NCBI GenBank assembly: GCA_025471175.1 | Contig: GCA_025471175.1_4338.1 | Reading direction: 5' to 3' (one strand) | DNA from: a phage | Length of the DNA stretch: 44,724 nt | Shown: positions 1-44,724 of the stretch, piece after piece | Layout of the letters: each line of letters begins with the position of its first letter | How positions within the stretch are numbered: the stretch's first letter is position 1 | Made by a program: the position numbers and the translations under genes | Notes under the pieces: model-generated | The model's database searches: none | The model's input: only the letters and a program-made list of their open reading frames with translations | What the model was told of the DNA's origin: nothing

Positions 1-31
1 AAAAAAAAATCCCGGCTGGGTCAGGGCCGGG
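1..31 (-). terminator. candidate rho-independent terminator (minus-strand transcript)
   Basis: GC hairpin cccggc-N9-gccggg at ~11-31 directly preceded on + strand by A9 (U9 after the hairpin on the minus transcript); at window edge, context incomplete. Confidence 0.45.
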
Positions 32-213
32 AGAAACAGAGAGCAGAGGGATGATACAGGAGGTTGGTGAAACCAGTATGAAGCTGCCGTTGTTGGGTGT
101 CAACAGAGATTTCCGGCTCGCGTTACCGCACATCGGCCTGACCTTGTCACAGGTCCGCGCGGGGGATGATACCCGGAATGCCCGCAATGTTGTTTATCTT
201 CTGTTGACGAAAT

Positions 214-240
214 AAAACCCGGATTCGCGGTCCGGGTTTC
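214..240 (-). terminator. candidate rho-independent terminator downstream of lysozyme gene
   Basis: 7-bp stem acccgga/tccgggt with 7-nt loop; on minus strand followed by UUUAUUU; ~40 nt past the lysozyme stop. Confidence 0.5.
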
Positions 241-277
241 GGGGTGGGGTTAGCACAAACAGCGCAGGGTGATTATA

Positions 278-766
278 TCAGCCTTTCACCGCACGTCCAA
301 TAGCAACCGCCTCTTGCCACGGTTTACCGTCGAACAGTGCCAGACGCCCGGCAGTACGTCGGCGCAGTCCAAGTAACGGTTTACCATTCTGGTTGATGAA
401 CAGTGCCAGCTTAGCCCGTAGCGTCTGCGCATCACCAGCGCGCAGCGCCTTACCCGTGCCTGTAGTAGCCGCAATCACGCCAGCACCCGCGTTAAACACC
501 AGGTCGCACACCGCATCGAACTGACCCTGCGTCAGCGAGTGATGCGCTGCGGCGTCAACGGCGGCTACTGCCTTAGCCATATCGCGATTCAGTAACAGGA
601 GGCCTTGGCCCGGGGTGATGGTCTTGCCAGGTGTTACGTCCGGCCCATAATGCCCATAGCCTATCGTCAGGTACTTCTCGTTCGGCGTAGCGCGATACGC
701 AGTTCCGCGGAATCCCTCAAACGCAGCGGTGAAATGCAATCCATTATCTGAGATATTTCGAGACAC
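278..766 (-). CDS. endolysin, phage lysozyme (GH24-like)
   Basis: ORF track 278..817 begins at TTG; better start is GTG at 764-766 with GGAGG 8 nt upstream. N-terminus ISDNGLHFTAAFEGFRGTAYRATPNEKYLTIGYGH matches the phage lysozyme signature. Confidence 0.85.
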   Translation of the reverse strand: MSRNISDNGLHFTAAFEGFRGTAYRATPNEKYLTIGYGHYGPDVTPGKTITPGQGLLLLNRDMAKAVAAVDAAAHHSLTQGQFDAVCDLVFNAGAGVIAATTGTGKALRAGDAQTLRAKLALFINQNGKPLLGLRRRTAGRLALFDGKPWQEAVAIGRAVKG

Positions 767-1016
767 GCTTATATCCTCCGTATGACAGCCACGCCTGACG
801 AATCTGGCGTAGCGCAACTAATGTGATTAACGTCTCTGGCAGCGTCGGTGACATGCTGCCCTGTAACAGGTGGATACATCCGGCAGCGCAGACGATAGCA
901 GTCAGGATGTAGAGCACCCGACCAAATAGCCCATCGTCAACGCTGGGATGATACACATTAAACAGCGATGTACCCCCTATTGCCAGCATACCGCCGAACC
1001 AGAATAACTCATTCAT
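744..1016 (-). CDS. small membrane protein, holin/antiholin candidate
   Basis: 90 aa, two hydrophobic segments by eye, ATG start, overlaps lysozyme start; directly upstream of endolysin. Confidence 0.5.
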   Translation of the reverse strand: MNELFWFGGMLAIGGTSLFNVYHPSVDDGLFGRVLYILTAIVCAAGCIHLLQGSMSPTLPETLITLVALRQIRQAWLSYGGYKRVSKYLR

Positions 1017-1317
1017 CCGAGCCTCCTCGACGTGAGATGTATTCTCCGGCGACGATACCGGAGAGGCGGGAATAGATAGGCATCCAGAGAATAGCGATAA
1101 TGAATCCGAGGCCAGCTATCTCGCGCTCCCCGGTAATGCCGAACCATTGAGCTGCGAGAGGTGCGCCAAATACAGCGCAAGTGAAGCCAGTTGCGATAAA
1201 GCAGAAGCCGTCTATGGGACCAGAAATAACGGACTTATGTTGTCGTAGCCCGATTACCCCACCGGCTAGTGCGGCGGCGAGAAGCCACCCCGTCACTGTT
1301 TCAGTAAATTTATCCAA
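1009..1317 (-). CDS. holin-like membrane protein
   Basis: 102 aa with about three hydrophobic segments and charged C-terminus; TTG start preceded by GGAGGA; 8-nt overlap with next gene. Confidence 0.5.
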   Translation of the reverse strand: MDKFTETVTGWLLAAALAGGVIGLRQHKSVISGPIDGFCFIATGFTCAVFGAPLAAQWFGITGEREIAGLGFIIAILWMPIYSRLSGIVAGEYISRRGGSDE

Positions 1318-1381
1318 GATGAATCCTCCAGGTGCGTATTAAGTATGCAGTAACTGGAGGATACCACGGGTAGGAATTATC

Positions 1382-1816
1382 TTAATAGTTGTTTGGTAAT
1401 AACCTTGCCCCAGTGTTAGTGTCGAATTGCGCGGCTACAGTAATCGCACGTGTTGCCGTATTACCTAAATACATAGCCGCCAGTGCATAAGGTGCACCGG
1501 AACCGACGGCGGCAAAACCATCCGCAACAGGGATAACCGAACTTAGTGCACAATCCCAGGATTTGTAGATCTCTACTTTGCACAACGTTTCGATGTCTTT
1601 AACCCACACCAAAGCAGAGAAATCAAAATCGTAGTGCTTAGGTACTAAAATACTATCGTCCTTCACTAAAAGGATACCAGCCTCAGCATTGCCTGCTACA
1701 CCGATAACAGCAAAATCATTCTCGTATATCTTTGTGTCTGTGTTGTAATAGTTACCCCCGCACACAACACGGGTATCACTGGCCATCGTCTTTCCGTCAA
1801 ACGCGATAGTAGTCAT
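1382..1816 (-). CDS. HslV / proteasome beta-subunit-like Ntn-hydrolase peptidase
   Basis: 144 aa; N-terminal MTTIAFDG (Thr right after Met, as HslV MTTIV); KIYENDFAVIGVAGNAEAG and FAAVGSGAPYALAAMYLG resemble HslV KVIAGFAGGTADA and IAIGSGGPYAQAAARALL; GGAGG RBS; ATGA overlap with upstream gene. Confidence 0.55.
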   Translation of the reverse strand: MTTIAFDGKTMASDTRVVCGGNYYNTDTKIYENDFAVIGVAGNAEAGILLVKDDSILVPKHYDFDFSALVWVKDIETLCKVEIYKSWDCALSSVIPVADGFAAVGSGAPYALAAMYLGNTATRAITVAAQFDTNTGARLLPNNY

Positions 1817-2106
1817 TTGTGCCTCCAGATGTATTGTCGTCTCTGGGGTTTCGTCGGAATATCATCGTACCCCAGCGATTTCCAGTAATTAAATAGCCGG
1901 TTCGCAATAGCTGCGCGTTCCTTTGTCTTGAACTCACCGAGATTCACGGCCTTTCCGTTCTGGAACCCGCAGGCGCGTATAGCTTTGCGTCGGGCCTGAA
2001 TCTCAGGGTACATCGCGTTACCCCGACGCTTGTATATCCGGGTGTTCGCTCTCGGCGACAGCGGCGCAAGGCCGCTTCGTTTCAGGATGTCAGTTGCGAG
2101 GCTCAT
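1813..2106 (-). CDS. hypothetical protein (97 aa)
   Basis: ORF track 1813..2151; start moved to ATG at 2104-2106, which overlaps the upstream stop (ATGA coupling). Confidence 0.45.
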   Translation of the reverse strand: MSLATDILKRSGLAPLSPRANTRIYKRRGNAMYPEIQARRKAIRACGFQNGKAVNLGEFKTKERAAIANRLFNYWKSLGYDDIPTKPQRRQYIWRHK

Positions 2107-2297
2107 ATTCCGAGAATCTCGCGGGCCATTTCTTCTGTAACTTTCGAACAAGGTGCGTACATTACCTGTTCGGCGAATTCACGTAACTTTGCTTCAAGTT
2201 TCAGATAAGCGTCATACTCTACATAATCGCCGTATGCATACTCAGCCATCTCAGGCTCTGGCAGACCCCACGCTTTTACCTCATATCTCTGCACCAT
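2103..2297 (-). CDS. hypothetical protein (64 aa)
   Basis: ORF track 2103..2342; internal ATG at 2295-2297 overlaps upstream stop. Confidence 0.4.
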   Translation of the reverse strand: MVQRYEVKAWGLPEPEMAEYAYGDYVEYDAYLKLEAKLREFAEQVMYAPCSKVTEEMAREILGI

Positions 2298-2575
2298 CAA
2301 TCCACCCCTTCCACATGTGTAACCGACCCACAGTTCGCGCACTCGACGTAATCAGGGAACTGGTCTTTGTATTTCTGTAACTCAGCGTTCACTTCTGCCA
2401 GTCTTGACACAAGCCCCTCTATCTCCATGTCCGTAGCGGTTATGTAGTCCTGGAAACTGTCATCCAGTTCCTTGTAATCTTCGTATCTTACATAACGCCC
2501 TTCATGCGAGTCAGGGACAGGCGTTATATCTACTGCACCTGCAAAATCTTCTGTTAAGTCGTATCGTACAACCAT
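2297..2575 (-). CDS. hypothetical protein (about 92 aa)
   Basis: ORF track 2297..2581 (GTG); ATG at 2573-2575 has AGGAGAAG upstream; acidic, CxxC near C-terminus. Confidence 0.45.
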   Translation of the reverse strand: MVVRYDLTEDFAGAVDITPVPDSHEGRYVRYEDYKELDDSFQDYITATDMEIEGLVSRLAEVNAELQKYKDQFPDYVECANCGSVTHVEGVD

Positions 2576-2577
2576 AA

Positions 2578-2781
2578 TCACTTCTCCTGTTTACCAAGTC
2601 GCTTAGGTGAGCAGATAGCGCGTACCTCTGGGTCGTTGGGCTTGTCACCCTGAAACAGAAAGTGCGCGTTCTCTGCGGCGCGTGCCGCAGCCTGGCACGC
2701 ATCCAGTGAGTAAAACGTTTCTGTTGCCGCTAGTTGTAACTGGCATGCGGTAAGTGTCCAGATAAATAAGATGCTGGTCAT
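2578..2781 (-). CDS. small putative lipoprotein
   Basis: ORF track 2578..2796; ATG at 2779-2781 overlaps upstream stop; MTSILFIWTLTAC looks like signal peptide plus lipobox Cys. Confidence 0.4.
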   Translation of the reverse strand: MTSILFIWTLTACQLQLAATETFYSLDACQAAARAAENAHFLFQGDKPNDPEVRAICSPKRLGKQEK

Positions 2782-3302
2782 TTGGTCACCCCACATTTAG
2801 AGCACTGCTGTAAGTCGCTACACCACAGAACCAAACGATAGTCATGTTCACATTCCTGTGTGTCAATCTTGTATTCCACTATGTCTGCGTATGTTCCATC
2901 CCAAATCCACGACCGCTTTTCTGCTGCTACACTGTGTTTCGGCTCCTCCCCGTTGCGATACCGGATAAATACCATAGTCCCATCCGGCACAGGTTGTCGT
3001 GCACCATAATGCGGCCTCCAGGCGTTGTACTGAGTATTTTCTTTGCAGCAACCGGATTGCTCCATGGCATCGATGTATTCTCCAATGTCACCGGTAGACT
3101 TAGCTATCTCTTTACGCAAACGAACGACGGTGCTATTGGCGATATCAAGTTCTTTCTGTAACTCAGCCACCAGCGTCGACGCATCACGTAACTGATTCTT
3201 GAGTAACAACACCTCGTGTGCCAGGTCTTCACACTGGTTGCCATTTACCAGCTGCCGTAACTGGCCAATCAGGTACTCGAATACTTCGTTTTTGTTACCC
3301 AT
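2778..3302 (-). CDS. hypothetical protein, coiled-coil N-terminus
   Basis: 174 aa; ATG with AGGAGA RBS; first gene after promoter at 3333-3361. Confidence 0.55.
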   Translation of the reverse strand: MGNKNEVFEYLIGQLRQLVNGNQCEDLAHEVLLLKNQLRDASTLVAELQKELDIANSTVVRLRKEIAKSTGDIGEYIDAMEQSGCCKENTQYNAWRPHYGARQPVPDGTMVFIRYRNGEEPKHSVAAEKRSWIWDGTYADIVEYKIDTQECEHDYRLVLWCSDLQQCSKCGVTK

Positions 3303-3332
3303 CTCTGTCTCTCCTCTCGTTTGTGTAAATGA

Positions 3333-3361
3333 ATAGTAGCCTATTCTATCCCAGTGTGCAA
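3333..3361 (-). promoter_or_regulatory. sigma70-like promoter with AATAG-N4-CTATT element
   Basis: Read on minus strand: TTGCAC-N17-TACTAT; spacer/-10 carries AATAGtagcCTATT; ~25 nt upstream of gene start 3302. Confidence 0.5.
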
Positions 3362-3436
3362 GTAAATTTTATTAGTGTTTGTATTGTTGCATCTCCTGCA
3401 ATAGTCGCTTCGATTGTTGCGTTTGGTGAAATAGAA

Positions 3437-3475
3437 CAAAAATGAGAAAAATGATACGCTGCTGTGTAGCAGCGT
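3437..3475 (-). terminator. rho-independent terminator ending the 4543-3518 operon
   Basis: Hairpin acgctgct-gtgt-agcagcgt (3456-3475) followed on minus strand by U-rich run. Confidence 0.5.
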
Positions 3476-3517
3476 AAGTCACTCAGTAAAATCCCAAACT
3501 ATTGTTACAATATAACA

Positions 3518-3718
3518 TCACACTTCCGGCGGCTCGGGTAACGGCATCCAGTGGGTAACAAACTTATCGTAGTGATTCCAGAAAGGCTTTCTCGCATCAT
3601 CAGGGACGATGTAATAATCGTGCTGCACTGCGTTATTCAACGTTTCATACCCCAGGAACTCCTTATCCGTATACCCATTGCCCGGCAGCATCCCACTACA
3701 CTTAATCCACTTACCCAT
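3518..3718 (-). CDS. hypothetical protein (66 aa)
   Basis: ORF track; ATG start; last gene before terminator. Confidence 0.45.
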   Translation of the reverse strand: MGKWIKCSGMLPGNGYTDKEFLGYETLNNAVQHDYYIVPDDARKPFWNHYDKFVTHWMPLPEPPEV

Positions 3719-3721
3719 ATC

Positions 3722-3877
3722 TCACCTCGGATTCGCAACAGACAACACAACAGACAACACACCAGCTTTCCACGCCCGCCACGCGAGACGCGTCTTAACG
3801 TTCAGGTACTCTTTCTTCGAACCCTTGTTGACCGGCAGACCCTCCACGACGGCCCACCGTTCGAATGCTTCTCTCAT
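3722..3877 (-). CDS. hypothetical small protein (51 aa)
   Basis: Below ORF-track cutoff; ATG at 3875-3877 overlaps stop of upstream small ORF (ATGA); GAGG upstream. Confidence 0.35.
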   Translation of the reverse strand: MREAFERWAVVEGLPVNKGSKKEYLNVKTRLAWRAWKAGVLSVVLSVANPR

Positions 3878-4029
3878 ACCAGAACCTCGCATTCATCCCG
3901 ATACACGAACAATAACGACCCTTTCCACTCAATCATAAAACCATAATGGTTGCTGCTGAACGCCAGAAAAACATCACCTATCGAGATACCGAAATCGATA
4001 AGCCTGCGGTCAGTTATTCGAATTCTCAT
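3874..4029 (-). CDS. hypothetical small protein (51 aa)
   Basis: Below ORF-track cutoff; ATG at 4027-4029; stop overlaps next ATG. Confidence 0.3.
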   Translation of the reverse strand: MRIRITDRRLIDFGISIGDVFLAFSSNHYGFMIEWKGSLLFVYRDECEVLV

Positions 4030-4089
4030 ACCAACCCCCACAACGCGTGCGCCACGTAAACGGCGCTGACAATTAAAATAAACGGATAG

Positions 4090-4347
4090 TTATTCACGGC
4101 AACCTCCCTCAGAGTCGTCGGCACGAGCATCATGATTCGATGCCGTTCTGAATGTTACCGCTGGTGTGCCCAGGACATTCACGGTAAAGGCTTCACCATG
4201 TGATTGCTCTAAATCCCACTCATCACCTTCCTCGTCTAAAACGTAGAGACGACCGTCGTAGTGTACTTTCAACGAATACTCGTTGCCTTTTATAAACCAA
4301 CCGCCCATTTCTGCTTTAGACTCAATACAAATTAATTCTTCCATCAC
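4090..4347 (-). CDS. hypothetical protein (85 aa)
   Basis: ORF track; AAGGG RBS before ATG. Confidence 0.45.
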   Translation of the reverse strand: MMEELICIESKAEMGGWFIKGNEYSLKVHYDGRLYVLDEEGDEWDLEQSHGEAFTVNVLGTPAVTFRTASNHDARADDSEGGCRE

Positions 4348-4534
4348 TTCGCCCTTTGAATTTAAAATTGTTGCCTATGAGCTTCATTTCATACTCTCGG
4401 TAATACGCCGTGGAACTTAACCCGTGCTCCCTGAGTAAGCTAACGACATAAGAACTTCGGTACACTGTCGATTTCTTTTCAATAATACCTAAGCTACCGT
4501 ACATCGTTTTCACCAACTGACCCTTCCTAAACAT
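4322..4534 (-). CDS. hypothetical protein (about 70 aa)
   Basis: ORF track 4322..4543 (GTG); third in-frame ATG at 4532-4534 sits 8 nt after GAGGAG. Confidence 0.45.
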   Translation of the reverse strand: MFRKGQLVKTMYGSLGIIEKKSTVYRSSYVVSLLREHGLSSTAYYREYEMKLIGNNFKFKGRSDGRINLY

Positions 4535-4569
4535 AACCATCACTCCTCTGTCTCATCCCGATAAGTGAA

Positions 4570-4598
4570 TAGTATCCTATTATGTTGGGGTGTGCAAG
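4570..4598 (-). promoter_or_regulatory. sigma70-like early promoter (leftward)
   Basis: Minus strand TTGCAC-N17-TACTAT; a ~37-nt block here is the exact reverse complement of the block at 27502-27538. Confidence 0.55.
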
Positions 4599-4644
4599 AG
4601 GATAGTTACGTTGCCGTTGTGATTCTTTCGTTTAATGGGATAGC

Positions 4645-4679
4645 GAGCGAAACGAAACGAACGTGGTGCCGAAGGCACC
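4645..4679 (-). terminator. candidate intrinsic terminator/attenuator after leader copy A
   Basis: On minus strand ggugcc-UUCG-ggcacc hairpin (forward 4665-4679) followed by acguucguuucguuucg. Confidence 0.4.
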
Positions 4680-4860
4680 AAGAGTGAGTGAGTGAGCTTG
4701 CGGTTCTGACCCACGGCAAATCAGTAACTTAGATATTTAGGCGGGAATTACAATAGACTTTGGCCCTTCCGAATGCGCCAGCGAGCCTCACTCCACACGT
4801 CGAGACGTGCTCGTTTCGCCTGCCGCGCACCGCGGTCGCTTGTTCATACTTCACAAGCTC
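4645..4860 (-). ncRNA. candidate ~200-nt leader RNA / sRNA, copy A
   Basis: Predicted transcript from promoter 4867-4895 to terminator at ~4645-4679; 5' ~110 nt homologous to copy B, including a 34-nt identical block (4830-4863). Confidence 0.3.
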
Positions 4861-4895
4861 AGGACGAGCTTAGCATATTTCTTAGTAAAAGTCAA
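4751..4895. repeat. copy A of a ~145-bp dispersed repeat (other copy 37062-37204)
   Basis: Left block caatagaNtNtggcccttccgaaNgcgNcagcg 29/33 identical; divergent ~45-nt middle; 34-nt perfect block ccgcggtcgcttgttcatacttcacaagctcagg; similar right flank. Confidence 0.7.
4867..4895 (-). promoter_or_regulatory. promoter P_A (extended -10), leftward
   Basis: Minus strand TTGACT-N17-TAAGCT with TGc before the -10; same architecture as P_B at 37176-37204. Confidence 0.5.
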
Positions 4896-4942
4896 TACCA
4901 GTAGCATCTTTTGTATCTTAGTAACTTTGTGTGGTGTTTTGG

Positions 4943-4971
4943 TTGCTTTTACAAAGTTACCGCCTTATACT
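4943..4971 (+). promoter_or_regulatory. sigma70-like early promoter (rightward)
   Basis: TTGCTT-N17-TATACT, ~30 nt upstream of the ATG at 5001. Confidence 0.45.
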
Positions 4972-5000
4972 TCGGTACATCTTACATAGGAGAACGTGAA

Positions 5001-5171
5001 ATGACTATCAATGAAGTAGCTGAACGTATTGGGGTGACGCGCCAGACAATTAATAACTGGATTAAGAGTGGAAAGTTTCCTGATTGCAGCGTTAAAGTAA
5101 TGGGTCGCCGGATGCCGGGGACATTTGACCGTAATAAAGTTGAAGCGTGGATTAAGGAGAACGTGAAATGA
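5001..5171 (+). CDS. small HTH DNA-binding protein (AlpA/excisionase-like HTH)
   Basis: ORF track 4911..5171 (TTG); ATG at 5001 with AGGAG 8 nt upstream; MTINEVAERIGVTRQTINNWIKSGKFP is a helix-turn-helix. Confidence 0.6.
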   Translation: MTINEVAERIGVTRQTINNWIKSGKFPDCSVKVMGRRMPGTFDRNKVEAWIKENVK

Positions 5172-5380
5172 TTGGGCGTATGGGTTGTTACTTTGAAAAC
5201 GGTAAAGTTAAATACTGGTTTAAGTTTGCGTCAGAAATTACCGACAGCGGTTTCTACGCAGAAATATGTAAGCCTAATCATTTGTCGGAACCGACGCGCA
5301 TTATTAAGATGCCAATCGAGGTGTTAAGTAAATGCCGTTTCTATACTTCGGAGCGTGCGTGGTTTGCCGGCGATAAATAA
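5168..5380 (+). CDS. hypothetical protein (70 aa)
   Basis: ORF track; ATGA overlap with upstream gene; same 16-nt initiation region aggagaacgtgaaatga as the gene at 5001. Confidence 0.5.
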   Translation: MIGRMGCYFENGKVKYWFKFASEITDSGFYAEICKPNHLSEPTRIIKMPIEVLSKCRFYTSERAWFAGDK

Positions 5381-5448
5381 AAGAAACCCCAACGCCAGAA
5401 CGTCGGGGTCGAAGCACAAATCATCAAAGTAAGCACAAGGATTATACA

Positions 5449-5577
5449 ATGACGAAGTTAATAGTTCCACAGCTACGCCGCCAGAAACACGGCGCTGATT
5501 TCTTCGCACCGGTAAAGATGAACCGCGCAATGCGCCGTATGCAGGAAGCCTTAGAACGTGCGGAGAAAAAGAAATGA
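5449..5577 (+). CDS. hypothetical small basic protein (42 aa)
   Basis: Below ORF-track cutoff; AAGG RBS; stop overlaps ATG of primase-helicase. Confidence 0.35.
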   Translation: MTKLIVPQLRRQKHGADFFAPVKMNRAMRRMQEALERAEKKK

Positions 5578-7835
5578 ATATTGTTTTTGCAACGCTGCGT
5601 AATACATTCGATAAAAACCCGGTAGCCCGTGAAATGCCACTGGAGCAGTTTGTAGAGTATGTCTGCGATACATCGAAGCGCCTGTCCGTAGACCCGTCAT
5701 GGACTAAGGAAGAGTACGACGCGGCCAAGATTAAGCAGAAAGCAATTGCGCCTGTTGGTGGTCGCCGTAAGAACGCGATTCTGGAAGATAGTGTGGTTAA
5801 GTTCGACTTTGACCATCTCAACCGTACTCAGTACCGCGACCTGACCCGCAAATTCAAGAACGCTCCGTTCTTCAATATTCTGCACACAACGGCGTCGCAT
5901 CAGCACGCGTGTAAAAACGGTGATTACGCCTTTCGCGTTCTGGTTCCGGCTCGCACTCCGTTTAACTCTAACGACGCGTGGATGGTGCAACGTGCTATTT
6001 GTGCGGAGTTAGAAATAGACGAAGCGTTGCGCGACCACTGCACGGAAGACGGCAACCGCCTTATCTACCTGCCGCACAAAGAGTCGAAGATAACGGTTAC
6101 AGAAGGGCGTGTCATCCGTGCGGAGCGGTACATCAAGAAAGCCGAAGAGATGGGGCTGCGTAAACGTGAAGCTAAGACACTTGCCGCCGATGAGCACGGG
6201 CTTAACGCAGATATAGCGCATTTCTGCGAAGCAGAGCTTGGCCTTGACGCTTTATCTTCCGGGCGTGGGTATGAAGTGCCGTGCCCTAACGAACATCTAC
6301 ATACAGGCAAAGGCTCCACCAGCATCATGCTTGATGGTAAAGAAGTGCGCTTTGTGTGCCAGCACACGAATAACGGTGCTTGCACTGAGCTTAACCGCCG
6401 GCAACATTTGGCTTTGCGCATGTGCGGCCTGCCTGACGAGCTTAACGTAGACAAGCAACCTATCAGTATTAACAGCATTCGTGCGGCTCTGCCTGATTTA
6501 CCGGACGAAGATATTGAAGAACTACACCGCACAGAGAACGAGGAGCCTGTAACTTGTACGCTGGAAGACCTCGAAGACGAGCCGGAAGTAGAAAAAGAAC
6601 CTGCTTACCCCGTAGTAGACGGCCTTATGCAGACCAATGAGTCATTCTACATTTGCGCAAAGTCCCACACTGGTAAGTCAACATTTAGTATGGCGATTGA
6701 TGCTGCTATCGCCGCCGAAAAAAGATATGCGTTCGGCGGGGCTGAGGTCGCGGAAGGTCATGTGTTTATTTTTGCGGGTGAAGGTGCGCAGTCGTTCGAA
6801 CGACATAAAAAATCTTTGCAGATTGCCCTTGGCGATAACTTGGACCGCTTGCACATTATCGATTGTGTTGCGGAGGGGTGTAACTTACTAGACGAAGCAT
6901 GGCGACGTCAGGCGGTGAGAATGATGCGCCGTGTTGCCGGTGAAGAGAGAATTGTAAAGGTTACGTTTGATACTCTACAAACTTGCATACCGGGCTTCGA
7001 CGAGAACGACAACAGGTCGATGAAAGAAGCTGCGCAGGCGCTTAACGAAATAGCATCGACGCTTAACGCCGCGGTAGGTGCTATGGTGCACCCGACTAAA
7101 AACATCGATGAAACCGTACCATCCGAGAACGGCATGATGCCGAAGGGTGGTAGTGATTTTCACAACTCCATCGATAACGGGATGTTCCTGCATAAGCCGG
7201 ACAACGACAATAACTTAGAGATAAACCTGTATCACATAAAGAACAGAAACGGAGAACGGCAGAAAGCCAGAGGATTCGTAATACAGAAGATTCAGATAGC
7301 GGAACCGCCAGAAAAGAAAGAACCAACTCACAACTTCATGGGTCTTCCGGAAGGGTACAGTAGCGATGATGTACGCGATTTTGACGCAGGAAATCCACAT
7401 ATTGACGTCTTTGTTAACTTCAACGCCTTCTCTGTCTTCGTGAAGAAAGTAGAAGGCATGACCGACGAACAGAAGGAAGCAGTTAAAGAAAAGGTAGGCC
7501 AGTTCGAGAAACTGGATACCAAAGAAGCTACGGTTATTTACGCATTAGGTAAATTGCAGGAGCAGGGTGATGACAAGCGAGGGTTCTCCATGTCAGCTAT
7601 CGTCAAAGCCGCGAAAGAAGATAGTTACGGCGTGCCGATTAACGCTAATAACGACCTTAGAAAGAAACTGGAAGAGATGCACGAGGCCGGGGTTATAGTC
7701 TCAGGTCTGGATAACAACAACAGGCCCATACCTAAGCAGTACCGGCTGCCGTGGGGTATAAACGATAACAAGATTCCGAAGACAATATACGAGCCCAATG
7801 AGATGCTGACAGTGACAGAGGAGGATTTGGAATAG
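5574..7835 (+). CDS. putative DNA primase-helicase
   Basis: 753 aa; P-loop AKSHTGKST in C-terminal half; N-terminal half has Cys/His cluster and FDFDH-type motif suggesting a primase domain; first large gene of replication module. Confidence 0.65.
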   Translation: MNIVFATLRNTFDKNPVAREMPLEQFVEYVCDTSKRLSVDPSWTKEEYDAAKIKQKAIAPVGGRRKNAILEDSVVKFDFDHLNRTQYRDLTRKFKNAPFFNILHTTASHQHACKNGDYAFRVLVPARTPFNSNDAWMVQRAICAELEIDEALRDHCTEDGNRLIYLPHKESKITVTEGRVIRAERYIKKAEEMGLRKREAKTLAADEHGLNADIAHFCEAELGLDALSSGRGYEVPCPNEHLHTGKGSTSIMLDGKEVRFVCQHTNNGACTELNRRQHLALRMCGLPDELNVDKQPISINSIRAALPDLPDEDIEELHRTENEEPVTCTLEDLEDEPEVEKEPAYPVVDGLMQTNESFYICAKSHTGKSTFSMAIDAAIAAEKRYAFGGAEVAEGHVFIFAGEGAQSFERHKKSLQIALGDNLDRLHIIDCVAEGCNLLDEAWRRQAVRMMRRVAGEERIVKVTFDTLQTCIPGFDENDNRSMKEAAQALNEIASTLNAAVGAMVHPTKNIDETVPSENGMMPKGGSDFHNSIDNGMFLHKPDNDNNLEINLYHIKNRNGERQKARGFVIQKIQIAEPPEKKEPTHNFMGLPEGYSSDDVRDFDAGNPHIDVFVNFNAFSVFVKKVEGMTDEQKEAVKEKVGQFEKLDTKEATVIYALGKLQEQGDDKRGFSMSAIVKAAKEDSYGVPINANNDLRKKLEEMHEAGVIVSGLDNNNRPIPKQYRLPWGINDNKIPKTIYEPNEMLTVTEEDLE

Positions 7836-7843
7836 GTAAAAAG

Positions 7844-7866
7844 AAAGGGGCGTTAAGCCCCTTCAC
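7844..7866. terminator. hairpin terminator between helicase and repressor genes
   Basis: ggggc-gttaa-gcccc stem-loop; U-run on minus-strand side; repressor stop codon lies in the loop. Confidence 0.4.
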
Positions 7867-8068
7867 CAAACGCCAGCCACTTGGCGTCTACTTCAAGCAC
7901 TTCGGCTAGTTTAAACAGCGTCGCCGGTCGGACGTCCTGAGTTACTCCTAGTGCAAGCTGGTTAATCGCGCCCTGGGAAACGCCGGTCAGGACAGCCAGA
8001 CGGCGCTGGGAGATGCCGAGTTCTTTACGACGTTGTTCTACACGGGTGCCTAGTTCAGATGGTTGCAT
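7853..8068 (-). CDS. XRE-family (Cro/CI-type) HTH transcriptional regulator
   Basis: 71 aa; RKELGISQRRLAVLTGVSQGAINQLALG is a classic HTH; AAGGAG RBS; lone minus-strand gene in the plus-strand module. Confidence 0.7.
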   Translation of the reverse strand: MQPSELGTRVEQRRKELGISQRRLAVLTGVSQGAINQLALGVTQDVRPATLFKLAEVLEVDAKWLAFGEGA

Positions 8069-8095
8069 GTCAGTTACTCCTTAGTCAGTTGATAT

Positions 8096-8128
8096 GTGAA
8101 TAGTACCATATTAATTATTTTAGAAAAG
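8096..8128 (-). promoter_or_regulatory. candidate promoter of regulator gene with AATAG element
   Basis: Minus strand -10 TACTAT, weak -35; contains GTGAATAGTACC; back-to-back with promoter 8133-8161. Confidence 0.4.
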
Positions 8129-8132
8129 CCCA

Positions 8133-8161
8133 TTGACATGTGAATAGTTCGCTATTATAGT
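8133..8161 (+). promoter_or_regulatory. sigma70-like promoter with AATAG-N4-CTATT operator-like repeat
   Basis: TTGACA-N17-TATAGT; spacer tgtgAATAGttcgCTATta. Confidence 0.55.
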
Positions 8162-8189
8162 TAGCCCATACCAAACGAGAGGGGCAGAT

Positions 8190-8417
8190 ATGAACACAAT
8201 CACTGGGGCCATAGCTAAAGGTTTTCGAGCAATTTTCGGCGCTCCGCAAGAAGTGTGCACAAAACATAAATTTGTACTTTCTTGCGTAGTAGGGGATGAG
8301 TTTGATGGGTTCGATAAACTTGTTGTCTGTGACCATTGCGGGCAAGAAGCTATTCAACACTCAAACGGTAAATTTGAACTAATAGACGATAGCCTTACTG
8401 AAGGCGACGGTGAGTAA
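8190..8417 (+). CDS. hypothetical protein, Cys-rich (possible zinc ribbon)
   Basis: 75 aa; GAGAGGGG RBS; CxxHC near C-terminus. Confidence 0.5.
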   Translation: MNTITGAIAKGFRAIFGAPQEVCTKHKFVLSCVVGDEFDGFDKLVVCDHCGQEAIQHSNGKFELIDDSLTEGDGE

Positions 8418-8441
8418 CTTACACAAACAGGAGAGAAACAA

Positions 8442-8942
8442 ATGTTAGAGAAATTCTTAGTATTGCTGGAACGTTTCGTAGTTGCACATGAACTGATTGC
8501 CGCGAACAGTGCGAAACAAGTTGTTCAGGTTGCCACGCCGCTGGAAGTAGAGACGGTATCGTACACCAAAGAAGCGGTAGCTGAGTGCGCTGAAGAAGCA
8601 ACAAAAGAAATCCCGGTTGAAGGTGAAGACATCGTCGACACTAAACCGGCAGAAGAAGAGAAGCCAAAACGTAAGCCGCGTAAAGCTAAAGTAGAGGAGT
8701 CGACGCCAGAACCAGAAGAAGAGAAAGAAGAGGTCGATTACCAGTCTCTTCGTGACCAGATTCAGGCTATCGACGATGCAATTAACGAAGGTCCGAGCGA
8801 TGCCGCGTGCGACGATTCTGATGAACTGCTGGAAGAGTTCACCGGTAAGAAGATGAAGATTGCCGCGATTAAAGACGAAGACCTGGTCGAGTACCTGGAA
8901 CGCCTGACAGCAATCAAGAACAAGTATTTCGAAGAAGAATAA
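8442..8942 (+). CDS. hypothetical highly acidic protein
   Basis: 166 aa; C-terminal two thirds dominated by Glu/Asp. Confidence 0.55.
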   Translation: MLEKFLVLLERFVVAHELIAANSAKQVVQVATPLEVETVSYTKEAVAECAEEATKEIPVEGEDIVDTKPAEEEKPKRKPRKAKVEESTPEPEEEKEEVDYQSLRDQIQAIDDAINEGPSDAACDDSDELLEEFTGKKMKIAAIKDEDLVEYLERLTAIKNKYFEEE

Positions 8943-8985
8943 TTATCTCGCGGCCTTCGGGCCGCTTTAACTGAGGGTCGTAATT

Positions 8986-9258
8986 ATGATTTACCGACTC
9001 TACCGCGCCGTTGACAGGCGGGATAACACAGAGGCGTTGTGGCTGTTGCGTGCGCCGTCAGGTGCGCACCAGATGGAAGAGATGGCGTACTTAGGCAAAG
9101 TACCGCGGGCTAAAGATATAGGCCGTCATGTGTCGCAGATTAAGCGCACGACTTTTGCCAAGCCTGACTTTTATGTCTTCGAGTCGATGTATGGATGGGC
9201 CATGCATTGCCAGCACCAGACCAGACATTTAATTGACCAGTGGGAGAGCAGGGTATGA
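8986..9258 (+). CDS. hypothetical protein (90 aa)
   Basis: ORF track; stop overlaps next ATG. Confidence 0.45.
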   Translation: MIYRLYRAVDRRDNTEALWLLRAPSGAHQMEEMAYLGKVPRAKDIGRHVSQIKRTTFAKPDFYVFESMYGWAMHCQHQTRHLIDQWESRV

Positions 9259-9602
9259 CGGATAAATGGTGGCTTAATTTGCGCAGCGGTGACAAGGTTT
9301 ACACCGTCGGTGACCGCAGAAAGAACAGCGGCGTAGCTACTGTGTTACAAAACGGCAAAAAGTACATCCGCATTGCGCATGAAGCCCGGGCGCTCCGCGT
9401 GAATAAATCTTCTGGTAGGCTTGAGGATTACCCGAAAACATTAATATACAAAAGTGAAAAGCATCACATGGTCGCTGTTGACGCAAGACGTCAGTTCGCA
9501 GGAATGTTGCAACAGTTAAGCGACTTACATCGCGATGATTCTTTCACCCCCTCAGAAGAACAGCTACAGGCATTAAACTTGTATTTGGAGAGTTTACGAT
9601 GA
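9255..9602 (+). CDS. hypothetical protein (115 aa)
   Basis: ORF track 9240..9602; ATG at 9255 has GGAG upstream and ATGA overlap. Confidence 0.45.
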   Translation: MTDKWWLNLRSGDKVYTVGDRRKNSGVATVLQNGKKYIRIAHEARALRVNKSSGRLEDYPKTLIYKSEKHHMVAVDARRQFAGMLQQLSDLHRDDSFTPSEEQLQALNLYLESLR

Positions 9603-10840
9603 TTCTAAAAGAACGCGGCGGCAATAACGATGTTCACGCCTTACTTTCGCCGTCAGGTGCTAAAAAATGGCTGTCATGCGCGGCATCACTGGCCTGTGAA
9701 AAAGATATTCCTAACACGTCGGGTAAATCCGCCGTTACGGGGACAGCGTGCCACACCATAGCTGAAGTCCATCTCAACGCCTATATCCGCGGCACTGCGT
9801 TGCCGTTAGAGCGTGAAGTTGGCGCTTACGTGCTGGATGAGGGTAAAGGCCAGATTAAGGCGCTAATCAGCCCGATGAAAGGCGCGGTACTGATTACGGC
9901 GGACATGATTGAGCAGGTGCGAAAGTACACCGACTACTGCAAACCGATTATCGATGTAGCAACTTACGCCAAGCTGGAAATGCGCGTCAATCTTACTGAG
10001 GTATTGCATCCTGGGTATGAAGGCGTTGAGACGTTCGGAACCGCTGACCTTGTTGCCGTTCAGGAACTGGCTAACACTGACGGGCACATGCTTATCATCG
10101 GCGACCTGAAAACAGGACGGCATCGTGTCGAAGCGAAAGAAAACAAGCAGCTTATGCTCTACGCTCTAGGTGTTTATCGCCGACTCAAGAGACGTTATAA
10201 CATAACAACCGTTCATCTGGTCATCTTTCAGCCATACGCTGGCGGCGCGTCGGAGTGGGGCATCTCGGTTGAAGGTCTGGAACTGTTCGCTAAGTTTGCG
10301 CAGAAACGGGCGCTGTTAGCTCTTGATGCGTATTTCCGTGGTAAAAAGAACCTGAAAGCGTCGGACTTCAGGCCGTCTGTCGACGGTTGCCAATGGTGCC
10401 GTTTCTCAGAGCAGTGCGCCGCGCGTACAAAAACCGTCAACGCGGTGCTGGCGGAAGAACTGGAGGACGACTTTGCGCTGGAACTTACGCCGGAGGAACT
10501 CGTAGCTGAGTACGAGAAGTTGCCGTTGTTGCGCCAGCACATCGACAAGGTTGAGAAAGCTATGGCTGCCGCGTTGCATTCCGGTAAGAAAGTTCCTGGG
10601 TACAAGCTGGTTGAAGGTAAGATGGGCAATCGTGCGTGGAAAGACGCGGAGAAAGTAACAGAACTCTACGGCGACAAGCTGACTAAAGAAGTGCTCATGA
10701 CGCCGACCGAAGCGGTTAAAGTTGTGCCGGAAGAAGAACTGAAAGACTTCATCACACGTAAACCAGGTGCCCCATGCATCACAACGGCAGACGACAAACG
10801 GCCTGAGTGGAATCAGGTTAGTGAAGAAGATTTGGAATAA
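9599..10840 (+). CDS. PD-(D/E)XK-type nuclease, DUF2800/Cas4-like
   Basis: 413 aa; N-terminal ALLSPSGAKKWLSCAAS and C-terminal Cys cluster CQWCRFSEQC recalled as typical of DUF2800 phage nucleases. Confidence 0.55.
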   Translation: MILKERGGNNDVHALLSPSGAKKWLSCAASLACEKDIPNTSGKSAVTGTACHTIAEVHLNAYIRGTALPLEREVGAYVLDEGKGQIKALISPMKGAVLITADMIEQVRKYTDYCKPIIDVATYAKLEMRVNLTEVLHPGYEGVETFGTADLVAVQELANTDGHMLIIGDLKTGRHRVEAKENKQLMLYALGVYRRLKRRYNITTVHLVIFQPYAGGASEWGISVEGLELFAKFAQKRALLALDAYFRGKKNLKASDFRPSVDGCQWCRFSEQCAARTKTVNAVLAEELEDDFALELTPEELVAEYEKLPLLRQHIDKVEKAMAAALHSGKKVPGYKLVEGKMGNRAWKDAEKVTELYGDKLTKEVLMTPTEAVKVVPEEELKDFITRKPGAPCITTADDKRPEWNQVSEEDLE

Positions 10841-10844
10841 AGTG

Positions 10845-10873
10845 TTGACACCTGAATAGTTGGCTATTATAGT
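10845..10873 (+). promoter_or_regulatory. sigma70-like promoter with AATAG-N4-CTATT repeat
   Basis: TTGACA-N17-TATAGT; spacer cctgAATAGttggCTATta. Confidence 0.55.
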
Positions 10874-10929
10874 TCTAATCACTGGCCGGGCAGCTTCCCG
10901 GAGTAAACTAAAAACTGAGGAATCGAGAT

Positions 10930-11562
10930 ATGGGTATTAAGCTGAATCTGCGTAAAGTAAACACTGCCTGGGTTAACGTATTCGAACGCGAAAAAGACCG
11001 TGAAAACGATGATGGCTCCATCACTAAAGGCCAGTACAGCGCGACTATAATCCTGCCATCTGACCACGCGCAAATCGACGCGCTCTACGACACTGTCTAC
11101 GCTGTAGTTGAAGAAGCGTTAGGCGCAGCCGCTGCCGAGAAGTGGATGAAGTCCAACTACGGCGAAGGTAAGCACATGGATAAATGTGCAATTAAAGATA
11201 TTGCTGAACGCGACAATCCGTTTGAAGACTTCCCGGAAGGCTTCTACTTCAAAGCTAAGGCACAGAAACAGCCACTGATTGTAACATCTAAAAAAGGTGA
11301 GACTCAGGTAGAGCAGGACTTCAACGTAGACGGCGAACAGATTGAAGGTGAACAGGTTTACAGTGGCTGCGTAGCTAATGTAAGCGTTGAAATCTGGTTC
11401 AGCCAGAAATATAAAGTTCTAGGCGTTAACCTGCTGGCAATTAAATATGTTGGCGAAGGTAAAGCGTTTGGTGGTTCTAAAGTCGCCGCAAGCGTCAATG
11501 ACCTGGAAGACGATGACGATGAAAAAGATGAAGCACCTCGCCGCGAACGTCGTCGCCGTTAA
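10930..11562 (+). CDS. putative ssDNA-binding protein (DUF2815-like)
   Basis: 210 aa with acidic Asp/Glu-rich tail; sits beside the DUF2800-like nuclease and upstream of DNA polymerase. Confidence 0.45.
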   Translation: MGIKLNLRKVNTAWVNVFEREKDRENDDGSITKGQYSATIILPSDHAQIDALYDTVYAVVEEALGAAAAEKWMKSNYGEGKHMDKCAIKDIAERDNPFEDFPEGFYFKAKAQKQPLIVTSKKGETQVEQDFNVDGEQIEGEQVYSGCVANVSVEIWFSQKYKVLGVNLLAIKYVGEGKAFGGSKVAASVNDLEDDDDEKDEAPRRERRRR

Positions 11563-11582
11563 TATCTGAACCAATTTAACTG

Positions 11583-11605
11583 AGGCCCTTCATTGGGCCT
11601 TTTTA
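11583..11605 (+). terminator. rho-independent terminator
   Basis: aggccc-ttcatt-gggcct followed by TTTTT. Confidence 0.6.
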
Positions 11606-11651
11606 CTAGGGGTCGAAAATAATGTTTTTCTGTAAGCACGTATACCGATAC

Positions 11652-11777
11652 ATGAAGCCACTTCCGTGGTACGCGGATGAGTACCGCGCCGGGTACAGAC
11701 ATGTGTGGATTTGTCGTGATTGTATGAAAATAAGATTAAGCGAAACGAAGGCACTGGATTTAAGGAAAAAGAAATGA
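11652..11777 (+). CDS. possible small leader ORF (41 aa)
   Basis: ATG ORF whose TGA overlaps the polymerase ATG (ATGA); no clear SD. Confidence 0.25.
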   Translation: MKPLPWYADEYRAGYRHVWICRDCMKIRLSETKALDLRKKK

Positions 11778-14014
11778 GCTACTTATACCTGGACTTTGAA
11801 ACATTCTCCGAAGCCGATTTGAAGAAAGTTGGCGCCTACGCTTACGCCGAACATCCAACTACCGAAGTGCTAATCTGTACATATGCTTTTGACGACGAGC
11901 CTGTACAGGTATGGGACTGCACCGACGGCAGCGACATGCCGGGTGATTTGCACCGCGCACTGCGCCGTCTGGTGAAGCCGAACAGCCGCATTAAGATGGT
12001 GTGGCATAACGGCTCAATGTTCGACCGCCTCATCATGAAGCACTGCTGGGGATTTGATATTCCTGTAAGTAGCACCATCGACACGATGATTTGGGCGTTT
12101 CGCCACGCTCTGCCTGGCTCACTTGATGCATTGTGCGAAGTGCTGGGCGTATCTGCGGACAATGCAAAAGATAAACGCGGCAAGGCGCTTATTCAGCGTT
12201 TCGCTAAACCGACGCCGAAGAACTACAAAATCCGCCGCTACACCGCAGAAACACACCCGGACGAGTGGGCACTGTTCATTAAGTACGCCGTGAGCGACAT
12301 CACTGCGATGCGTGAAGTCTTCCATAAGCTGCCGCGTTGGGGTAACTCCGAGTTCGAGGACCGTGTACTGGAACTGGACCAGTTAATCAACGACCGCGGG
12401 TTTAAGGTTGACGTCGCACTGGCAGAAGCCGCAATTGAAGCCGTGGAGAAACACAAGGCACAGCTACAGGAAGAAGCCCAACGTAAATACGGCGGCTCAC
12501 TTACTGGTAAAGACTTCCTTCCGATTCTGCGTGAACTAGCACCGGCGCACCGAATCCACAATGCGCAGAAGTCAACGCTGAATGACCTGCTGGCGGATGA
12601 TGATTTGCCAGACGATGCCCGCACGATTATCGAAATGCGCCTCGGGGCCGCGTCCACGGCGTCAACGAAATATAACCCGCTGCTGTTGGGCCGCTCGTCG
12701 GACGACCGCCGCCGGGGTTGCATCCAGTATGGAGGGGCCAAGCGTACGTTACGGTTCGCGGGTAAAGGCTTCCAGCCACAGAACCTGGCGCGAGGGTACT
12801 ATCACGACGACCCGAAGAACGAAAAGAAGAAAGTACGTTATGACTGGATGTCAGAGAAGGACTGGTGGAGAGTAACACACCCATTGTCTCACGGAATCGA
12901 CCTGTTGTTAAAAGGCCGTGCGCATCGCCGTTTTGATGTGGCCAAGCTAACGGCATCGACGGTGCGCAGCTGCATAATACCGGAAGCAGGGTATAAGTTT
13001 GTCGTTGCCGACTACTCTAACGTTGAAGGCCGAGGGCTTGCGTGGCTGGCGGGTGAAGACGATTTAATAGAAGTATTTGTAAACGGGGTTGATGTGTACA
13101 AGAAACTCGCATCAACCGTGTTCAACGTTAGCTATGACGACGTAACAAAGGACCAAAGACAAATAGCCAAAGCAATGGTTCTGGGCCTCGGCTACGCGGG
13201 GGGTGTCGGTGCTTTCGTCACGTTTGCTAAAAACTTAGGTCTTGATTTGAATGATATGACACGCACTTTAGACGGAACTTTCCCGGACCATATTTGGGCC
13301 ACTACCGCACGCGGTTACGAGTGGGCACGTATCCAGGAGGCCAAGCGGCCGCCACGTCCTGGTGAAAAGGATGACCGACCATCATATATTCTTGATAAGA
13401 AAGTGTGGCGTACCTGTGACGCTTTAAAGCGTATGTACCGAGAAGCTAATCCTGCAATAGTCCAATTCTGGCGAGATATTGAAGACGCGGCAATGGCAGC
13501 TATCCGCAATCCTGGTAAAGAGTTCACCGCAGGGCCGCGGGGAGTTAAGTTTTCGCGCAACGTAGAAACAGACAACAACGGCAACAAAGTCGCGGGTTGG
13601 TGGTTGCGCATGACGTTGCCGTCTGGACGCGTTATGTCTTACCCAGGCGTCGGATTGAGTGTATCGAAAGAGACAGACGAAGATGGAAAGGTGTCTACTA
13701 ACGTGCGCATCAAGTACCAGGGCGAAAATCAGTTAACCCGTCAGTGGGGCTTTCAGTACACCTATTCCGGTAAACTGGTGGAAAACTGCACGCAGGCGCT
13801 GTGCCGTGATTTGCTGGCTAATGCGCTGCTGAACGTCGAAGCAAACGGCTACCCGATTGTGCTTCATGTTCACGATGAGATTATCTGCGAGACACCAGAT
13901 ACGCCGGAATACAATGTCGCAGAGCTTGAGCGATTGATGTGCGAATTGCCGGAATGGGCGGAGGGTTTCCCTCTTGTAGCGGAAGGTGCGGAGTTAAAAC
14001 GCTATGCTAAGTAA
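11774..14014 (+). CDS. family A DNA polymerase with 3'-5' exonuclease domain
   Basis: ORF track 11720..14014; ATG at 11774 has AAGGA RBS; LYLDFETFS exo motif; ADYSNVEGRGLA (motif A-like), RQIAKAMVLGLGYAGG (motif B-like), HVHDEI (motif C). Confidence 0.9.
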   Translation: MSYLYLDFETFSEADLKKVGAYAYAEHPTTEVLICTYAFDDEPVQVWDCTDGSDMPGDLHRALRRLVKPNSRIKMVWHNGSMFDRLIMKHCWGFDIPVSSTIDTMIWAFRHALPGSLDALCEVLGVSADNAKDKRGKALIQRFAKPTPKNYKIRRYTAETHPDEWALFIKYAVSDITAMREVFHKLPRWGNSEFEDRVLELDQLINDRGFKVDVALAEAAIEAVEKHKAQLQEEAQRKYGGSLTGKDFLPILRELAPAHRIHNAQKSTLNDLLADDDLPDDARTIIEMRLGAASTASTKYNPLLLGRSSDDRRRGCIQYGGAKRTLRFAGKGFQPQNLARGYYHDDPKNEKKKVRYDWMSEKDWWRVTHPLSHGIDLLLKGRAHRRFDVAKLTASTVRSCIIPEAGYKFVVADYSNVEGRGLAWLAGEDDLIEVFVNGVDVYKKLASTVFNVSYDDVTKDQRQIAKAMVLGLGYAGGVGAFVTFAKNLGLDLNDMTRTLDGTFPDHIWATTARGYEWARIQEAKRPPRPGEKDDRPSYILDKKVWRTCDALKRMYREANPAIVQFWRDIEDAAMAAIRNPGKEFTAGPRGVKFSRNVETDNNGNKVAGWWLRMTLPSGRVMSYPGVGLSVSKETDEDGKVSTNVRIKYQGENQLTRQWGFQYTYSGKLVENCTQALCRDLLANALLNVEANGYPIVLHVHDEIICETPDTPEYNVAELERLMCELPEWAEGFPLVAEGAELKRYAK

Positions 14015-14131
14015 ATTGATTATCGCGGTACTGGCGGGATTCGCCGCCGGTGTCTACCGTCACGAGGGTCAATACTGCATGACTGTCGCCGTATTGGGTA
14101 TGTTCATCGCAATTTATCTGTGGGTGCTGGA

Positions 14132-14221
14132 ATGAAAATTTACTGGTTATACGAAGAAGACTGTAGAATCTGTCCGCGCTGCGGGATTGAGCATACGAAA
14201 CGTGAGGGGTGCATATTATGA
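14132..14221 (+). CDS. possible zinc-ribbon peptide (29 aa)
   Basis: CRICPRCG...C; start and stop both in ATGA overlaps. Confidence 0.3.
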   Translation: MKIYWLYEEDCRICPRCGIEHTKREGCIL

Positions 14222-14370
14222 CAATGTTTGTATTTTGGACGACAGTAACCATGCTCGCACTGTTACTCGGCGCGGGAATAGCCGCGATGTTCTGTTACGG
14301 TCTGTTCTTTAAGTTTGTCGGTGTTGCCGTTCTCGGTGGGGCTTTCCTTACCTGGATGTTGCGGTCATGA
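14218..14370 (+). CDS. possible small membrane protein (50 aa)
   Basis: Hydrophobic; stop overlaps VRR-NUC ATG. Confidence 0.3.
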   Translation: MTMFVFWTTVTMLALLLGAGIAAMFCYGLFFKFVGVAVLGGAFLTWMLRS

Positions 14371-14651
14371 CTAAAGAGGGCCGCGTACAGAAATACGCAA
14401 AAGAGCGATTCGAGGCCATCGGCGGCCTCGTTCGTAAACTTTCCTACGAGGGGCGCTCGGGTGCCCCCGACCTGCTGGTAATTCTCCCTGGCGGCATCGT
14501 CTGGTTCGTCGAGGTGAAGAAAGACGAAAACGCGAAGCCGGGCCCCCACCAGCTACGAGAGCACGAGCGGATGCGTAAACGTGGTGCAAATGTTTTTGTC
14601 GTTGGGTCGTTTAAACAGGTTGACGACCTAATAGCGAACTATTATAGTTAG
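14367..14651 (+). CDS. VRR-NUC domain nuclease
   Basis: 94 aa; GAPDLLVILPGGIVWFVEVK fits the VRR-NUC PD-(D/E)XK pattern. Confidence 0.6.
   Translation: MTKEGRVQKYAKERFEAIGGLVRKLSYEGRSGAPDLLVILPGGIVWFVEVKKDENAKPGPHQLREHERMRKRGANVFVVGSFKQVDDLIANYYS
14620..14648 (+). promoter_or_regulatory. sigma70-like promoter with AATAG-N4-CTATT repeat
   Basis: TTGACG-N17-TATAGT; spacer acctAATAGcgaaCTATta; overlaps 3' end of VRR-NUC gene. Confidence 0.5.
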
Positions 14652-14681
14652 TCCCACACCAACAATATAAGGAATTGAGAA

Positions 14682-14873
14682 ATGAAACACGAATATGACC
14701 GCAAACCAGCACGTGACATCGTACCGGGCGACATGATTTTCAACGTTAAGACCCGCCAGCCTGTTGCCGTTGATACGGTGTTCGTCGAGTCGAATGGTAA
14801 ACTGGTTATCGAAGATGCGACCGGTAACGTTACGGCGTTCGGGCGTAAAGAGCTGGTGCTGGTGGCGAAATGA
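14682..14873 (+). CDS. hypothetical protein (63 aa)
   Basis: ORF track; downstream of promoter 14620-14648. Confidence 0.45.
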   Translation: MKHEYDRKPARDIVPGDMIFNVKTRQPVAVDTVFVESNGKLVIEDATGNVTAFGRKELVLVAK

Positions 14874-15799
14874 ACTATTACAATGAGTGGGATAAAGGCG
14901 CAGCCGCGTGGCTGCGTGAATTAATAAAACAGGGTCACATACCTTTTGGAGTTGTAGATGAAAGAAGCGTTACAGAAGTTAAGCCAGAAGACCTCGACGG
15001 GTTCACCCAGTGTCATTTTTTCGCTGGTATTGGCGGCTGGCCTCTCGCGCTCAGACTTGCGGGAGTTTCGGAAGATACGCCTATCTGGACGGGAAGCCCG
15101 CCTTGCCAACCGTTTAGCGCGGCAGGAAAGCAACTCGGACAGTTCGACCCGAGACACCTCGCACCTGTGTTCCTCGACCTCATCAGCGAGTGCAGCCCTC
15201 CAGTCCTCTTTGGGGAACAGGTTGCGCCAGCAATTGCAAAATCGTGGATGTGCGATTTACAAGCTCATCTGGAAGGAGAAGACTACGCCGTCGGGTTTGC
15301 TGTACTCCCAGCTTGTAGCATCGGTGCACCGCACAAACGTGACAGACTTTTCTTCGGCGCGTACAACCTGGCCCACACCGGCGGTATCACTGATAACAAA
15401 CGACGTGAACATGCGCAGCACGGACGGCAGGACGAAACCGAACAAACTGGGATGGGCCGCTGCGATGGTGACTTGGCCTACACCGACAGCGAACGACTAC
15501 AGGGGGAGTGGGGAGACAGTGATTCGCAAGGACGGGAAGGACAGGACATTCGACAAGCTGGACTACTCGACGGAGCAGGGGCCGAAAATAACACAACCTA
15601 TTCGCATCACGGCTTCTGGTCAGATGCTGACTGGCTCGGATGCCGGGATGGAAAATTCAGGCCAGTTGAATCCGGCACATTCCCGCTGGCTAATGGGATA
15701 CCCGCCAGAGTGGGACGATTGCGCGGTTACGGCAATGCCATCGTCCCGCAAGTAGCTGCTGAATTTATAAAGGCATTCATGGGGGCGGTAGATGAGTAA
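14870..15799 (+). CDS. DNA (cytosine-5)-methyltransferase
   Basis: FAGIGGW (motif I), [12 protein letters not shown] (motif IV PCQ), LFGEQV (ENV-like motif VI with N to Q), HKRDRLFF (motif VIII), GYGNAIV (motif X). Confidence 0.75.
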
Positions 15800-17216
15800 G
15801 TTTCAAAGGCGTGAATACCAGAAGCTAATGACTTCGTTCATGTTGAAACACCCTCGCTGTAATATTTGGGCTTCGATGGGTGCGGGCAAAAGTTCCGCAA
15901 CGATGTGGGTACTCAACCGCCTGTTTCGCAACGGGCAACTTACAGAAGAGGACCGCGTGTTAATCCTAGCCCCGTTACGTGTTGCGTCCGGCACGTGGCC
16001 CGCAGAACAAACTAAGTGGGGTTTCCCGTGCCTGAGTGTCGTAGATGCAACCGGTTCAGAGAAGCGCCGCATCGCGGCGCTGGAGTCGGACGCTAACGTG
16101 GTGTGCACCAACTACGAAGTTATCGAGTGGCTGATTGACTACTACGGCAAAGACGACTGGCCTTTTACGGTTATCGTTGCCGATGAAAGCACGAAGCTGA
16201 AATCATTCCGTAGCCGTTCAGGTGGAAGCAAGCGCGCAAAGGCGCTAAGTAAAGTTGCGTTCGGTAAGGTTAAGCGTTTTATCAACCTGACCGGTACGCC
16301 GTCACCTAACGGCCTCAAGGACTTGTGGGGGCAGAACTGGTTTATCGACGCTGGCGAGCGCCTCGGTTCTTCATACACTGCGTTCACCGACCGGTGGTTT
16401 AACTCGGTGCAGGAAGGTAAATCGGCTATGGCGCGAAGGTATCGGGTACGCCCGGGCGCGGATAATGAGATTCATCAGAGGATGAAAGACATTAGCCTGA
16501 CGATTGACGCCGCCGAGTGGTTTGGTTGTGAAGCACCTATTATCGTGCCGGTGGAAATTGACCTGCCGAAGAAAGCGCGTCAGGCGTACATAGATATGGA
16601 GGAGAAGCTATTCGCAGAACTGGAAAGTGGGGAAGTTGAAGCGGCTAACGCCGCGGCGAAGACGTCGAAGTGCTTGCAGATTGCATCTGGTGCCGTATAT
16701 GTGTCAGGGCCGGACGGAGAAGCAACGAAAGACTGGGAGAAAGTGCACGACACGAAGCTGGACGCGCTGGAGTCCATTGTTGAAGAGTTGCAGGGTGCGC
16801 CGTTACTGGTGGCCTATCAGTTCAAGCATGAGCTTGAGCGCATCCTGAAACGTTTCCCGCAGGCACAGGCGTTTGCCAAAGGGGCCAAGGGTAATAAGCA
16901 GATGGAAGCGTGGAACCGCGGTGAAATCGAGATTTTGTGCGTGCATCCCGCATCAGCCGGCCATGGTTTGAATTTACAGGACGGCGGCCATCATCTGGCG
17001 TTCATCTCGCAAGGCTGGAACCTTGAGCACTATTTGCAGGTCGTGGAGCGTATAGGTCCGGTCCGCCAGAAACAGGCAGGCCACGAACGACCGGTGTTCC
17101 TTTATCACATCGTTGCTAAAGACACGCTGGACGAGGTTGTTGCCGCGCGTACCGACGAGAAGAAAACGGTGCAGGAAGAGTTGCTTAATTACATGAAGAG
17201 ACGAGGTAAGAAATGA
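15792..17216 (+). CDS. SNF2-family helicase
   Basis: Walker A ASMGAGKSSAT, DEST box, C-terminal helicase motifs. Confidence 0.75.
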   Translation: MSKFQRREYQKLMTSFMLKHPRCNIWASMGAGKSSATMWVLNRLFRNGQLTEEDRVLILAPLRVASGTWPAEQTKWGFPCLSVVDATGSEKRRIAALESDANVVCTNYEVIEWLIDYYGKDDWPFTVIVADESTKLKSFRSRSGGSKRAKALSKVAFGKVKRFINLTGTPSPNGLKDLWGQNWFIDAGERLGSSYTAFTDRWFNSVQEGKSAMARRYRVRPGADNEIHQRMKDISLTIDAAEWFGCEAPIIVPVEIDLPKKARQAYIDMEEKLFAELESGEVEAANAAAKTSKCLQIASGAVYVSGPDGEATKDWEKVHDTKLDALESIVEELQGAPLLVAYQFKHELERILKRFPQAQAFAKGAKGNKQMEAWNRGEIEILCVHPASAGHGLNLQDGGHHLAFISQGWNLEHYLQVVERIGPVRQKQAGHERPVFLYHIVAKDTLDEVVAARTDEKKTVQEELLNYMKRRGKK

Positions 17217-17446
17217 AGATCAAACAACATTTGGTCAAAGAAGTATCAATAGACGGCAGCGGTGGTGTGTACATAGCGAATCACAGAGAAAAAGCGGCGG
17301 TATTATGGTCTTTTGACCCAGGCGCGACAGCCGAAAATACCGCAAAAATAAAGTTTATTAACTGGGATTTAATACAATGTAAGAATAAAACACGACTTGG
17401 ACGTTTCTTGGCTCTAGTACCGACTGTATGGAGAATTTCTAAATGA
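17213..17446 (+). CDS. hypothetical protein (77 aa)
   Basis: ORF track; ATGA overlap with helicase. Confidence 0.45.
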   Translation: MKIKQHLVKEVSIDGSGGVYIANHREKAAVLWSFDPGATAENTAKIKFINWDLIQCKNKTRLGRFLALVPTVWRISK

Positions 17447-17580
17447 ACATCATAGCCCCGATTCCGGCATTGCAAAAACGTATCAAGGAACTCGAAGAAG
17501 AGGTTCTACGACTACGCCAGCAAAGAGACGCCGCTAATGCGCAACTGGCGTTTGTACTGGAGAAGTTATCAGAAGAGTAG
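17443..17580 (+). CDS. hypothetical coiled-coil peptide (45 aa)
   Basis: ATG overlaps upstream stop; last plus-strand gene before terminator. Confidence 0.35.
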   Translation: MNIIAPIPALQKRIKELEEEVLRLRQQRDAANAQLAFVLEKLSEE

Positions 17581-17582
17581 AG

Positions 17583-17613
17583 AAAAGGCCCCGTTTGGGG
17601 CCTTAGTTTTATT
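17583..17613. terminator. bidirectional rho-independent terminator
   Basis: aggcccc-gttt-ggggcct hairpin flanked by A-run and T-run; between convergent genes. Confidence 0.6.
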
Positions 17614-20356
17614 TGGCTTCTAGCGCCGTTAGTCTTGCTTCGTGGTCGTCAACCTTGGCTGCAAGAGCGCGTAGGCACCACCAGGTCAACTCCTCTTTTC
17701 TGAATGAGTACAGTTCACCTGCTTCACGGCCCTCGACAGTGATATTGCCACCATCGTCCCGCTCTTCTTCAACAGCTTCCCACTTATCAAAACAGAATGC
17801 ACCGTACAAAGTCCAGTCAAGATTGTTAGCTGTCATTATAGCGATTGCGGCTTGAACTGTTGGGCCCGCGTGCAGACGGGCGTTATCCCCCTCCGACTGA
17901 TAACGCTCCAACCATTGCCATACGCCCGGTAGCCGCAGTATCGATGAAAACGCGGACACTTCATCAGGTGTGATGTCGCGCGGTGCCGTTTTCATCGTAG
18001 CGTCGGATGTGCTGATCGTGCCGTTTACCGCATAAATAGTCGTCCAGCGCGATGCTGGCTGCCCGAGCGCAAGGACGTTGTCGGATGTAGGTGCTAATTT
18101 CGCGGCGTCTACGAGCGCCCAGTATGTACTTTTGCTGCCGAAGCGAACCCGCAAGCCAGATAACAGGTTAAGGGCGCCGGCTGCACTCTGAACATTCGCA
18201 TCGCCTGAAGTTGGGCCGAGAAACACAAACTTACCAGTGTACGGAGATATGCGCACATGGCCTTTTTCAGAGACAAGTCTAGTTCCACTATCCGCTTGTT
18301 CCGGGAGCGCTTTATGGTCTATATAACTATCTCTTGGATTGAATACACCGCCAGTAGTTGTGTATCGACCGCCTGTGTAAGTTGTATATTCTGGACCCCA
18401 ATCAACCCCGTTCCCCTCGGTGCAGCCAATCATCCGCAATACGCGAGTATTCCCGGCGGCATAAGGCAGCGAACTTGTTGACTGGCGAGACGCGATCATG
18501 CGGGCACCGTAGCCAAATGAGGAATTCCCCCCACCAACTGTCTGGTAAGGGATCTGGCTCTCAAAGTAGGTGCTGTAAAAGTTCATGTTCCCGCAATCAT
18601 GCATGTGAACAAGAACATCGTCCCATCCCTGAATAGTCCCTGCATGAACCTGAACACCTCGCACTGGCTCGCCGGATACTTCCATGCATTCCGATGGGCG
18701 GCTAAATGGTTGAGACAGGTATTGCGATGTGGCAAGCAGATGTGTGTGGTGATACAGGCTGGTAATGTAGCAATCGAAAAATTGCGTTCCCGCCATACCA
18801 AAGTTATCTATGTCATTTCGCCGTATAGTAGAACCTACTGTTGCCTCAGAAGCGTTAGACACTCCAGTAAATACTAACTTATCACCGGATACGGATAATC
18901 CTGAATAAGTGAAATTACTGCCTCCCGATCTTAAAACCCCGGACGTTTCGAAGGTGTGGCTTGATGACCATGGGATTTCGATAGTGCTGGACGTTACCGC
19001 TGTAATTCTGAACACATCATGTGCGCGAATCGAAACGCCTTTGAACCCCTGAAAACGGCAGTGGTAGTAATTTTCATCCTCACCCTGTGCAGCCGGGGTG
19101 CCAGATACAGGTATATTTGTTTTTAAAAGTGCCGCTTTTCGCCAGTAACCAACCACCTGCAAATTGCGATATTCGTTGCCGAATGATGCCCGTGACCAGA
19201 TTCCTACATCCCACTCATCGCCCAGCCCGGTATTTGCAATGTCTTTATAACCGTCCAGCCCGTTGAAATAGGGAACAATGCGGAAGTTTTCCAGACGAAC
19301 ACAACCGGTCTCTGGCATCAATATCGCAACAGAGAATGGTTTAAGAGTCGCTCGTGTGGTGCCTGATGCGTCACCATTGGTGAAATCAAGCAGGTCATAC
19401 GACGGCGCTGGAGCAGTTGCCGTGTACGGGTCTGAGGCGGAAGGATTGACTACAACGCCGCCGCTCTTGTCCATATTGGAAACACAATCCAGGGTGTAAT
19501 TTTTAGCCCCAGTACCATACATCAGAAATGTGGTGCCGCTGGTCAGATTGGGGTTAAAGGTGGCAGTAAATCCAGACACCCATTTATTGACACCAAGTCC
19601 GATAATTCCGCCTCCAGAAACTGGAAGCAGCGTATCCGTAATTACGTAGGCATTATCGGCGCCATACACAACTTTTCCGGTGTTTAACGCCGCCTGCCAG
19701 GCGGCCCAGTCGACACTTTGCGTTAAGCTAGTTACGAATGGGTACACGGCCCGTGCGGATGGTAAGGAAGTATAAATTTCAGATAGCGGATGGTACGACC
19801 CATCACCGATGGCCCCAAACTGCTTAACATTAAGGAACAGCGCGTTATTGTCATGCTGAGTAAGGCTTACAGCACCTTGGTATGGTTGAACTACATTGAT
19901 ATTACTGTCGTCGACAAGAGGTCCCGAACTAGCAGTTGCTAATTGCTTGCGTAGAGTAATATCACCCACAGGCCGCCATGCCCCCTCGGCAATACCTCCA
20001 GCCGTTAACGGTGAAGACGCGGCTGGTATAACCTTCGGCAGCGTGCCCTCCCAGTAATACCAGTCACCATCACCACCATCAGCCATAGGCCATAAAACCG
20101 CCTTGTTACGGTCGTTCAGGGTAAGAGTACCGCCAGATGTAAAATCAAAAGACGCTGGTTCGAACCCGATATCGCGCAGAATGGCTGGCATAGTTTTTTG
20201 AACTTGGCCAGTAACCGGGTTAGTCGCATAATCAATATCGGCGCCACCTGCAACACCGCCGGATTTGCCGGTGATAACCTCGGCTTCGAAAATCTGGTGC
20301 TTCTTGGCGGTTTGTAAATCCGCCAGGCTTAAAACGTCACCGCATCCGCTTGACAT
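17609..20356 (-). CDS. tailspike / tail fiber with C-terminal intramolecular chaperone domain
   Basis: 915 aa; N-terminus DGDWYYWEGTLPKVIPAASSPLTAGGIAEGAW resembles the K1F endosialidase-type anchor; C-terminal STSDATMKTAPRD fits the S74 self-cleaving chaperone pattern; central part repetitive. Confidence 0.8.
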   Translation of the reverse strand: MSSGCGDVLSLADLQTAKKHQIFEAEVITGKSGGVAGGADIDYATNPVTGQVQKTMPAILRDIGFEPASFDFTSGGTLTLNDRNKAVLWPMADGGDGDWYYWEGTLPKVIPAASSPLTAGGIAEGAWRPVGDITLRKQLATASSGPLVDDSNINVVQPYQGAVSLTQHDNNALFLNVKQFGAIGDGSYHPLSEIYTSLPSARAVYPFVTSLTQSVDWAAWQAALNTGKVVYGADNAYVITDTLLPVSGGGIIGLGVNKWVSGFTATFNPNLTSGTTFLMYGTGAKNYTLDCVSNMDKSGGVVVNPSASDPYTATAPAPSYDLLDFTNGDASGTTRATLKPFSVAILMPETGCVRLENFRIVPYFNGLDGYKDIANTGLGDEWDVGIWSRASFGNEYRNLQVVGYWRKAALLKTNIPVSGTPAAQGEDENYYHCRFQGFKGVSIRAHDVFRITAVTSSTIEIPWSSSHTFETSGVLRSGGSNFTYSGLSVSGDKLVFTGVSNASEATVGSTIRRNDIDNFGMAGTQFFDCYITSLYHHTHLLATSQYLSQPFSRPSECMEVSGEPVRGVQVHAGTIQGWDDVLVHMHDCGNMNFYSTYFESQIPYQTVGGGNSSFGYGARMIASRQSTSSLPYAAGNTRVLRMIGCTEGNGVDWGPEYTTYTGGRYTTTGGVFNPRDSYIDHKALPEQADSGTRLVSEKGHVRISPYTGKFVFLGPTSGDANVQSAAGALNLLSGLRVRFGSKSTYWALVDAAKLAPTSDNVLALGQPASRWTTIYAVNGTISTSDATMKTAPRDITPDEVSAFSSILRLPGVWQWLERYQSEGDNARLHAGPTVQAAIAIMTANNLDWTLYGAFCFDKWEAVEEERDDGGNITVEGREAGELYSFRKEELTWWCLRALAAKVDDHEARLTALEAK

Positions 20357-20368
20357 ATAGAGTCCTCT

Positions 20369-22999
20369 TTAATTAAAACCATCGCTGAATCCGTCGGAGA
20401 AACCGCTGCCGTATGGCGCGACGCCGTCGTATTTATAGAAATCTGCTTCATAGTTAATCCCGGTAATCTTAACCGTTCTGTCGTCTCCGGGGCCAACTGT
20501 AGAAACAAGAATCATCTGAGCATTATGCCTTGCTTCGTTACCGAATGAAAACTCAGTTTTTAGTGCGCTATTCCCTGTGTATATCGCCTCTTGAGGCGCA
20601 GAGAGCATAACCACTTCACGGTCGTGGCTTCCAGGCACAACAGCAACACTTTGAACTCCGCCGTCTCTCTTCTTAAGAATCAGTGAGTGGTCATCCCCCG
20701 GAGTAAACGTAACCGGCTGAGAAAGAATAAGGGTAAGCCCATTAACGGCAACGACATAACCATCTTGAGGTGCTACTCGCGAGCCTTTAACTACGCTTAT
20801 TGCCCGTCCTGGAAGCACAAAAACCCCTTCTTCTGTCGCCGTGAATGATACCGTCACCTTCTTCAACAGGTTCTTCTGGTACCGACGGTACGCCGCCCAG
20901 TACGCCTGACGATAATTACGTATACCTTTAGAGTCATACGTTTCTGTGTTAACACCACCCTCGGCGGGAATGCTGATGGTCTCTTTTACGTTAGTATCTG
21001 GGTCGATGTAGGAGAACTTAAGACTATCGTATACCTGAGCGTCGTTGAATGTGCGCGTCCACTTTTCCGAAGCTGTTGTCTTACTTCGATGTGTGAATAC
21101 CATTTCCGGCCCCATACGCGGGCGCTCGAAATCCAGTAATATGTCTTGCCCTTTACGATATGGAGTGCAGAAAATAGCATCGGCTATTGTGCTGATGATA
21201 TCCTGCATGGTCATTTTATAGTCGTCAAAAGTGTAGCAGAATTGACCCGCCTCCACGTTACCGAAATAATTCTCAATCTCGGTCTGAGTCGCTAACAACT
21301 TGTCCATATTGGATGTTGTTAGGTTGAGATTACCTACTACCGGGTCACGGGCGAGACGTATTAATGATTGAATGGCCTGAGTATTCGGTGTCATTACGGT
21401 GTCGAATACACCATTACCGAGGTATTTGTACACCATCTCTGTGGCGACCATACGTAACTGTGGTTGCTTAATCTCTGCGGCCCGCGGCGTCTGCTTACGT
21501 GCCGAGTGTACGGTGGTACGATTGCCGTAATGTGGCGTAGTGTCACGGACCTGACCGTAAAGGTTGATATAGGAAACCTCGTCTACCACGGTGCCCTCGA
21601 AATCAAGGTCCAGGTTGGTAACACGACGGGCACGTACCTTAACTTTCGACCTCATGGGCAAGTCGGCGTAAATAGTAACTCCGGTGTAGTCGGCGGACCG
21701 ACCAGATATAACGGCCTGTTTTGAATAGATACTCCCGTATGGGGCACCGGTTTCATCGAGTAGTTGGTATTGGAGTTCAATAGTTACCGACGTACGCAAT
21801 TTACTGCCGTTGTCTTTATACATACCGTTAGCGGCAGCGATGTTGGCTACCACGCGTTCAACTTCCAGGCGGTTTAAGGTGGTCCAGTCGGTTAATGTTC
21901 TTTCATACGTATCCACGGGGCCTACCCACGTGTCACTTCTCTGGGAAAGTGAATAGGTGGTTGAGCCTAAAGCAGCCCAATTAGACGCGCCGCCGGTGTC
22001 GACCCGCAGCTCGAAGTTATCGACATAAAGAACACGAAAGTTGCCGTTGGTATTTGTTACGTCCGGAACGTCAAAGTTATTGAACGACGCGGTGTCACCA
22101 ACAGATAATATTTCCGCGAAGCCAGAATCCCCCGTGTCGTCATACAGGTATCCAATTTTTGTAGCAGAGTCATATCTCACGCGGCCCGTGTCGCTTGGGT
22201 TGACCCGAATATCGTTCTGGGCTTTAAGAACGGCTCCATCTACTTCATTAGACGCGATAGTTATATAAAGATTCTGATTGATAGGTTCCCCCACCAGAAG
22301 CTGCGGGGTATTTGTATTGTTGGGGGATGTAAACGGCGCGTACACCGCGACAGAGGTCCCCGTAATCTCCTGTACCTTAGTATCGCCGTCGGTAATATCT
22401 TCGGCCTTGATGTCCAGATACCCACGACCGGCATCGTAGTATCCGTATTCAATAATGCGACCAGATTCATCGAATATTTTATAGGTAGTCATGAGGTCAT
22501 TAGGGATGGTCTGGACTTTGCCGCAAATATCATACGACCGTTCATATGGACGGGGTTTATTGTTTCGGTCCGTCAGGCTGTTGTTGGGGGACTCAGCCTG
22601 CTGGTTCGCTAAACTCGTTTTAGGCGTTTTCTGCGACGGAGAAATCAACTTGGTAACAAATTTAAGCACACCCAAAGGGTCCAGGAGTTTACCCAGAAAA
22701 CCGCCACCGCCACCAGCGCCTTCGATAATATGGAAAACATCGTCTTCTTTCAGCGCTTCGAAATCTTCAGTTACTTCCATGTCCTCGCCGATCTCGCCAC
22801 GGTAAATACGTACAGGCACCCCGTCGGGGATGTTAGCGACGACGTATTCCATCGGCGGTACGTTGTGCCGTTCGCGGTCGAAAGTACCGTCTTCGTTACG
22901 GGTGTAATGTAATGTCAGCGCCAAAATTCTATCTCCGCATAAGTTTCGCGCAAGTCTTCCAGACGGTCTAACCGTACCTGGCGACTCGCCAGCTCGCAA
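20369..22999 (-). CDS. tail tip / host specificity protein (J-like)
   Basis: 876 aa between NlpC/P60 tail-tip gene and tailspike; N-terminal boundary uncertain (track start overlaps upstream gene by 85 nt). Confidence 0.5.
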   Translation of the reverse strand: MRAGESPGTVRPSGRLARNLCGDRILALTLHYTRNEDGTFDRERHNVPPMEYVVANIPDGVPVRIYRGEIGEDMEVTEDFEALKEDDVFHIIEGAGGGGGFLGKLLDPLGVLKFVTKLISPSQKTPKTSLANQQAESPNNSLTDRNNKPRPYERSYDICGKVQTIPNDLMTTYKIFDESGRIIEYGYYDAGRGYLDIKAEDITDGDTKVQEITGTSVAVYAPFTSPNNTNTPQLLVGEPINQNLYITIASNEVDGAVLKAQNDIRVNPSDTGRVRYDSATKIGYLYDDTGDSGFAEILSVGDTASFNNFDVPDVTNTNGNFRVLYVDNFELRVDTGGASNWAALGSTTYSLSQRSDTWVGPVDTYERTLTDWTTLNRLEVERVVANIAAANGMYKDNGSKLRTSVTIELQYQLLDETGAPYGSIYSKQAVISGRSADYTGVTIYADLPMRSKVKVRARRVTNLDLDFEGTVVDEVSYINLYGQVRDTTPHYGNRTTVHSARKQTPRAAEIKQPQLRMVATEMVYKYLGNGVFDTVMTPNTQAIQSLIRLARDPVVGNLNLTTSNMDKLLATQTEIENYFGNVEAGQFCYTFDDYKMTMQDIISTIADAIFCTPYRKGQDILLDFERPRMGPEMVFTHRSKTTASEKWTRTFNDAQVYDSLKFSYIDPDTNVKETISIPAEGGVNTETYDSKGIRNYRQAYWAAYRRYQKNLLKKVTVSFTATEEGVFVLPGRAISVVKGSRVAPQDGYVVAVNGLTLILSQPVTFTPGDDHSLILKKRDGGVQSVAVVPGSHDREVVMLSAPQEAIYTGNSALKTEFSFGNEARHNAQMILVSTVGPGDDRTVKITGINYEADFYKYDGVAPYGSGFSDGFSDGFN

Positions 23000-23280
23000 T
23001 GACTAACCATACCGTCATAGTATACTCCGGCGTGCCAGATTACACGGTTTCTGTGCCGTGTTGCCATCAGCACGGCATCGAAGTTTTGCGGAGTTTCTAC
23101 GCGTACAAGGCCTTTAGTATCTTTATGGCCTTCTTCGAAGGCGTCGTTAATCTGTGTTGGCGAAGCGACGTTAAACTCAGGCGTAAAGAGGCCTACATCC
23201 GCACGAACGTTACGGACATGGTGCCAGCAATTACGACGGCGAAAGTCGTACGGCAACCCTGTATAAGAATTAATATTCAT
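22915..23280 (-). CDS. tail assembly protein with NlpC/P60-like domain (gpK-like)
   Basis: 121 aa; Cys-His-His arrangement (NCWHH...H); ATGA overlap. Confidence 0.5.
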   Translation of the reverse strand: MNINSYTGLPYDFRRRNCWHHVRNVRADVGLFTPEFNVASPTQINDAFEEGHKDTKGLVRVETPQNFDAVLMATRHRNRVIWHAGVYYDGMVSHCELASRQVRLDRLEDLRETYAEIEFWR

Positions 23281-23792
23281 GTGGACAAAACGCCCCGTAA
23301 CAATGGGATTACTGAAGGGGTCATTAGTTCACCAGTGGCCCTTTGGTTCAACATAGGAACGCCAACGTCGGCGGTAAATAGCCCCTTTTCCTGGTTTATC
23401 GACTGCAACTCGTACACAACAGGCCCGTCAGCCGGGTAAGACAAATCGGTACTAACAAAACGGCGGAATATAAACTTAGGCAACACGGTATTATCGGGCG
23501 GTATCCTATCCATCTCATCGTCTAACTGGTTTCCAATATCGGGCAATGCGAACGATGCTCGCTGGTCCATGTCGTTATTGTTGGCGGCCCCTTTAGCCTC
23601 CATTGGTGTGGCCTCAAACGTAACTACTTCTCCGGTCTCTAACGTTGCCGTCAGGTCAGAAGTTCCGCGCACAAGTAAATACCGCTTCGAAAGAAGCGGA
23701 TGCACTATCTCCAGCGTCGTGTAGTCAATCTCGCCGTCGGGGTTGGAGGCCAGCTTACGGCGATAGGCGGCTTCTACTGATTCCTGGCTCAT
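23277..23792 (-). CDS. minor tail protein (gpL-like, by position)
   Basis: ORF track 23277..23807; ATG at 23790-23792 overlaps upstream stop. Confidence 0.35.
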   Translation of the reverse strand: MSQESVEAAYRRKLASNPDGEIDYTTLEIVHPLLSKRYLLVRGTSDLTATLETGEVVTFEATPMEAKGAANNNDMDQRASFALPDIGNQLDDEMDRIPPDNTVLPKFIFRRFVSTDLSYPADGPVVYELQSINQEKGLFTADVGVPMLNQRATGELMTPSVIPLLRGVLST

Positions 23793-24283
23793 TGCATCGG
23801 GTCCCAAATTCGTGGAAACGTTGATTGCGCGGCTCCGTATGCTTTAAGGAATCCACCTAAGCAATCCCCATAACAACCGAACAAATCCGGTAGATTCTTC
23901 GTAAGGCAGGTATCTTCCTGAATCGCAGTCCGCTCCGCGGTTGCTGTGAAAGTAATTACCCAGTTTTTACCATCGTCGGTGCTGTCGCTAATGTCCGACG
24001 TAATAAGTACCTGGTGGTCTTCGAGACCTAAACCCGTATCGTGCGGCATGATAAATGAAGACGCACCGCCGTCTATGTTGTTCATGAAGCTATAGAACGC
24101 CTGTCGCCCGAGCGACGATACGACGAGCGTAACGCTAATCGGCACTGGCTCAAAGTATGTATCACGCCCCTGTCGCGGCACGCCACCTTGCACTTCTGTA
24201 CGCCAGATATTACTCCCTCGCGTTTGGGAGTACCCCTTCGACACTATTGGTCGAAGGGACATAGGGAATCTCAAATCACTCAT
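23789..24283 (-). CDS. minor tail protein (gpM-like, by position)
   Basis: 164 aa directly after tape measure gene. Confidence 0.35.
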   Translation of the reverse strand: MSDLRFPMSLRPIVSKGYSQTRGSNIWRTEVQGGVPRQGRDTYFEPVPISVTLVVSSLGRQAFYSFMNNIDGGASSFIMPHDTGLGLEDHQVLITSDISDSTDDGKNWVITFTATAERTAIQEDTCLTKNLPDLFGCYGDCLGGFLKAYGAAQSTFPRIWDPMQ

Positions 24284-24286
24284 TGG

Positions 24287-26623
24287 TTAATACCCCGGCT
24301 GGTTTCGCGTAGCCCGGCGGGACTTGGAGATTGCACTGTTGCTGTCTTGTAACGCCGCCGATACTGTTTCACTGATGATAACACGTAACCGCCCTTCGTC
24401 GTCACGCTCTGTAACGGCGGAATCAACTCGTCCGGTGGTGTTGTTGACGATTGTCACGCTGTCACCGCCTGACTTGTTGCCGTTCTCGCCCATAATCTGG
24501 CGCATCTGTTCCGCGGTACGTACGCGTGACGCCCCTGCAGGCATAATAACTTCCGGCTTGTTACGTTCCGCGATAGTAGATAACTGACCTGCGGCTAAGT
24601 TACCGCCCTGCTCACGGGCCGAACGAATCTTACCTATGTTCGCCAGACCTGCGGCTATCGCGGCGGCGGCAGCCACCGGACCAAGTACCCAACCGACAAT
24701 AGGAATCGCGGACGCAGATTTATAAGCCTCGATGGCGGATGTGTATGTGGCTATTGTGGCCTGAGCGATAGCGAATGCTTTATACGCGGAGGACGCCTCG
24801 CCTAGCGATGACTTAATGTTGTCCGCCATCATGCCAAAAGCGTTACCGGTAGCGTTGGCACGTTTCAATGCGTACTGGTCGTTTATCGCGTTAACCGCTG
24901 CCTGGTACTGCTCCTCGTTAATCAGATTCTGTTCACGGTATCTATCAGCAACGTCCAGTTTTTGTTGTTCCTGAATCTCCAGAAGCTCAAGCTCGGCAGC
25001 ATTCTGGCCCATAATCTGAGCCATGAAGTCCTCGCCTTTCTGGTTCTTCTCCTGCCGTTCTTTCTCCCGCTTGGCGAGTTCTTCCTGACGTGCGGTGTCC
25101 GCCTCCAGCATAATTTGAGTTTTGGCGTTCTCGTATTGCTGGTCGCTAAGAAGCTGGTTGCCGTAAAACTCTTGTAGCTTGGTTAACTGTTGCTCCTGAT
25201 TAGCTTCTATTTTCTGGAATACGTCGTCATTGAGATGAATCGACTGGTAGTAGAAATCCTCCGCGGCTTTCTTCTGGCGCTCGAACGCGTCCGCAGCTTT
25301 CTTGGCGGCTTTTGCACCAGCATTATCATCTTCGGACCCGCCACCAGTACCAGTTACCTTAAATTTACTAAGCCCTTCTTCCTTAGCGGCTTCTTTGTCG
25401 ATGTCATATGCCGCGCGTTTAAGCGCGACGATATTTTGCTGAGCCTCCACCTGTTCGCGGAAACTTTTACGGGTCAGGTCCGCAACATCGCGCTGAGTAT
25501 CCAGTGCCATCCCTAGCTGGAAGTTAATGTTTTTTGCTACGTCTACAGATTCCCCTGGTGTGAAGGCTGCTTTCACCAACCGGCCAGCGTCCTGCGCCCC
25601 TTTAACCATATCTTCAAAGAAGCGCTCCATCGCGGTAAATTCTTCCGCGATGAAATCGAGCGCATCGGCTGCTGATTCCGCGATGGTTGTCGCCGTTTGT
25701 TCGCCGCTGTCGGTGATACTTTTACTGCTAAAATCCCAAAGTTCATTCAGTCCATTTATCGCGTCACCTACAAAACCAAATGCCGCGTCGAACGACATCT
25801 CTATCGCGCTTCCTACTTCCGACGCGATGTCACCCCACATACGCATCTCTGCGGCAAGTTCACCGGATGCAACCTGTGCGTTAAGTTCCTGGATTAAATC
25901 ATTGATGTATCGGATAGGTTCGGCGAGCGCACCAACATCAAGACTGGTAGCCAGTGTCATTTTTAACTGCGACCATGAGTCGCTGGCACTGGCTATGGCC
26001 CCGTTAAGTGTGTTAGCCTGGTCCGCCATAGCCCCAGCGAAGTTTACGTTACCAATGTTGAGCAGGTATTGCTCTATATCGGCAGCGCTCTTCTTAACCA
26101 CCGTAGTAGTGCCCTGGAATGTAAATTCAACATCGTCTTTGTTCTGCTTAGCCTTGATGCCGAATTCTTTAAGGCGCTCAAATTCAAACGTACTGGCGTC
26201 CGCAACGGCCTCAATCATCTGATTTAGGTCTTTACCCATAGCAGCGGCAGTGTTGCCATAGGAGCGCAACGCTTCTTCTGATGGTGTAAGACCAAGCGCC
26301 ACAAGTTTACGGAATCCCTCTACTGCCTGTTCAAGACCATACGGGGTGTCGCGCGCGAAGTCTTGCAGGATGCTTAATGCCTGTCTCGCCCCCTGCGTGC
26401 TTCCGGTTAGTGTTTTCAGGCTGGCGGACATCTTGTCCAGTTGCCGTTGGGAGTCTACCAGTTCCTGTGCGGCCTTGTACGCGGTAGCAGCGACGATGGA
26501 AGCGAGGCCCGCTACCGCGGCCCCGGCTACCTTTGCGGACTTGGAAAGGTTATCAAGACGGTCTGAGGTAGCTTTCGCGCCTTGCTCTGATACTTTTACA
26601 ACTAAACTAGCTACATCAGCCAT
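24287..26623 (-). CDS. tail tape measure protein
   Basis: 778 aa, Ala/Gln/Glu-rich helical repeats; downstream of G/GT chaperone genes. Confidence 0.85.
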   Translation of the reverse strand: MADVASLVVKVSEQGAKATSDRLDNLSKSAKVAGAAVAGLASIVAATAYKAAQELVDSQRQLDKMSASLKTLTGSTQGARQALSILQDFARDTPYGLEQAVEGFRKLVALGLTPSEEALRSYGNTAAAMGKDLNQMIEAVADASTFEFERLKEFGIKAKQNKDDVEFTFQGTTTVVKKSAADIEQYLLNIGNVNFAGAMADQANTLNGAIASASDSWSQLKMTLATSLDVGALAEPIRYINDLIQELNAQVASGELAAEMRMWGDIASEVGSAIEMSFDAAFGFVGDAINGLNELWDFSSKSITDSGEQTATTIAESAADALDFIAEEFTAMERFFEDMVKGAQDAGRLVKAAFTPGESVDVAKNINFQLGMALDTQRDVADLTRKSFREQVEAQQNIVALKRAAYDIDKEAAKEEGLSKFKVTGTGGGSEDDNAGAKAAKKAADAFERQKKAAEDFYYQSIHLNDDVFQKIEANQEQQLTKLQEFYGNQLLSDQQYENAKTQIMLEADTARQEELAKREKERQEKNQKGEDFMAQIMGQNAAELELLEIQEQQKLDVADRYREQNLINEEQYQAAVNAINDQYALKRANATGNAFGMMADNIKSSLGEASSAYKAFAIAQATIATYTSAIEAYKSASAIPIVGWVLGPVAAAAAIAAGLANIGKIRSAREQGGNLAAGQLSTIAERNKPEVIMPAGASRVRTAEQMRQIMGENGNKSGGDSVTIVNNTTGRVDSAVTERDDEGRLRVIISETVSAALQDSNSAISKSRRATRNQPGY

Positions 26624-26975
26624 CGTTTCTGCCCTCGAAAATAGCGTCTAAGCTCATGATGATGTCAGATTCAAACATGTCTATATTCTGGCCCGAAACG
26701 GTGCTGTATGCCACTAAATCCGACCATCTTAACTGTTCGCGCGGGTACATCTTGATGCCGTCGTCATCCACTCGGCGGGTAAATTTGATTTCCCGGTACT
26801 TCTCGAAGGTGGTTAATAGCTCAGGGGGGCATTCTGGCCCGGTATCCTGCGTTGCTTCCGGCGCGTCTTGCATAACCCCCATAGCAATTAGCGCGGCTTT
26901 ATGTCCGTCGGCAATGCTGTCAAACTCCCGCCGTTTGTGGCGGGTTATGAAGTTCCAACGGGCAAACTGGAGCAA
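26616..26975 (-). CDS. tail assembly chaperone T segment (expressed as G-T fusion by -1 frameshift)
   Basis: Frame is open upstream of the TTG and overlaps the 3' end of the G gene in the -1 frame. Confidence 0.5.
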   Translation of the reverse strand: MLQFARWNFITRHKRREFDSIADGHKAALIAMGVMQDAPEATQDTGPECPPELLTTFEKYREIKFTRRVDDDGIKMYPREQLRWSDLVAYSTVSGQNIDMFESDIIMSLDAIFEGRNDG

Positions 26976-26980
26976 CGCGT

Positions 26981-27397
26981 CTACTTTTCCTGCAATTGGT
27001 GAAGCTGTTCGTTGTGGAAAACAACAACGTGTTCAGCGAGGCGTTTATATTGTGAGAAAAGAGTGTTCAGGTTCTCTTTATTAAATTCATCGTCGAGACT
27101 CCAACCGTTAACCAGTTCAAGTGCTAACTGGCGGTTAAGGTCCGTCGCGGCGTCTTCCATCTTAATATTGTATTCCGAGAAATCTTTCAGTTCCTCACAT
27201 TTATCACGAAGCGGTTTCAATTTACCTAATGCCGCGCGGTACGCAAGTGTAAACGCCCTCATAGCTTTAACGGCAACGTCTGCCTCCGGTGAAACAACGT
27301 TCAGCCACTCCCCTGAATCGGTGCCGTCTTTCAGTGGTATTGGCATACGGGCGCCTTTTTCTGCCTCAGCTTCGTAATAAAAATCAGAAAGTTTCAT
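26981..27397 (-). CDS. tail assembly chaperone (gpG-like)
   Basis: 138 aa acidic protein immediately upstream of T segment and tape measure. Confidence 0.6.
   Translation of the reverse strand: MKLSDFYYEAEAEKGARMPIPLKDGTDSGEWLNVVSPEADVAVKAMRAFTLAYRAALGKLKPLRDKCEELKDFSEYNIKMEDAATDLNRQLALELVNGWSLDDEFNKENLNTLFSQYKRLAEHVVVFHNEQLHQLQEK
26984..26990 (-). other. candidate -1 programmed frameshift site
   Basis: Minus strand GGAAAAG (CAG GAA AAG TAG) directly before the G stop; -1 frame continues into T ORF. Confidence 0.45.
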
Positions 27398-27504
27398 TCT
27401 TTAATCCTTTGGTTAAGAGGTTACTGGTTAAGGTTAATGCGCCAGACGGGAACCACCCGCTTTTCGTGTGCGACACTAGGCGCAAAATAATTCTAACACA
27501 TTAC

Positions 27505-27533
27505 TTGCACACCCCAACATAATAGGATACTAT
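27505..27533 (+). promoter_or_regulatory. sigma70-like promoter of the moron
   Basis: TTGCAC-N17-TACTAT; ~37 nt identical (reverse complement) to early-left promoter region 4563-4599. Confidence 0.55.
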
Positions 27534-27574
27534 TCACTTACACCAACAATGTTAACTCAAACAGGAGCTACCCC

Positions 27575-27766
27575 ATGACAGGTATTACTATGTTCTTCTT
27601 AATCATTATCGTTTTAGTTTATTTTATCCCATTTCTCGTGGCGCATATGCGCAACCATAAAGCTAAATTAGCGATATTCATGGCTAATCTGTTTCTCGGT
27701 TGGGTTCTGCTGCCGTGGGTATTTATTTTAATCTGGGCGTGCAACTCGAATGTCAAAGAGAAGTGA
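27575..27766 (+). CDS. Imm-like superinfection immunity membrane protein
   Basis: 63 aa, two hydrophobic segments; YFIPFLVAHMRNHKAKLAIFMANLFLGWVLLPWVFILIWA matches the remembered Imm_superinfect pattern; AGGAG RBS. Confidence 0.55.
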   Translation: MTGITMFFLIIIVLVYFIPFLVAHMRNHKAKLAIFMANLFLGWVLLPWVFILIWACNSNVKEK

Positions 27767-27805
27767 GCTAGTATAGGACAAATCCTAAACACGAGGAAGT
27801 AAAGC

Positions 27806-28936
27806 ATGGCTCATAAGAAAATAACCGACGAACAGTTACGGGAAGAATTGAACGCCGGAACAAAAATTATTGATATCTCACGTAAGTATGGAATCTCAGA
27901 CCGCGTTATCCGTATCCGTAAAGCGAAGCTGGCTAAGAAAGGTGTAGGCCACGGTCGCGACGTTAGTCACCTTGTGCCTGACGGCTACAAGATTAAAGGT
28001 ACGTCGTCTCTGGTGGACGAGTTCGGCAACACTAAACTGCAATGGGTTAAGACCGACACTGACGCAGAACGTCAGGTCGAGTTGATGAAAGCTGTAATCG
28101 AGGGCATGAAGTCAGAGATTACGCCGGTTGCGCCTGTTAAAGCCGTTCGCGCCAAACGTGACGATAAACTACTTAATCTTTACACTGTATCTGATTTCCA
28201 TCTCGGTATGCTGGCCTGGGCTGACGAGAGCGGCGACGACTGGGACATGAAGATTGCAGAAGACCTGTTCTCTCGATGGTTCGACGCGGCATTCCAGAAA
28301 GCACCGGACGCGGGAACAGGAGTTATTAACCTGCTGGGCGACCTTGCGCACTTCGATAGTCTGGATGCGGTTACCCCCGCAAGTGGTCACGTTCTTGATG
28401 CGGACACTCGCTATCAGAAACTTGTCCGCTACATGATTCGTATGGTCCGCCGTGTTGTCGGTATGGCGCTGGTTAAGCATAAAAATGTTCGCTTGCTTAT
28501 CGTGCAAGGAAACCACGACGAAAGCGGAATGATTTGGTTAGCTGAGATGTTTAGTACGCTGTACGACAATGAGCCTTGTGTGTTCGTCGATACGTCGCCG
28601 GATGTTTACAAGATGGTCCAACACGGCAAAACTACGCTGTTCTTTCACCACGGGCATAAGGCGCGATTCGACGCTATCGAACCGGTAATGATTGCCAAGT
28701 TCCGCAAAGCGTTCGGCGAGAGTGTTTACAGCTACGCCCACGTAGGCCATCTGCACCACCAGAAGATTGTAGAAAGCCGTAACATGATTGTTGAGCAACA
28801 CCGCACCTTAGCGGCTAAAGACGCCTACGCCTCGCGCGGCGGATGGATGTCGGGCCGTAGTGCAAATGTAATTACTTATAGCGCCGAATATGGCGAGGTC
28901 GCACGTTTAATTATTTCACCGGAGATGCTGGGATGA
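27806..28936 (+). CDS. HTH-domain calcineurin-like metallophosphoesterase
   Basis: 376 aa; N-terminal HTH (DISRKYGISDRVIRIRKAK); phosphoesterase motifs SDFH, GDLAHFD, GNHDE, HHGH, GHLHH in canonical order. Confidence 0.65.
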   Translation: MAHKKITDEQLREELNAGTKIIDISRKYGISDRVIRIRKAKLAKKGVGHGRDVSHLVPDGYKIKGTSSLVDEFGNTKLQWVKTDTDAERQVELMKAVIEGMKSEITPVAPVKAVRAKRDDKLLNLYTVSDFHLGMLAWADESGDDWDMKIAEDLFSRWFDAAFQKAPDAGTGVINLLGDLAHFDSLDAVTPASGHVLDADTRYQKLVRYMIRMVRRVVGMALVKHKNVRLLIVQGNHDESGMIWLAEMFSTLYDNEPCVFVDTSPDVYKMVQHGKTTLFFHHGHKARFDAIEPVMIAKFRKAFGESVYSYAHVGHLHHQKIVESRNMIVEQHRTLAAKDAYASRGGWMSGRSANVITYSAEYGEVARLIISPEMLG

Positions 28937-29133
28937 AAGATATGTATGAATGCACCGATGTGAGTCCGTACGCGGAGAAAAATGGATTCGAAGTAGGCGC
29001 TGTATATGAAGGGGTCACCCTAGAGAACGGCGACGTAAGAATGTATTCGCCTAAATATCGCAGCTTCTTTGAAATAGGCAACATTAACGAGTCAGGCATA
29101 GCCAGATTTAAGAGAGTTAACAGTGACAAATAA
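28933..29133 (+). CDS. hypothetical protein (66 aa)
   Basis: ATGA overlap with upstream gene. Confidence 0.45.
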   Translation: MKDMYECTDVSPYAEKNGFEVGAVYEGVTLENGDVRMYSPKYRSFFEIGNINESGIARFKRVNSDK

Positions 29134-29353
29134 ATACAACCGCACAATGACAAACATTCACGGCAGCACTATGACAGTAGACGTTTACGATGTTCTCCGT
29201 GCCTTCGACATCCGTGACCCTGCACTACAGCACGCATTGAAGAAACTATTGTGTATGGGTCTTCGCGGGCACAAGGACACCGGAACCGACTTAGCGGAAG
29301 CAATTGAAAGTCTGGAGAAGTTACGGGAGTACCATAGTAATATTGATGAGTGA
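29123..29353 (+). CDS. small phage protein, possibly DUF3310-like
   Basis: 76 aa; GTG with AAGAGAG upstream; motif match recalled from memory only. Confidence 0.4.
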   Translation: MTNKYNRTMTNIHGSTMTVDVYDVLRAFDIRDPALQHALKKLLCMGLRGHKDTGTDLAEAIESLEKLREYHSNIDE

Positions 29354-29355
29354 GA

Positions 29356-29385
29356 AAAAGGCCCCGAAAGGGGCCTTAGTTTTAT
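29356..29385. terminator. bidirectional rho-independent terminator
   Basis: aaggcccc-gaaa-ggggcctt hairpin with A-run and T-run flanks; same stem as terminators at 17583 and 37854. Confidence 0.6.
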
Positions 29386-30014
29386 CGTTGTGACTTAATT
29401 ACAGAAACAGCTCTTGGGTATATTCTCCCATCTATGGAATCCATAAGCGGCTTAAGTTCTTCTGCTATTTCCAATTTCCGCAACGTTCTGACCTTGATGG
29501 CTTCGTCCAAATCAATAAAATCGCCTAAGTTTTCTCGCACCCCGGTTATGGGGTTGTTGACACGGCATCGTATCTTGCCGTTTGTTTTTCTATAAGTAAG
29601 ACCTATTGGTAGGTCTCCTCTAACTGCCGCGCTGTCGGTTAGGAAGTTGTTTAAAACTCTCGGGACAAAGATGCATGTCTCCGGTGAGTATTCTTTGGTG
29701 TCTGTAAGTAAATCCTTGTCTACATGCCAACCATCTACGTAATTATCTTTATACCATTTAAAGTAGTTGGAGAAATACAGCCTGTCTTCGCATACTACCA
29801 CACCTGCGTATGTTGGGTGCTTAGCACCCCCGTGGTAGCACCTGAATATCATCGCATACCAAATATCGTACACTGGGTGGTTAACAGACTTTTTGCCGTT
29901 GAAAATACTGGTGGTAAAATCAGCGTCGTTGATACCGACACCGCAGATTGTTTTACGGCATGATATCGCCCGTTTTGATGCAGGTATCTTTTCAAATTCT
30001 TCATACAGAAACAT
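29382..30014 (-). CDS. putative HNH/His-Me finger endonuclease with AP2-like domain
   Basis: 210 aa; N-terminal YDIWYAMIFRCYH and WHVDKD...N pattern; C-terminal YRKTNGKIRCRVNNPITGVRENLGDF resembles AP2-type domain; GAGGTG RBS. Confidence 0.45.
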   Translation of the reverse strand: MFLYEEFEKIPASKRAISCRKTICGVGINDADFTTSIFNGKKSVNHPVYDIWYAMIFRCYHGGAKHPTYAGVVVCEDRLYFSNYFKWYKDNYVDGWHVDKDLLTDTKEYSPETCIFVPRVLNNFLTDSAAVRGDLPIGLTYRKTNGKIRCRVNNPITGVRENLGDFIDLDEAIKVRTLRKLEIAEELKPLMDSIDGRIYPRAVSVIKSQR

Positions 30015-30039
30015 TATTCACCTCGTCAGGCTCGTGTAT

Positions 30040-30081
30040 TTATCGGATAAAGGAAAGAGAGGGCACGACCCCTCTCTTTTT
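30040..30081 (-). terminator. candidate terminator/attenuator after tail tube gene
   Basis: 8-bp stem agagaggg/ccctctct with U-rich run on minus strand. Confidence 0.4.
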
Positions 30082-30121
30082 CGCCCGCTAAAGCTATCCT
30101 TTACGCTTCTTATACCACAAG

Positions 30122-31294
30122 TTATACGTAACTGATACGTTGAATTACGATGGACGACTGGTACTGATTGCCTGTGGACTGCCCTTCTATACTTTGGGTA
30201 ATTGATTCCGGGCCAGATATTTCTGGTGTGACCGCCGTAAGTTCGGCGCGTTTCAGACTGAAAGACATAGCCCCGTTCACCCCCGCCAGAATAGAATTAA
30301 TCTCTACCTGCTGCTCGTTGATAAACTTCTGAATCATCGCCATGTCGTACAGCTTGCCGGAGATAGAGAAGGTGTTAGCCGCGCGTCCACGTTCCACGAA
30401 CGCCACGCTACTGTTGCCGAGTTCGAACTGCGCGGATGCGCTGTTGTCGTTGGTGATGGTCAGAGTATCGCAACGTAACGGCGTAGAACCGTCGAACACA
30501 GACACATCAACCGAAGAGAACGGCTCATCAGTGAAGGTTACTTGCGAGAAATCAGAACCCGCTGGCCGTGCAGAAAGAATCTCCTGACTCAGGCCAATGA
30601 ACGGGAAACTACCGGTGACCATAGCGTTAACCGCCTGCTCTACGGTGAAGCCGGAAATTTCCACGCCTTTGGTCAGCATGTACGCGTCCGGGTTACCACA
30701 CTGGCCCTTGAACCATGTCAGAATAGAGAACGTCCTACACGCATTACCGGTTTCCAGTTTGTCGCCAGTTTTTGCGTCAGTGGTTACTGTCTCTGCTGTC
30801 AGCGTGTGCTGAATACCTGCGCCCGTAACTACCAGAGTGGAAACCGCGGTCACGATAAACGGTTTTGCGTTGTCGCCGGTTAAGTCGGTGAACGCAATCA
30901 GGTCGCCAACTTCTACACCGTCAGTAATGAAGCTACCGGCAGCGCGGGTGAATGTTTTACCTGCTGGGGCGACCGTAATTTCGGCGCCAGTAATCTCTAC
31001 CCCATCTTGCCACGTAGACGTCATCGCGCCCGCGAGGAAATCATCCTGACTACGTGAGCTAAGTTCGATGGCGTACTCCCCGCTAACCTGTTTGTTACCG
31101 GTGCGGATGGATGTGGTTTCTCGGCTGCCGTCCAGTTCGTTGGAAGTCAGCGCATCGCGGGTTACAGCGGGGACACCGCCAGTGTTACGCAACGGCGACC
31201 ATACCGGGTTAGTCGGTGTTACGCCAGGGGTAGTCTCCGCCACATAGAATTGCGCGGTATTCGCGCCCTTAAAAGGAGTTGTAGCCATATTCAC
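30122..31294 (-). CDS. major tail (tube) protein, putative
   Basis: 390 aa, Thr/Ser/Gly-rich; last of the coupled neck/tail genes. Confidence 0.5.
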   Translation of the reverse strand: MNMATTPFKGANTAQFYVAETTPGVTPTNPVWSPLRNTGGVPAVTRDALTSNELDGSRETTSIRTGNKQVSGEYAIELSSRSQDDFLAGAMTSTWQDGVEITGAEITVAPAGKTFTRAAGSFITDGVEVGDLIAFTDLTGDNAKPFIVTAVSTLVVTGAGIQHTLTAETVTTDAKTGDKLETGNACRTFSILTWFKGQCGNPDAYMLTKGVEISGFTVEQAVNAMVTGSFPFIGLSQEILSARPAGSDFSQVTFTDEPFSSVDVSVFDGSTPLRCDTLTITNDNSASAQFELGNSSVAFVERGRAANTFSISGKLYDMAMIQKFINEQQVEINSILAGVNGAMSFSLKRAELTAVTPEISGPESITQSIEGQSTGNQYQSSIVIQRISYV

Positions 31295-31707
31295 AGCCTC
31301 TTGGTGAATGCAATAAAGTTAATTGACAATGGTCGTTTGGCCCATCCGTTTTCTACAATCAGCGGCCCCAGGCTAACCGATTGAACCTCGGCGCAGATGT
31401 CGTTACGTGAAAATGACTTACCTGCTTTAAACGCCGTGTTAAGTAAGTCTGCCATTTTATTGATTGGCGCGCTACCCTTCACCGATGCGTAGTTAATGTC
31501 GACCTGATAAATACCAGAGCGTTGTTCCGTGAAGAACAAATCTGCTTGCTCGGTATCCGCAAGTAACATGTAACTTGCCAGATACGGAGTATCGGTTGAC
31601 GTCGGCGCGTCGATGTTTTCAAGCGCAACCCTGATGCCGTTGGTGGTTCCGAAGGCTACCAGTGGCACGTCAAACGCTTTGGTTAAGTCCTCAAAGTAGC
31701 CCATCAT
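31291..31707 (-). CDS. tail completion / tail terminator protein, putative
   Basis: 138 aa; overlapping start/stop with neighbours. Confidence 0.4.
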   Translation of the reverse strand: MMGYFEDLTKAFDVPLVAFGTTNGIRVALENIDAPTSTDTPYLASYMLLADTEQADLFFTEQRSGIYQVDINYASVKGSAPINKMADLLNTAFKAGKSFSRNDICAEVQSVSLGPLIVENGWAKRPLSINFIAFTKRL

Positions 31708-32099
31708 TTCACCTTATTGGCTTCTTCATTAATGAGTTGCTGGAAGCGGGACACATTCACCCGGACAAATCCTTGTGGCGCCTGTTGCGACCAGCCATAC
31801 TCCAGCCGTTGTGCATACGGCAGGTTATTTGTCAGCGTGAACTCGCGCCAGTCGGCGGCTTTCAGCACAAAACTTGTAGCGTTTCCGGTTGCGGCGTTTC
31901 CTGATTTATCCGTAGCATCTGTAACCCCGGAAGCAGGAGTACCTCCAGACGCCATCCAGTTCATACGGAATCGGCCAGTATCTACCGGACTAGCCTTTAT
32001 AATAGCGGAAAACAGCTTGATAGACACCTGACGCATCACCTTCTCGGGGTTCTTCTTCGCCTTTTCCACGAACTTAGAGACATCAAGCGCGAAACTCAT
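31704..32099 (-). CDS. HK97 gp10-like tail/neck component
   Basis: 131 aa; SPVDTGRFRMNW resembles the gp10-family motif. Confidence 0.45.
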   Translation of the reverse strand: MSFALDVSKFVEKAKKNPEKVMRQVSIKLFSAIIKASPVDTGRFRMNWMASGGTPASGVTDATDKSGNAATGNATSFVLKAADWREFTLTNNLPYAQRLEYGWSQQAPQGFVRVNVSRFQQLINEEANKVK

Positions 32100-32455
32100 T
32101 TTCTCACCTGAATAAAGTAGGCCACGACATCATCGTTAACCATCTTCTTCTCGATAGCTACGACAGACCATTGCTCGCCGCCGGATTGCACCTTGTCTTC
32201 CATTTTCGGGACGACACTGCAATCCGCTTTAACAATCATGTCGCCCGCCTGAATCGTCGTACCGTTCACCAGTCCTGCGTTAACAGGAACCGGAACAGCT
32301 TTCAACGGCAGCACTTCATCCGCGGACCGGACATACTCACCGAGAACTTCATCCCACACTTTCGAGCCAGCGCGAACAAGAGATACCGTGCTACCGAATT
32401 GGGTTAGCAGGCGTGTACCGACGCCTTGCATACGTTTACTGAAAGCGGTGCTCAT
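32096..32455 (-). CDS. head completion / head-tail joining protein, putative
   Basis: ORF track 32096..32536; ATG at 32453-32455 with AGAGGTG RBS. Confidence 0.4.
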   Translation of the reverse strand: MSTAFSKRMQGVGTRLLTQFGSTVSLVRAGSKVWDEVLGEYVRSADEVLPLKAVPVPVNAGLVNGTTIQAGDMIVKADCSVVPKMEDKVQSGGEQWSVVAIEKKMVNDDVVAYFIQVRK

Positions 32456-32549
32456 TTTAGCACCTCTTGCAGCGTCAAAAGAACACCGTAACTGTGCAAG
32501 ACTACCGCGGTAAGAAAACCAAAAACTACACCACATGTGAACTTATTCA

Positions 32550-33164
32550 TCAGGCGGCCTCCAGTCTCGAAATAACCAGTAATGCGGACGGCGCTGTACC
32601 CCATGCAGTTACGGTAGCGGCTTGTGGGTATTCGCCGCCGAAGTTACTCCCGGCACTATCCCGCATAATCTGAACGGCAAACGTCTGGCCTGCGGTCGGG
32701 TTAATAGCAACACGAGACTCAATAGGAATTGTAGTATCCGCGCTTACCAGTTTAGTGGCAGCGGGCGAGCCATACTGAGCGCCGTTCAGAAGAATGCGCG
32801 ATAACAGGATAGACGTGCCGCTTGCCTCAGTGCGCCCGGCCTGTAACTTGATGCGAACGGCATAATTACCTGCGGTGTTGAACGTAACCAGCCCCGCAGC
32901 ATTAATCATTACCGGGTCAGATGCACTACCCTGAGCAGAGCCGAACGATACCTGCAACGCCGTATCTACTGCGGTAGGCGCTTGCGCTACTGTCGACGCA
33001 GCGCGGAGAACTTCAACCTCTTTAACACCCGGAATGGCGTAAATAGGTGAGTCAGCCATCTGGGTTAATACCCCGCGCAACTTCGCAGGCGTAATAAGTC
33101 CGGTCGTGTTGTCCGGTAGCTCGGAACCGATTAGCGTGAATATCTCTGATTTAGTCTTCGCCAT
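32550..33164 (-). CDS. structural protein of unknown function
   Basis: 204 aa inside head-tail gene block. Confidence 0.45.
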   Translation of the reverse strand: MAKTKSEIFTLIGSELPDNTTGLITPAKLRGVLTQMADSPIYAIPGVKEVEVLRAASTVAQAPTAVDTALQVSFGSAQGSASDPVMINAAGLVTFNTAGNYAVRIKLQAGRTEASGTSILLSRILLNGAQYGSPAATKLVSADTTIPIESRVAINPTAGQTFAVQIMRDSAGSNFGGEYPQAATVTAWGTAPSALLVISRLEAA

Positions 33165-33166
33165 TT

Positions 33167-33679
33167 TTAACCCCGGTACACGTTAAACGAGAAACCATTG
33201 TTAAGACCACCACACAATAACGGGCGTAAAGCGTCGTCAGCAGCGGTAATCGCGGTCGTAGCGCCACTGTTGCCATTGTTGAAGTAGGTCACGGTCACCG
33301 CGCCTTCTACGCGCTCAGTCTGCACGGAGCGCCCATCAGAGTTAGCCCGCACCTCAGTACCCGCACCGTATGTAACAGCGGCAATTACCTGCGCCCGGAT
33401 TAACTGCGACGGGATAACATTATCCGCTACAGGGAAACCATTCAACGTTACACCAGTGCGAGGGTACGCCAGAGACTGTTCGGCGGATACTCGACGACCG
33501 CACATCTGCGGTTCTGCAAGCCCTACATAAGTAGCACCGTTGCGTAAGGCCACCTCTGCTGCGGTATCGTCTTCCGGCAGCTCAAGGCCATAATTAGCCG
33601 CTAACGCACGGGCGTCAGCCAGACTAATGTAACTGTCGGCATTTGGGACGATCACCCCAGTTTCCACGATTAGCGGCAT
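33167..33679 (-). CDS. head-tail connector/adaptor protein, putative
   Basis: 170 aa; position and composition. Confidence 0.4.
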   Translation of the reverse strand: MPLIVETGVIVPNADSYISLADARALAANYGLELPEDDTAAEVALRNGATYVGLAEPQMCGRRVSAEQSLAYPRTGVTLNGFPVADNVIPSQLIRAQVIAAVTYGAGTEVRANSDGRSVQTERVEGAVTVTYFNNGNSGATTAITAADDALRPLLCGGLNNGFSFNVYRG

Positions 33680-33682
33680 AAA

Positions 33683-33862
33683 TTATTCCTCTGACTTACG
33701 GCGACGACGCTTAGTACCACCGCCGTTGTTGTGCGCTTCTTCGTTGTCCGGTTGTGCTGCAACCAGCGCATCCGCTTCCACAACACCGCGGACGGGCATT
33801 ACCTGGCCATCGACAATATCGACGTGGGTGTACTTTTCACGGATTACATAATTATCTGCCAT
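33683..33862 (-). CDS. hypothetical small protein (59 aa)
   Basis: Below ORF-track cutoff; AAGGAAAGG RBS; basic C-terminal tail. Confidence 0.35.
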   Translation of the reverse strand: MADNYVIREKYTHVDIVDGQVMPVRGVVEADALVAAQPDNEEAHNNGGGTKRRRRKSEE

Positions 33863-33898
33863 GACCTTTCCTTATTACGGCCCCGAAGGGCCGTTGTA

Positions 33899-34246
33899 TT
33901 AAGACACGGTTACTTTAGTGCTGCTGGAGATAATATTACCATACACGTCGTGAACAACCACTTTATACGTACCTGAATCGGCGGTAGTGGTGGACGCCTT
34001 CGCATAGGAAGCCGCGTTTGCCCCGGCGATAGCGTTGTTGTTCTTGTACCACTGGTAGGAATACGGCTCCAGACCACCAGTAACAACTACGGTCAGTGTC
34101 ATAGTCTGCCCGGCTGTAACTGCTGTGGTGGCGCTCAGTGCGGTAGAAAAAGACGCTGGAGAGATGTTTGCCATGTCGATTTCAACCTGACCGTCAGAGT
34201 CTTCATCAGAAACACCGGTAATACGACGTTTAATTACATCAACCAT
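33899..34246 (-). CDS. Ig-like domain protein (possible decoration protein)
   Basis: 115 aa; YSYQWYKNN...SGTYKVVV is an Ig-like signature; AAGGAG RBS. Confidence 0.5.
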   Translation of the reverse strand: MVDVIKRRITGVSDEDSDGQVEIDMANISPASFSTALSATTAVTAGQTMTLTVVVTGGLEPYSYQWYKNNNAIAGANAASYAKASTTTADSGTYKVVVHDVYGNIISSSTKVTVS

Positions 34247-34258
34247 TTTTAATCTCCT

Positions 34259-34558
34259 TTAGCTTACAGTTCCTGCGTTTTTAAGCGCGGTTAACAGGTT
34301 CGCTACGGTAGTGCGCAGCGCGGTAACATCGGTTAGGAGTTTGTTGTACTCCACTACAAGCGCGCCGAACTCGGCTTTAGTCGGTTCAGCAGCGGACTGC
34401 TCCCCTGCGGCTGCGGTAACGGCCGCAGGTGCATCCACAGTAGCTGACTTTTTAACCCCACCAACTACGCTGGTAGTAGCAGGTGCGACAGGGATATCAA
34501 AGTCGCCGAAATCGACATTCTGAAGGCTGCGCGGCAAGCCTTTTCCGGTCTTGGCCAT
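34259..34558 (-). CDS. hypothetical structural protein (99 aa)
   Basis: Ala/Thr-rich with helical C-terminus; between capsid terminator and Ig-like gene. Confidence 0.45.
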   Translation of the reverse strand: MAKTGKGLPRSLQNVDFGDFDIPVAPATTSVVGGVKKSATVDAPAAVTAAAGEQSAAEPTKAEFGALVVEYNKLLTDVTALRTTVANLLTALKNAGTVS

Positions 34559-34569
34559 AATTTACCTCT

Positions 34570-34601
34570 TAGTAAATGAAAAGAGGGACCGAAGTCCCTC
34601 T
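34570..34601 (-). terminator. rho-independent terminator after major capsid gene
   Basis: agagggac-cgaa-gtccctct hairpin followed on minus strand by UUUCAUUUACU. Confidence 0.55.
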
Positions 34602-34619
34602 CGATTATATCTTATAACC

Positions 34620-35669
34620 TTAAGCACCGTCACCAGTTACCAGGAAGGCAATCGGTACATGCTTACGGTCAACCACACGGTTCCAGTTGGAGGCGTTCGC
34701 CAGGTCCTGCCAGGAAGCAGAGCGTGCTACAGTCTCGGTGCCGTTACCAGTGATTACCGCGCTGGTGAAGCTGTAGCCAAACGGATGCAGCAACCAGGTC
34801 TTACGGGTCCACAGGGTTTCGACACCACCACCGTTACCGCGAGACGCTTCGCGCTCATATTCCAGCGGGTTGGACGGAGAGCCTTCGCCGTAACCGATAG
34901 CGCCGTTGCCGAAGATAATGGAGATGAACTTACGTCTCGGGCCGGTGCCGACTACGGTCATGCTGTCGTCAACAATCACGCGGTAGCCCTGGTAAGTAGC
35001 AAACATGGTGTTGTTATCGGCGTCGCGGATGAAGTCGATAAGCTGCTGTTTACGTGCCTGCGCATATACGAAGCTGTGCATCGCGATAGCGCCCAACACT
35101 TCACCGCCGTTGCCCATCAGCGCATCACCCATAGTCTGGGTAGCGTCGATGAACGCGCCCGAGTCGAAGCCCGGGGTGGCGGACACGTCCACTACCATGT
35201 CGTTCTGCTCGTGGTATGCGTCGGTAGCGGCTACGTTGTCGTTGTACAGACCGAGCGCGGTAGCAATCAGACGGCGTTGTGCCTGACGCTGCCAGAAGTT
35301 ATCCAGACGGGACGCTACGGATTGCAGCGGGTTCTGGCTGGTCAGTTCAACAGTCAAATCCGCCTGGCCGAAACCTTCGTTCAGATAAGCCACGCGAACA
35401 TCCATCTCACCGGTTTGCACGTTACGTGGGGTGGCGACATCCTGATACACATCGTTCGAGTAGTTCGGTTCGATAGAGGTATCAATCGCTTTCCAGTACG
35501 GCAGAACAGCTTTGTTGGACGGGCCGTTTGCGATAGCGGCGGCGTACGGAGTCGAGGTAAGGATACCGGACTGGAAGAACGCGGTTTTCTCTACCGGGTC
35601 CTCTGTCATGTAGGACAGGATTACCGATTCTTTACCAGTTACGATATCGCCGATAGTAGTAATTGCCAT
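34620..35669 (-). CDS. major capsid protein
   Basis: 349 aa immediately after scaffold gene with overlapping stop/start; followed by strong terminator. Confidence 0.8.
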   Translation of the reverse strand: MAITTIGDIVTGKESVILSYMTEDPVEKTAFFQSGILTSTPYAAAIANGPSNKAVLPYWKAIDTSIEPNYSNDVYQDVATPRNVQTGEMDVRVAYLNEGFGQADLTVELTSQNPLQSVASRLDNFWQRQAQRRLIATALGLYNDNVAATDAYHEQNDMVVDVSATPGFDSGAFIDATQTMGDALMGNGGEVLGAIAMHSFVYAQARKQQLIDFIRDADNNTMFATYQGYRVIVDDSMTVVGTGPRRKFISIIFGNGAIGYGEGSPSNPLEYEREASRGNGGGVETLWTRKTWLLHPFGYSFTSAVITGNGTETVARSASWQDLANASNWNRVVDRKHVPIAFLVTGDGA

Positions 35670-36373
35670 TATTTTTTCCTCAGGGCTTTAAGTTGCCGTT
35701 CAAATTCGGCAGGGTTCGATTCGTACAGAGCGATACGCTCCGCTTCACTCATGTCTTTAAACGCTGGTGCGGCCCCGCCGCCTTTGCTACCGGAAGCCCC
35801 GCCGCCGGAAGCTGCATTTGCTTTAATCAAATGCGAAAACGCTTTGTGTTCGCGCAGGTATTTGCGGAACTGTTCCGGGTCAGTCGTGATTACGTTGCCA
35901 TCTGCACCGACAAACTTAGTAACCACATCATCGCCGTCAAACTCGGTCTTAACGAACGGAGCAAGAATGTCTACGGCTTCCGGTGTGATGAAATCACCTG
36001 CGAAAGAGCCTAACACCGCTTTACGTTCGCTGCCGAGGATGCGCTCTGCCATTTTGGAGATGCGACCATCTTTCTCGGCTAACACCGGGTCATACTGGCT
36101 ACGAATCGTCTTTTCGAACTCGTCCATCTTACCAGCGGCTTTTAACGCCTCCCGGTGTGCGCGCTGCCGTTCTTCTTCGGCCTCTTTTGCTTTACGTGCG
36201 GCTTCTTTCTTCTCCACCAGCAATGCTTCCTGATTGGCCTTAAGTCCGGCAACTTCTTTCTCAATCATCGCCTGAACTTCTTCAGCGGTGAACATTTTTG
36301 GAGCGTCGCCACCGCCAGATTTATCTTCTGCCCCAGCTTCTTCCTGGAACGGATAGTGTAAAAAACGATTCAT
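35669..36373 (-). CDS. scaffolding protein
   Basis: ORF track 35669..36427 (TTG); ATG at 36371-36373 more likely; Ala/Lys/Glu-rich coiled coil. Confidence 0.55.
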   Translation of the reverse strand: MNRFLHYPFQEEAGAEDKSGGGDAPKMFTAEEVQAMIEKEVAGLKANQEALLVEKKEAARKAKEAEEERQRAHREALKAAGKMDEFEKTIRSQYDPVLAEKDGRISKMAERILGSERKAVLGSFAGDFITPEAVDILAPFVKTEFDGDDVVTKFVGADGNVITTDPEQFRKYLREHKAFSHLIKANAASGGGASGSKGGGAAPAFKDMSEAERIALYESNPAEFERQLKALRKK

Positions 36374-36455
36374 AGTCAGTATGTCCCCTGGACGTTGGAA
36401 TCCGGGCCTCCCGGATTTACATGTCAAGAATAAATTATTCCAACATACAAGGCAA

Positions 36456-36719
36456 CTATTCCAGAATATTCCTCACGTAATCCTGCAACATGAACACTTT
36501 CAGTCTCAGTTGCCGTACACATTCGGCGTTCTGAACGTCGATAGCTAAATCCTCGTCAGCGTCGCTACTTGGCGGTGCCAGTTTGCACGGCGGCTGCATC
36601 ATCGTCGTATCCGGGGATGGAATTGGCGTTGGCAACGGCGTGGGACTTGAGCAGGACGCGAGCATCGTCGAAAGTGCACACGCTGCGGCCAGGCGTTTTA
36701 ATGTACTTAACGACTTCAC
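36456..36719 (-). CDS. o-spanin (Rz1-like lipoprotein), embedded
   Basis: 87 aa; LSTMLASC lipobox, Pro-rich; out of frame within the i-spanin gene. Confidence 0.55.
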   Translation of the reverse strand: MKSLSTLKRLAAACALSTMLASCSSPTPLPTPIPSPDTTMMQPPCKLAPPSSDADEDLAIDVQNAECVRQLRLKVFMLQDYVRNILE

Positions 36720-36951
36720 GGGTAATCACCTCTGATTTCGTCTTGCCTTCGTTGTCAGCGGCGGCGGCCTTAGATTCGTCCTGCTGCTGCCGTTGTGTTT
36801 TCTTCACTAACTCAGCCTGCGCTTTCTGCTGTTGCTGCGAAACGAGATTCGCCCGGCCTTCGTTCCAGCCGCTGCGATACTGGTAGATTCCGTAGCCGTA
36901 TGTCAGGAGGATGAAACATGCTCCAGCTACGACAGTTGCGTTAAGATTCAT
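36565..36951 (-). CDS. i-spanin (Rz-like)
   Basis: 128 aa; N-terminal TM segment then Gln/Lys-rich coiled coil; contains embedded lipoprotein ORF. Confidence 0.6.
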   Translation of the reverse strand: MNLNATVVAGACFILLTYGYGIYQYRSGWNEGRANLVSQQQQKAQAELVKKTQRQQQDESKAAAADNEGKTKSEVITREVVKYIKTPGRSVCTFDDARVLLKSHAVANANSIPGYDDDAAAVQTGTAK

Positions 36952-36960
36952 GTTTCTCCT

Positions 36961-36997
36961 TTCTCGATAAGTAAAGCCCCGCCTTAAAGCGGGGCGC
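36961..36997 (-). terminator. candidate intrinsic terminator/attenuator between P_B leader and late genes
   Basis: Stem gccccgc/gcggggc (forward 36976-36995) followed on minus strand by UUUACUUAU; ~15 nt upstream of spanin RBS. Confidence 0.4.
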
Positions 36998-37169
36998 TAG
37001 TCCTTATCATTTAAACATAGAAACGGCGTAATCTCAGTAAACCAGTTACTTTTTACACAAGCAATAGAGTATGGCCCTTCCGAACGCGTCAGCGTAACTA
37101 CACTCAGGACTTACGTCCCGCTCCGTTACCTGCCCGCGCCGCGGTCGCTTGTTCATACTTCACAAGCTC
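36961..37169 (-). ncRNA. candidate ~200-nt leader RNA / sRNA, copy B
   Basis: Predicted transcript from P_B (37176-37204) to hairpin 36976-36995; homologous to copy A; no other promoter seen before the late operon. Confidence 0.3.
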
Positions 37170-37204
37170 AGGTGGAGCTTATCATATTTTCAGTGAAAAG
37201 TCAA
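37062..37204. repeat. copy B of the ~145-bp dispersed repeat
   Basis: See copy A; 34-nt identical block at 37139-37172. Confidence 0.7.
37176..37204 (-). promoter_or_regulatory. promoter P_B (extended -10), candidate late promoter
   Basis: Minus strand TTGACT-N17-TAAGCT with TGa before -10; same as P_A. Confidence 0.5.
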
Positions 37205-37218
37205 CTATTCGAATAGTT
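37203..37218. promoter_or_regulatory. perfect 16-bp palindrome, candidate regulator binding site
   Basis: AACTATTCGAATAGTT is its own reverse complement; abuts the -35 of P_B, centre ~41 bp upstream of predicted TSS; shares GAATAGT with the early promoter elements. Confidence 0.5.
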
Positions 37219-37269
37219 TATTCCAACGTTTACAATTGAGTGGAATAACTGGAATACGTAAATAAATAG

Positions 37270-37299
37270 TTTACAGACACCAACATAATAGGGTACTAT
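37270..37299 (+). promoter_or_regulatory. sigma70-like promoter with AATAG element
   Basis: TTTACA-N18-TACTAT; other strand reads AATAGtaccCTATT; AGGAGA RBS then ATG 37327. Confidence 0.5.
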
Positions 37300-37326
37300 T
37301 CAGTTAAATTAAACAGGAGATGATAA

Positions 37327-37848
37327 ATGGTTACTACAGTAATTACTTTCCCTGCGTATGTAGGGGCGAAAATATGCAGGGCTAAAAATGATGTTCGCTA
37401 CTATTTGAACGCTTTTTACATAGACCCTGAAGGATTGATAGTGTCTACGGACGGTCATAGATTGTTCTGCGACAATGTGAAGACCAACGTTGAGAAAGGG
37501 ACTCTCATAGACATCAAAGGGAGAGAGCCTTCTAAATTTAACTACGCAGAGGTAAACCACGACAACGGCAGTGTATCTTTCTATGACGATAATCGTGCGC
37601 TTATATGTACACTTCCGGTAGATGTTGTAGAAGGAAACTTTCCTGACTGGAGACGCGTGGCGCACATCACACCGGGTGTTGTCGACAGTATAGGGTTCAC
37701 TCTGCGCTATTTGGCAGACGCGTACAAGATTTCTAAGGCATACAAAAATGAAATTGCTCGTTTCGATTTCCAGGACCAAACCAGAGGATGCAAAATACAA
37801 TTTTCAAACACGGCCTTTATGGTGTTAATGCCTGCGCGATTTAAATAA
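37327..37848 (+). CDS. truncated DNA polymerase III beta sliding clamp (DnaN)-like protein
   Basis: 173 aa; DVRYYLNAF...STDGHRLFC, GNFPDWRRV, IGFTLRYLADA and C-terminal FMVLMPARFK parallel E. coli DnaN VRYYLNGM...TDGHRLAV, GRFPDYRRV, IGFNVSYVLDVL and YVVMPMRL (recalled from memory). Confidence 0.55.
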   Translation: MVTTVITFPAYVGAKICRAKNDVRYYLNAFYIDPEGLIVSTDGHRLFCDNVKTNVEKGTLIDIKGREPSKFNYAEVNHDNGSVSFYDDNRALICTLPVDVVEGNFPDWRRVAHITPGVVDSIGFTLRYLADAYKISKAYKNEIARFDFQDQTRGCKIQFSNTAFMVLMPARFK

Positions 37849-37853
37849 AACTA

Positions 37854-37877
37854 AGGCCCCATTACAGGGCCTTTTAT
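37854..37877. terminator. bidirectional rho-independent terminator
   Basis: aggccc-cattaca-gggcct then TTTTAT; between convergent genes. Confidence 0.55.
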
Positions 37878-38338
37878 CATTCTGGCTTAGTAACCTTCGC
37901 CGCTTTACTTACCACCTCTACACCATCGGCATCAGTAACCTTGACGAAGTAATCACCTGCCGCGTTGACAGTAAGAGACAAAGCTTCTTCTGGTGCGTTA
38001 ACGACTTCCTTCCCGTCTTTGTACCAGGTCAGCGAATATGGTGCTTTACCTGCCTTAACTTCGACAGTGATAGTTGCGCTGCCGTCTGCCAGTTCCTGGT
38101 CCTGCGGTTGCACAGAGAAATACACATCGCCCGCGTCCGCCAGATACGGAATCTCGTAAAGCATACCAGCCGCTGGTAGCGCAATGCCTGTTTTATCAGC
38201 AAACGGCATATCGTCTACGGGCGTACCTAGTACACTTTCGTCCCCAATAGACACCACGTTCTCACCGGAGCCAGACACGCGAGCAAACTGGACAACGCGA
38301 CGCGACGGTACATCAGTTACTTTGAAAAAGCCCATCAT
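37877..38338 (-). CDS. Ig-like domain protein
   Basis: 153 aa; YSLTWYKDGKEV...GDYFVKV is an Ig-like signature; start overlaps head morphogenesis stop. Confidence 0.5.
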   Translation of the reverse strand: MMGFFKVTDVPSRRVVQFARVSGSGENVVSIGDESVLGTPVDDMPFADKTGIALPAAGMLYEIPYLADAGDVYFSVQPQDQELADGSATITVEVKAGKAPYSLTWYKDGKEVVNAPEEALSLTVNAAGDYFVKVTDADGVEVVSKAAKVTKPE

Positions 38339-39414
38339 TATTCCCCTTTCAGATAATCAGCAACACGTTTATCGAGTTCCGCCATCTGCTTAAGCGTGAG
38401 CGGATTCCCGAAACCATCTACAGATATTACGCGAAACTCCTCCGGTGATATACCGCTGTTGCGGAAAATCTTACCGCGAACAGGTCCGAGTGCTTCATCC
38501 ACGAACCATGCCGGTTGCTGTTTCAGGAACTCGTAATAGGTGGTGTCTGCGCTTACCTGCATACCACCGTCCGCACCCTTAGCCGCGCGTTTTGCACCTT
38601 TATCTAGGAAGTCGAACTCCGAACTGATTACCGGTGCAGTGGTACTTCGACATCCAAAATGGGCGGGGGGCATCGGACCTTTACCGATTTCCCACGTCAT
38701 CCCGTCTCTGGCCCTGCAAATCGTACTGGTACGGCTGTCCAGCGTTGACACCCATTCGTATTTCTCGATGATGTCGTCGTTCTGGCGGTATGTCTCGTTG
38801 CGGGCTTCGTTGGATACGTGAGACAGCGCGGTGCGGATTACCGTAGCCGCGTTGCGTTCAGAGATGTCCGCCAGCCCACCAGCGCCTACGACATTTTTAA
38901 CAATCTGCCGTGTGGTTTGGCCCTGAACAAACCCCATCTTAACGCCGGTTACGAGGCGCGCGGCCTCCGTTTCACCCCAGCCTGCCATCAGCTTAGTGAA
39001 ATCGACGGGCTTGTCGCTTAACGACAGCGGCTGAAACTCGGCAGCAGCCCACACCTGTTCGGCGGTAGGCGTAACAAATTCCGCGTCAACGTTGGCGGTC
39101 AGTGTTTTTACGTTCCACTCAGCCTCATATGCGGCCAGTTCCTTAAGGTCTTCTGTCAGCTTTGTTTGCCAGTCACCGGTAAGCGCGGTAAGTGCTTCTT
39201 CAAGGTCGTGTAACAGTTTATTCAGTCGCGCGGTGCTTCGCCCGTCGTCACCGAATAACAGCACCTGCCGTTTTATTTCGTCCCGCATCTCCTTAATGAA
39301 CGGCGCGAGGTCTTTCACCTCACCGGATGCAGTGCGTTGCAGCCATATCTGGTGGCTGATTAGGGATGTAAGTAAGCTCATAGATAAACCCTGTGACGCT
39401 AAAGTTAATAGCAT
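38338..39414 (-). CDS. head morphogenesis protein (SPP1 gp7 / Mu F-like)
   Basis: 358 aa; TLDSRTSTICRARDGMTWEIGKGPMPPAHFGCRST matches the family motif. Confidence 0.8.
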   Translation of the reverse strand: MLLTLASQGLSMSLLTSLISHQIWLQRTASGEVKDLAPFIKEMRDEIKRQVLLFGDDGRSTARLNKLLHDLEEALTALTGDWQTKLTEDLKELAAYEAEWNVKTLTANVDAEFVTPTAEQVWAAAEFQPLSLSDKPVDFTKLMAGWGETEAARLVTGVKMGFVQGQTTRQIVKNVVGAGGLADISERNAATVIRTALSHVSNEARNETYRQNDDIIEKYEWVSTLDSRTSTICRARDGMTWEIGKGPMPPAHFGCRSTTAPVISSEFDFLDKGAKRAAKGADGGMQVSADTTYYEFLKQQPAWFVDEALGPVRGKIFRNSGISPEEFRVISVDGFGNPLTLKQMAELDKRVADYLKGE

Positions 39415-39440
39415 ACTATAAGAAAGCCCCTTTCGGGGCT
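39415..39440 (-). terminator. candidate partial terminator after portal gene
   Basis: agcccc-tttc-ggggct followed by U-rich stretch on minus strand. Confidence 0.4.
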
Positions 39441-39450
39441 ATATGTGAAC

Positions 39451-40932
39451 TTACTGCTGAGTGGCGTCTTGTTGCTGCGCCTCCTGCGGAATCTCACCTG
39501 TCACCTGAGTAACAGCACCTAACGGCAGCGGTGTATCCTCGATAGCGTTCTGAATGTCTTCATCAGTCCAGTCGGTTACGCCAGCCTTACGCAGCGCGGC
39601 GTAATAAGCAGTGGCGGGTAACAAGCCAGCGTTAATATCCGCCATCCACTGCGCGCGGTCCTGAGCGGTCATAGGTTGCAGGAAGAACTCCATATTCAGT
39701 TTGAACTCAATCTCTGTGCCTTCACGCAACCCTAGCATCGCAGCTACCCAGCGCAGCGCATCGGTATACGCCATGCTTACGTTACGTGCGATTGTCGCCA
39801 TAACAGACGTATCAGCGCCACGTTGCAGACGGGCCGATTCAGCGGTGATTTGCTGAGTCGGGGTGATAAGCTGCGCGCCAATCTGGATGGCTTGGTTCTC
39901 TTTATCCAGCATGTTCTGCTTAGCGAGGTTGTTCTCTCCGGCCTGAACCAGAAACGCATTGCCGCCGTAACCGATGTTATGGCCCGAACGTGAACCCATT
40001 CGCACGCCGTGGGGGTTGGCCTCTTTCCACTGCTCCATGCTCATATTCTCACCCGGGGCGATGAACAAAGTAGGCTGGCCTACTACGAAGCTGGATTCCT
40101 CATTGTCCGCGCTGTTGCGGAAATGCCCGATATTAAGTTCAGCCAACGGCAGCAAAGGCGCATCGTCTACAGTGGCGTCGTTGTTGCTTGCTCCGATGAA
40201 CGTGAACGGGATTTTGCCGCGTAACTGTTCGCCAAGTTCCGGGAATATTTCGATTACTTCATCCTGGGTACCACCTCCGGCATCGAAGCGATAGATTCGC
40301 TGGCGATAGCGGCTGTCAATCAGGTCAAGGACACGGTATTGCTCACCGAACTTGGTTTCAAACTCTGCTCCCGGTTCAGAGTATTCCCATACCTCACGCA
40401 GCACGACCATCGTTACGCGGTTCACCGAACCGATGCGGGTCAGTCGCCAGTTAATGATGTTCTCCGCAGTGTAGAATGCGATGACCGGGTTTAATAGTCC
40501 TGCGTTCTGTTCTGCTGCCGTTGCCGCGGCTGTCTCCGGGGCGTCAACCAGCAACCCACCACGGCCTACCGAGTCAATCTCCATCAGCGTGTCCTGCGCG
40601 TGCTGCCACAGCCCGACACCAGAACCGTCGGCGTTACGTAACAGGTACTCCAGTTCAGGTGGAATAATTTGCTCGGGGTCTTTGCGCATGACACTGCCGA
40701 CCATCCCGGCCAGGGTACGTTTAGTGAAGTTGTAGCAGATAGCACCGTTCTCATATTCTTCCTGGCGCTGGGCCGCGTAGGTTGGGCCTGGTTCGTTCTT
40801 TCCGACGTTGCGAAGATAGCGGATAAGGTCGCCTTCCAGTGCGTGACGTACCTTCTGCCATTTATCGAAGTGATGCAGCCATTCCCGGTGTTTAGTCTTA
40901 ACACCCTGATTCTGACCGTTCATAGTTAACAT
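39451..40932 (-). CDS. portal protein
   Basis: 493 aa between terminase large subunit and head morphogenesis gene; acidic Gln-rich C-terminus. Confidence 0.8.
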   Translation of the reverse strand: MLTMNGQNQGVKTKHREWLHHFDKWQKVRHALEGDLIRYLRNVGKNEPGPTYAAQRQEEYENGAICYNFTKRTLAGMVGSVMRKDPEQIIPPELEYLLRNADGSGVGLWQHAQDTLMEIDSVGRGGLLVDAPETAAATAAEQNAGLLNPVIAFYTAENIINWRLTRIGSVNRVTMVVLREVWEYSEPGAEFETKFGEQYRVLDLIDSRYRQRIYRFDAGGGTQDEVIEIFPELGEQLRGKIPFTFIGASNNDATVDDAPLLPLAELNIGHFRNSADNEESSFVVGQPTLFIAPGENMSMEQWKEANPHGVRMGSRSGHNIGYGGNAFLVQAGENNLAKQNMLDKENQAIQIGAQLITPTQQITAESARLQRGADTSVMATIARNVSMAYTDALRWVAAMLGLREGTEIEFKLNMEFFLQPMTAQDRAQWMADINAGLLPATAYYAALRKAGVTDWTDEDIQNAIEDTPLPLGAVTQVTGEIPQEAQQQDATQQ

Positions 40933-40944
40933 TGAATAATCCTC

Positions 40945-42195
40945 TTAAAGTGCGAAAGTCACCGGGATGTTTATTACTGGTTTAACCACCGGCATCTCGT
41001 AAACTACAGGATAGCCGAGAGCATCCGCCATATGGTCAATGATGCCATCTTTAGCGGGCTCCCCGTTATCGTCGTATGCCTGCTGCTCCAGCGTCTTCGC
41101 TATCTCAGGGCATAAGTGGTCGTTAACCCACAGCTTACCTTTTTCCAGCGCGGTATTCACCGCTAAAACACGGTCTTTAACAGGGGGGTTGGCGGATTTA
41201 GCGCGAACATCAAACCCTGCCTGCTGTAGTAACGCAATATCGGAGATTGACGCCGAGTTGGTTTTGCGGTTCTTGCCGCTGGCGTCTGGGTAAACGACGA
41301 TGCGGTGGCCTTGCGACTTCCACTTCTCAGTAATTACACGCACGGTGTCCGGCGTGTCAAACAAGCCTTTCAGTTCTGCTACCGCGTGCCAGCCGTCCTT
41401 ACGCTGCACATACACGGCGCTGGCGTTCTTTGTAACGTTGAAGTCCTGCCCGATGTACAGTGTGTCGCCGGGTTGAATCGTCTCTTTGCTACGATGCTTA
41501 CGGCGGTCGTATGCGTAGTACACGCTGCCGGAAGTCAGGTTGACGAATTCCCCATTCAGGTAGGCGTTAATCAACTGCGCCGGGTACGTCTCGGTCAGCG
41601 AGCTAATGTAATCCGGTGGCAGGAACCTGGCGTTCTCATGAGTTGACGCCTGCACCATAGAGTAGCTAGGTGTCGGGTTCTCTTTGAACTTGGCATAGAC
41701 GAACTTGAATCCCTCCGGTGTCGTGGTAACGGAGATGTGGTTTACCACTCCAGGGATAACCAGACGCATACGGGCTACGATTTTGTTCCACGCCAGTTCC
41801 GCTTTCTCGCGGCTCAGAACGTCCAGTTCATCAACGACCGCCGCGGCTATTTTGAAACCGACGATAGAGCCTGGGTTATCCATCGAACGGCAGATTACTG
41901 TACCGATTACTGTCTTACCTCTCGTAACGACGACCTCTTTGTCGCCGGATTTAACCAGCACATCAAGGCCTAGGAGGTTAGCAGCTTCCTCGAATGTCGG
42001 GTAGAAGATGTCGCGGATAGCCGGGTAGGTCGGGCCGAAGTAACCAAGGCGCGTACCGGGGTGCTTAAGCATGAATGTAAGCAGGTCCAGACAGCCAACA
42101 AACGTCTTACCGCTACCGAAGCCACCGACATATGCCTTGTATTTGTTATCGCAGTTCAGGAACAGCGCCTGTGGCGCGGATAGCTGAATACTCAT
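40945..42195 (-). CDS. terminase large subunit
   Basis: 416 aa; Walker A YVGGFGSGKT, Walker B VVDELD. Confidence 0.9.
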   Translation of the reverse strand: MSIQLSAPQALFLNCDNKYKAYVGGFGSGKTFVGCLDLLTFMLKHPGTRLGYFGPTYPAIRDIFYPTFEEAANLLGLDVLVKSGDKEVVVTRGKTVIGTVICRSMDNPGSIVGFKIAAAVVDELDVLSREKAELAWNKIVARMRLVIPGVVNHISVTTTPEGFKFVYAKFKENPTPSYSMVQASTHENARFLPPDYISSLTETYPAQLINAYLNGEFVNLTSGSVYYAYDRRKHRSKETIQPGDTLYIGQDFNVTKNASAVYVQRKDGWHAVAELKGLFDTPDTVRVITEKWKSQGHRIVVYPDASGKNRKTNSASISDIALLQQAGFDVRAKSANPPVKDRVLAVNTALEKGKLWVNDHLCPEIAKTLEQQAYDDNGEPAKDGIIDHMADALGYPVVYEMPVVKPVINIPVTFAL

Positions 42196-42737
42196 TCCCC
42201 TACCTCACCCATGTTCGTGGTAACGATTTTACCTACCGGCTCCGCTACGGTGAACACAATCTCAGTCGGCGCAGTTTCTTCGGAGGATTCAACAGGTTTC
42301 TCTTTGCTTAAGCCCAGCTTAGCCGCAGCAAACGTAGCGGAGATACCGGCAGCGCCTGTCTCAGTGAAATACGCCTCTTCCAGCGCCTGAGCGGTTTCAT
42401 AGGCTTCTGCAAACGCCGGAATCTCACGCAACCACAGCTTAATAATAGGGATAGTTACGCCGATGTGTAAGGCGAAGCGGGCCAGTGACGGGGGTTTATC
42501 CTGAATCAGCGGGCGTTCGTCACCCTTGGACGTAGGTACGAGTTCCCATGAGTTGCGGTCAAAGAACCGGATTAACTCGTCGCAATAGTCCGGGTCCCAC
42601 AATGCCGCAGAATTACGGGATGATTGATAAAGACTCTGTTTACCGCGCGGTCGTTTACGGCGACGGTTTGCGCTAACAGCTTCTTCATGCGCAGCTTGCA
42701 CCACCTCTGGCGATGGCCGCTTAAGTTTCAGCTTCAT
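42192..42737 (-). CDS. terminase small subunit, putative
   Basis: ORF track 42192..42776 (GTG); ATG at 42735-42737 follows AAGGGGA; overlaps terminase large start. Confidence 0.55.
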   Translation of the reverse strand: MKLKLKRPSPEVVQAAHEEAVSANRRRKRPRGKQSLYQSSRNSAALWDPDYCDELIRFFDRNSWELVPTSKGDERPLIQDKPPSLARFALHIGVTIPIIKLWLREIPAFAEAYETAQALEEAYFTETGAAGISATFAAAKLGLSKEKPVESSEETAPTEIVFTVAEPVGKIVTTNMGEVGE

Positions 42738-42864
42738 AGAATCCCCTTGCATATGCGTCTGACCATCAGAGCGCACCAGACGCGCCCTACGCGTCTAAAG
42801 GGATTATATAAGGGGATTGGGCGGGATGTACAGAAAAGCCCTCCGTAGAGGGCTTGATGGTTGG

Positions 42865-43020
42865 TTACCCGGTGATATCTCCGCCGTCTACCAGTGCTAA
42901 CGGGATTCTCACTTCACCGTTGAATGTTTCGGCGTACCAGAACTTCTCACATTGCGTTACGCTGAAAACATCAAGTTCTGATGTAGCGCCTGTCTTCCAG
43001 TACACCGTTAACTTTTTCAT
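42865..43020 (-). CDS. hypothetical small protein (51 aa)
   Basis: Below ORF-track cutoff; ATG overlaps upstream stop; followed by hairpin aagccctc-cgtag-agggctt. Confidence 0.35.
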   Translation of the reverse strand: MKKLTVYWKTGATSELDVFSVTQCEKFWYAETFNGEVRIPLALVDGGDITG

Positions 43021-43253
43021 ACATCACCCTCCTCTTTAGCAATGCGTTGCTCAGTTTTAGTGATACCACGGCGCGTGAATAACACCGGGCTTGTCTTAAC
43101 GTGCGTCATCAGACGGTTGTTATAAATTACATGGCGCTCGCAATCAACGTCTTTGCTGTACTTCGCAATCGTCATTTCGTTGATGCCGGTTTGTCGGCAT
43201 GTCTCCGCCATCGAGCCGTATTCTTTAATCAGGTTCGGAATGCTGGTAATCAT
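43017..43253 (-). CDS. small HTH DNA-binding protein
   Basis: ORF track 43017..43277; ATG at 43251-43253 in ATGA overlap; helix-turn-helix like N-terminus. Confidence 0.45.
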   Translation of the reverse strand: MITSIPNLIKEYGSMAETCRQTGINEMTIAKYSKDVDCERHVIYNNRLMTHVKTSPVLFTRRGITKTEQRIAKEEGDV

Positions 43254-43420
43254 CCTAAGAAATTCCTCGTCGTCCACATTGCATTTGGGTATTTATTATC
43301 GCGGTCCTGCACTATGGCAATCATGTTACCGCGCTGCACCAGGCAGAAGTGTCGTTGTTGCTCGCCGTTGTAGCGACGCCAGATTGCTTCTTCGATTGCC
43401 GCGTTAATGTCACTGAACAT
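43250..43420 (-). CDS. hypothetical small protein (56 aa)
   Basis: Below ORF-track cutoff; translationally coupled to downstream HTH gene. Confidence 0.3.
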   Translation of the reverse strand: MFSDINAAIEEAIWRRYNGEQQRHFCLVQRGNMIAIVQDRDNKYPNAMWTTRNFLG

Positions 43421-43676
43421 TAGTATCTACCCCACAGAAATCCAACCAATAGCCCAATGAAGTAACTAAGACCGACCAGACTGATAACCACCTAGAGACT
43501 CATACTATCACCCCACTATCTCATCGCCTAGCCACGCCGTTTCTCTGATATCGTCGACCACACAAGCGGCGTGCTCACGGCTAATTGCAAAAATGTAGAA
43601 GCTAAACTTCTTCCCGTCGGCGTCGATGTGGTTAACCGAGTATGGTTTCCATAGGACGCCATCGATAACTACTGGT

Positions 43677-44081
43677 TTAGGCGACCCCATACGCTTCGCC
43701 GCATTTAATGCATGTGACGCGATGTAACCCACCAACCACATGTAGGTAGTAGTCATGTGCACAAGGCTTTTCGTCCGCCCTCAACTTATCAAGAAGCAAC
43801 TTAAACGCCTCCAGTTGAAACTCACCGTTAATTGACAGTTGCCCACCTAACGTCTGTTTCTCTGACTCAAGCACCATAATACGGCGCTCGAGTGATGCGA
43901 TTGTGATTTTAGGCATTGGGCCACCTTTGTTCAGGTTGAAGCGGTTAATCAGTTCGCGGCGGCGCTCCATAAGATTATCTACCTGCCGTAAGTGGTGCTC
44001 TATGTGGGCATCAATCCACGCTATTTCAGATTCACCGGTCGCCGCTTCTACGCTAAGTTTCTCGTATTCGTTGTTAGTCAC
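43677..44081 (-). CDS. hypothetical protein with C-terminal Cys/His cluster
   Basis: 134 aa; GTG start; CAHDYYLHVVGGLHRVTCIKCGEAYG suggests zinc binding. Confidence 0.45.
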   Translation of the reverse strand: MTNNEYEKLSVEAATGESEIAWIDAHIEHHLRQVDNLMERRRELINRFNLNKGGPMPKITIASLERRIMVLESEKQTLGGQLSINGEFQLEAFKLLLDKLRADEKPCAHDYYLHVVGGLHRVTCIKCGEAYGVA

Positions 44082-44268
44082 TTTCTACAATCTCCCATGT
44101 AACGCCGTGTGCACACTCGCCATCGTCTCTAGGATATATGCAAATAGTGTCACCAACATCATCGGTAATGTCGACGAAACCAAACCTATCTGGGTTCCGC
44201 GCGTCGTACACTTTATCTTTAGTTACGTAGTCACATTCTTCGCTCACTTCAACCGCTTTAACTTTCAT
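44074..44268 (-). CDS. hypothetical acidic protein (64 aa)
   Basis: ORF track 44074..44283; ATG at 44266-44268 preceded by GGGAGAGAAGAA. Confidence 0.4.
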   Translation of the reverse strand: MKVKAVEVSEECDYVTKDKVYDARNPDRFGFVDITDDVGDTICIYPRDDGECAHGVTWEIVESD

Positions 44269-44420
44269 TTCTTCTCTCCCCACATGCGATTGAGATACTT
44301 GTTCTTGTCCGGCCCCGGGAAACTGTTACGTTTCATCAGTTCCTCGCGTGTCGGGATCGGGGCGTGACTGACTTTACGGCCTACTCGTAATGGCTTGCCT
44401 GTTGGACCTTGTTCGCTCAT
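44265..44420 (-). CDS. hypothetical small protein (51 aa)
   Basis: Below ORF-track cutoff; ends GEKK with TGA overlapping next ATG; same 16-nt junction as next gene. Confidence 0.3.
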   Translation of the reverse strand: MSEQGPTGKPLRVGRKVSHAPIPTREELMKRNSFPGPDKNKYLNRMWGEKK

Positions 44421-44566
44421 TTCTTCTCTCCCACATAAGCTGCTTTAAGTGCCTTCATCGCCGCAGCCCAGAACGAATCCGCAGGAATGCTTCCACCCAG
44501 GTTACTAACGGCGATGCGTGCCATCAGTTGCGCGTCTTCGAATGCTTCTTTATCTGTGATTTTCAT
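44417..44566 (-). CDS. hypothetical small protein (49 aa)
   Basis: Below ORF-track cutoff; AAGGAG RBS; ends GEKK with identical junction. Confidence 0.3.
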
Positions 44567-44724
44567 TTTCCAAACACTCCTTTAGTTTTCAGATTATTGC
44601 GGTAGAACTGCATCACATGTTCGTTATGGAAGTTACTCATCTTCTCTACTCCGTTCTCGTTGTCGATGGAGTAAATATAATTGGTGTCAGAGTAATAGTC
44701 AACTAGTCATTGCAGAAAATAGAT

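Follow-up and report, generated by a model that had tools for sequence, protein, structure and literature searches.

A phage-borne proteasome homologue of the PPH family beside the lysis genes of an apparent Kagunavirus genome

The open reading frame at 1382..1816 (minus strand) of the DNA analysed here, a stretch of 44,724 nucleotides that we call the window, is a real gene for a 144-residue proteasome-like Ntn (N-terminal threonine) hydrolase. Its assignment to the proteasome superfamily (MEROPS T1) and, within it, to PPH, introduced in 2021 as the first proteasome homologue that is truly viral (Fuchs et al., PMC8665760), is on its own near certain. This identification is correct but already known, the window gene being another PPH member. 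With regard to function, we lean slightly towards a composite reading in which PPH would be an accessory threonine peptidase that assembles by itself and acts without HslU or a dedicated ATPase.

The gene and the family to which it belongs

The whole 44.7-kb window appears to be the complete genome of a virulent Kagunavirus (Guernseyvirinae) phage of E. coli, and its DNA is 85-90% identical to that of phages such as vB_VIPECOMC04, Snoke, and 590B. The sequence is filed as an E. coli TPA contig, and the identical PPH protein in NCBI is labelled 'hypothetical protein'. No DNA match to the PPH gene was found in 5,426 complete E. coli genomes, and it is therefore not a prophage gene there.

A Shine-Dalgarno sequence, GGAGG (1822..1826, minus), stands 5 nt 5' of the PPH ATG, at the place where a ribosome-binding site is annotated in phage Snoke. 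In the tetranucleotide ATGA (1813..1816, minus), the start codon shares bases with the stop of the phrog_9632 gene just upstream (1813-2151, minus; function not assigned), an arrangement that suggests translational coupling of the two genes, and further upstream lie small, close-packed genes without assigned function. Immediately 3' of PPH, on the same strand, are a holin gene (phrog_2359, 1009..1317), a second holin gene (phrog_2508, 744..1016), and the endolysin gene (phrog_33703 / phrog_7, 278..817), so that an earlier description of this DNA, made from its letters alone and referred to below as the preliminary description, was right to place the gene beside a lysis cassette. Guernseyvirinae conserve the gene order phrog_9632, PPH, holin, holin, endolysin, and PPH is probably co-transcribed with the lysis genes in these phages. 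The putative transcription unit that runs through PPH was deduced from how closely the genes are packed and from terminator annotations in phage Snoke; our own scan of positions 1-6500 for promoters and terminators returned counts no higher than those in shuffled sequence. Some distance upstream of PPH, about 1.6 kb, a GC-rich hairpin of 9 bp with a T-tract behind it (3455-3476, minus) separates two small leftward genes, and it may delimit the unit that continues into the lysis genes. A paper on the transcriptome of Kagunavirus K1B4 does not mention the PPH gene.

The window protein matches PHROG 1040 ('peptidase HslV family') with E=3.7e-33, has 303 close homologues, and is matched by 4194 cluster representatives (50% identity) at E<=1e-3, while the median pairwise dN/dS among 18 Guernseyvirinae PPH copies is 0.14 (range 0.03-0.24), a value that indicates purifying selection. 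Because of these four results, we reject a chance open reading frame, from which the gene is far removed. Homologues occur in 340 phage records, at least 327 IMG/VR stretches were confirmed to encode a relative, and 41 viral structure clusters in BFVD share the PPH fold at E<=1e-3. Nearly all of the cluster representatives align starting at their own residue 1, and the family therefore lacks a propeptide.

Searches with the single sequence were weak: Pfam returned no match to the window protein alone even at E<=10, NCBIfam gave only sub-threshold matches, and phmmer against the PDB reached only E values of about 0.25-0.56 by way of the GSG motif. Profiles were therefore needed. The family profile was built from an alignment, A2, of 46 diverse relatives that are 29-39% identical to the window protein; 36 of the 46 relatives match the Pfam Proteasome family (PF00227) at E<=1, the best at 2.8e-10. 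Against the PDB, the A2 profile found proteasome beta5 at 4e-12, HslV at 5e-12, and BPH (the betaproteobacterial proteasome homologue; PDB 5ovs/5ovu) at 5e-9, and the window protein lies at an equal distance from HslV, from 20S beta subunits, and from BPH. The preliminary description had proposed an HslV or proteasome-like peptidase. Its superfamily half is borne out by profile, fold, and conserved residues, whereas the orthology with HslV that the name implies is not. An HslV orthologue was rejected, with 13.4 bits against a cut-off of 157.75 for the model TIGR03692 and 12.5 against 137 for NF003964.

PPH was characterised by a length of about 140 residues, the absence of helix H2, and occurrence in Caudovirales phages or prophages, mainly of Proteobacteria (PMC8665760; reference sequence WP_042125023.1), and the assignment of the window protein follows these defining features. 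The likeness covers the length of about 140 residues, the lack of a propeptide, of H2, and of the C-terminal S12/H5 extension, the retention of the catalytic Thr1, Asp17, Lys33, and Gly47, and residence in tailed phages of Proteobacteria; there is no substantive difference, although the window copy has a frameshifted last strand. The missing S12/H5 extension is apparent from the alignment to beta5, which ends at the last core strand. BPH, in contrast, has about 200 residues, both apical helices, and a long acidic pore loop (PMC8665760), and it is encoded on bacterial chromosomes whereas the window PPH is phage-borne. The beta subunits of the 20S proteasome, beta5 for example, also have about 200 residues, compared with 144 in the window PPH, which lacks their propeptide, H2, and an alpha-ring partner.

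A phage protease of this kind had seemed unusual in the preliminary description, but it is not new. In GenBank, Snoke gp70 is already a 'protease; HHpred 99.66 to H. influenzae HslV', other relatives have been named 'peptidase HslV family protein' by PHROGs-based pipelines, and the lack of hslU beside such phage genes had been pointed out in a paper on jumbo phages (PMC7823757). Our literature search for experiments with phage HslV or PPH, for a link to anti-defence, and for a Guernseyvirinae protease returned only Fuchs et al. 2021 and remarks in genome announcements.

Active site, fold, and the docking of HslU

The protein begins with MTTIAFDGKTMASDTRVV (MTTIAFDGK...), and its residues 103-115, AVGSGAPYALAAM, include GSGAPYALAAM; the reading frame, the Thr directly after Met, and the GSGxPYA block are all present as first described. 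Thr2 (codon 1811..1813), which would become Thr1 after removal of Met, is the predicted nucleophile and aligns with Thr1 of beta5. Asp14 (1775..1777) corresponds to proteasome Asp17 and is aligned to the AADSR of beta5, Lys29 (1730..1732) corresponds to Lys33 and is aligned both to Lys33 of beta5 and to the VKKV segment of HslV, and Gly42 (1691..1693) is aligned to beta5 as the equivalent of Gly47 in the oxyanion hole. Gly105-Ser106-Gly107 (1496..1504) align to the GSG of HslV, BPH, and beta5, that is, to proteasome Gly-Ser129-Gly. All of these residues, whose codons are on the minus strand, are invariant across the 46 diverse homologues. The preliminary description had conceded that assignment to an unrelated family, or catalytic Thr, Lys, and Ser positions that vary among homologues, would speak against it; the family found is the proteasome superfamily, and Thr, Asp, Lys, Gly, and Ser are the same in the homologues throughout. 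Asp132..Thr135-Gly136 (1409..1423, minus), the counterparts of proteasome Asp166..Ser169-Gly170, align to the RDAYSGG of beta5, and at least 90% of the A2 sequences retain D132 and G136. M1 and A111 are likewise invariant in the 46 sequences of A2. In some Salmonella Jerseyvirus copies (L012 and L018), GTG replaces GSG, the Ser129 equivalent having become Thr.

An AF2 model of the window protein (pLDDT 89.3, pTM 0.84) predicts the alpha-beta-beta-alpha sandwich of the proteasome. Between the two halves of the sheet, the model has a single helix (residues 44-52), and H2 is missing. The predicted fold is all-soluble alpha/beta, and no membrane segment is predicted.

These features bear directly on whether PPH needs the unfoldase of its host. 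HslV (ClpQ), the peptidase of the bacterial HslUV protease, forms a dodecameric double hexamer that HslU activates. It has 176 residues and the window PPH 144, which is 32 fewer, as the preliminary description had noted in calling the protein shorter than HslV. Relative to HslV, the window PPH lacks H2 and part of the H3-H4 loop: a profile alignment to E. coli HslV (probability 96.6%) leaves HslV residues of about 62-85, helix H2, without a counterpart. HslV has two apical helices, H1 and H2, which form the HslU docking surface and the pocket for the HslU C-terminal tail, whereas the window PPH has only one. For docking, the C-terminal tails of HslU enter pockets formed where HslV subunits meet; Phe54, Phe57, and Gln114 line these pockets, and Ala79/Lys80 provide contacts (PMC6429459). 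In the alignment, the equivalents of Ala79/Lys80 fall within the deleted H2, and Phe54 and Phe57 correspond to Gly and Leu.

Neither the 44.7-kb window nor 80 IMG/VR viral loci contain an HslU-like open reading frame by tblastn with an approximate HslU query (best E=1.3, outside the window), a result in keeping with the absence of an HslU-like ATPase gene claimed in the preliminary description. A listing of the 25 commonest Pfam families in 150 dereplicated neighbour proteins does not include AAA+, and the annotation of a sibling genome lists no unfoldase. PPH has also been reported from Actinobacteria, a group without an HslV entry in Table 1 of PMC8665760, and Microbacterium phage WaterT has a proteasome-like 'protease' that is related but longer (176 aa), the match being confined to residues 87-139 of the window protein.

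Canonical HslU dependence of PPH is unlikely on these sequence comparisons because H2 is missing and the pocket residues Phe54 and Phe57 are not kept, neither the window nor the 80 loci yielded an HslU-like open reading frame, and PPH is reported from Actinobacteria; the dependence on host HslU that the preliminary description had entertained thus loses ground. It has been possible to imagine HslV-like rings of PPH that dock on host HslU hexamers and redirect ATP-dependent degradation to substrates of the phage's choosing. We regard this as quite unlikely, given the deletion of H2 with the Ala79/Lys80 contacts, the substitution of Phe54 and Phe57, scores of 13 bits against cut-offs of 137-158 for the HslV equivalog models, a family that is just as near to 20S beta and BPH as to HslV, its reported presence in Actinobacteria, and the proteasome-like 'protease' of WaterT. 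The loss of H2 argues against canonical docking, but it does not prove that PPH cannot bind HslU.

Loss from sibling phages and neighbourhoods elsewhere

PPH is present in about 39 of about 116 Kagunavirus-type records, the latter being the records that match the surrounding DNA, and roughly two thirds of these records seem to lack it. In vB_VIPECOTH07 and Schulenburg, the holin genes directly follow the phrog_9632 gene with no PPH between them. We aligned the junctions of these phages (L084:1219-1300 for vB_VIPECOTH07 and L085:1198-1280 for Schulenburg) with window positions 1290-1420 and 1790-1850, and in both, the final 5 codons of PPH with its stop (AAACCGTTATTA[A/G]GATAA) survive right after the phrog_9632 stop. 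This 3' remnant is a scar, and the gene was therefore lost by deletion rather than being ancestrally absent. Because the phrog_9632 gene persists in phages that lack PPH, it is not a dedicated PPH partner.

The siblings without PPH are viable isolated phages with the same head genes and with a holin-holin-endolysin cassette that is about 90% identical in DNA. PPH is dispensable in Kagunavirus, an optional accessory gene, and its absence from siblings with the same lysis cassette, together with its variable neighbours in other phages, indicates that it is not tied to lysis. These observations speak against PPH being essential to either the timing of lysis or the maturation of capsids.

A part in lysis could be envisaged in which PPH degrades an antiholin, a holin regulator, or an enzyme of envelope synthesis and thereby sets the time of lysis. 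The position of PPH directly upstream of holin, holin, and endolysin on the same strand across Guernseyvirinae is compatible with this idea, as is its position in two or three other lineages, where it abuts a lysis gene: in L045/L046/L075, where it comes after the DNA polymerase gene and faces a holin/endolysin pair, it abuts the endolysin gene, and in L048/L051, it adjoins an M15 peptidase gene. A precedent from the host is that overproduced HslV is reported to affect the turnover of LpxC (PMC7730581). We nevertheless find a timing function very improbable, since sibling Kagunaviruses with the nearly identical cassette have lost PPH cleanly and remain viable, most other lineages place the gene near terminase, portal, head, replication, or nucleotide-metabolism genes, and the protein is predicted to be soluble. 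The lysis-timing device suggested in the preliminary description is accordingly not supported by the comparison among phages.

The neighbourhood survey, in which about 1,500 open reading frames from 80 viral loci were clustered, revealed no neighbour common to PPH genes beyond Guernseyvirinae, and hence no conserved partner gene across the 80 loci. PPH lies between terS and terL in L023-L025 and L047 and just upstream of terL in L034/35, L038, L042/43, and L056. It occupies the third place in a T7-like series of portal, another gene, PPH, a 310-aa protein, and major head protein in L063 and L074, and it follows scaffold, MCP, and adaptor in L020. In L068/73/76 and in Vibrio phage 1.187.O, it stands beside PhoH and ThyX. 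Larger marine phages repeatedly have PhoH next to PPH, and the Vibrio phage 1.187.O protein (L087:3501-4304) is a 267-aa product in which a PPH domain is extended at the C-terminus, a layout that recalls the RPC group of Fuchs et al. The frequent location of PPH in or beside late modules suggests late expression without indicating any single process.

Where PPH sits inside morphogenesis modules, as it does in several unrelated phages (L063 and L074; L020; L023-L025 and L047), it might be thought to process a scaffold, capsid, or other structural protein during virion assembly, the more so because Kagunavirus has no annotated prohead protease. In assembly of the P22 type, a separate scaffolding protein is used and no protease is needed. 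Kagunavirus has such a separate scaffolding protein and hence requires no protease, the head genes are the same in siblings without PPH, and WaterT has a capsid maturation protease in addition to its proteasome-like 'protease'. A prohead protease is typically a conserved, indispensable gene of the head module, whereas the PPH of Guernseyvirinae lies outside that module and is absent from siblings. A role in virion maturation thus seems to us very improbable.

The window copy carries a blemish of its own. In a run of G residues (1408..1411, minus), it has a 1-nt deletion relative to all relatives (ACTGGGG-CAAG compared with ACCGGCGGCAAG), which shifts the last 8 codons of PPH and yields GARLLPNNY followed by a stop in place of GGKIITKQLLG and its stop. 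Among the homologues listed, which otherwise have 145-146 residues, this 144-aa form stands alone. It could be that this copy alone is a decaying or inactive gene: the deletion at 1408-1411 recurs in no other homologue seen, and PPH is demonstrably losable in Kagunavirus. Several points weigh against decay, which we judge distinctly unlikely. All of the catalytic residues lie upstream of the shift, the remainder of the reading frame is intact and 85-89% identical to its relatives, the AF2 model retains a predicted terminal strand (residues 141-144, mean pLDDT 82), and a deletion of a single nucleotide could be an assembly error. The frameshifted C-terminal strand may nonetheless impair the window copy.

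A putative accessory peptidase

In the reading that we prefer, host methionine aminopeptidase would remove Met1 and expose Thr as the nucleophile, by analogy with E. coli HslV. The protein would then assemble by itself and, in the manner proposed for BPH, may work as a threonine peptidase without HslU or a dedicated ATPase, with either one specific protein of phage or host origin or unfolded peptides as its substrate. Its activity would be a non-essential accessory function that raises fitness on some hosts only, and PPH would be part of neither the lysis machinery nor head maturation. Isolated subunits of HslV and the proteasome are poorly active without assembly or an activator, and PPH may thus rely on an additional activator.

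Proteolysis is not the only chemistry to consider. Ntn enzymes of the proteasome fold can be ligases, as connectase is, and hydrolysis of proteins by PPH is for this reason not guaranteed. Connectase, the archaeal MtrA ligase (PDB 6zw0), is a monomeric proteasome homologue, and it shows that the fold can serve beyond bulk proteolysis. PPH might likewise be a sequence-specific ligase or transpeptidase of that kind, or a small-molecule amidohydrolase that acts, for example, on a defence signal or a metabolite. The layout of connectase, in which the first helix pair is absent and a two-helix lid is inserted between S3 and S4, is not found in the window protein, and we consider a non-proteolytic enzyme of either sort rather unlikely.

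A bolder version of the unfoldase-independent reading is that PPH is a stand-alone threonine protease, or a specific ligase, with a quaternary structure unlike that of HslV or 20S, which destroys or modifies one host factor such as an immunity or stress-response protein. We offer this tentatively, as a proposal that is unlikely though not far-fetched. It would explain how purifying selection can coexist with repeated loss, why the gene is scattered over unrelated phages, and why the H1-loop and H3-H4 surfaces vary. PADLOC defence models did not match the window protein or three relatives. Should PPH indeed be independent of an ATPase and directed at a host factor, it would represent a new class of phage enzyme for host manipulation as well as a minimal model of proteasome evolution. 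Kagunaviruses are a convenient test system because they are small virulent phages of E. coli with natural siblings that have or lack PPH and differ by a clean deletion.

In a set of 118 close homologues, the variable positions cluster in residues 43-60, comprising H1 and the loop that follows, and in residues 116-127, comprising the H3-H4 loop and the start of H4, with mean column entropies of 0.85 and 1.04, respectively, compared with 0.18-0.48 elsewhere. In proteasome-like rings, these two surfaces are turned towards partners or the adjacent ring, and their variability in PPH is compatible with adaptation to variable targets. Within the alignment, the two blocks have the appearance of alternative mosaic alleles set in a catalytic core that is almost invariant.

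Follow-up and report, generated by a model that had tools for sequence, protein, structure and literature searches.

A divergent early control region of a Kagunavirus-like coliphage carries a paralogue of the structured late-operon leader RNA

Introduction

Among the closest described counterparts of the element analyzed here is the put RNA of phage HK022, which is present in two copies per genome just downstream of promoters, folds into two irregular stem-loops and acts over more than 10 kb (PMC9378689). Phage lambda offers two further points of comparison, namely the nut sites (boxA and boxB, with N and the Nus factors) and the late arrangement P_R'-qut-tR' (6S RNA) with Q. A third is found in the RNase III leader hairpins of T7 and lambda. 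Within the Kagunaviruses, the motif tgAATAGTa-ccTATTat-T has been reported as the PHIRE 'phage promoter' and ascribed to a phage RNA polymerase (PMC9825357).

Here we analyzed a window of 44,724 nucleotides that represents the complete Kagunavirus-like genome (Guernseyvirinae) of a coliphage. Our preferred reading of positions 4535-5000 is a divergent early control region, in a virulent siphovirus of the Kagunavirus type, and we consider it highly probable that this is a non-coding promoter and leader region with a functional structured RNA. The Guernseyvirinae (Kagunavirus, Jerseyvirus and Cornellvirus) are in wide use for therapy and biocontrol and are candidate synthetic-biology chassis. 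Their annotated genomes list no RNA polymerase gene, the literature searched held no transcription map for any member, and a covariation-supported RNA heading the late operon offers a first concrete handle on how late transcription is switched on or kept up in these phages.

A long gene-free region separates the divergent early operons

The gene-free stretch at 4535-5000 measures 466 bp, which is long for the group (a first-pass annotation of the sequence had called it unusually long), and it separates two divergent early operons whose gene starts at 4534 (leftward) and 5001 (rightward) were likewise confirmed. All features of that annotation were recovered at the same position or 1-2 nt away. 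The homologous gap in phage Jersey measures 455 bp and is the largest intergenic gap in the Jersey annotation; across K1G and Jersey, the non-coding region spans 455-485 bp and keeps the same layout without the leader copy described below (copy A). The leftward operon opens with a gene of ~70 aa (4322-4534, minus strand; PHROG 12538, function unknown), which begins with an ATG at 4534 and has a GGAG ribosome-binding site 9 nt upstream. The first rightward gene (5001-5171, plus strand) encodes a 56-aa excisionase-like winged-helix DNA-binding protein (Pfam HTH_17) and is followed by the primase-helicase operon. The top match of this protein among solved structures was an excisionase (E = 0.17); an AlpA-type antiterminator was considered and dropped, given that Pfam returns HTH_17 and not Phage_AlpA and that solved structures lend no support.

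Predicted promoters are supported by paralogy and conservation

Three promoters had been proposed for the region, and a plausible predicted site is present for each. A consensus scan (at least 9 of 12 hexamer matches, 16-18 nt spacing) listed none of the three, and overall the scanner returned promoter-like sites at chance level (8 versus 7.1 expected). The support for these promoters comes not from hexamer score but from an extended -10 TGn, paralogy and hexamers conserved across a replaced spacer. The distal leftward promoter, P_A (4867-4895, minus strand; TTGACT-17 with the extended -10 TGcTAAGCT), has a predicted start at ~4860 and is duplicated at 37204-37176 as a paralogue of the late promoter P_B, without the TTATTCC/GGAATAA half-sites found upstream of P_B. 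Jerseyvirus and Cornellvirus have the same -35/TGn/-10 layout ahead of the leader, and their spacers are unrelated. The predicted rightward early promoter, P_R (4943-4971, plus strand; TTGCTT-17-TATACT), keeps both hexamers and the 17-nt spacing in the relatives L037, L032 and L005 despite replacement of the spacer sequence. Between the back-to-back -35 elements of P_A and P_R lies an AT-rich spacer (4896-4942) that is almost invariant in seven aligned relatives and holds a second TCTTAGTAA and a second TAGCAT(A/C)TTT, an echo of the P_A core.

The predicted proximal leftward promoter, P_earlyL (4569-4597, minus strand; TTGCAC-17-TACTAT), shares a 37-nt stretch, at 100% identity, with 27504-27540, a site ahead of plus-strand genes. 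The palindrome AATAGTATCCTATT (4568-4581) of this promoter is common to ~9 promoter-like sites in the genome; the pattern AATAG-N4-CTATT occurs at 11 sites genome-wide against 1.23 expected, and the palindrome looks like an operator. The palindrome at 4568-4581 is one site of the PHIRE motif; in contrast to the published attribution to a phage RNA polymerase, however, the annotated K1G, Jersey and SP-031 records list no such gene, and the sites here sit within sigma-70-like -35/-10 frames.

Copy A is a structured leader RNA with conserved secondary structure

The structured leader that had been noted downstream of P_A as copy A was borne out at 4747-4863 on the minus strand and is a paralogue of the late-operon leader (copy B). 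Copy A is built of P1 (a 5' hairpin, GCUUGU/ACAAGC), P2 (a long-range helix, CCG.GGUGC/GCAUU.CGG), P3 and the terminal hairpin P4, then CGGAAGGGCC; the leader fold as such consists of the 5' hairpin and a long irregular hairpin, after which comes the invariant CGGAAGGG. A less structured 3' part (4697-4746, minus strand) includes the block GAUUUGCCGU, found also downstream of copy B and of the Jersey leader. Copy B occupies 37058-37204 on the minus strand, with P_B at 37204-37176 and the leader at 37172-37058. Between the two copies the promoter and both leader ends are 86-88% identical and the middle differs, and at both the predicted promoter lies 4-8 nt upstream of P1 and a hairpin lies 60-90 nt downstream. 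The copies share the same two-hairpin minimum free energy fold, which is ~8-11 kcal/mol better than that of the opposite strand (-38.6 versus -30.2 kcal/mol for copy A), and covariance model matches to copy A scored 115.7 bits and 80.2 bits.

The position of the leader is conserved: in Kagunavirus, Jerseyvirus and Cornellvirus alike, a conserved promoter precedes it and the spanin/scaffold/capsid/tail operon follows. For 40 distinct sequences from these three genera, in an alignment that was fitted by covariance model and so leans towards structure, 94.5% of pair cells held standard pairs as compared to 82.1% in column shuffles and 35-44% with slid partners, 12 of the 28 pairs changed on both sides, and the covariation score was 0.317 versus 0.119 for shuffles (0 of 500). 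A MAFFT cross-genus alignment misaligned P1, P3 and P4, and covariance-model alignments were therefore used, with this bias flagged. P1 is formed by three unrelated sequences in the three genera, and frequent G-U pairs fix the RNA strand as the sense strand of the late genes. Full leaders of 210-220 nt folded singly gave unstable and uninformative structures (z -0.9 and -2.1), so the fold was resolved only by comparative analysis. We do not claim the CCU/AGG closing helix that our first model contained; it shows no covariation at all and is broken in some Jersey phages.

About one in four phages with the leader also have copy A, and its structure is kept. Ten distinct early-region copies showed 97.1% pairing and three fully compensated versions of P4, which argues that copy A is not a decaying duplicate; these comparisons support copy A as a structured leader RNA under purifying selection. 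Searches of Rfam 15 returned no match across the whole genome at the gathering threshold and, at E <= 10 within 4400-5100, chance matches only and none on the leader, and a scan for tRNA and tmRNA found none. The matches listed for the loose pattern CCGCGG-N45-75-TYCGGAAGGG in IMG/VR were chance ones, and none of the new loci among them scored with the model. A candidate second copy in Cornellvirus SP-031 (14276-14374, 13.4 bits) proved to be an ordinary post-gene hairpin. The folded leader RNA is, as far as these searches extend, undescribed so far.

A hairpin follows the leader at both loci

The annotated UUCG hairpin with its U-rich tail corresponds to a cUUCGg hairpin at 4680-4664 on the minus strand (GGUGCC-UUCG-GGCACC) with an interrupted U-rich tail at 4663-4645 (CGUUCGUUUC), the whole element covering 4645-4680. 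The stem has 7 pairs, 5 of them G-C, and folds at -11.2 kcal/mol (z -2.9; 0 of 200 shuffles fold as well); with the U residues of its tail interrupted, the element resembles a terminator with a weak U-tract. A non-homologous hairpin, GGGGUGGGC-UAAC-GCCCACCCC, stands at the same place in L009, L021, L036, L042 and K1G, and in every clade and at both loci a hairpin comes after the leader, its sequence not homologous. The order of promoter, leader, hairpin and gene is conserved.

At copy B, a terminator at 37873-37853 closes the terminase-to-Hoc genes; next in order are P_B, the leader, a U-tract hairpin and the ribosome-binding site of the Rz-like spanin gene (hairpin and gene together 36565-36995, minus strand), after which come the scaffold and major capsid genes. 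The hairpin (36995-36976, -17.2 kcal/mol) sits between the leader and the first late gene, spanin (36951-36565), and clearly fits the definition of an intrinsic terminator, with a GC-rich stem and a direct U-tract. For the most highly expressed genes no promoter besides P_B is evident, and P_B has this terminator-like hairpin in its path. The leftward path from copy A holds more intrinsic-terminator-like sites, at 3476-3455 and 39440-39425.

A proposed put-like read-through model

The divergent early promoters, a member of the palindrome family, the structured leader and a positionally conserved hairpin support the earlier suggestion that the region is a regulatory hub. We propose an arrangement for which we infer the transcription starts, the terminator activity and the read-through function. 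Rightward, the sigma-70-type promoter at 4943-4971 would drive the small HTH protein and the replication genes. Leftward, two tandem promoters would be used, one proximal (4597-4569) and one distal (4895-4867). The proximal promoter belongs to the palindrome-bearing family, and its transcripts would start just upstream of the first early-left gene. The distal promoter would transcribe the ~115-nt folded RNA of copy A, then an AU-rich stretch with a microsatellite and the stable hairpin, and its transcript would cross the proximal promoter into the leftward genes and onward to the lysis and packaging genes. The nascent leader may act in cis on the complex transcribing it, like HK022 put RNA, such that polymerases from the distal promoter (or from P_B, with copy B) would read through the next hairpin and later terminators, and polymerases starting at the proximal promoter would not.

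As a whole, this explanation of a divergent early control region with tandem leftward promoters and a put-like read-through leader falls a little short of an even chance in our judgment, and read-through as the function of the leader RNA is held somewhat more tentatively. The poor U-tracts of the hairpins after copy A, the Jersey leader and the Cornellvirus leader mean that these may not terminate. Against read-through, a P_A both constitutive and terminator-resistant would mean that the lysis genes are reached early, which is awkward, and K1G and Jersey do without copy A. A further-reaching version, which we regard as possible but rather doubtful, is that the leader constitutes a new cis-acting RNA class that modifies host RNA polymerase, with put-like function and unrelated sequence, and lets virulent siphoviruses transcribe their late operon past terminators with no dedicated antiterminator protein; some Kagunaviruses would then have copied the leader to the early region, giving terminator-resistant and terminator-sensitive transcripts from tandem promoters. 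Should the leader prove to be a factor-independent antiterminator, it would join put as the second class of such phage RNAs and provide a compact part with which long operons could be engineered.

Comparison with putL and putR of HK022, which are cis-acting polymerase-utilization RNAs, revealed that the leader is also present in two copies per genome, promoter-proximal and upstream of terminators and long operons, and that it also forms two irregular stem-loops, with paralogues that differ by compensatory changes. However, no sequence or structure homology was detectable, as our leader model R2, run with filters off on HK022 22000-31000 (the immunity region), gave a best score of 6.7 bits (E = 1.4); Rfam holds no put model for comparison. 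Antitermination by put is factor-independent and requires the zinc-binding domain of the RNA polymerase beta' subunit. The stems are unequal here (short P1, P2-P4 of ~75 nt), the core measures 100-115 nt versus ~70 nt for put, and the ancestral leader heads the late operon of a virulent phage whereas put serves lambdoid early operons.

The lambda late region resembles ours in the succession of a late promoter, a ~200-nt leader and a terminator before lysis and structural genes, and the excisionase/AlpA-like HTH gene at 5001-5171, which adjoins copy A, recalls the lambda Q and AlpA-type systems. Q systems, however, use a promoter DNA site and a sigma-dependent pause and not a conserved RNA fold, and the promoter spacer here varies between genera; no homologue of Q was identified. 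The -10 hexamer is nearly repeated further on in Jerseyvirus (TACGCT...TACGCT) and Kagunavirus (TAAGCT...TGAGCT) but not in Cornellvirus. With lambda nut the leader shares promoter-proximal RNA signals in two copies and a P4 that often has a GNRA loop (GUAA), although this loop is variable (GUAA, GUUA, CACA, UCCG, AUUA). No boxA (YGCUCUUWA, at most one mismatch) occurs in 4544-5000 or 36950-37210, the genome-wide count is at chance (39 matches versus 36.3 expected), and no N-like protein was identified.

Alternative roles for the leader RNA

The alternative that survives best, although unlikely, is that the leader is an mRNA stability or processing element, in which P1 would shield the long late (and leftward) mRNA from 5'-end-dependent decay, or the irregular helix P2-P3-P4, of 22 bp and more, would be an RNase III site as found ahead of T7 and lambda transcripts, and the downstream hairpin would be a 3' or 5' stabilizer and not a terminator. 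In all clades P1 does begin a few nt from the predicted start, the stacked P2-P3-P4 make up a long interrupted helix, and the poor U-tracts after several hairpins suit stabilizers better than terminators. Likewise, the T7 and lambda RNase III hairpins lie in untranslated leaders and form long interrupted helices that contain an internal loop, but they are without the conserved sequence blocks (ACCGCGG..., CGGAAGGG) and the extra 5' hairpin. A stability or processing role leaves unexplained the invariant single-stranded CGGAAGGG, the strongly conserved sequence of P2 and the textbook terminator formed by the Kagunavirus copy B hairpin.

Less probable again is that the stretch from P_A to the hairpin (~4860 to 4650) is a self-contained small-RNA gene of ~200 nt, whose product would be a protein sponge or a trans-acting RNA with host or phage targets; copy A would supply a second, early-expressed gene dose. 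The promoter, structured RNA and stable hairpin do form a compact unit, a seed or protein-binding function is conceivable for the invariant GGAAGGG, and P_A, being without the half-sites of P_B, could follow a different expression schedule. However, no promoter other than P_B is evident from the upstream terminator to the spanin gene, so that at copy B, the ancestral locus, the RNA must be the late operon's 5' leader. We found no complementary target, and the leader had no match in 5,426 E. coli genomes.

A replication origin, which had been raised as a possibility for the region, was not supported and is quite improbable. In such an origin, the G-cluster-rich leader transcript would form an R-loop or primer, as at T7 and T4 origins or in ColE1 RNA II, and the region does adjoin the primase-helicase operon, has AT-rich DNA after its promoters and lies near the cumulative GC-skew minimum at 4.5-5 kb. 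Yet no iterons or direct-repeat arrays were found in the region, where the only tandem repeat is a marginal (GAGT)n, and no DnaA box, the genome-wide count of which is at chance. The AT-rich stretch at 4870-4960 simply corresponds to the interval that separates the two back-to-back -35 elements. The skew turns near 5000, where gene direction also changes, and a plus-strand gene island at 28-29 kb shows positive skew inside the minus-strand region, a weak indication that skew follows transcription and gene orientation. K1G and Jersey have unrelated sequence in place of the central part of the region, contrary to what a shared origin core would predict, the conserved home of the RNA is the middle of the late genes, and the compensatory changes indicate a folded RNA rather than a persistent hybrid.

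That the region encodes a small protein is very improbable, and the proposal that it holds no credible ORF stood up. Seven ORFs of 37-60 aa overlap 4544-5000, and each was disrupted by a frameshift, a premature stop or a lost start in at least one of six relatives (79-97% identity), with the breaks seen at 79-89% identity. In the homologous region, three ORFs of 32-49 aa are annotated in some GenBank records and three short CDSs in that of EcoPhCCP1, the Jersey gp08 CDS overlaps the Jersey leader, and a 60-aa ORF at 4807-4989 is uninterrupted in five of the six relatives; this ORF, however, runs antisense across the leader and both promoters. Indels in the region include ones of 1, 2 and 12 nt, a 2-nt indel separates leader copies A and B, and the paired changes form an RNA-like substitution pattern. 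Many GenBank records place hypothetical proteins on the leader RNA and the early control region, and these annotations are probably wrong. A leader peptide was also dropped as a candidate, the short ORFs ahead of the hairpin varying between clades and not being conserved.

Defined pac cleavage positions usually lie in or near terS. A pac site for headful packaging, also suggested at first, is the least probable of these readings and found no support, having in its favor the non-coding nature of the region and nothing else, and against it a distance of ~6.5 kb from the terminase genes (42776-40945; leftward round the circular map), a sequence that is not conserved across the genus and the lack of defined termini by PhageTerm in a related Kagunavirus (PMC9825357).

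Short repeats in the control region

The predicted microsatellite was found as (GAGT)3.8 at 4682-4696, which reads (CUCA)n in the RNA and has the minimum TRF score of 30; relatives carry 3 or 6 units (6 in one relative). The CGAAA-type short repeats are present as a run at 4647-4663, which is merely the complement of the hairpin's U-rich tail. The leader bulge GCGAAACGA is complementary to the hairpin tail over 9 nt, a match that was set aside as chance, since ~1 such pair is expected per 700 nt and it is absent in copy B. The octamer ACGGCAAC (4610-4617, minus strand) is ~10-fold over-represented genome-wide and forms, with ACGGCAA (4708-4714, plus strand), an inverted pair around the hairpin and the microsatellite, both members of which are kept in all aligned relatives, even in one with a different hairpin.

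A paralogous structured leader RNA in the early control region

The ORF map, together with PHROG and Pfam matches, shows the window to be a complete genome of ~44.7 kb with Guernseyvirinae organisation. A 901-bp query around the early control region (4535-5000) matched 447 phage records, led by Escherichia phage EcoPhCCP1 (91%); next came RP180, Golestan, Snoke and further Kagunaviruses and, farther off, Salmonella Jersey-like phages. Rightward from 5001 to ~17.2 kb lie genes for a 56-aa HTH_17 protein, a primase-helicase and replication; leftward from 4534 come small early genes, then holin and endolysin (1016-278) and, round the circular map, terminase, portal, head morphogenesis and Hoc (42776-37877). 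Beyond a break between Hoc and spanin genes (36951-37877), spanins, scaffold, major capsid and tail genes continue down to 17609. A conserved terminator cassette, AAAAGGCCCC...GGGGCCTTAGTTTTAT, occurs three times (17572-17612, 29345-29385, 37845-37882), at operon boundaries and in both orientations.

The main content of the control region is a functional paralogue, copy A (4747-4863, minus strand), of an undescribed, subfamily-wide structured leader RNA, set between tandem leftward promoters. Copy A and the late-operon leader, copy B (37058-37172, minus strand), have the promoter and both leader ends in common and differ in the middle. A covariance model built from Kagunavirus sequences scored them at 115.7 and 140.1 bits, respectively, and located the element in Jersey-type loci at one fixed place, ~0.6-0.9 kb upstream of the scaffold gene; one model iteration also recovered it in Cornellvirus-type loci. 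The fold runs through P1 (5' hairpin), P2 (long-range CCG.GGYGC/GCRUU.CGG), P3, an internal loop and P4, a terminal hairpin often capped by GUAA, with an invariant CGGAAGGG 3' of the fold. Single-sequence MFE folds reached this architecture independently for Kagunavirus (copies A, B and variants) and Jerseyvirus leaders, and did not reach it for the one Cornellvirus-type leader folded. Across 40 distinct sequences, 94.5% of cells were paired, compared with 82.1% after shuffling and 35-44% when partners were slid, the pairing being inflated by an alignment fitted to the covariance model. Both-side changes occurred in 12 of the 28 pairs of this set; all five P4 pairs covaried, and P2 position 39-105 appeared as C-G, U-A and A-U. 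In the raw sequences, P1, P3 and P4 were visibly unrelated yet complementary. Because G-U pairs are abundant, we assign the RNA to the sense strand of the late genes, which is the minus strand of the window. Searches of Rfam 15 found nothing similar, E. coli genomes gave no match, and a literature search found no description of it.

A second leader place was present in ~40 of the 181 leader-matching phage records (224 places in total), with K1G, Jersey and Cornellvirus SP-031 having the late copy only. Early-region copies form at least three sequence lineages, one of them identical to another phage's late copy; therefore, early and late loci exchange sequence. Ten distinct early copies keep pairing at 97.1%, with compensated P4 variants, which argues that copy A is functional rather than a relic.

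A larger, still more divergent leader version lies upstream of spanin (sequences L086, L092, L098; Pantoea phage AH01, Salmonella phages VSiP, St162 and PSDA-2). It has a GC hairpin, a long irregular hairpin with a GUAA cap and then a conserved hairpin with a 5' arm resembling the Shine-Dalgarno sequence of spanin, and it went undetected in a scan with the iterated model, R2. In farther relatives with a scaffold 55-70% identical (L100 ~1540-1640; L096 ~1380-1480), a near-identical version of the leader promoter (TTGACTTTTAC...TGATAAGCTC) is directed away from the spanin gene, with a 63-nt structured insert between AAGCTC/GAGCTT arms; in the spanin sense, this locus reads as a large terminator-like hairpin with a very short ORF ahead.

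The region is noncoding and modular

All features listed in the first-pass annotation were found in the region, and its view that no credible ORF lies there held: upon alignment with six relatives (79-97% identity), every one of seven mechanical ORFs (37-60 aa) was broken in one relative or more. Alignments with relatives and of copy A with copy B showed indels of 1, 2 and 12 nt. GenBank CDSs named 'hypothetical protein' overlie the control region (sequence L043, 3243-3652; three in EcoPhCCP1) and the leader RNA (Jersey gp08, L114 7265-7456, and many other records), and are probably mis-annotations. The UUCG hairpin, GGUGCC-UUCG-GGCACC (4680-4664, minus strand), folds at -11.2 kcal/mol, with equally stable folds in 0 of 200 shuffles, and the U-tract behind it is interrupted. 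The CGAAA repeats reported as a separate feature do exist but are the complement of this U-rich tail. The microsatellite, (GAGT)3.8, is present, though a minimal TRF match; with six units in one relative, it behaves as one.

The length that had seemed unusual is a property of all relatives, the homologous gap measuring 466-491 bp in copy-A phages, ~485 bp in K1G and 455 bp in Jersey, where it is the largest intergenic gap. Unrelated sequence replaces copy A in K1G and Jersey, yet the order is kept: strong distal promoter, hairpin-rich leader of several hundred nucleotides, stable hairpin, proximal promoter, gene. A non-homologous hairpin substitutes for the post-copy-A hairpin in several relatives and in K1G, whose control region also repeats 28 nt of the late-leader terminator exactly, in inverted orientation (L044, K1G, 36775-36802 versus 4615-4642). 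Because copy A and the hairpin are swapped and K1G carries this inverted copy, we read the region as a mosaic in which promoters, leaders and hairpins are reused as modules; these control regions would be built from shuffled modules, with the K1G copy as further evidence.

Promoters and associated motifs

Comparative evidence supports all three proposed promoters, none of which (0/3) a simple promoter scanner listed. The proximal leftward promoter (4597-4569, minus) recurs, exactly and inverted, over 37 nt at 27504-27540, ahead of plus-strand genes, and a similar sequence at 37271-37306 lies ahead of another. The latter is the palindrome-type promoter of a 173-aa gene (37327-37848, plus) between Hoc and copy B, which weakly matches RusA-like and sliding-clamp-like families; no gene occupies this place in K1G. 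The proximal promoter, its 27504-27540 copy and the 37271-37306 sequence all carry AATAG-N4-CTATT, found at 11 sites in the window against 1.23 expected (3332, 4568, 8099, 8143, 10855, 14630, 27521, 37287; weaker, 37196, 39407, 44694) and set within sigma-70-like promoters ahead of early and middle genes. This palindrome looks like a candidate operator for a regulator. It is the PHIRE "phage promoter" of the literature (PMC9825357), and published genome papers credit it to a phage RNA polymerase, yet no gene for such an enzyme is annotated in the K1G, Jersey or SP-031 records.

The distal leftward promoter, P_A (4895-4867, minus; TTGACT, 17 nt, TGcTAAGCT), is duplicated at 37204-37176 as the late promoter, P_B. 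Orthologous leaders in Jerseyvirus (TAGACT/TTGACT-17-TGtTACGCT) and Cornellvirus (TGGACT-17-TGaTAACCT) follow a promoter of the same layout, although the spacers are unrelated. The rightward promoter (4943-4971, plus) retains both hexamers and the 17-nt spacing where the relatives' spacer is replaced, and hardly any change is seen among aligned relatives in the 47 bp that separate the back-to-back -35 elements. The P_A-core TAGCAT(A/C)TTT and TCTTAGTAA are repeated in the spacer upstream of P_A (4871-4888 versus 4902-4924), possibly a remnant of the duplication behind copy A, or else a second binding site. Just upstream of the late -35 lie three TTATTCC/GGAATAA half-sites per promoter in inverted arrangement (window 37205-37260; L069-L113), where a late activator or repressor may bind; they occur in Kagunavirus, Jerseyvirus and Cornellvirus, with none upstream of copy A. 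The segment copied to make copy A ran from the -35 element to about +175, without the half-sites.

Proposed function of the leader

At the late locus, the terminator ending the terminase-to-Hoc genes (37873-37853) is followed by P_B, the leader, a hairpin at 36995-36976 (-17.2 kcal/mol, with a U-tract) and, 25 nt on, the spanin start; therefore, transcripts for the most abundant proteins would start with the leader RNA and have to pass a terminator-like hairpin. This predicted promoter, leader and hairpin resemble the arrangements of lambda P_R'-tR' and of HK022 put, a cis-acting polymerase-utilisation RNA that likewise has two copies, two irregular stem-loops and covariation between paralogues (PMC9378689). 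Given this late-locus logic and the resemblance to put, we favour a cis-acting read-through RNA (anti-pausing or antitermination), which in the early region would give distal-promoter transcripts a property absent from proximal-promoter ones. Against this reading, the leader is not homologous to put and has no boxA, and U-tracts are weak at several hairpins; it may instead be an RNA processing or stability element, a trans-acting small RNA or a protein-binding operator.

The region's description as a regulatory hub was right. That it is also a replication origin is improbable: it has neither iterons nor DnaA boxes, its repeats amount to a marginal microsatellite, its AT-rich stretch is inter-promoter DNA, and the GC-skew turn coincides with the change of gene orientation (skew is positive in a plus-strand island at 28-29 kb). 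A packaging (pac) site is more improbable still, as a related phage has no termini. Against both ideas, conservation of the central sequence does not extend across the genus.

The octamer ACGGCAAC is ~10-fold over-represented, with 22 sites in the window against 2.05 expected (for example, 4610-4617, 13578-13585/13615-13622 and 35692-35699), 11 against 1.66 in Jersey, 15 against 1.89 in SP-031, and 22 in K1G. It occurs in coding and non-coding DNA without a flanking consensus. Whichever way the local genes run, it favours the late-gene sense strand, by 16:6 in the window and 9:2 in Jersey. The hairpin of the control region lies between two copies in inverted orientation, and the octamer or its complement recurs in other clades' leaders. 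E. coli Chi, GCTGGTGG, has seven sites in the window against 1.19 expected (0/100 shuffles), at 3167, 6316, 14546, 14858, 22710, 36214 and 38876, six of them on the minus strand. Chi has the same strand bias as the octamer, which hints at polar motifs tied to RecBCD or to the direction in which the DNA is packaged or replicated.

Follow-up and report, generated by a model that had tools for sequence, protein, structure and literature searches.

A C5-cytosine methyltransferase gene in a phage replication module encloses a second conserved gene in the +1 frame

Genes at the Methyltransferase Locus

The window analysed here is a stretch of phage DNA of 44,724 nucleotides (assembly GCA_025471175.1, contig GCA_025471175.1_4338.1), and all positions are counted from its first letter. 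The sequence-only reading of this window had placed a methyltransferase gene at 14870–15799 (+), and a real gene was found there, an ATG-to-TAA open reading frame (ORF) of 309 aa, here called frame A. Its product is a C5-cytosine methyltransferase chain, alpha-like and catalytic. A second ORF of 265 aa, here called frame B, lies at 14958–15755 (+), wholly within the frame A ORF and in its +1 frame. It encodes a beta-like chain and was overlooked in the sequence-only reading.

The location of the gene inside the replication module was confirmed. A family-A DNA polymerase (11720–14014) and a VRR-NUC protein (14367–14651) are encoded upstream of the methyltransferase gene, an SNF2 helicase (15792–17216) adjoins it, and a 63-aa ORF is also among the neighbours. 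No restriction enzyme was found among these neighbouring genes, and the methyltransferase is therefore an orphan. Self-methylation of phage DNA against host restriction, the role proposed earlier, is a reasonable one for such an enzyme.

The identity of frame A as a C5-cytosine methyltransferase was supported by the agreement of PF00145, phrog_363, and the catalytic motifs. Frame A scored 59.3 bits against Pfam PF00145 (cut-off 22), with only residues 72–166 matched, and 37.5 bits against TIGR00675, which is under the cut-off of 100.65. The family phrog_363, annotated as 'DNA methyltransferase', aligned with frame A from end to end (1.3e-85). The hhalign probability against M.HhaI was 97.9%, and the Foldseek probability of the frame A model against M.HhaI, M.HaeIII, and DNMT1 was 1.0. 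The conserved blocks of frame A are residues 1–165 and 250–300, which are joined by an unconstrained linker. In the AlphaFold model, most core blocks had a pLDDT of ~90, and residues 80–86 fell to ~49.

Motifs of Frame A

Motifs I, IV (PCQ), VIII, and X had been reported from the letters alone, and all four were found on the plus strand with their key residues invariant in the family. Motif I (FAGIGG), the AdoMet-binding loop, is located at 15020–15037 (residues 51–56) and was aligned to M.HhaI; F51, G53, and G55 are invariant. Motif IV (PCQ, 15101–15109, residues 78–80) carries the catalytic cysteine C79, and P78, C79, and Q80 are all invariant. Motif VIII (HKRDR, 15332–15346, residues 155–159) aligns with QKRER of M.HhaI and has invariant R157 and R159. 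Motif X (GNAIV, 15731–15745, residues 288–292), with invariant G288, N289, A290, and I291, opens a confident C-terminal helix in the AlphaFold model (residues 293–308, pLDDT ~90). Just ahead of this helix, frame A has a conserved C-terminal segment of its own, W250...RPVE.G.FPL..G..RVG.LRGYGN.

Motif VI is located at 15212–15223 (+, residues 115–118) and reads GEQV rather than ENV, as the sequence-only reading had noticed; the alignment with MENV of M.HhaI agrees with this assignment. Because G115, E116, Q117, and V118 were invariant across the family alignments, GEQV is a trait of the family and not a local oddity. Every member retains the catalytic Glu and has Gln in place of Asn.

The motif order of frame A is II-III-I-IV, unlike the canonical order I-II-III-IV, and the motifs upstream of motif I had escaped notice before. 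The motif II-III-like N-terminal segment (14882–14968, +) contains NEWD (14882–14893) and VDERS (14954–14968), both ahead of motif I. In phmmer, YNEWDK of frame A paired with SNEWDK of M.HhaI, and the hhalign alignment of frame A with M.HhaI contained a 35-residue gap precisely where motifs II-III sit in HhaI. Profiles with the canonical motif order began aligning at frame A residues 4–6. N5, G27, and D30 were invariant in both family alignments, and Y4 and E6 never varied in one of them and were ≥90% conserved in the second. AlphaFold predicted strands at residues 2–5 and 27–30 with a pLDDT of ~90.

The Nested Gene in Frame B

Frame B was matched (3e-60) by phrog_1008, a 'DNA methyltransferase' family distinct from that of frame A. 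Clustering at the 50% level gave 10,206 representatives of the frame B family, and relatives were detectable in distant phages at 30–45% identity. The records of K1 phages annotate both frames, and those of K1ind2 and K1ind3 annotate frame B as 'Mte8-like protein' or 'DNA methyltransferase'; no literature origin of the name 'Mte8' was traced. Frame B, run singly and as a profile of 120 members, matched nothing in Pfam, NCBIfam, PADLOC, or PDB sequences. AlphaFold predicted a disordered leader and a confident hairpin without a standalone globule, and Foldseek with this low-confidence model returned only noise. The long relatives of frame B are in-frame fusions to Dam or to a DUF2800 nuclease. 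No in-frame fusion to a C5-methyltransferase core, the form of a canonical single-chain ancestor, was found among them.

The likely ribosome-binding site and start of frame B are located at 14948–14960 (+). GGAG (14948–14951) sits 6 nt 5′ of the ATG (14958–14960), and both overlap the conserved G-V-V-D-E codons of frame A. In most relatives the frame B ATG lies at frame A residues 26–40, and the open +1 frame tends to reach upstream as far as frame A residues 19–38. The start positions differ between relatives, and in N15 frame B starts near frame A residue 92.

Four parts can be described along frame B. The leader (14958–15209, +, residues 1–84) is kept open without amino-acid constraint and is predicted to be disordered, with a pLDDT of 44–54 at residues 11–70. 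Its second codon position is the most variable one. The leader is followed by a helix and β-hairpin (15183–15323, +, residues 76–122, with the sequence ...ASVHRT), which overlap frame A motifs VI–VIII. This part was modelled with a pLDDT of 71–87, and W105, K106, T110, and P111 are nearly invariant.

The third part is the WPTP repeat region (15369–15485, +), a candidate target-recognition part with WPTP at 15369–15380 and 15474–15485. The family consensus contains GWPTPxAxD three times, relatives differ in having 2, 3, or 4 modules, and all length changes in this region are multiples of 3. We infer that the WPTP repeats are target-recognition modules. The idea that ordinary C5-methyltransferases contain in-frame 'WPTP' target-recognition domains (TRDs) was unsupported and probably stems from frame B ORFs annotated as methyltransferases.

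The fourth part is a motif-IX-like segment of 16 residues, LNP....WLMGYPPEW (15666–15713, +), which also overlaps frame A coding sequence. L237, P239, W244, and W252 of frame B are invariant. The segment is the most conserved DNA of the gene, with a nucleotide entropy of 0.36–0.65 at the three codon positions. The sole match of frame B to M.HhaI in hhalign was motif IX (273–290), with an E-value of 0.16 over 18 columns, which is not significant.

Conservation and Selection in the Two Frames

A total of 177 loci from many bacterial phyla and viral contigs were picked by frame A peptide patterns only. A frame B homologue was present in the +1 frame of frame A at 177/177 of these loci. The +1 frame was open over a median of 92% of the gene (minimum 72%), and the +2 control frame over 21%, with a median of 14 stops.

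The pN/pS ratios were calculated from nine close Kagunavirus relatives; relatives at 55–70% identity were too saturated for use. The ratios showed that selection changes frame along the gene. At 14960–15225, selection acts on frame A only (pN/pS 0.13 for A and 1.36 for B). At 15230–15345, the first dual-constraint zone, where the frame B helix and hairpin lie, both frames are constrained (A 0.28, B 0.52, +2 control 4.7). At 15370–15620, selection acts on frame B only (A 1.23, B 0.30), and at 15625–15735, the second dual-constraint zone, which holds the motif-IX-like segment, both frames are constrained again (A 0.19, B 0.42). Entropy along the gene also showed the switch of frame, and it was flattened across codon positions in the first dual-constraint zone.

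Within the stretch of frame A between motifs VIII and X, residues ~169–247 (15374–15610, +) form a stop-free filler. The filler cannot be aligned between relatives (amino-acid entropy of ~3 bits), is predicted to be disordered (pLDDT ~30), and its DNA evolves neutrally in frame A but under purifying selection in the +1 frame. Since selection switches frames along the gene, this variable region of frame A is an unconstrained disordered linker. The sequence-only reading had described a compact C5-methyltransferase with a short low-complexity variable region. Neither a target-recognition role for this region nor a self-contained enzyme was supported: selection in this region acts on the +1 frame instead, and a motif-IX-like sequence that fits the canonical consensus was found only in the nested +1 protein.

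Stops are also depleted where a frame carries no amino-acid constraint. The frame A filler contained 0 frame A stops in 172/172 loci (1.97 expected), and the frame B leader contained 0.20 stops in the +1 frame (1.56 expected), a depletion greater than that given by synonymous shuffles. Both frames therefore appear to be read from end to end. These results show each frame to be conserved and open, with purifying selection on the two in complementary, partly overlapping zones.

A Proposed Two-Subunit Enzyme

We consider it likely that the two frames of this locus specify the two subunits of an orphan C5-cytosine DNA methyltransferase of the phage, an enzyme of the M.EcoHK31I type. The alpha chain (frame A, 309 aa) would be the catalytic large domain, with the AdoMet-binding motifs in the order II-III-I, the PCQ cysteine, GEQV, motif VIII, and the motif X helix. 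Its two conserved halves would be bridged by the ~80-residue disordered linker, the sequence of which is not selected. The beta chain (frame B, 265 aa) would be translated in the +1 frame from its own GGAG and ATG, ~88 nt 3′ of where alpha starts, and past its leader it would consist of the helix and hairpin, two WPTP modules, and the motif-IX-like helix. These parts would be the counterpart of the small (target-recognition) domain found between motifs VIII and X of canonical enzymes. Alpha and beta would assemble into the active enzyme, to which beta would contribute motif IX and most of the DNA recognition, and the enzyme would methylate phage DNA and so evade host restriction.

The closest known layout, established by experiment, is that of M.EcoHK31I from E. 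coli (YGGCCR; Lee, Kam & Shaw 1995), whose beta subunit is encoded entirely inside the alpha gene in another frame (PMC2836561, PMC3404938). [quoted passage not shown] In vitro, its beta can do without the first ~42 residues, internal Met codons serve as starts, and the product is m5C (PMC2836561). The phage locus was compared with this enzyme by way of its published description. In the phage, the beta ORF is likewise wholly within the alpha ORF in another frame, and alpha likewise carries motifs I–VIII and X. The phage beta leader is evolutionarily unconstrained and its starts vary, which serves as an evolutionary proxy for dispensability. By analogy, the frame B leader is probably dispensable and the 309-aa product probably needs its nested partner. 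The two systems differ in that M.EcoHK31I belongs to a restriction-modification system, whereas the phage gene is an orphan in a replication module. The TRD of M.EcoHK31I has been assigned to its alpha, but the phage alpha has neutral filler there and the selected WPTP modules are in beta.

A restriction-linked member of the family was looked for in E. coli genomes, where only 'DNA cytosine methyltransferase' genes were found and the one locus inspected was a prophage copy. Among plasmids, the matches were mostly phage-plasmid-sized replicons or Ralstonia megaplasmids. A match in Klebsiella aerogenes was considered as EaeI and rejected as a fragmented prophage. Depletion of YGGCCR was rejected as a clue to specificity because other GC-rich palindromes were equally depleted.

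M.AquI from Agmenellum quadruplicatum (CYCGRG; Karreman & de Waard 1990) is another natural two-subunit C5-methyltransferase split in the variable region, with motifs I–VIII on alpha and IX–X on beta (PMC3404938). The phage enzyme differs in that motif X stays on alpha, as frame B ends before it, and in that the beta ORF occupies 798 nt inside the alpha gene. The single-chain enzymes M.HhaI and M.HaeIII share the homologous catalytic core from motif I to VIII with the phage alpha, which has their catalytic PCQ, the Glu of motif VI, and the arginines of motif VIII, as well as GN of motif X. Unlike them, the phage alpha has motifs II-III ahead of motif I and GEQV as motif VI, and it has a disordered linker in place of an in-chain TRD. 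The clearest motif-IX-like sequence is on the nested beta, although the alpha C-terminal segment might act similarly.

Alternative Explanations

Frame A could be a complete compact C5-methyltransferase on its own, with frame B a real overprinted gene of unrelated function, for example one for DNA binding or anti-defence. Frame A has all the motifs of the catalytic domain, and its C-terminal conserved segment could be a minimal recognition or motif-IX-like element, so that alpha might work alone. Frame B has no significant similarity to any methyltransferase part, and its fusions to Dam and the DUF2800 nuclease mean that it could be a portable DNA-binding module. We nevertheless consider this explanation unlikely. 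Co-occurrence at 177/177 loci across phyla shows that frame B equals frame A in age and spread, and the most conserved segment of frame B reads as motif IX, the sole (non-significant) hhalign match. The mostly unconstrained VIII–X stretch would leave an independent frame A only ~40 conserved residues for DNA recognition. In M.EcoHK31I, the sole experimentally studied enzyme of the same layout, both chains are needed.

Two programmed frameshifts could also yield a single chain: translation would pass from A into B by a +1 shift beyond motif VIII and return to A by a −1 shift ahead of motif X, joining I–VIII, the TRD with IX, and X. Such a conceptual splice does yield a near-canonical order, as LNP....WLMGYPPEW is followed by the frame A motif X segment within ~10 codons. 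It is nonetheless very improbable, since under frameshifting the unconstrained filler would have no need to stay stop-free in frame A, as it does at every one of the 172 loci, and frame B is stop-depleted ~85 codons 5′ of any plausible shift site. The ATG and Shine–Dalgarno sequence of frame B would be superfluous, the positions of the shift zones vary, and the beta of M.EcoHK31I initiates independently at internal Met codons.

We give equally little credence to a product other than 5-methylcytosine, such as another C5 adduct, with GEQV and the architecture marking a different chemistry. The best Foldseek match of the model was the DNA cytosine C5-carboxymethyltransferase 8yf3, and motif VI departs from ENV in all family members. 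However, 8yf3 was barely ahead of M.HaeIII and M.HhaI and had 19% identity, the standard residues are present as the catalytic Cys, the Glu of motif VI, and the arginines of motif VIII, and M.EcoHK31I, with the same layout, makes m5C.

That frame B is a non-coding by-product of frame A codon composition, propagated by annotators and gene callers, is refuted for practical purposes: its N-terminal third lacks amino-acid constraint and the PHROG and database families could in principle stem from repeated mis-calls, but frame B is under purifying selection where frame A is neutral (pN/pS 0.30 vs. 1.23), has relatives at 30–45% identity in distant phages, is open in 177/177 loci against a median of 14 stops in the +2 frame, is depleted of stops beyond synonymous shuffles, and has invariant WPTP and LNP...W motifs.

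Implications for the Methyltransferase Family

The M.EcoHK31I layout is usually cited as a rare exception. The loci analysed here suggest that it is the rule for this family across many bacterial phyla and phages. The phage locus appears to join a known but rarely recognised arrangement, the breadth of which seems undescribed so far; no earlier extension of the nested arrangement to phages was found in the literature on overlapping genes, motif IX in alternative frames, Kagunavirus, the GeneTack frame-transition survey, or methyltransferase topology. Typical overprinted genes are young. The phage locus resembles viral overprinted genes in that ~800 nt of the same strand are used in two frames and synonymous change is depressed in the dual-constraint zones. 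It differs in that frame B is neither young nor lineage-restricted and travels with its host gene through a wide range of bacterial phyla and their phages, and in that constraint is mostly split between the frames and does not act everywhere. With only two short truly dual-constrained zones, the family is a large natural data set on two proteins that share DNA.

The nested arrangement has practical consequences. The nested protein family has no Pfam or NCBIfam model, and family records are inconsistent in whether frame A, frame B, or both are annotated. PGAP called one intact family copy two pseudogene fragments. A codon-optimised gene for the 309-aa product would silently destroy the nested partner, and the enzyme would then probably be inactive; heterologous expression from native DNA would succeed only because the nested second gene comes along. 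Targeted split methyltransferases start from natural alpha/beta C5-methyltransferases (PMC2836561), and this family supplies thousands of alpha/beta variants for such engineering.

A broader reading can be put forward more tentatively, and we hold it to be slightly short of evenly balanced. The frame B family may be the real TRD (small) domain of a very large and ancient C5-methyltransferase family of phages and prophages, in which every member is obligately dual coding over ~700–1,000 nt of the same strand. The catalytic chain would then have a permuted topology (II-III-I-IV) that has not been classified before, and specificity would be set by how many WPTP modules are present. If frame B is indeed the TRD of such a family, M.EcoHK31I would be no curiosity but the first sighting of an arrangement of long overlapping genes that ranks among the most widespread in bacteria and phages.

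Frame A and its genomic setting

The methyltransferase ORF (frame A, product alpha) runs from ATG to TAA over 309 codons at 14870–15799 (+). It matched the PHROG family phrog_363 'DNA methyltransferase' from end to end, and its Pfam match to PF00145 (59.3 bits) was confined to residues 72–166. The hhalign alignment with M.HhaI extended from motif I to motif VIII (probability 97.9%, E = 6.5e-13). The motifs named in the sequence-only reading (FAGIGG, PCQ, GEQV, HKRDR and GNAIV) were all found; motif VI GEQV pairs with M.HhaI ENV and does not vary within the frame-A family. The AlphaFold model, built from an input alignment of 69 sequences, had a confident core (pLDDT near 90 for most blocks within residues 1–170), and Foldseek matched it to solved C5-methyltransferase catalytic domains with probability 1.0.

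The proposed replication-module setting also held: the neighbouring genes encode a family-A DNA polymerase, a VRR-NUC protein and an SNF2 helicase. Kagunavirus phages, K1ind2 among them, share about 92% identity with the window. A 63-aa ORF (14682–14873), whose product had no match in Pfam or PADLOC, ends within the frame-A start through an ATGA overlap (14870–14873), and the helicase ATG (15792) overlaps the final 8 nt of frame A (15792–15799). These overlaps suggest a string of genes coupled in translation.

The N-terminus of alpha appears to be permuted. The start of frame A, which includes GVVDERSV, precedes motif I and aligns with motifs II–III of M.HhaI (VYSNEWDKYAQEVY...EGDITQV). The hhalign alignment has a 35-residue frame-A gap exactly at M.HhaI motifs II–III, and three canonical-order profiles begin their alignment at frame-A residues 4–6. 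N5, G27 and D30 do not vary in either alignment; Y4 and E6 do not vary in one and are conserved at 90% or more in the other. The region was confidently predicted as strand-helix-strand. Sequence and predicted secondary structure together point to a motif order of II-III-I-IV, which is absent from the m5C topologies of a recent classification.

Frame B and its product

The earlier account overlooked a second ORF of 265 codons (frame B, product beta), which lies wholly inside frame A at 14958–15755 (+) in the +1 frame. Frame B matched phrog_1008 (3e-60), a PHROG 'DNA methyltransferase' family separate from that of frame A, and K1 phage records label it 'Mte8-like protein' or a second 'DNA methyltransferase' beside the methylase. 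Its product matched nothing in Pfam, NCBIfam, PADLOC or the PDB sequences. It had 5,452 relatives in the database clustered at 90%, and clustering at 50% gave 10,206 representatives.

The family consensus starts GSTLYxLTWKxxxTPSGR...LRASAxRTS, followed by two or three GWPTPxAxD modules and a conserved C-terminal segment. Two WPTP modules are present in the window (15369–15485) and three in the consensus of the frame-B family alignment; an E. coli prophage copy (L177) has four, three WPTP and one WVTP. Close relatives differ in length by −105, +117, +9 nt and the like, in every case by a multiple of three. The variation in module number may relate to target specificity. The most conserved frame-B segment reads like C5-methyltransferase motif IX. 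The sole hhalign match of the frame-B profile to M.HhaI was this motif exactly (KLHPRECARVMGYPDSYK), but at 18 columns and E = 0.16 it is suggestive and no proof. When frame B was modelled alone with AlphaFold, the leader (the first ~84 codons) was disordered, residues 76–122 formed a helix plus hairpin with fair confidence (pLDDT 71–87), and the rest reached moderate confidence only. A Foldseek search with this model gave no match.

Frame B of the Edwardsiella phage eiAU-183 (L012 1498–2922) runs stop-free into the same-frame downstream Dam (N6-adenine methylase) gene. Two database proteins have an N-terminal part resembling frame B, joined to PF05869 Dam in P0140 and to a DUF2800/PD-(D/E)XK nuclease in P0139. 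Frame B may be a portable DNA-targeting module, or these fusions may be accidental read-throughs.

Distribution of the two-frame arrangement

By tblastn, both products were found in 16 phages that differ widely from one another (N15 and phages of Xanthomonas, Pseudomonas, Rhodobacter, Vibrio, Burkholderia, Klebsiella, Edwardsiella, Ralstonia and a cyanobacterium), with frame B at +1 relative to frame A every time. A further 160 loci were taken from genome and viral collections by frame-A peptide patterns alone. A frame-B homologue occupied the +1 frame in 177 of 177 loci. This frame was open over a median of 92% of the frame-A gene (minimum 72%), and the +2 control frame over a median of 21%, with a median of 14 stops. 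Since the hosts span Proteobacteria, Acidobacteria, Verrucomicrobia, Planctomycetes, Nitrospira, Dehalococcoidia and a candidate-phylum bacterium, the nested arrangement is old.

Partition of selection between the frames

Nucleotide entropy per codon position (codon-threaded alignments, 172 distinct sequences) and Nei-Gojobori pN/pS (nine close Kagunavirus sequences) concurred on where each frame is selected. At 14960–15225 (A motifs I–VI, B leader), only frame A was selected (pN/pS 0.13 for A, 1.36 for B). Both were selected at 15230–15345 (A motifs VI–VIII, B helix and hairpin; 0.28 and 0.52, with 4.7 for the +2 control). Only frame B was selected at 15370–15620 (A filler, residues about 169–247; B WPTP region; 1.23 and 0.30). 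Selection on both returned at 15625–15735 (A C-terminal part, B motif IX-like segment; 0.19 and 0.42), with very low nucleotide entropy at all three codon positions. The filler had been taken for a short, low-complexity variable region of the enzyme; because selection there acts in frame B only, it is instead a neutral frame-A reading of frame-B coding DNA. It is unalignable between relatives and predicted disordered (pLDDT about 30).

Neutral stretches are nevertheless kept open. No frame-A stop occurred in the filler in 172 of 172 loci, where ~1.97 per locus would be expected if frame B alone mattered. The frame-B leader showed no amino-acid constraint, yet its +1 stops were eight-fold depleted (0.20 per locus observed, where synonymous shuffling of frame A predicts 1.56). 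In most loci the open +1 frame starts at frame-A residues about 19–38 and the frame-B ATG lies at residues 26–40; the window ATG (14958) has GGAG 6 nt upstream. The leader looks dispensable, because N15 starts frame B later, directly ahead of the constrained part. These findings, together with the multiple-of-three length differences, fit two full-length polypeptides, each with its own initiation.

A probable two-chain C5-methyltransferase

We consider that the locus probably encodes a C5-methyltransferase of two chains. In M.HhaI, the N-terminal core and the motif X helix together make up the large domain. Alpha would be this large catalytic domain, its core and motif X helix joined by a flexible linker. 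Beta, translated from a start of its own, would provide what canonical enzymes encode between motifs VIII and X. The chains would come together on DNA and methylate cytosine at C5, with the WPTP modules taking part in recognition of a target site; the m5C product may serve an anti-restriction role.

A precedent is M.EcoHK31I of E. coli, a C5-methyltransferase of two polypeptides, both required for activity. [quoted passage not shown] In vitro, beta can lose about its first 42 residues, and Met codons inside the beta frame are usable as starts (PMC2836561, PMC3404938). The phage layout agrees with it point by point, dispensable leader included, a likeness of architecture. C5-methyltransferases with beta nested in another frame of alpha have been known as a kind since 1995. 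Unlike M.EcoHK31I, the phage gene has no restriction partner among its neighbours, and its alpha has neutral filler where the TRD would sit; any TRD function must therefore lie in beta or in the short conserved C-terminal segment of alpha.

Alternatively, alpha may act alone and beta do something else, which we regard as unlikely. A single chain spliced by two frameshifts is much less probable, as the end-to-end openness of both frames and the multiple-of-three lengths count against it. Non-methyl chemistry at C5 likewise has little probability. There is scant chance that frame B is an artefact; both frames are conserved and coding.

GATC occurs 18 times by strand count (9 sites) in the window (1–44724), where a maximal-order Markov model predicts ~312 (ratio 0.06). 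Ratios were 0.44 for CTAG, 0.60 for CCWGG, 0.21 for CGGCCG and GGGCCC, and 0.34 for GCCGGC, the last three being depleted GC-rich 6-mer palindromes. The near-absence of GATC suggests that, apart from the C5-methyltransferase, there is strong selection against host systems that target GATC.

Annotation of the locus

Records of the nearest phage relatives already annotate both ORFs, and all close Kagunavirus relatives checked had both frames intact. In the literature searched, we found no description of how widespread the arrangement is, of how selection is divided between the frames, of the apparent variable region of alpha as filler, or of the permuted N-terminus.

Annotations were compared at loci L001, L002, L003, L004, L007, L010 and L178–L183. 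Frame A only is annotated in Golestan, fEg-Eco06 and N15, frame B only in vB_VIPECOMC04, EcoPhCCP1, PhiXhv-2, Cr-LKS3 and PMG1, and both in K1ind2 and K1ind3. PGAP splits the intact 1,215-nt frame-A ORF of an E. coli ECCTRSRTH03 prophage (L177 2833–4047) into two 'incomplete, partial' pseudogene fragments, apparently because its long filler, where frame B encodes the four modules, aligns to no protein model. Pseudomonas phage PMG1 (L010 1157–2045) has a frame break near the alpha N-terminus, residues 3–34 and 29–304 matching in different frames; its frame B, which the record annotates as the CDS, is intact. A sequencing error, decay of alpha or a variant start could explain the break.

Pipelines thus annotate the locus inconsistently, as A, B or both depending on the record, and an alpha gene recoded for expression would no longer encode beta.

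Follow-up and report, generated by a model that had tools for sequence, protein, structure and literature searches.

The tailspike encoded in a 44,724-nucleotide stretch of phage DNA (the window) combines four or more exchangeable modules in a mosaic: an anchor, a beta-helix, a probable stalk and a chaperone. With this architecture it very probably serves as the phage's single host-recognition and receptor-binding protein. The beta-helix may depolymerize the Rib-Kdo capsule of the K13/K20/K23 type, a specificity that is transferred here by sequence from prophage homologues and for which we consider the case evenly balanced. Taken as a whole, a mosaic spike with a capsule target is the best explanation of the data, and we hold it with moderate confidence. 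The architecture as such is textbook, and the protein is of an ordinary kind. What is new is the proposed receptor, for which a capsule is favoured over an O-antigen.

Gene and genomic context

The window is approximately 92% identical to Kagunavirus genomes and, judged by this sequence, its source is a Kagunavirus-like siphophage of E. coli. An open reading frame running from ATG to stop occupies exactly the interval in which the earlier note had placed a tailspike gene (Table 1). Its product matches the PHROG family phrog_1171, annotated as tail spike protein, over residues 6-915 (E=1.7e-168). The gene is the last of the tail module and lies directly downstream of a J-like tail-tip gene, whose stop codon is at 20369-20371. 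The same order is found in K1H and in the BASEL Kagunavirus phages, and the position after the J-like tail gene has been described for the genus (PMC11990801). The family match and the gene position both bear out the name tailspike, and no second tailspike-type gene is present in the window. Just downstream of the gene, before the convergent plus-strand genes, is a hairpin that is likely a bidirectional terminator.

Table 1. Positions of the tailspike gene, its predicted modules and flanking signals in the window
Feature	Residues	Position	Strand	Description
GC-rich hairpin		17585..17604	unassigned	8-bp stem with 6 GC pairs; T-runs on both sides
Tailspike gene	1-915	17609..20356	minus	915 aa, 98.4 kDa precursor; stop codon 17609-17611
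Peptidase_S74 intramolecular chaperone	784-915	17612..18007	minus	PF13884 and PDB matches
Predicted autocleavage motif SDATMK	S784-K789	17990..18007	minus	Ser-Lys dyad
Probable trimeric stalk	717-783	18008..18208	minus	PF12219 positions 91-160, E=3.8e-5
Receptor-binding and putative depolymerase domain	141-745	18122..19936	minus	right-handed parallel beta-helix
N-terminal anchor	1-140	19937..20356	minus	conserved within Kagunavirus
Tail_spike_N module (PF18668)	78-132	19961-20125	minus	Pfam match above cutoff, E=7e-13
Shine-Dalgarno AGAGGA		20363..20368	minus	6 nt upstream of the tailspike ATG; sequence read directly

N-terminal anchor

Attachment to the tail tip is presumably the task of the anchor. 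Over residues 1-139 the tailspike of fBC-Eco01 is 97% identical, and the '63D sialidase' tailspike of K1H is 89% identical over residues 1-70 and 66% identical over residues 71-140. The conserved stretch of roughly 140 N-terminal residues and the gene order are those of the K1G/K1H/63D type of Kagunavirus anchor.

An endosialidase-type anchor resembling that of K1F had been proposed for this protein, and this proposal holds in part. The anchor is common to the endosialidase tailspikes of siphophages K1H and 63D, but the adaptor type of podophage K1F is absent. The T7 gp17-type particle adaptor, PF03906, has no Pfam match at E<=1 in the tailspike. With BLASTP, the N-terminal part that aligns to K1F gp17 comprises only residues 85-147 (K1F 168-226, 48% identity), and no alignment is obtained for residues 1-84. 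We therefore reject a K1F or T7 gp17-type adaptor. What the spike does share with K1F endoNF (gp17) is the Tail_spike_N module in this aligned segment and, at the other end, a probable stalk plus a chaperone whose dyad is in register; both the PF03906 adaptor and the sialidase domain of K1F are missing.

Central beta-helix

A full-length AF2 model built from a shallow alignment of 21 sequences reached a pLDDT of 54.8 and was unusable for residues 533-791. It was replaced by a model of residues 160-745 based on a central-domain alignment of 106 sequences, which has a pLDDT of 90.6. By fold comparison, the predicted structure is a beta-helix of the pectin-lyase type, as in phage depolymerases. 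The middle of the protein had been called repetitive and beta-helix-like, and the model upholds the second of these descriptions. The first is not sustained, since Tandem Repeats Finder detects no repeats in the middle of the tailspike and BLASTP of the tailspike against itself gives no off-diagonal match at E<=10; the repetition is that of the structural helix coils only.

The best structural matches of the model are active depolymerases. Solved beta-helix depolymerases, including CBA120 TSP2 (5w6p), Klebsiella Depo32 (7vz3), phi297 gp27 (4ru5), LKA1 gp49 (4ru4) and the K5 lyase (2x3h), are 9-21% identical to the spike and superpose over about 300 of 586 residues, their substrates differ, and their own catalytic residues do not map onto it. 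In a sequence-profile search of the PDB, matches to solved structures are confined to the first helix coils and the C-terminal domain.

Conserved polar residues of the family include R359, Y370, D383, R444, D447, H536, E559, R566 and E599. They are near-invariant across 106 homologues of approximately 30% identity, and the carboxylates D383, D447, E559 and E599 are conserved at 92-100%. Conservation of 93-100% at several acidic residues and arginines, one histidine and one tyrosine is, at such low family identity, typical of an active site. On the basis of the sequences and the model, the centre most likely cleaves a surface polysaccharide, and its chemistry would be that of a hydrolase. More speculatively, R359, R444 and R566, together with Y370, two glutamates and two aspartates, might make up a sialidase-like site that accommodates a 2-keto-3-deoxy acid sugar on a beta-helix rather than a propeller scaffold.

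The endosialidase tailspikes of the Kagunavirus siphophages K1H, K1G and 63D occupy the same gene position, share the anchor and likewise end in an S74 chaperone (29-37% identity). The centre of K1H, however, is a GH58 sialidase beta-propeller, and residues 141-745 of the present spike have no similarity to K1H. An identity as GH58 endosialidase is rejected, because there is no similarity to the catalytic regions of K1F or K1H and the centre is a beta-helix, not a six-bladed beta-propeller.

Stalk and C-terminal chaperone

The segment between helix and chaperone is probably an endosialidase-type stalk, although the sequence match is borderline: the C-terminal stalk part of PF12219 (End_tail_spike) scores 24.3 bits, just below the cutoff of 25. 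Alignments to 7y5s and 9vvr begin at tailspike residues ~729-741, and the pLDDT of the monomer model is low in the stalk region.

A chaperone region with an S-D-x-x-x-K motif had been noticed earlier, and this assignment is well founded. PF13884 matches residues 784-843 above its cutoff (E=8.8e-8; 32.8 bits, cutoff 22), and a PDB sequence search recovers the chaperone domains of K1F, T5, phi29 and Kp7 (7y5s, E=8e-29; 4uw8, E=3e-21; 3gw6, the K1F chaperone, E=2e-10; and 3gud, phi29 gp12). The motif occurs once in the tailspike. In a gap-free alignment, S784 corresponds to K1F S911 and K789 to K1F K916, and the dyad is in the same register in 7y5s and in T5 pb1 (4uw8). Autocleavage is thus predicted between T783 and S784, and release of the chaperone is predicted to yield a 14.9 kDa fragment and a mature spike of 83.6 kDa.

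Related spikes and the capsule locus

The tail fibre of Kayfunavirus YZ1 carries the same beta-helix and is 71% identical across residues 72-898, which make up 90% of the protein. For the YZ1 subtype of receptor-binding proteins, Pas et al. 2023 (PMC10408124) set minima of 30% identity and 60% coverage, and the present tailspike is a member of it by this identity. So are two E. coli prophage tailspikes of 991 and 901 amino acids, which have the same beta-helix. The modules around the helix differ: in YZ1 and the prophage spikes, this core follows N-terminal anchors of the T7 type, the P22 head-binding type and other kinds, and their chaperone modules are at most 33% identical to that of the present spike. 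Within the core, identity to the E. coli prophage spikes P0018 and P0019 is 88-98% over residues 216-600 and only 66-67% over residues 601-745.

Among 5426 complete E. coli genomes, 15 contain prophage spikes with a homologous core, and 65 contain krkA, the polymerase gene of the K13/K20/K23 capsule. The two coincide in 11 of the 15 spike-bearing genomes against an expected overlap of 0.18 (p=4e-19), a value that overstates the evidence because the genomes are not phylogenetically independent. The association is seen in both prophage types (8 of 11 genomes with the 991-aa type and 3 of 4 with the P22-like type) and in both kps variants. The identity of krkA was checked through WP_001336789 of NCTC9022 (PMC12887879), to which the protein of strain YDC107 is 95.7% identical. 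The four spike hosts that lack krkA are XH992, LS45, 23CRST013 and OZ547246. Of these, XH992 and LS45 share a different kps region 2 with glf, ugd and two GT2 genes, and 23CRST013 has only the ugd and GT2 segment in common with them. Region 2 of kps is often exchanged (PMC13171606), and such exchange would explain resident prophages in strains whose capsule has been switched.

The earlier note had given the gene a role in setting specificity for the host capsule or O-antigen. The module-swapping pattern and the association with a capsule locus fit such a role; between the two glycans, the capsule is favoured.

Alternative explanations

Most characterized tailspikes of Kagunavirus, Jerseyvirus and P22-like phages are specific for O-antigen, and the present spike might likewise be so and cleave one E. 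coli O polysaccharide. BASEL Kagunavirus isolates need the O16 O-antigen, a dependence conferred by tailspikes encoded at the corresponding locus (PMC11990801), P22-like prophages usually have O-specific spikes (PMC10408124), and the closest solved folds include the O-antigen-specific spikes CBA120 TSP2, LKA1 gp49 and Sf6. However, spikes that share 95% identity or more with the YZ1 subtype are spread over O102, O6, O1 and O153 strains, and Pas et al., who could assign no O group to this subtype, suggested a K antigen as a possible receptor (PMC10408124). As an indication of lineage independence, among the 60 of 107 O102 genomes listed, the O102 strain YDC107 is the only one with the spike, and several others carry different capsule loci. 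These distributions and the strong krkA association make an O-antigen target unlikely. The target could instead be another surface glycan, such as the capsule that XH992 and LS45 have in common or yet another K type, if the link to krkA is partly a lineage artefact or if the specificity of this copy has drifted. The krkA-negative hosts, two of them with a common alternative region 2, would agree with this, as would residues 601-745, a third of which are not the same as in the prophage spikes; point changes, moreover, can retarget receptor-binding proteins, as discussed in PMC10408124. Against it, the enrichment appears separately in each of the two prophage types and each of the kps variants, the helix core with all of the conserved polar residues is nearly the same as in the prophage spikes, and region 2 exchange would account for krkA-negative hosts as capsule switchers. 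Another glycan is rather improbable as well.

A central domain that acts as a non-enzymatic adhesin, binding glycan without cleaving it, is the least probable of these readings and appears very unlikely. Capsule phages must pass through a thick capsule layer, which argues against mere binding, and both the active depolymerases among the best structural matches and the active-site-like conservation in a family of such low identity point the same way. A depolymerase directed against the Rib-Kdo capsule is the reading that we prefer.

Proposed mode of action

The genus-specific anchor (residues 1-140) would fix a trimer of the spike to the tail tip. The right-handed beta-helix of residues ~160-700 would bind, and most likely cleave, the surface polysaccharide, and residues ~717-783 would form a short intertwined stalk. 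Residues 784-915 would nucleate folding of the trimer and then cleave themselves off through S784 and K789 to leave the 83.6 kDa mature subunit. The polysaccharide would be a group 2 capsule of the K13/K20/K23 type, with the backbone ->3)-beta-Ribf-(1->7)-beta-Kdop-(2->, and its depolymerization by the spike would allow the phage to reach the outer membrane. Altmann and colleagues reportedly described a beta-Kdo-cleaving phage glycanase in 1986.

Implications

A depolymerase for the K20 capsule, which belongs to the substrate class proposed here, has been documented biochemically for coliphage PhiK20 (Nimmich 1991, as cited in PMC7344395). This activity is known only from biochemistry, and spikes of the YZ1 type may be the proteins responsible. 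We found no sequence for the PhiK20 depolymerase in the literature, and literature searches gave no sequenced depolymerase from a K13 or K20 phage. It is a tentative proposal, held with slightly less than even confidence, that this spike, YZ1 and the prophage relatives are the first sequence-defined depolymerases of the K13/K20/K23 Rib-Kdo capsule and represent the genes behind PhiK20-type activities.

The K13_K23 capsule is one of those with the strongest link to invasive disease (PMC13171606), and capsule-specific tailspike reagents are available essentially only for K1 and K5 (bioRxiv 10.1101/2025.01.29.635457), so a spike specific for K13/K20/K23 would be useful. If the proposal is correct, such a spike could find use in capsule typing, in assays of capsule expression and as an anti-virulence enzyme, and it would represent a new glycosidase specificity for a polymer of beta-Kdo and ribofuranose. 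For a spike subtype that is widespread in E. coli and whose receptor has been left open in the literature, there is now a concrete and testable receptor candidate.

Architecture of the tailspike

The tailspike gene, a single open reading frame exactly where the earlier note placed it, lies directly after a J-like tail-tip gene. The K1H tailspike occupies the same position, which has been described for the genus Kagunavirus (PMC11990801). Without the tailspike, the window has about 92% DNA identity to E. coli Kagunavirus (Guernseyvirinae) siphophages, among them Ivi, fFiEco03 and fBC-Eco01. The window probably represents an entire phage genome. No second receptor-binding protein is apparent among the other window ORFs of at least 250 aa. 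The hairpin beyond the tailspike gene is likely a bidirectional terminator at the border of the structural and replication modules.

Features of the tailspike region, and the capsule region of strain XH992
Feature	Position	Strand	Description
Tailspike ORF	17609-20356	minus	915 aa, ATG to stop
Ribosome-binding site	6 nt upstream of tailspike ORF	minus	AGAGGA, adjoining the stop codon of the gene before it
GC-rich hairpin	17585-17604		Perfect 8 bp, T-runs on both strands; between the tailspike gene and convergent plus-strand helicase/small-ORF genes
J-like tail-tip gene	20369-22999	minus	Upstream neighbour of the tailspike gene
DNA methyltransferase (phrog_363) and SNF2-type helicase (phrog_62)	14870-17216	plus	Both converge on the tailspike gene
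XH992 kps region 2	NZ_CP019392.1 1711733-1721904		Two 580-aa hypothetical proteins, two GT2 genes, glf, acyltransferase, ugd

The J-like gene is listed with a TTG start at 22999, giving an 85-nt overlap with the upstream gene (22915-23280). The PHROG match of its protein begins only at residue 26, and its K1H homologue is 851 aa long; translation probably starts some 25 codons downstream of the TTG, near 22924. The J-like protein ends in a GFSDGFSDGF repeat. A 265-aa ORF (14958-15755) in another frame is probably spurious, as it lies entirely within the gene for the methyltransferase.

The N-terminal anchor contains a Tail_spike_N domain (PF18668) at residues 78-132 (Pfam, E=7e-13, above the curated cutoff). 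Residues 1-201 are 60% identical to the K1H "63D sialidase" tailspike by BLASTP (89% over residues 1-70 and 66% over 71-140), and residues 1-139 are 97% identical to the fBC-Eco01 spike, which is unrelated past that point. Because the BLASTP alignment with K1F gp17 is confined to residues 85-147 (48%, the PF18668 module) and the C-terminus, and a Pfam search gave no signal for the T7-type adaptor PF03906 in the tailspike, the anchor is, judged by its sequence, that of the genus Kagunavirus and not the K1F/T7 adaptor. The earlier attribution to K1F is thus wrong, and "endosialidase-type" is true solely in the sense that the anchor is common to Kagunavirus endosialidase phages such as K1H.

The tailspike has a single S-D-x-x-x-K motif (SDATMK, residues 784-789) and falls among S74-domain proteins (Peptidase_S74, PF13884, residues 784-843; Pfam E=9e-8, above the curated cutoff). 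The closest solved relatives of the C-terminus are intramolecular chaperone domains, namely those of Klebsiella phage Kp7 gp51 (7y5s, E=8e-29), T5 pb1 (4uw8), K1F endoNF (3gw6) and phi29 gp12 (3gud). Alignment with K1F without gaps places S784 on S911 and K789 on K916, the catalytic dyad for self-cleavage in endoNF. The proposal that this region is a chaperone is supported. The predicted cut before S784 would yield a mature chain of 83.6 kDa and a freed fragment of 14.9 kDa. The probable stalk (residues 717-783) scores 24.3 bits against the section of the endosialidase End_tail_spike model (Pfam) that covers the stalk, just under the cutoff of 25.

The whole protein is assigned to PHROG "tail spike protein" families, in line with its proposed identity, and residues 214-741 fall in a family of unknown function. 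The middle had been called repetitive, but TRF found no repeats and self-BLASTP gave no off-diagonal match. Solved structures are recognisable by sequence for the first coils alone. The first full-length AF2 model, from a shallow alignment, was poor (pLDDT 54.8). Exhaustive HMMER searching finds 1434 family representatives at E<=1e-3, of which 168 reach E<=1e-30, and a second model was built from an alignment of 106 family sequences; AF2 of residues 160-745, a check that the earlier note had suggested, gives pLDDT 90.6 and pTM 0.90.

Residues R359, Y370, D383, R444, D447, H536, E559, R566 and E599 are 92-100% conserved across the 106 homologues, which are about 30% identical to the query, and E599 is invariant. 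Conservation of these polar residues speaks for an enzyme and against a passive fibre. With three arginines, one tyrosine and two each of glutamate and aspartate, the set, within residues 359-599, is reminiscent of the active sites of sialidases. The resemblance would be intriguing should the substrate prove to be Kdo, a sugar similar to sialic acid. The tailspike lies outside the GH58 endosialidases and belongs to the receptor-binding protein (RBP) subtype of the Kayfunavirus YZ1.

Segment-wise identities reveal at least four modules of differing history. Residues 1-140 are nearest to Kagunavirus spikes. Residues 216-400 have as closest relatives the E. coli prophage spikes P0018 and P0019 (88%); the spike of YZ1, which has a T7-type N-terminus, is 92% identical here. 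Residues 401-600 are again nearest to P0018 and P0019 (96-98%; YZ1 84%), and residues 601-745 to the uncultured relative P0009 (91%) and YZ1 (86%; P0018 and P0019 66-67%). Residues 784-915 are nearest to the uncultured P0008 and P0009 (83-96%), with YZ1 and the prophage spikes at 22-30%. The core is also found C-terminal to P22 head-binding domains, as well as in proteins of 1153 aa from contigs of about 72 kb. Horizontal module exchange of this kind has been described by Pas et al. (PMC10408124).

Association with a capsule locus

Prophages of O102, O6, O1 and O153 strains contain spikes with >=95% identity to the YZ1 RBP; a receptor common to these spikes, for instance a K antigen, was proposed and left unidentified (Pas et al., PMC10408124). 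Of 5426 complete E. coli genomes, 15 contain prophage spikes that match the core DNA of the tailspike (window 18130-19800). In one of these, YDC107, the serotype-specific region 2 of the kps capsule locus has two genes only, one for an O-acetyltransferase and one for a "HAD family hydrolase" of 1114 aa. The latter gene is present in 65 of the 5426 genomes, including NCTC9022, whose copy (WP_001336789) is KrkA, the enzyme that alone polymerises the K13/K20/K23 backbone ->3)-beta-Ribf-(1->7)-beta-Kdop-(2-> (PMC12887879). Eleven of the 15 spike-bearing genomes carry krkA, where 0.18 are expected (hypergeometric p=4e-19, an upper bound on the evidence, as genomes are non-independent). The link is present in both prophage types (991-aa type, 8/11; P22-like type, 3/4) and for both kps variants.

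The YDC107 and NCTC9022 polymerases are 95.7% identical and the neighbouring acetyltransferases merely about 40%, so these loci should specify the same backbone with different O-acetylation. This suggests that the krkA locus variant found in 49 genomes forms an O-acetylation type of its own within the K13/K20/K23 group. Differences between the two KrkA proteins are clustered in roughly the final 90 residues. Four of the 15 genomes (SBF22, OZ547246, DLL7555 and 702/18) have two separate spike-core matches each, and thus some strains carry two prophages that share one type of receptor-binding domain.

The exceptions to the krkA link are XH992, LS45, 23CRST013 and OZ547246. XH992 and LS45 have the same prophage spike and a common region 2 of another kind, which occurs at >=80% coverage in 40 genomes; 23CRST013 shares only its ugd and GT2 segment. 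The XH992/LS45 mismatch may reflect capsule switching after lysogeny, or perhaps a second substrate. Strain YDC107 is O102, and among the 60 of 107 O102 genomes listed the spike is in YDC107 only and several have other capsule loci, so the spike is not simply a marker of that clone.

Proposed function

The tailspike probably works like the many known modular beta-helix depolymerases with an S74 chaperone. The chaperone would nucleate assembly of three chains and, by homology, cut itself off between T783 and S784 afterwards. Gene order and genus conservation suggest that the anchor attaches the trimer to the tail tip beside the J-like protein. To judge by its fold, its conserved polar residues and what is known of the genus's biology, the beta-helix would then bind and depolymerise capsule and so give the virion access to the outer membrane. 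Given the prophage association, the K13/K20/K23 Rib-Kdo capsule is the most likely substrate, with about an even chance of being the true one. Our guess is that the chemistry is hydrolytic, the labile bond being a ketosidic Kdo linkage. A phage glycanase cutting beta-Kdo linkages was reportedly described in 1986. A K20 depolymerase is documented on coliphage PhiK20, according to PMC7344395 (citing Nimmich 1991).

The earlier finding is real and its interpretation right in outline, the K1F attribution and the repeats excepted. Its value lies in the capsule inference rather than the architecture. A literature search found no sequenced representative of K13/K20/K23-type capsule depolymerase activity, for which the tailspike is a candidate gene. 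The new element is that the YZ1 spike subtype, whose target the literature had left open, now has a specific receptor assignment that can be tested.

Follow-up and report, generated by a model that had tools for sequence, protein, structure and literature searches.

An antisense island of non-structural genes within the tail operon of a Kagunavirus coliphage: an Imm-family membrane protein and a conserved HTH-metallophosphoesterase with a putative role in DNA metabolism

To our knowledge, the function of the Imm family has been demonstrated only for the T4 protein. In published genomes of Kagunavirus and Jerseyvirus phages (fEg-Eco19, Schulenburg/Schulenberg, fFiEco03, phiEc3, Jersey and SETP3), a cassette located at the position considered here, on the strand opposite to the tail genes, encodes products that carry the annotations 'superinfection immunity protein' and 'metallophosphoesterase / DNA repair exonuclease / phosphoesterase', and the Imm gene of these phages has been discussed previously (PMC6763661, PMC8425127). 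The family of T1 gp16, to which the metallophosphoesterase (MPE) of this cassette is compared below, is persistent in 508 of 522 Drexlerviridae, where its gene counts among the core genes (PMC13164509). Two phage MPEs have been linked to destruction of the host genome, namely T5 A1, a predicted metallo-phosphatase that is both required and sufficient for degradation of the host's DNA (bioRxiv 10.64898/2026.04.02.716235), and gp48 of the cluster A mycobacteriophage A10ZJ24, an early MPE which bears the five motifs and damages the genomic DNA of its host, thereby blunting the expression of defence genes (PMC12287305).

The window analyzed here (the whole 44,724-nucleotide contig GCA_025471175.1_4338.1) belongs to a virulent Kagunavirus coliphage (Guernseyvirinae), and its cassette is standard in Kagunavirus and Jerseyvirus genomes, where it had been annotated before, with near-identical copies in GenBank. 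An earlier note on this DNA had described a plus-strand cassette of four genes, and four coupled open reading frames (g1 to g4) do occupy the plus strand at 27575-29353, opposite to the tail genes, between the tail chaperone genes on one side and an HNH endonuclease gene and the tail tube gene on the other:

4562-4598, minus strand, predicted twin copy of the cassette promoter, heading a leftward block of small genes that runs from 4543 down to 278 and ends with holin and endolysin
24287-26623, minus strand, tape measure gene
26981-27397 and 26616-26975, minus strand, tail assembly chaperone genes (PF08748, PF23812)
27504-27540, plus strand, predicted class-A promoter: TTGCAC (27505-27510), 17-nt spacer, TACTAT (27528-27533)
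27575-27766, plus strand, g1, 63 aa
27806-28936, plus strand, g2, 376 aa
28933-29133, plus strand, g3, 66 aa
29123-29353, plus strand, g4, 76 aa
29358-29377, both strands, predicted bidirectional intrinsic terminator: 8-bp GC-rich hairpin with U-runs on both strands
29382-30014, minus strand, free-standing HNH homing endonuclease gene (PHROG 953, E = 1.2e-65)
30122-31294, tail tube gene (PF18906), to the right of the HNH gene

The start of g3 overlaps the stop of g2 (ATGA), g3 and g4 overlap by 11 nt, and Shine-Dalgarno-like motifs can be read ahead of g1, g2 and g3 (AGGAG, GAGGAAG and GGAG). The HNH gene, which is absent from the earlier note, is a neighbor of the island and lies outside the operon; among the loci that were fetched, only one (L018) has an HNH homolog at the same position, and a few GenBank Kagunaviruses are also annotated with HNH here. 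The hairpin at 29358-29377, with a folding energy of -22.3 kcal/mol on the plus strand (z = -5.6) and -15.4 on the minus strand (z = -4.5), is predicted to close both the transcript of the island and the convergent transcript of the HNH and tail tube genes. A repeat search detected related hairpins at 17572-17612 and 37845-37882, and an Rfam scan of the whole window returned no RNA family.

Compared with the sigma-70 consensus, the TTGCAC-17-TACTAT site agrees at only 7 of 12 positions, and a consensus promoter scan did not report it; the prediction is backed by four copies of the same architecture, located 35-45 nt 5' of a gene start and in the same orientation, both here and in phiEc3. The earlier note's exact inverted copy of an early-left promoter is indeed present, with 27504-27540 and 4562-4598 being 100% complementary over 37 nt, and weaker copies of this element lie at 37271-37306 (86%) and 3319-3365 (81%). 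In phiEc3, the cassette and left-arm copies differ at 4 positions, whereas in this genome they are identical over the 37 nt. The palindrome AATAGGATACTATT at 27521-27534 overlaps the -10 box of the cassette promoter and conforms to the motif AATAG-N4-CTATT, which has 7 exact sites in the window (11 with at most one mismatch, against 1.2 expected), all of them preceding non-structural genes, with zero exact matches before structural genes. The same seven sites are found in phiEc3, and 46 of 50 related loci keep the palindrome 5' of their cassette, the central 4 nt being variable. For phage fBC-Eco01, this motif has been published as tgAATAGTa-ccTATTat-T (PMC9825357). A leftward promoter-like site at 27555-27527, a possible restart for the tail genes, did not exceed chance level in the promoter scan, and phiEc3 does not conserve it. 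A gene for a 71-aa Cro/DicA-like repressor, at 7853-8068, adjoins paired palindromes at 8099 and 8143.

The promoter motif is common to all non-structural transcription units. Early expression of the island, which the earlier note thought probable, is plausible. In the single Kagunavirus RNA-seq study, the Imm gene was grouped with the DNA polymerase and methylase genes in a class labelled as the last to peak (PMC12645636).

The product of g1 matches the Imm_superinfect family over the entire model (PF14373, positions 1-42 of 42; E = 7.7e-14; 51.8 bits, gathering threshold 27.9) as well as PHROG 1039, 'immunity to superinfection' (E = 2.5e-23), and its Kyte-Doolittle profile contains two hydrophobic stretches, at approximately residues 4-24 and 31-56, with RNHKAK between them, in agreement with the Imm-like membrane protein of the earlier note. 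The g1 product is an inner-membrane protein of the T4 Imm family and, by analogy with T4, a probable superinfection-exclusion factor. A small envelope protein is encoded in this slot in every one of the 50 loci examined; in 16 of these relatives, g1 is replaced by a different one, namely a protein of about 107-120 aa with a signal-peptide-like N-terminus in 15 (PHROG 14165 in both of those scanned) and a protein with one TM in the remaining relative. These alternating envelope proteins are a natural set for studies of superinfection exclusion in siphophages.

The conserved core gene of the island is g2, which on sequence evidence encodes a helix-turn-helix (HTH) domain fused to a complete MPE domain of the T1 gp16 / Rtp61 family. 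The combination of an HTH with the complete calcineurin-like motif set, proposed previously from the sequence, held up well: the protein carries the full set DxH / GDxxH / GNHD / H / GHxH, and in an alignment of 66 diverse homologs that are 33-48% identical to g2, there is no variation at D130, H132, G178, D179, N236, H237, H282, G314 or H317, and conservation at H182 and H315 is at least 90%. The AlphaFold2 (AF2) model, which is of high confidence, shows a three-helix N-terminal HTH and the MPE fold, and two methods place it closest to the folds of DNA nucleases, namely DP1, Mre11 and SbcD. Comparison with PHROG 704 gave E = 5.7e-163 over residues 4-375, and a tblastn search against Rtp61 ('highly similar to gp16 of phage T1') aligned residues 1-375 at 44.6% identity. 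The protein scores below the Pfam gathering thresholds (18.2 bits against 21.5 for PF00149 and 20.1 against 27 for PF12850); the family is too divergent for these models, and the assignment rests on motifs and fold. Single-sequence and profile searches of PDB with g2 yielded nothing significant (profile E = 0.2), and there were no NCBIfam or PADLOC matches for g1 to g4. The g2 family is represented in 2,049 phage records and comprises 4,502 clusters at 50% identity.

The HTH raises the question of whether g2 could be primarily a transcription regulator that binds AATAG-N4-CTATT, its MPE domain being a sensor or inactive. We consider this extremely improbable: weak profile matches of the N-terminal domain to LuxR/GerE and sigma region 4 HTH domains, and the label 'transcriptional regulator' in some GenBank records, would fit such a protein, but the invariance of the metal-binding and catalytic residues across the 66 homologs argues for an active enzyme, the T1-like and podophage relatives retain the HTH despite their unrelated genomes, and the Cro/DicA-like 71-aa protein, encoded near the 8099/8143 palindromes, is a better candidate for the palindrome binder than g2. 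A nuclease of this fold might also act on phage DNA and not on the host chromosome, as a recombination or replication enzyme in SbcD/Mre11-like processing of ends and hairpins or in concatemer maturation, a reading that we regard as doubtful. A gene for a Rad50/SbcC partner, as known for Mre11 / SbcD nucleases, is annotated nowhere in the closely related phiEc3 genome and beside g2 in none of the loci examined.

In all 50 Guernseyvirinae-type loci compared, the MPE gene separates the tail chaperone gene from the tail tube gene and is encoded on the other strand, and there is no locus (0 of 50) in which the tail chaperone gene directly adjoins the tail tube gene. Presence/absence variation is confined to the accessory slots (g1, g3 and g4), and accordingly the unit as a whole is not an indel. 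Of the earlier 'moron' proposal, the promoter-to-terminator layout stands, with both signals predicted, and the insertion part does not. DNA of the cassette occurs in none of 5,426 complete E. coli genomes, which indicates that it is not prophage cargo.

The gene neighborhoods of g2 homologs bear on its function. A block consisting of the MPE gene, a gene for a PNKP-type HAD phosphatase (PF25109, HAD_PNKP, E = 4.5e-20) and a dNMP kinase gene (PHROG 139) is present in 17 of the 50 Kagunavirus-type loci. The same block, with identities of 52%, 53% and 47%, is found in the Pseudomonas podophage MR4 beside a ligase gene and T7-like exo- and endonuclease genes, and in T1-like phages the MPE gene likewise adjoins a PNKP-type phosphatase and a dNMP kinase (PMC13164509). 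These recurrent neighbors point to DNA and nucleotide metabolism as the setting in which g2 would function.

Another candidate pathway is nucleic acid end healing, as carried out by T4 Pnkp/Rnl and bacterial Pnkp. If g2 belonged to it, the protein would be a 2',3'-cyclic phosphodiesterase or 3'-phosphatase that repairs RNA or DNA cut by ribotoxins of the host, together with a PNKP-type phosphatase, a kinase and a ligase, for which the adjoining HAD_PNKP gene and, in MR4, a ligase gene two genes further on could be adduced. The adjacent kinase, however, belongs to the dNMP kinase PHROG and not to a polynucleotide kinase family, the cassette in the window has neither phosphatase nor kinase, and the HTH of g2 would be left unexplained, so that we judge this possibility to be quite improbable.

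The neighborhoods also bear on the idea, put forward in the earlier note, that all four genes are a single superinfection-exclusion or anti-defence module, in which the MPE would destroy a cyclic-nucleotide immune signal or dephosphorylate a defence component, with Imm, g3 and g4 cooperating. The Imm family membership of g1, the fast turnover of the accessory slots (as in arms-race loci), the presence of Rv0805, a cyclic-nucleotide phosphodiesterase, among the top Foldseek matches to g2 (E = 6e-8), and the existence of one phage MPE that acts in counter-defence, though via DNA damage (PMC12287305), are all compatible with such a module. It is nonetheless unlikely: g2 occurs without g1, g3 and g4 in T1-like, Dhillonvirus and podophage genomes, with neither Imm, g3 nor g4 as neighbors of the MPE gene in the Drexlerviridae loci examined; T1-like genomes carry g4 homologs elsewhere; the N-terminal HTH, which T1-like relatives share in matches to the entire protein, speaks for DNA as the substrate; no PADLOC match was obtained; and it is nucleotide-metabolism genes that recur next to g2. 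An anti-defence role is still conceivable: one early phage MPE that disrupts host DNA has been shown to work in counter-defence (PMC12287305).

The two genes at the 3' end of the island are, as had been noted, small and of obscure affinity. The g3 gene is a Kagunavirus orphan ORF that occupies a variable slot after the MPE gene; it was found in only 26 Kagunavirus records, with at least 92% identity (5 protein clusters), and its product has no match in Pfam, PHROG, NCBIfam or PADLOC. In other relatives, the same slot holds the HAD_PNKP phosphatase gene or an HNH endonuclease gene, or is empty. Equivalence of g3 to the standalone SH3 protein encoded 3' of the MPE gene in Drexlerviridae was considered and rejected, as neither rtp62 nor its Veterinaerplatzvirus counterpart showed any similarity to g3.

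The g4 product matches PHROG 2452 (E = 8.9e-37), where it aligns to the C-terminal ~70 residues of longer proteins. This domain is present in 777 phage records and has 20 invariant columns across 21 homologs; the AF2 model (pLDDT 87.9) has a beta-hairpin and three helices, for which no PDB fold match was detected, and single-sequence and profile searches of PDB returned nothing significant. In the 50 loci, g4 and the dNMP kinase gene are never found together. This mutual absence, along with one GenBank label, gave rise to the idea that g4 is a nucleotide kinase similar to T7 gp1.7, whose C-terminal domain is DUF3310 (PF11753). We rejected this assignment: g4 has no PF11753 match even at E = 10, T7 gp1.7 itself matches that family at E = 4.5e-23, and hhalign of g4 with T7 gp1.7 gave a probability of 0.6%. 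Outside Guernseyvirinae, the linkage between g2 and g4 does not hold.

On balance, we consider it probable that the cassette is a separately regulated non-structural unit, placed antisense within the tail operon, which pairs an exclusion protein of the envelope with a DNA nuclease that takes part in the phage's DNA and nucleotide metabolism. Host RNA polymerase would initiate at the class-A promoter, where the palindromic, operator-like site overlaps the -10 box. Given that this palindrome is common to every other non-structural unit of the genome, the island would be switched with the early, replication and left-arm (holin/endolysin) genes and not with the surrounding tail genes. A single transcript would span the four translationally coupled ORFs and halt at the bidirectional hairpin. 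The g1 protein would then enter the inner membrane and, on the model of T4 Imm, hinder genome entry by later-arriving phages, and g2 would bind DNA through its HTH and hairpin module and cut phosphodiester bonds at a two-metal center of the Mre11/SbcD/DP1 type, with DNA as its most likely substrate and the DNA and nucleotide metabolism of the phage as the setting. Under this scheme, g3 and g4 would be exchangeable accessory genes.

As the specific role of g2, we favor degradation of the host chromosome, a step that would yield nucleotides and silence the host, as has been demonstrated for two unrelated early MPEs of other phages. It is possible, and we suggest tentatively, that in T1-like, Dhillonvirus and Guernseyvirinae phages the HTH-MPE is the nuclease that degrades the host chromosome, a one-polypeptide functional counterpart of T5 A1 plus A2 that is co-expressed with a fast-evolving envelope exclusion protein. 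If so, destruction of host DNA would both supply nucleotides, which would account for the linked phosphatase and dNMP kinase, and silence inducible defences. Few uncharacterised enzyme families are as widespread among the virulent siphophages of enterobacteria as that of g2. Knowledge of its role, be it host DNA destruction, phage DNA repair or the disarming of defences, would account for a conserved step in the takeover of the host by phages of genera that several papers evaluate for phage therapy.

Compared with the published Kagunavirus and Jerseyvirus genomes, some of which share the gene order, with 93-96% DNA identity over the full 2 kb, this genome differs in detail only, namely in its g3 plus g4 variant and the neighboring HNH insertion. 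The putative exclusion protein g1 resembles T4 Imm in being a small, two-helix inner-membrane protein with a PF14373 match well over threshold; it is shorter (63 aa) and comes from an unrelated siphovirus, whose DNA enters the cell by a different route. T1 gp16 and Rtp61 (PHROG 704, 'DNA repair exonuclease' of Drexlerviridae) resemble g2 over the full length, HTH included, with ~44-47% identity and the same catalytic residues. The T1-like phages differ in that their MPE gene closes the replication block, immediately 5' of the lysis cassette, and shares the strand of its neighbors, with no antisense island in the tail operon and no Imm gene ahead. Mre11/SbcD and the exonuclease subunit DP1 of archaeal PolD lack the additional N-terminal HTH and hairpin of g2, in which no clear equivalent of the capping domain was detected after the MPE core and which has no polymerase partner.

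A10ZJ24 gp48, from another host and phage lineage, is likened to g2 by description. Homology of g2 to T5 A1 is not supported (hhalign probability 21.8% over 20 columns around GNHD), and that of its N-terminus to T5 A2 was rejected (0.9%); A1, furthermore, belongs to PHROG 1745 as opposed to PHROG 704, has 556 aa and is devoid of a fused HTH. The likeness to T5 is one of organization: in both cases a non-structural MPE, pre-early in T5 and, as we infer, early in this phage, is paired with a DNA-binding function, supplied in T5 by the separate protein A2, and a small membrane-protein gene adjoins the MPE gene. By this analogy, T5 A1 together with A2 is a candidate model for the way in which g2 works.

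The cassette is an antisense island within the tail genes, and its four plus-strand ORFs, the repeat in front of them and the hairpin behind them are located where the earlier note had placed them. The exact inverted 37-nt promoter copy that the note described is borne out as well, and two weaker copies of the repeat were found (37271-37306 and 3319-3365).

Features of the island and its flanks
Left flank, minus strand: two tail assembly chaperone ORFs and the tape measure gene
27504-27540: 37-nt exact inverted repeat of 4562-4598
27575-27766, plus strand: gene 1 (ORF call), Imm-family membrane protein
27806-28936, plus strand: gene 2 (ORF call), HTH-metallophosphoesterase (MPE)
28933-29133, plus strand: gene 3 (ORF call), 66 aa
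29123-29353, plus strand: gene 4 (ORF call), 76 aa
29358-29377: hairpin with U-runs on both strands
Right flank: HNH endonuclease gene (29382-30014, minus strand) and the tail tube gene

The genes 2, 3 and 4 are coupled through overlapping stop and start codons, and the hairpin folds far better than shuffled sequence. The free-standing HNH gene, missing from the previous description, sits between the terminator of the island and the tail tube gene; given that, among the fetched loci, L018 alone has a counterpart at this position, along with a few GenBank Kagunaviruses annotated accordingly, it is probably a homing-endonuclease insertion. A leftward promoter-like site (27527-27555, minus strand; TTAACA-17-TAGTAT), the -10 box of which overlaps that of the cassette, faces the tail chaperone and tape measure genes and could restart tail transcription past the bidirectional terminator; in the promoter scan, such sites occur at chance frequency, and this one is degraded in phage phiEc3 (TAGTAC).

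A megablast search with the region 27400-29400 retrieved 450 phage records, nearly all from Escherichia Kagunavirus and Salmonella Jerseyvirus (subfamily Guernseyvirinae); in 40 of these records, query coverage reaches 80% or more. The top full-length relatives (Ec1-ASingh, fEg-Eco19, fFiEco03 and Schulenburg; 93-96% identity) already carry the labels 'superinfection immunity protein' and 'metallophosphoesterase / phosphoesterase / DNA repair exonuclease', and as an annotated feature the cassette is not new; it is ordinary within Guernseyvirinae. Because the relatives are phages and the cassette DNA has no match across 5,426 complete E. coli genomes, the window is a virulent siphophage genome rather than prophage DNA.

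The reference proteins were mapped onto 73 IMG/VR loci and the fetched GenBank loci, and 50 loci, including the window, show the Guernseyvirinae arrangement. In every one of these, the MPE gene separates the tail chaperone genes from the tail tube gene and lies on the strand opposite to theirs, and the slots around it vary.

Gene content downstream of the MPE gene in the 50 loci
Genes 3 and 4: 7
Gene 4 alone or with HNH or Rha-ANT: 20
HAD phosphatase and dNMP kinase: 17
HAD phosphatase and gene 4: 1
Nothing: 3
Truncated loci: 2

Gene 4 and the dNMP kinase never occur together, each occupying the last conserved slot, and the HAD phosphatase is paired with the kinase in 17 of the 18 loci that encode it, the exception being phiEc3 (L002), where it is followed by gene 4. 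Since the MPE gene is constant and the flanking slots are not, the island is old and fixed: its core stays the same and its accessory slots change fast. Of the original proposal of a promoter-to-terminator moron possibly active in superinfection exclusion or anti-defence, the observation stands and the interpretation is only partly supported: comparison with related genomes shows a fixed island rather than a recent moron.

Gene 1 encodes a protein with two hydrophobic helices that matches PF14373 well above the threshold as well as PHROG 1039, which assigns it by sequence to the T4 Imm family, in agreement with the initial reading; the Imm gene has been noted previously in Schulenberg and Jersey-type phages (PMC6763661, PMC8425127). 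A small envelope protein is always encoded upstream of the MPE gene: Imm in 34 of the 50 loci, a ~107-120-aa protein with a signal-peptide-like N-terminus in 15 (both of those scanned fall into PHROG 14165) and a one-TM protein in the remaining one. The loci lacking Imm are L016, L025, L027, L028, L034, L037, L039, L041, L043, L045, L047-L050, L067 and L079. By its content, this slot looks like a set of alternating superinfection-exclusion alleles.

Gene 3 is confined to 26 Kagunavirus records and five protein clusters, with no other matches. Gene 4 belongs to PHROG 2452, and longer proteins of other phages carry its counterpart as their conserved C-terminal ~60-70 residues; the structural model of gene 4 is confident (pLDDT 87.9) and has no PDB neighbour. 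A 'DUF3310' label in one GenBank record was unsupported on checking.

For gene 2, the Pfam metallophosphoesterase models fall slightly under the threshold, and the match to PHROG 704 is strong (E = 5.7e-163). The family is very large and widespread (4,502 clusters at 50% identity, E <= 1e-3; 2,049 phage records), including Rtp61, labelled 'highly similar to gp16 of phage T1', and proteins from Dhillonvirus, Klebsiella T1-like (Drexlerviridae), Vibrio, roseophage and Campylobacter phages and the Pseudomonas podophage MR4. The residues D130, H132, G178, D179, N236, H237, H282, G314 and H317 are invariant across 66 diverse homologues, and the enzyme can thus be presumed active. In the AlphaFold2 model (pLDDT 92.2), a three-helix HTH (8-44) is followed by a β-hairpin (61-85), a helix (87-104) and an MPE core (119-376), consistent with the HTH-calcineurin-like phosphoesterase fusion originally recognized. 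In profile searches, the N-terminus shows weak similarity to LuxR/GerE and sigma region 4 HTH domains. Comparison with the loci L005 and L004 reveals a mosaic within gene 2. Residues 47-110 share 81% identity with the Jersey phage protein, against only 48% in the MPE core; conversely, the core is 85% identical to that of Dhillonvirus PaulFeyerabend, with 52-54% in the HTH and middle segments. This pattern suggests recombination between domain modules.

Within the 37-nt repeat lies the palindrome AATAG-N4-CTATT, which has 7 exact sites in the window and 11 with at most one mismatch, against 1.2 expected by chance. Aligned contexts define two promoter architectures.

Promoter classes around the palindrome
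Class A, TTGCAC-17-TACTAT, palindrome over the -10 box: 3332 and 4568 (both leftward), 27521 (cassette), 37287
Class B, TTGACA-17-TATAGT, palindrome in the spacer: 8143, 10855, 14630, before rightward replication genes

Each site has a non-structural gene shortly downstream in the matching orientation, and no exact palindrome precedes a structural gene in the window. Jointly, the two classes precede all non-structural transcription units of the window. The same seven sites are present in phiEc3, where the cassette and left-arm copies differ at four positions; hence the perfect 37-nt identity is specific to the lineage of the window. The palindrome upstream of the cassette is kept in 46 of the 50 loci, with fixed arms and a variable centre, as would be expected of a protein-binding site. 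The motif was already reported as seven 'phage promoters' in the fBC-Eco01 genome paper (PMC9825357). An obvious candidate for its binder and regulator is a Cro/DicA-like 71-aa HTH protein encoded beside the paired sites 8099 and 8143 (7853-8068, minus strand). We treat the class A promoter as predicted because it agrees with the sigma-70 consensus in only 7 of 12 positions, and the scan does not call it. Early expression of the cassette, likewise, is something we infer; in the sole Kagunavirus RNA-seq study, the Imm gene shares a temporal class with the DNA polymerase and methylase genes, separate from the capsid and tail genes, and this class is labelled as the last to peak (PMC12645636). 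The 'early-left' arm under the twin promoter (278-4543, minus strand) is not purely early-type: it comprises small unknown ORFs followed by an HslV-like peptidase homologue (1382-1816), a holin (1009-1317) and an endolysin (278-817).

A second antisense island (37271-37882) with a class A promoter is embedded in the head and packaging genes. Its ORF (37327-37848, 173 aa) belongs to PHROG 3007, 'RusA-like', with a weak sliding-clamp-like match, and its bidirectional terminator is related to the hairpin 29358-29377. The ~140 nt upstream (37062-37204) repeat the region to the right of the left-arm promoter (4751-4895) at 86-88% identity. The two islands share the promoter class, and the product of the second is likewise of the DNA-metabolism type.

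The gene neighbourhoods of gene 2 homologues bear on its role. In Kagunavirus SCS44, the two genes after the MPE gene encode a PNKP-type HAD phosphatase (PF25109, E = 4.5e-20) and a dNMP kinase (PHROG 139). Podophage MR4 has all three genes in this order too (52%, 53% and 47% identity), within a DNA-metabolism block in which T7-like exo- and endonuclease genes come before them and a ligase gene follows. In an independent 2026 survey of Drexlerviridae, the 'DNA repair exonuclease' persists in 508 of 522 genomes, its commonest immediate followers, where the SH3 gene is lacking, are polynucleotide kinase and dNMP kinase, and these were interpreted as extending the replication module towards nucleotide supply (PMC13164509). 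Imm, gene 3 and gene 4 are absent as MPE neighbours in these T1-like phages. The best-supported reading has three parts: the island would be a non-structural transcription unit co-regulated with the other non-structural genes of the genome, gene 1 would be an envelope exclusion factor, and gene 2 would be a DNA-directed two-metal nuclease serving the DNA and nucleotide metabolism of the phage. Less probably, gene 2 would be a recombination or repair nuclease, a signal-degrading anti-defence enzyme, in line with the anti-defence part of the original proposal, or, as the least likely readings, an end-healing enzyme or a regulator. What the widespread HTH-MPE family actually does is a worthwhile question, albeit not one specific to the window.

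As such a nuclease, gene 2 may destroy the host chromosome, as two unrelated early phage MPEs do: host DNA degradation requires A1 of T5, which also suffices for it (bioRxiv 10.64898/2026.04.02.716235), and gp48 of mycobacteriophage A10ZJ24 silences defence genes by damaging host DNA (PMC12287305). Because gene 2 falls outside the A1 family and its N-terminus does not resemble T5 A2, we propose that it might work like these proteins and claim no family membership for it.

Follow-up and report, generated by a model that had tools for sequence, protein, structure and literature searches.

A putative AP2-type homing endonuclease gene and its structured leader at the tail-tube/terminator junction of an Escherichia coli Kagunavirus

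What is an endonuclease-like ORF doing within the tail region of a small E. coli phage, and how did it get there? The DNA analysed here (44,724 nt, referred to as the window) comes from a Kagunavirus (Guernseyvirinae; E. coli siphophage), which shows ~90–95% identity to many phages in GenBank and is mosaic relative to them. The original prediction took the ORF for an HNH/AP2-type homing endonuclease gene (HEG) wedged into the tail module. We give a probability of roughly 70% to the reading that the ORF and its leader form a selfish cassette, encoding a putative AP2-type homing endonuclease, that has spread in a few E. coli Kagunavirus phages. The evidence comes from the position and limits of the cassette, the domains and family of its product, the identity of the DNA around it in otherwise diverged genomes, and the RNA-like leader that precedes the ORF.

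Position, limits and distribution of the cassette

As predicted, the ORF lies at 29382..30014 on the minus strand, starts with ATG and encodes 210 aa; a single codon separates its ATG from the in-frame stop upstream. A strong Shine-Dalgarno sequence, GAGGTG (30019..30024, minus strand), can be read 4 nt 5′ of the ATG (30012–30014), which agrees with the claim of a free-standing ORF with its own ribosome binding site. The ACGAGGTG at this Shine-Dalgarno is kept in the more distant phage L017. The ORF is not a chance one, since its product matched phrog_953 "HNH endonuclease" with an E value of 1.2e-65, 5781 clusters of homologues were found (50% identity; E<=1e-30), and dN/dS among seven phage copies, all with an intact ORF, was 0.05–0.16. 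No paralogues of the endonuclease were found within the window, and PHROG scans of ten other ORFs in it revealed no further endonucleases.

Upstream of the ORF lies the tail-tube gene (30122..31294, minus strand; PF18906, E 5.5e-36), and downstream, on the same strand, are the two tail-assembly-chaperone ORFs (26981..27397 and 26616..26975) and the tape-measure gene. The predicted order, between tail tube and chaperone, is thus right, but ORF and chaperone do not touch, being kept apart by a plus-strand cassette (27575..29353) that encodes superinfection immunity (sii), a metallophosphoesterase and two small ORFs. This cassette breaks the tail module in all 16 related phage loci inspected, so the description of the module as otherwise coupled does not hold.

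A bidirectional terminator-like hairpin, AAGGCCCC-GAAA-GGGGCCTT (29358..29377; z −4.0 and −5.5), ends both the plus-strand cassette and the endonuclease ORF. It lies 3′ of the tail-tube gene in HEG-less phages and is kept in all relatives, with the gene (HEG+) or without it (HEG−). The ORF had been described as flanked by terminators, which is correct on this downstream side. On the upstream side, the hairpin at 30054–30079 was rejected as a plain terminator, being the P3 element of an int-alpA-like structure described below.

The limits of the mobile cassette were set by alignment with the empty-site alleles of VIPECOMC04 and EC3-1 and with the HEG-less fBC-Eco01. The cassette is 740 bp long (29382..30121, minus strand), comprises the RNA-like leader, the Shine-Dalgarno and the ORF, and is inserted between the terminator tail ending in ...GGCCTTAGTT and the tail-tube stop codon TTA. 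In both VIPECOMC04 and EC3-1 the stop of ORF76 and the terminator are followed directly by the tail-tube stop codon, which makes an exact empty site, and no deletion scars were seen at the empty sites of relatives. The cassette has a G+C content of 0.43 (0.432), which compares with 0.535 in the tail-tube gene and 0.506 over the whole window.

Cassette DNA was found in 12 phage records, which represent 8 distinct phages, and in every one it occupies the tail-tube/terminator site. As the surrounding region was matched by ~117 Escherichia/Kagunavirus records, the comparison of this junction among relatives, proposed as a test of the original prediction, gave a presence/absence polymorphism at a precise site (12 versus ~117 records), and the gene is missing from ~90% of Kagunavirus records. 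Outside this group, a more distant phage carries a 61%-identical homologue at the same position, with the same leader architecture and next to a tube protein of 70% identity, and a 38%-identical homologue lies between nucleotide-metabolism genes of a T4-like contig.

Other genes occupy the same place in sister phages. At the junction, or a few hundred bp off within the plus-strand cassette, they carry a 52–58 aa ORF; KMB36 has a plus-strand HNH_3 gene between two copies of the terminator, EC3-1 an HNH_3+AP2 gene, and others a polynucleotide kinase (PNK) together with a dNMP kinase. The tail-tube/terminator junction is a recombination hotspot, which is relevant to phage engineering and to phage-therapy genomics.

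It had also been suggested that the endonuclease might explain how the neighbouring cassette was acquired. We rejected this, as the sii-metallophosphoesterase DNA occurs with or without the endonuclease gene: it was found in 791 records of Salmonella, Escherichia and Klebsiella phages, nearly all of them without the endonuclease, compared to 12 for the endonuclease itself. The variable part of the sii-phosphoesterase cassette is its distal end alone, beside the hotspot, which agrees with the general observation that boundaries of exchange are where nuclease genes are found (PMC10448857).

Domains, candidate active site and family of the encoded protein

Although the 210-aa protein itself had no match in Pfam or NCBIfam, the predicted AP2 domain was recovered by three approaches. 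A profile of 24 homologues searched against PDB matched WRI1 (7wq5) with an E value of 1.2e-5 and AtERF1 with 0.006; Foldseek aligned the AF2 model (pLDDT 89) to 1gcc with a probability of 1.00, a TM score of 0.72 and an rmsd of 1.2 Å; and Pfam AP2 was passed (E<=1) by 9 of 24 relatives, the best E value being 3.2e-6. This plant-like AP2/ERF-type DNA-binding domain is C-terminal (residues ~135–185; 29460..29612, minus strand).

The HNH half of the original prediction fared differently, and no canonical HNH domain was detected. Pfam HNH gave no match at E<=1 in the protein or in 23 relatives, and NCBIfam gave no nuclease domain match. Neither phmmer nor a profile search of PDB sequences matched the N-terminal domain to a nuclease, and Foldseek against PDB, with the full model and with a model of the N-terminal domain only, returned no nuclease and no solved relative of that domain. 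With hhalign, the N-terminal domain by itself reached a probability of 0.4% against the HNH_3 family alignment, while against single HNH_3 proteins and the same family alignment the AP2 part alone was aligned; full-length alignment with HNH_3-AP2 proteins was collinear, at low confidence over the N-terminal stretch. By sequence profile (Pfam, NCBIfam and the HNH_3 alignment), the protein was thus not matched to the HNH superfamily.

What the N-terminal domain does resemble is the atypical domain of the IPA-HNH HEGs, named by Barth, Dunham & Seed (2023) in the Vibrio phage ICP1 with gp59, gp115-116 and gp209 as founders, and enriched in Barbaviruses and Flaumdraviruses (PMC10448857). Searching with the window protein, tblastn found 1422 phage records (2482 places), including ICP1, Rheinheimera Barba phages and many Vibrio and Pseudomonas phages. 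The match in ICP1 (E 1e-11) is GP209, at ~30% identity, and hhalign of the family profile against gp209 gave a probability of 99.8% (E 9.3e-28) over 165 columns, spanning both domains and including the vLDKDi...N motif. Thus, at the level of sequence, the ICP1 match and the gp209 alignment establish membership in the IPA-HNH family. Structural relatives in BFVD are likewise proteins of Vibrio, Pseudomonas KIL-type and other phages, often several per phage. A Pfam HNH match is equally absent from gp209, and membership of the family in the HNH superfamily would rest on HHsearch/HHpred results of others (PMC10448857); such links are also carried in the GenBank entries of fFiEco02 and fFiEco03, as notes. 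The gene thus adds a member to a family that is known but still uncharacterised, and for which we met no report of a biochemically tested member, although the literature was not specifically searched for one.

The two systems share an atypical N-terminal domain (residues ~20–130 here; 29625..29957, minus strand; AF2 models with pLDDT 89 and 87.6) that is invisible to Pfam HNH_3, a C-terminal AP2 domain, a length of 210 aa in both proteins, and a free-standing gene beside an essential structural gene at a boundary of genetic exchange. They differ in the phage lineage, Kagunavirus not being highlighted in PMC10448857, and in that the Kagunavirus gene now has defined limits to its cassette, a defined empty site and co-conversion tract, and a structured leader.

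Nine residues are invariant in 174 family representatives: W52, R58, Y69, D99, K100, D101, Y109, N122 and G138. In the AF2 model, a beta strand (96–99) has D-K-D at its end and is followed by a loop, a second strand (115–118) and a helix (119–125) that carries N122, so that residues 96–125 are predicted to form a beta-beta-alpha arrangement. N122 lies 21–23 residues after the D99/D101 region, a spacing that resembles D74/H75...N96 of I-HmuI, whose general-base histidine ends strand 1 as part of D74-H75 (PMC12724721); the arrangement in the window protein has no such histidine. We propose D99-K100-D101 (codons at 29712..29720, minus strand) and N122 (29649–29651) as a candidate active site. His97, within "WHVDKD", was tried as the HNH histidine and dropped because its column varies among relatives (H/E/Q/D/Y/V/S/A). 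No conserved general-base histidine was found among the 174 representatives, which have Lys100 or Asp101 in that region.

The window's own copy may be impaired, because its residue 78 is Arg. This position is Trp in 171 of 174 relatives and in each of the seven other Kagunavirus copies compared, so that W78R alters an almost invariant tryptophan and is unique to the window.

Canonical HNH_3-AP2 homing endonucleases are reportedly the class described by Magnani et al. in 2004. An example is gp32 of Escherichia phage EC3-1, ~0.5 kb away inside the neighbouring plus-strand cassette, so that both types are found at the same genomic hotspot in sister phages. In the collinear hhalign alignment their AP2 domain is equally far from the putative catalytic Asn of the helix. 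On the other hand, a comparison restricted to the N-terminal domains detects no relationship between them (probability 0.4%), and the D-H...N motif of the canonical proteins contrasts with D-K-D...N here. The proper label for the gene would be IPA-HNH/AP2 putative homing endonuclease, rather than canonical HNH.

Footprint of transfer and competing explanations

Around the cassette, fFiEco03, fEg-Eco19 and fFiEco02 show zero differences over 840–1014 bp (~29342–30355), whereas their flanks (the neighbouring 2.7 kb) are 7–9% different. In a second pair, ORH_001 and Ec1-ASingh, 1 base differs across 29358–30256, compared to 12.7% outside. The two Kagunavirus alleles of the endonuclease gene are separated by a dS of 0.55. 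By their naming, fFiEco02, fFiEco03 and fEg-Eco19 may come from one laboratory; the records give different countries and name no laboratory.

On the tail-tube side the identical tracts end at 30182–30356, and the 3′ end of the tail-tube gene (30122..30355, minus strand) appears to travel with the cassette as a co-conversion tract. Over its first 100 nt, identity to the window is 87–96% among HEG+ phages and 73–85% among HEG− phages; over the following 100 nt the two groups are not separated in this way. The last tail-tube codon (30125–30127) is GTA (Val) in the window; it is Val or Thr in 7 of 7 HEG+ phages and Ala in 10 of 10 HEG− phages. Judged from these alignments, identical tracts centred on the cassette are the footprint expected of recent gene conversion with short co-conversion tracts. 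They reach further into the tail-tube side, which suggests a break made on that side or at the junction. With near-identical cassettes in diverged genomes and exact empty sites, the original reading of the locus as a homing endonuclease signature was right in essence.

We infer the nuclease activity, target site, expression route and immunity mechanism of the following scheme. Two Kagunaviruses, one with the cassette and one without it, would infect the same cell, and the protein would be made at low level, probably by read-through of the late tail-tube transcript via the leader. In the cassette-free genome, the AP2 domain would bind specifically to a sequence where the tail-tube stop meets the terminator, or close by, and the N-terminal domain, with its predicted beta-beta-alpha element, D99-K100-D101 and N122, would nick or cut nearby. 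Repair by recombination off the cassette-bearing genome would then copy the cassette, together with ~25–70 bp on the terminator side and ~60–235 bp of the tail-tube 3′ end. Cassette-bearing genomes would be spared, the insertion splitting the site and the last tail-tube codon being different. The free-standing HEGs of T4 (MobE, Seg) offer a parallel, as intergenic selfish genes with polymorphic presence among relatives; they spread by way of a double-strand break and gene conversion in which flanking markers are co-converted, a route that is putative here, and they belong to another nuclease family with another DNA-binding domain (PMC2790892, PMC2988022).

Could the gene instead encode a domesticated AP2 DNA-binding protein without nuclease activity, for example a regulator at the convergent junction or an exclusion factor, that is beneficial and was spread by ordinary homologous recombination? 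Standard models detect the AP2 domain alone, a catalytic histidine is not conserved, the strong purifying selection suits a useful gene, and HEG-like genes are often neofunctionalised, a point that Barth et al. stress (PMC10448857). Nevertheless, D-K-D...N on a predicted beta-beta-alpha element in 174 of 174 representatives and in gp209 is hard to explain for a pure binder, two allele groups independently have their identical tracts closely centred on the cassette, and the patchy occurrence of copies, with more than one in phages such as ICP1, is HEG-like. We therefore consider such a role unlikely.

Vertical inheritance of an ancestral gene with repeated deletion, the gene not being currently mobile, seems to us very improbable. 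It would account for the 61%-identical homologue with the same leader architecture after the tail-tube gene of a distant phage (tube 70% identical), and a dS of 0.55 between alleles implies an old residence at the site. Yet 0–1 differences over 840–1014 bp against 7–13% flank divergence cannot be vertical, in the replication module the window is closest to phages other than the HEG+ ones, and the empty sites are exact and scarless. Because the homologue in the more distant phage is at the same position, part of the distribution could still reflect old vertical inheritance with losses. As for a packaging-associated HNH protein that assists terminase, of the HK97 gp74 type, the fBC-Eco01 paper proposes a packaging role for other Kagunavirus HNH genes; here, however, the gene is missing from ~90% of Kagunavirus records, the terminase genes (40945..42776) are far off, and the protein has an AP2 domain and not the canonical HNH motif, so this role can be practically discounted. 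A putative selfish homing endonuclease gene spread by gene conversion is the reading we keep.

An int-alpA-like leader shared by unrelated endonucleases

Between the tail-tube stop and the endonuclease ATG lie 108 nt of leader, within which an int-alpA-like structured element (30047..30106, minus strand) could be aligned to Rfam RF02996. Its minimum free energy fold has a closing stem P1 formed by GUAAAGGA and UCCUUUAU (8 of 8 pairs), P2 formed by GCUU/GGGC, a CGAAAA junction, and the hairpin at 30054–30079 as P3; the cmscan alignment shows the same P1/P2/P3 architecture with the UAGC...CGAAAAG core. The score of the window leader is 18.8 bits, below the gathering threshold of 35.8 bits, and is this low because of the long P3. 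The leader of L017 scored 30.3 bits, and contigs that share the core scored 36.2–50.0 bits. Like RF02996, the leader has P1 closing around two hairpins, a conserved UAGC...GCGAAAAG core, a CU bulge and a Shine-Dalgarno downstream. It differs in context: Rfam types the family as an sRNA and takes its name from neighbouring integrase and alpA genes, whereas here endonuclease ORFs and a tail operon have the element as their 5′ leader.

The 22-nt block GGATAGCTTTAGCGGGCGAAAA is invariant in all HEG+ Kagunaviruses and is conserved at 22 of 22 positions in L017, whose endonuclease gene is 62% identical in nucleotides. Two other explanations of this 22-mer were discarded. As a sigma-70 promoter (TTGTGG-N18-TAGCTT) it is weak, was not called by the consensus scan and has its TAGCTT inside the RNA structure, while its likeness to a tRNA D-arm was dropped once the Rfam match explained it.

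The invariant 21-nt core of the leader, GATAGCTTTAGCGGGCGAAAA, has exact matches in IMG/VR and metagenomes 40–70 nt 5′ of ORFs for unrelated endonucleases: a NUMOD4/HNH_3/HTH protein, a small zinc HNH, an 'RCY...IDRIN...N' protein and a zinc-ribbon HNH. P1 differs on both sides between instances and yet stays paired. The core and its covarying closing stem thus precede five unrelated endonuclease types on different phage contigs.

A second int-alpA-like copy was found in the window itself at 27422–27486, with 34.2 bits (E 0.0019 for the whole window). It follows a promoter-like site and precedes the chaperone ATG by 25 nt, and is at the same place in four HEG-less Kagunaviruses. By their likeness to RF02996, then, the endonuclease leader is of the same class as the leader of the phage's own chaperone/tape-measure operon.

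Perhaps the mobile unit is bipartite, with a portable leader of the int-alpA class and an exchangeable nuclease ORF, and the IPA-HNH active site may be a histidine-free D-K-D...N. We put this forward tentatively, as a possibility that we hold to be somewhat less probable than its opposite.

Taken alone, the gene is one more selfish endonuclease, of modest annotation value. Its footprint is unusually clean, with defined limits, an empty site, tracts of ~25–70 bp and 60–235 bp, and a diagnostic last codon, and these culturable coliphages are a ready system in which to learn whether and how the IPA-HNH family cuts DNA. If the bipartite reading is true, the leader would be a cis-acting control, for example of read-through, antitermination, stability or translation. 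On the same reading, phage late operons would be the source from which selfish nuclease genes copy their leader, or would share it with them, and the orphan int-alpA motif would gain a function. The shared int-alpA-like leader is the part of the locus likeliest to teach something new, tying the expression of mobile nucleases and of the tail operon to an orphan RNA motif.

An int-alpA-class leader in front of endonuclease ORFs

An RNA structure of the int-alpA class (Rfam RF02996) was identified in the leader of the putative homing endonuclease gene, at 30047-30106 on the minus strand. Other instances were found at L021:12908-12974, L022:7455-7517, L023:615-682, L024:2958-3026 and L025:1144-1206, all phage or metagenome contigs, and at L017:3914-3981, in a more distant phage. 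Its 21-nt core, GATAGCTTTAGCGGGCGAAAA, lies 40-70 nt 5′ of five unrelated types of endonuclease ORF on different phage or metagenome contigs, namely IPA-HNH/AP2, NUMOD4-HNH_3-HTH, small Zn-HNH, the "RCY..IDRIN" type and Zn-ribbon HNH, and P1, the closing stem of these leaders, covaries across instances. The int-alpA-class RNA thus appears to be a 5′ leader that selfish nuclease genes can carry with them.

A second int-alpA-like element was detected at 27422-27486 on the minus strand, scoring 34.2 bits where the gathering score is 35.8; Rfam gave no other match in the window at E ≤ 0.5. The element lies between a promoter-like site (27555-27527) and the ATG of the tail-assembly chaperone (27397), 25 nt upstream of that ATG, and is kept at the same position in fBC-Eco01, KMB36, EC3-1 and VIPECOMC04, Kagunaviruses that lack the endonuclease cassette. 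In the annotations of fFiEco02 and fFiEco03, the two chaperone ORFs that follow (26616-27397, minus strand; Phage_TAC_4 and Phage_TAC_18) form a programmed-frameshift pair; in the window they are separated by a 5-nt gap (26975 to 26981), and the second has a TTG start.

Codon 78 of the endonuclease copy

Codon 78 of the window's endonuclease ORF (29781-29783, minus strand) is AGG, encoding Arg. Trp (TGG) occupies this position in 171 of the 174 representatives of the family, and in every one of the seven other Kagunavirus copies that were compared. A single-base change separates the two codons; it may impair this copy of the endonuclease, or may be a sequencing error.

The tail-tube junction and its contents in relatives

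The plus-strand cassette (27575-29353), with genes for an Imm_superinfect protein and a metallophosphoesterase plus two small ORFs, interrupts the minus-strand tail module. Conservation of its DNA extends to 791 records of Salmonella, Escherichia and Klebsiella phages, so the cassette is an old fixture, not a recent moron.

The insertion hotspot is the convergent junction between this cassette and the tail-tube gene (29354-30124, with equivalents in the related loci L001-L004 and L011-L016), together with the distal end of the cassette. Some relatives have a 52-58 aa ORF there, KMB36 a plus-strand HNH_3 gene between duplicated terminators, EC3-1 an HNH_3+AP2 gene in place of ORF66, and VIPECOTH07 and many others polynucleotide kinase and dNMP kinase genes. 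In PDP21P8 (L009), which has the endonuclease, the plus-strand cassette has unrelated sequence at ~2210-2460 in place of its ORF66 region, which makes another exchange boundary near the endonuclease.

VIPECOTH07 (L002), which lacks the endonuclease, has a tail-tube gene whose final 50 nt (3901-3950) show most of the synonymous variants typical of endonuclease-bearing phages, although the last codon, GCG (Ala), is of the endonuclease-less type. The phage could have lost the cassette in the past, or could carry an allele that is resistant.

Among the compared records, OR594180.1 (vB_EcoM_SHAK7693, L012) has Autographiviridae/Kayfunavirus in its GenBank taxonomy line but, over the region compared here, the sequence of a Kagunavirus-type siphophage; it is probably mislabelled. 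Inteins were seen in head-morphogenesis and helicase genes of Kagunavirus relatives (among Snoke, KMB36, Sciku, Shashou and fEg-Eco06), and VIPECOMC04 has further "homing endonuclease" annotations near its portal gene. The genus Kagunavirus seems to be rich in selfish elements.
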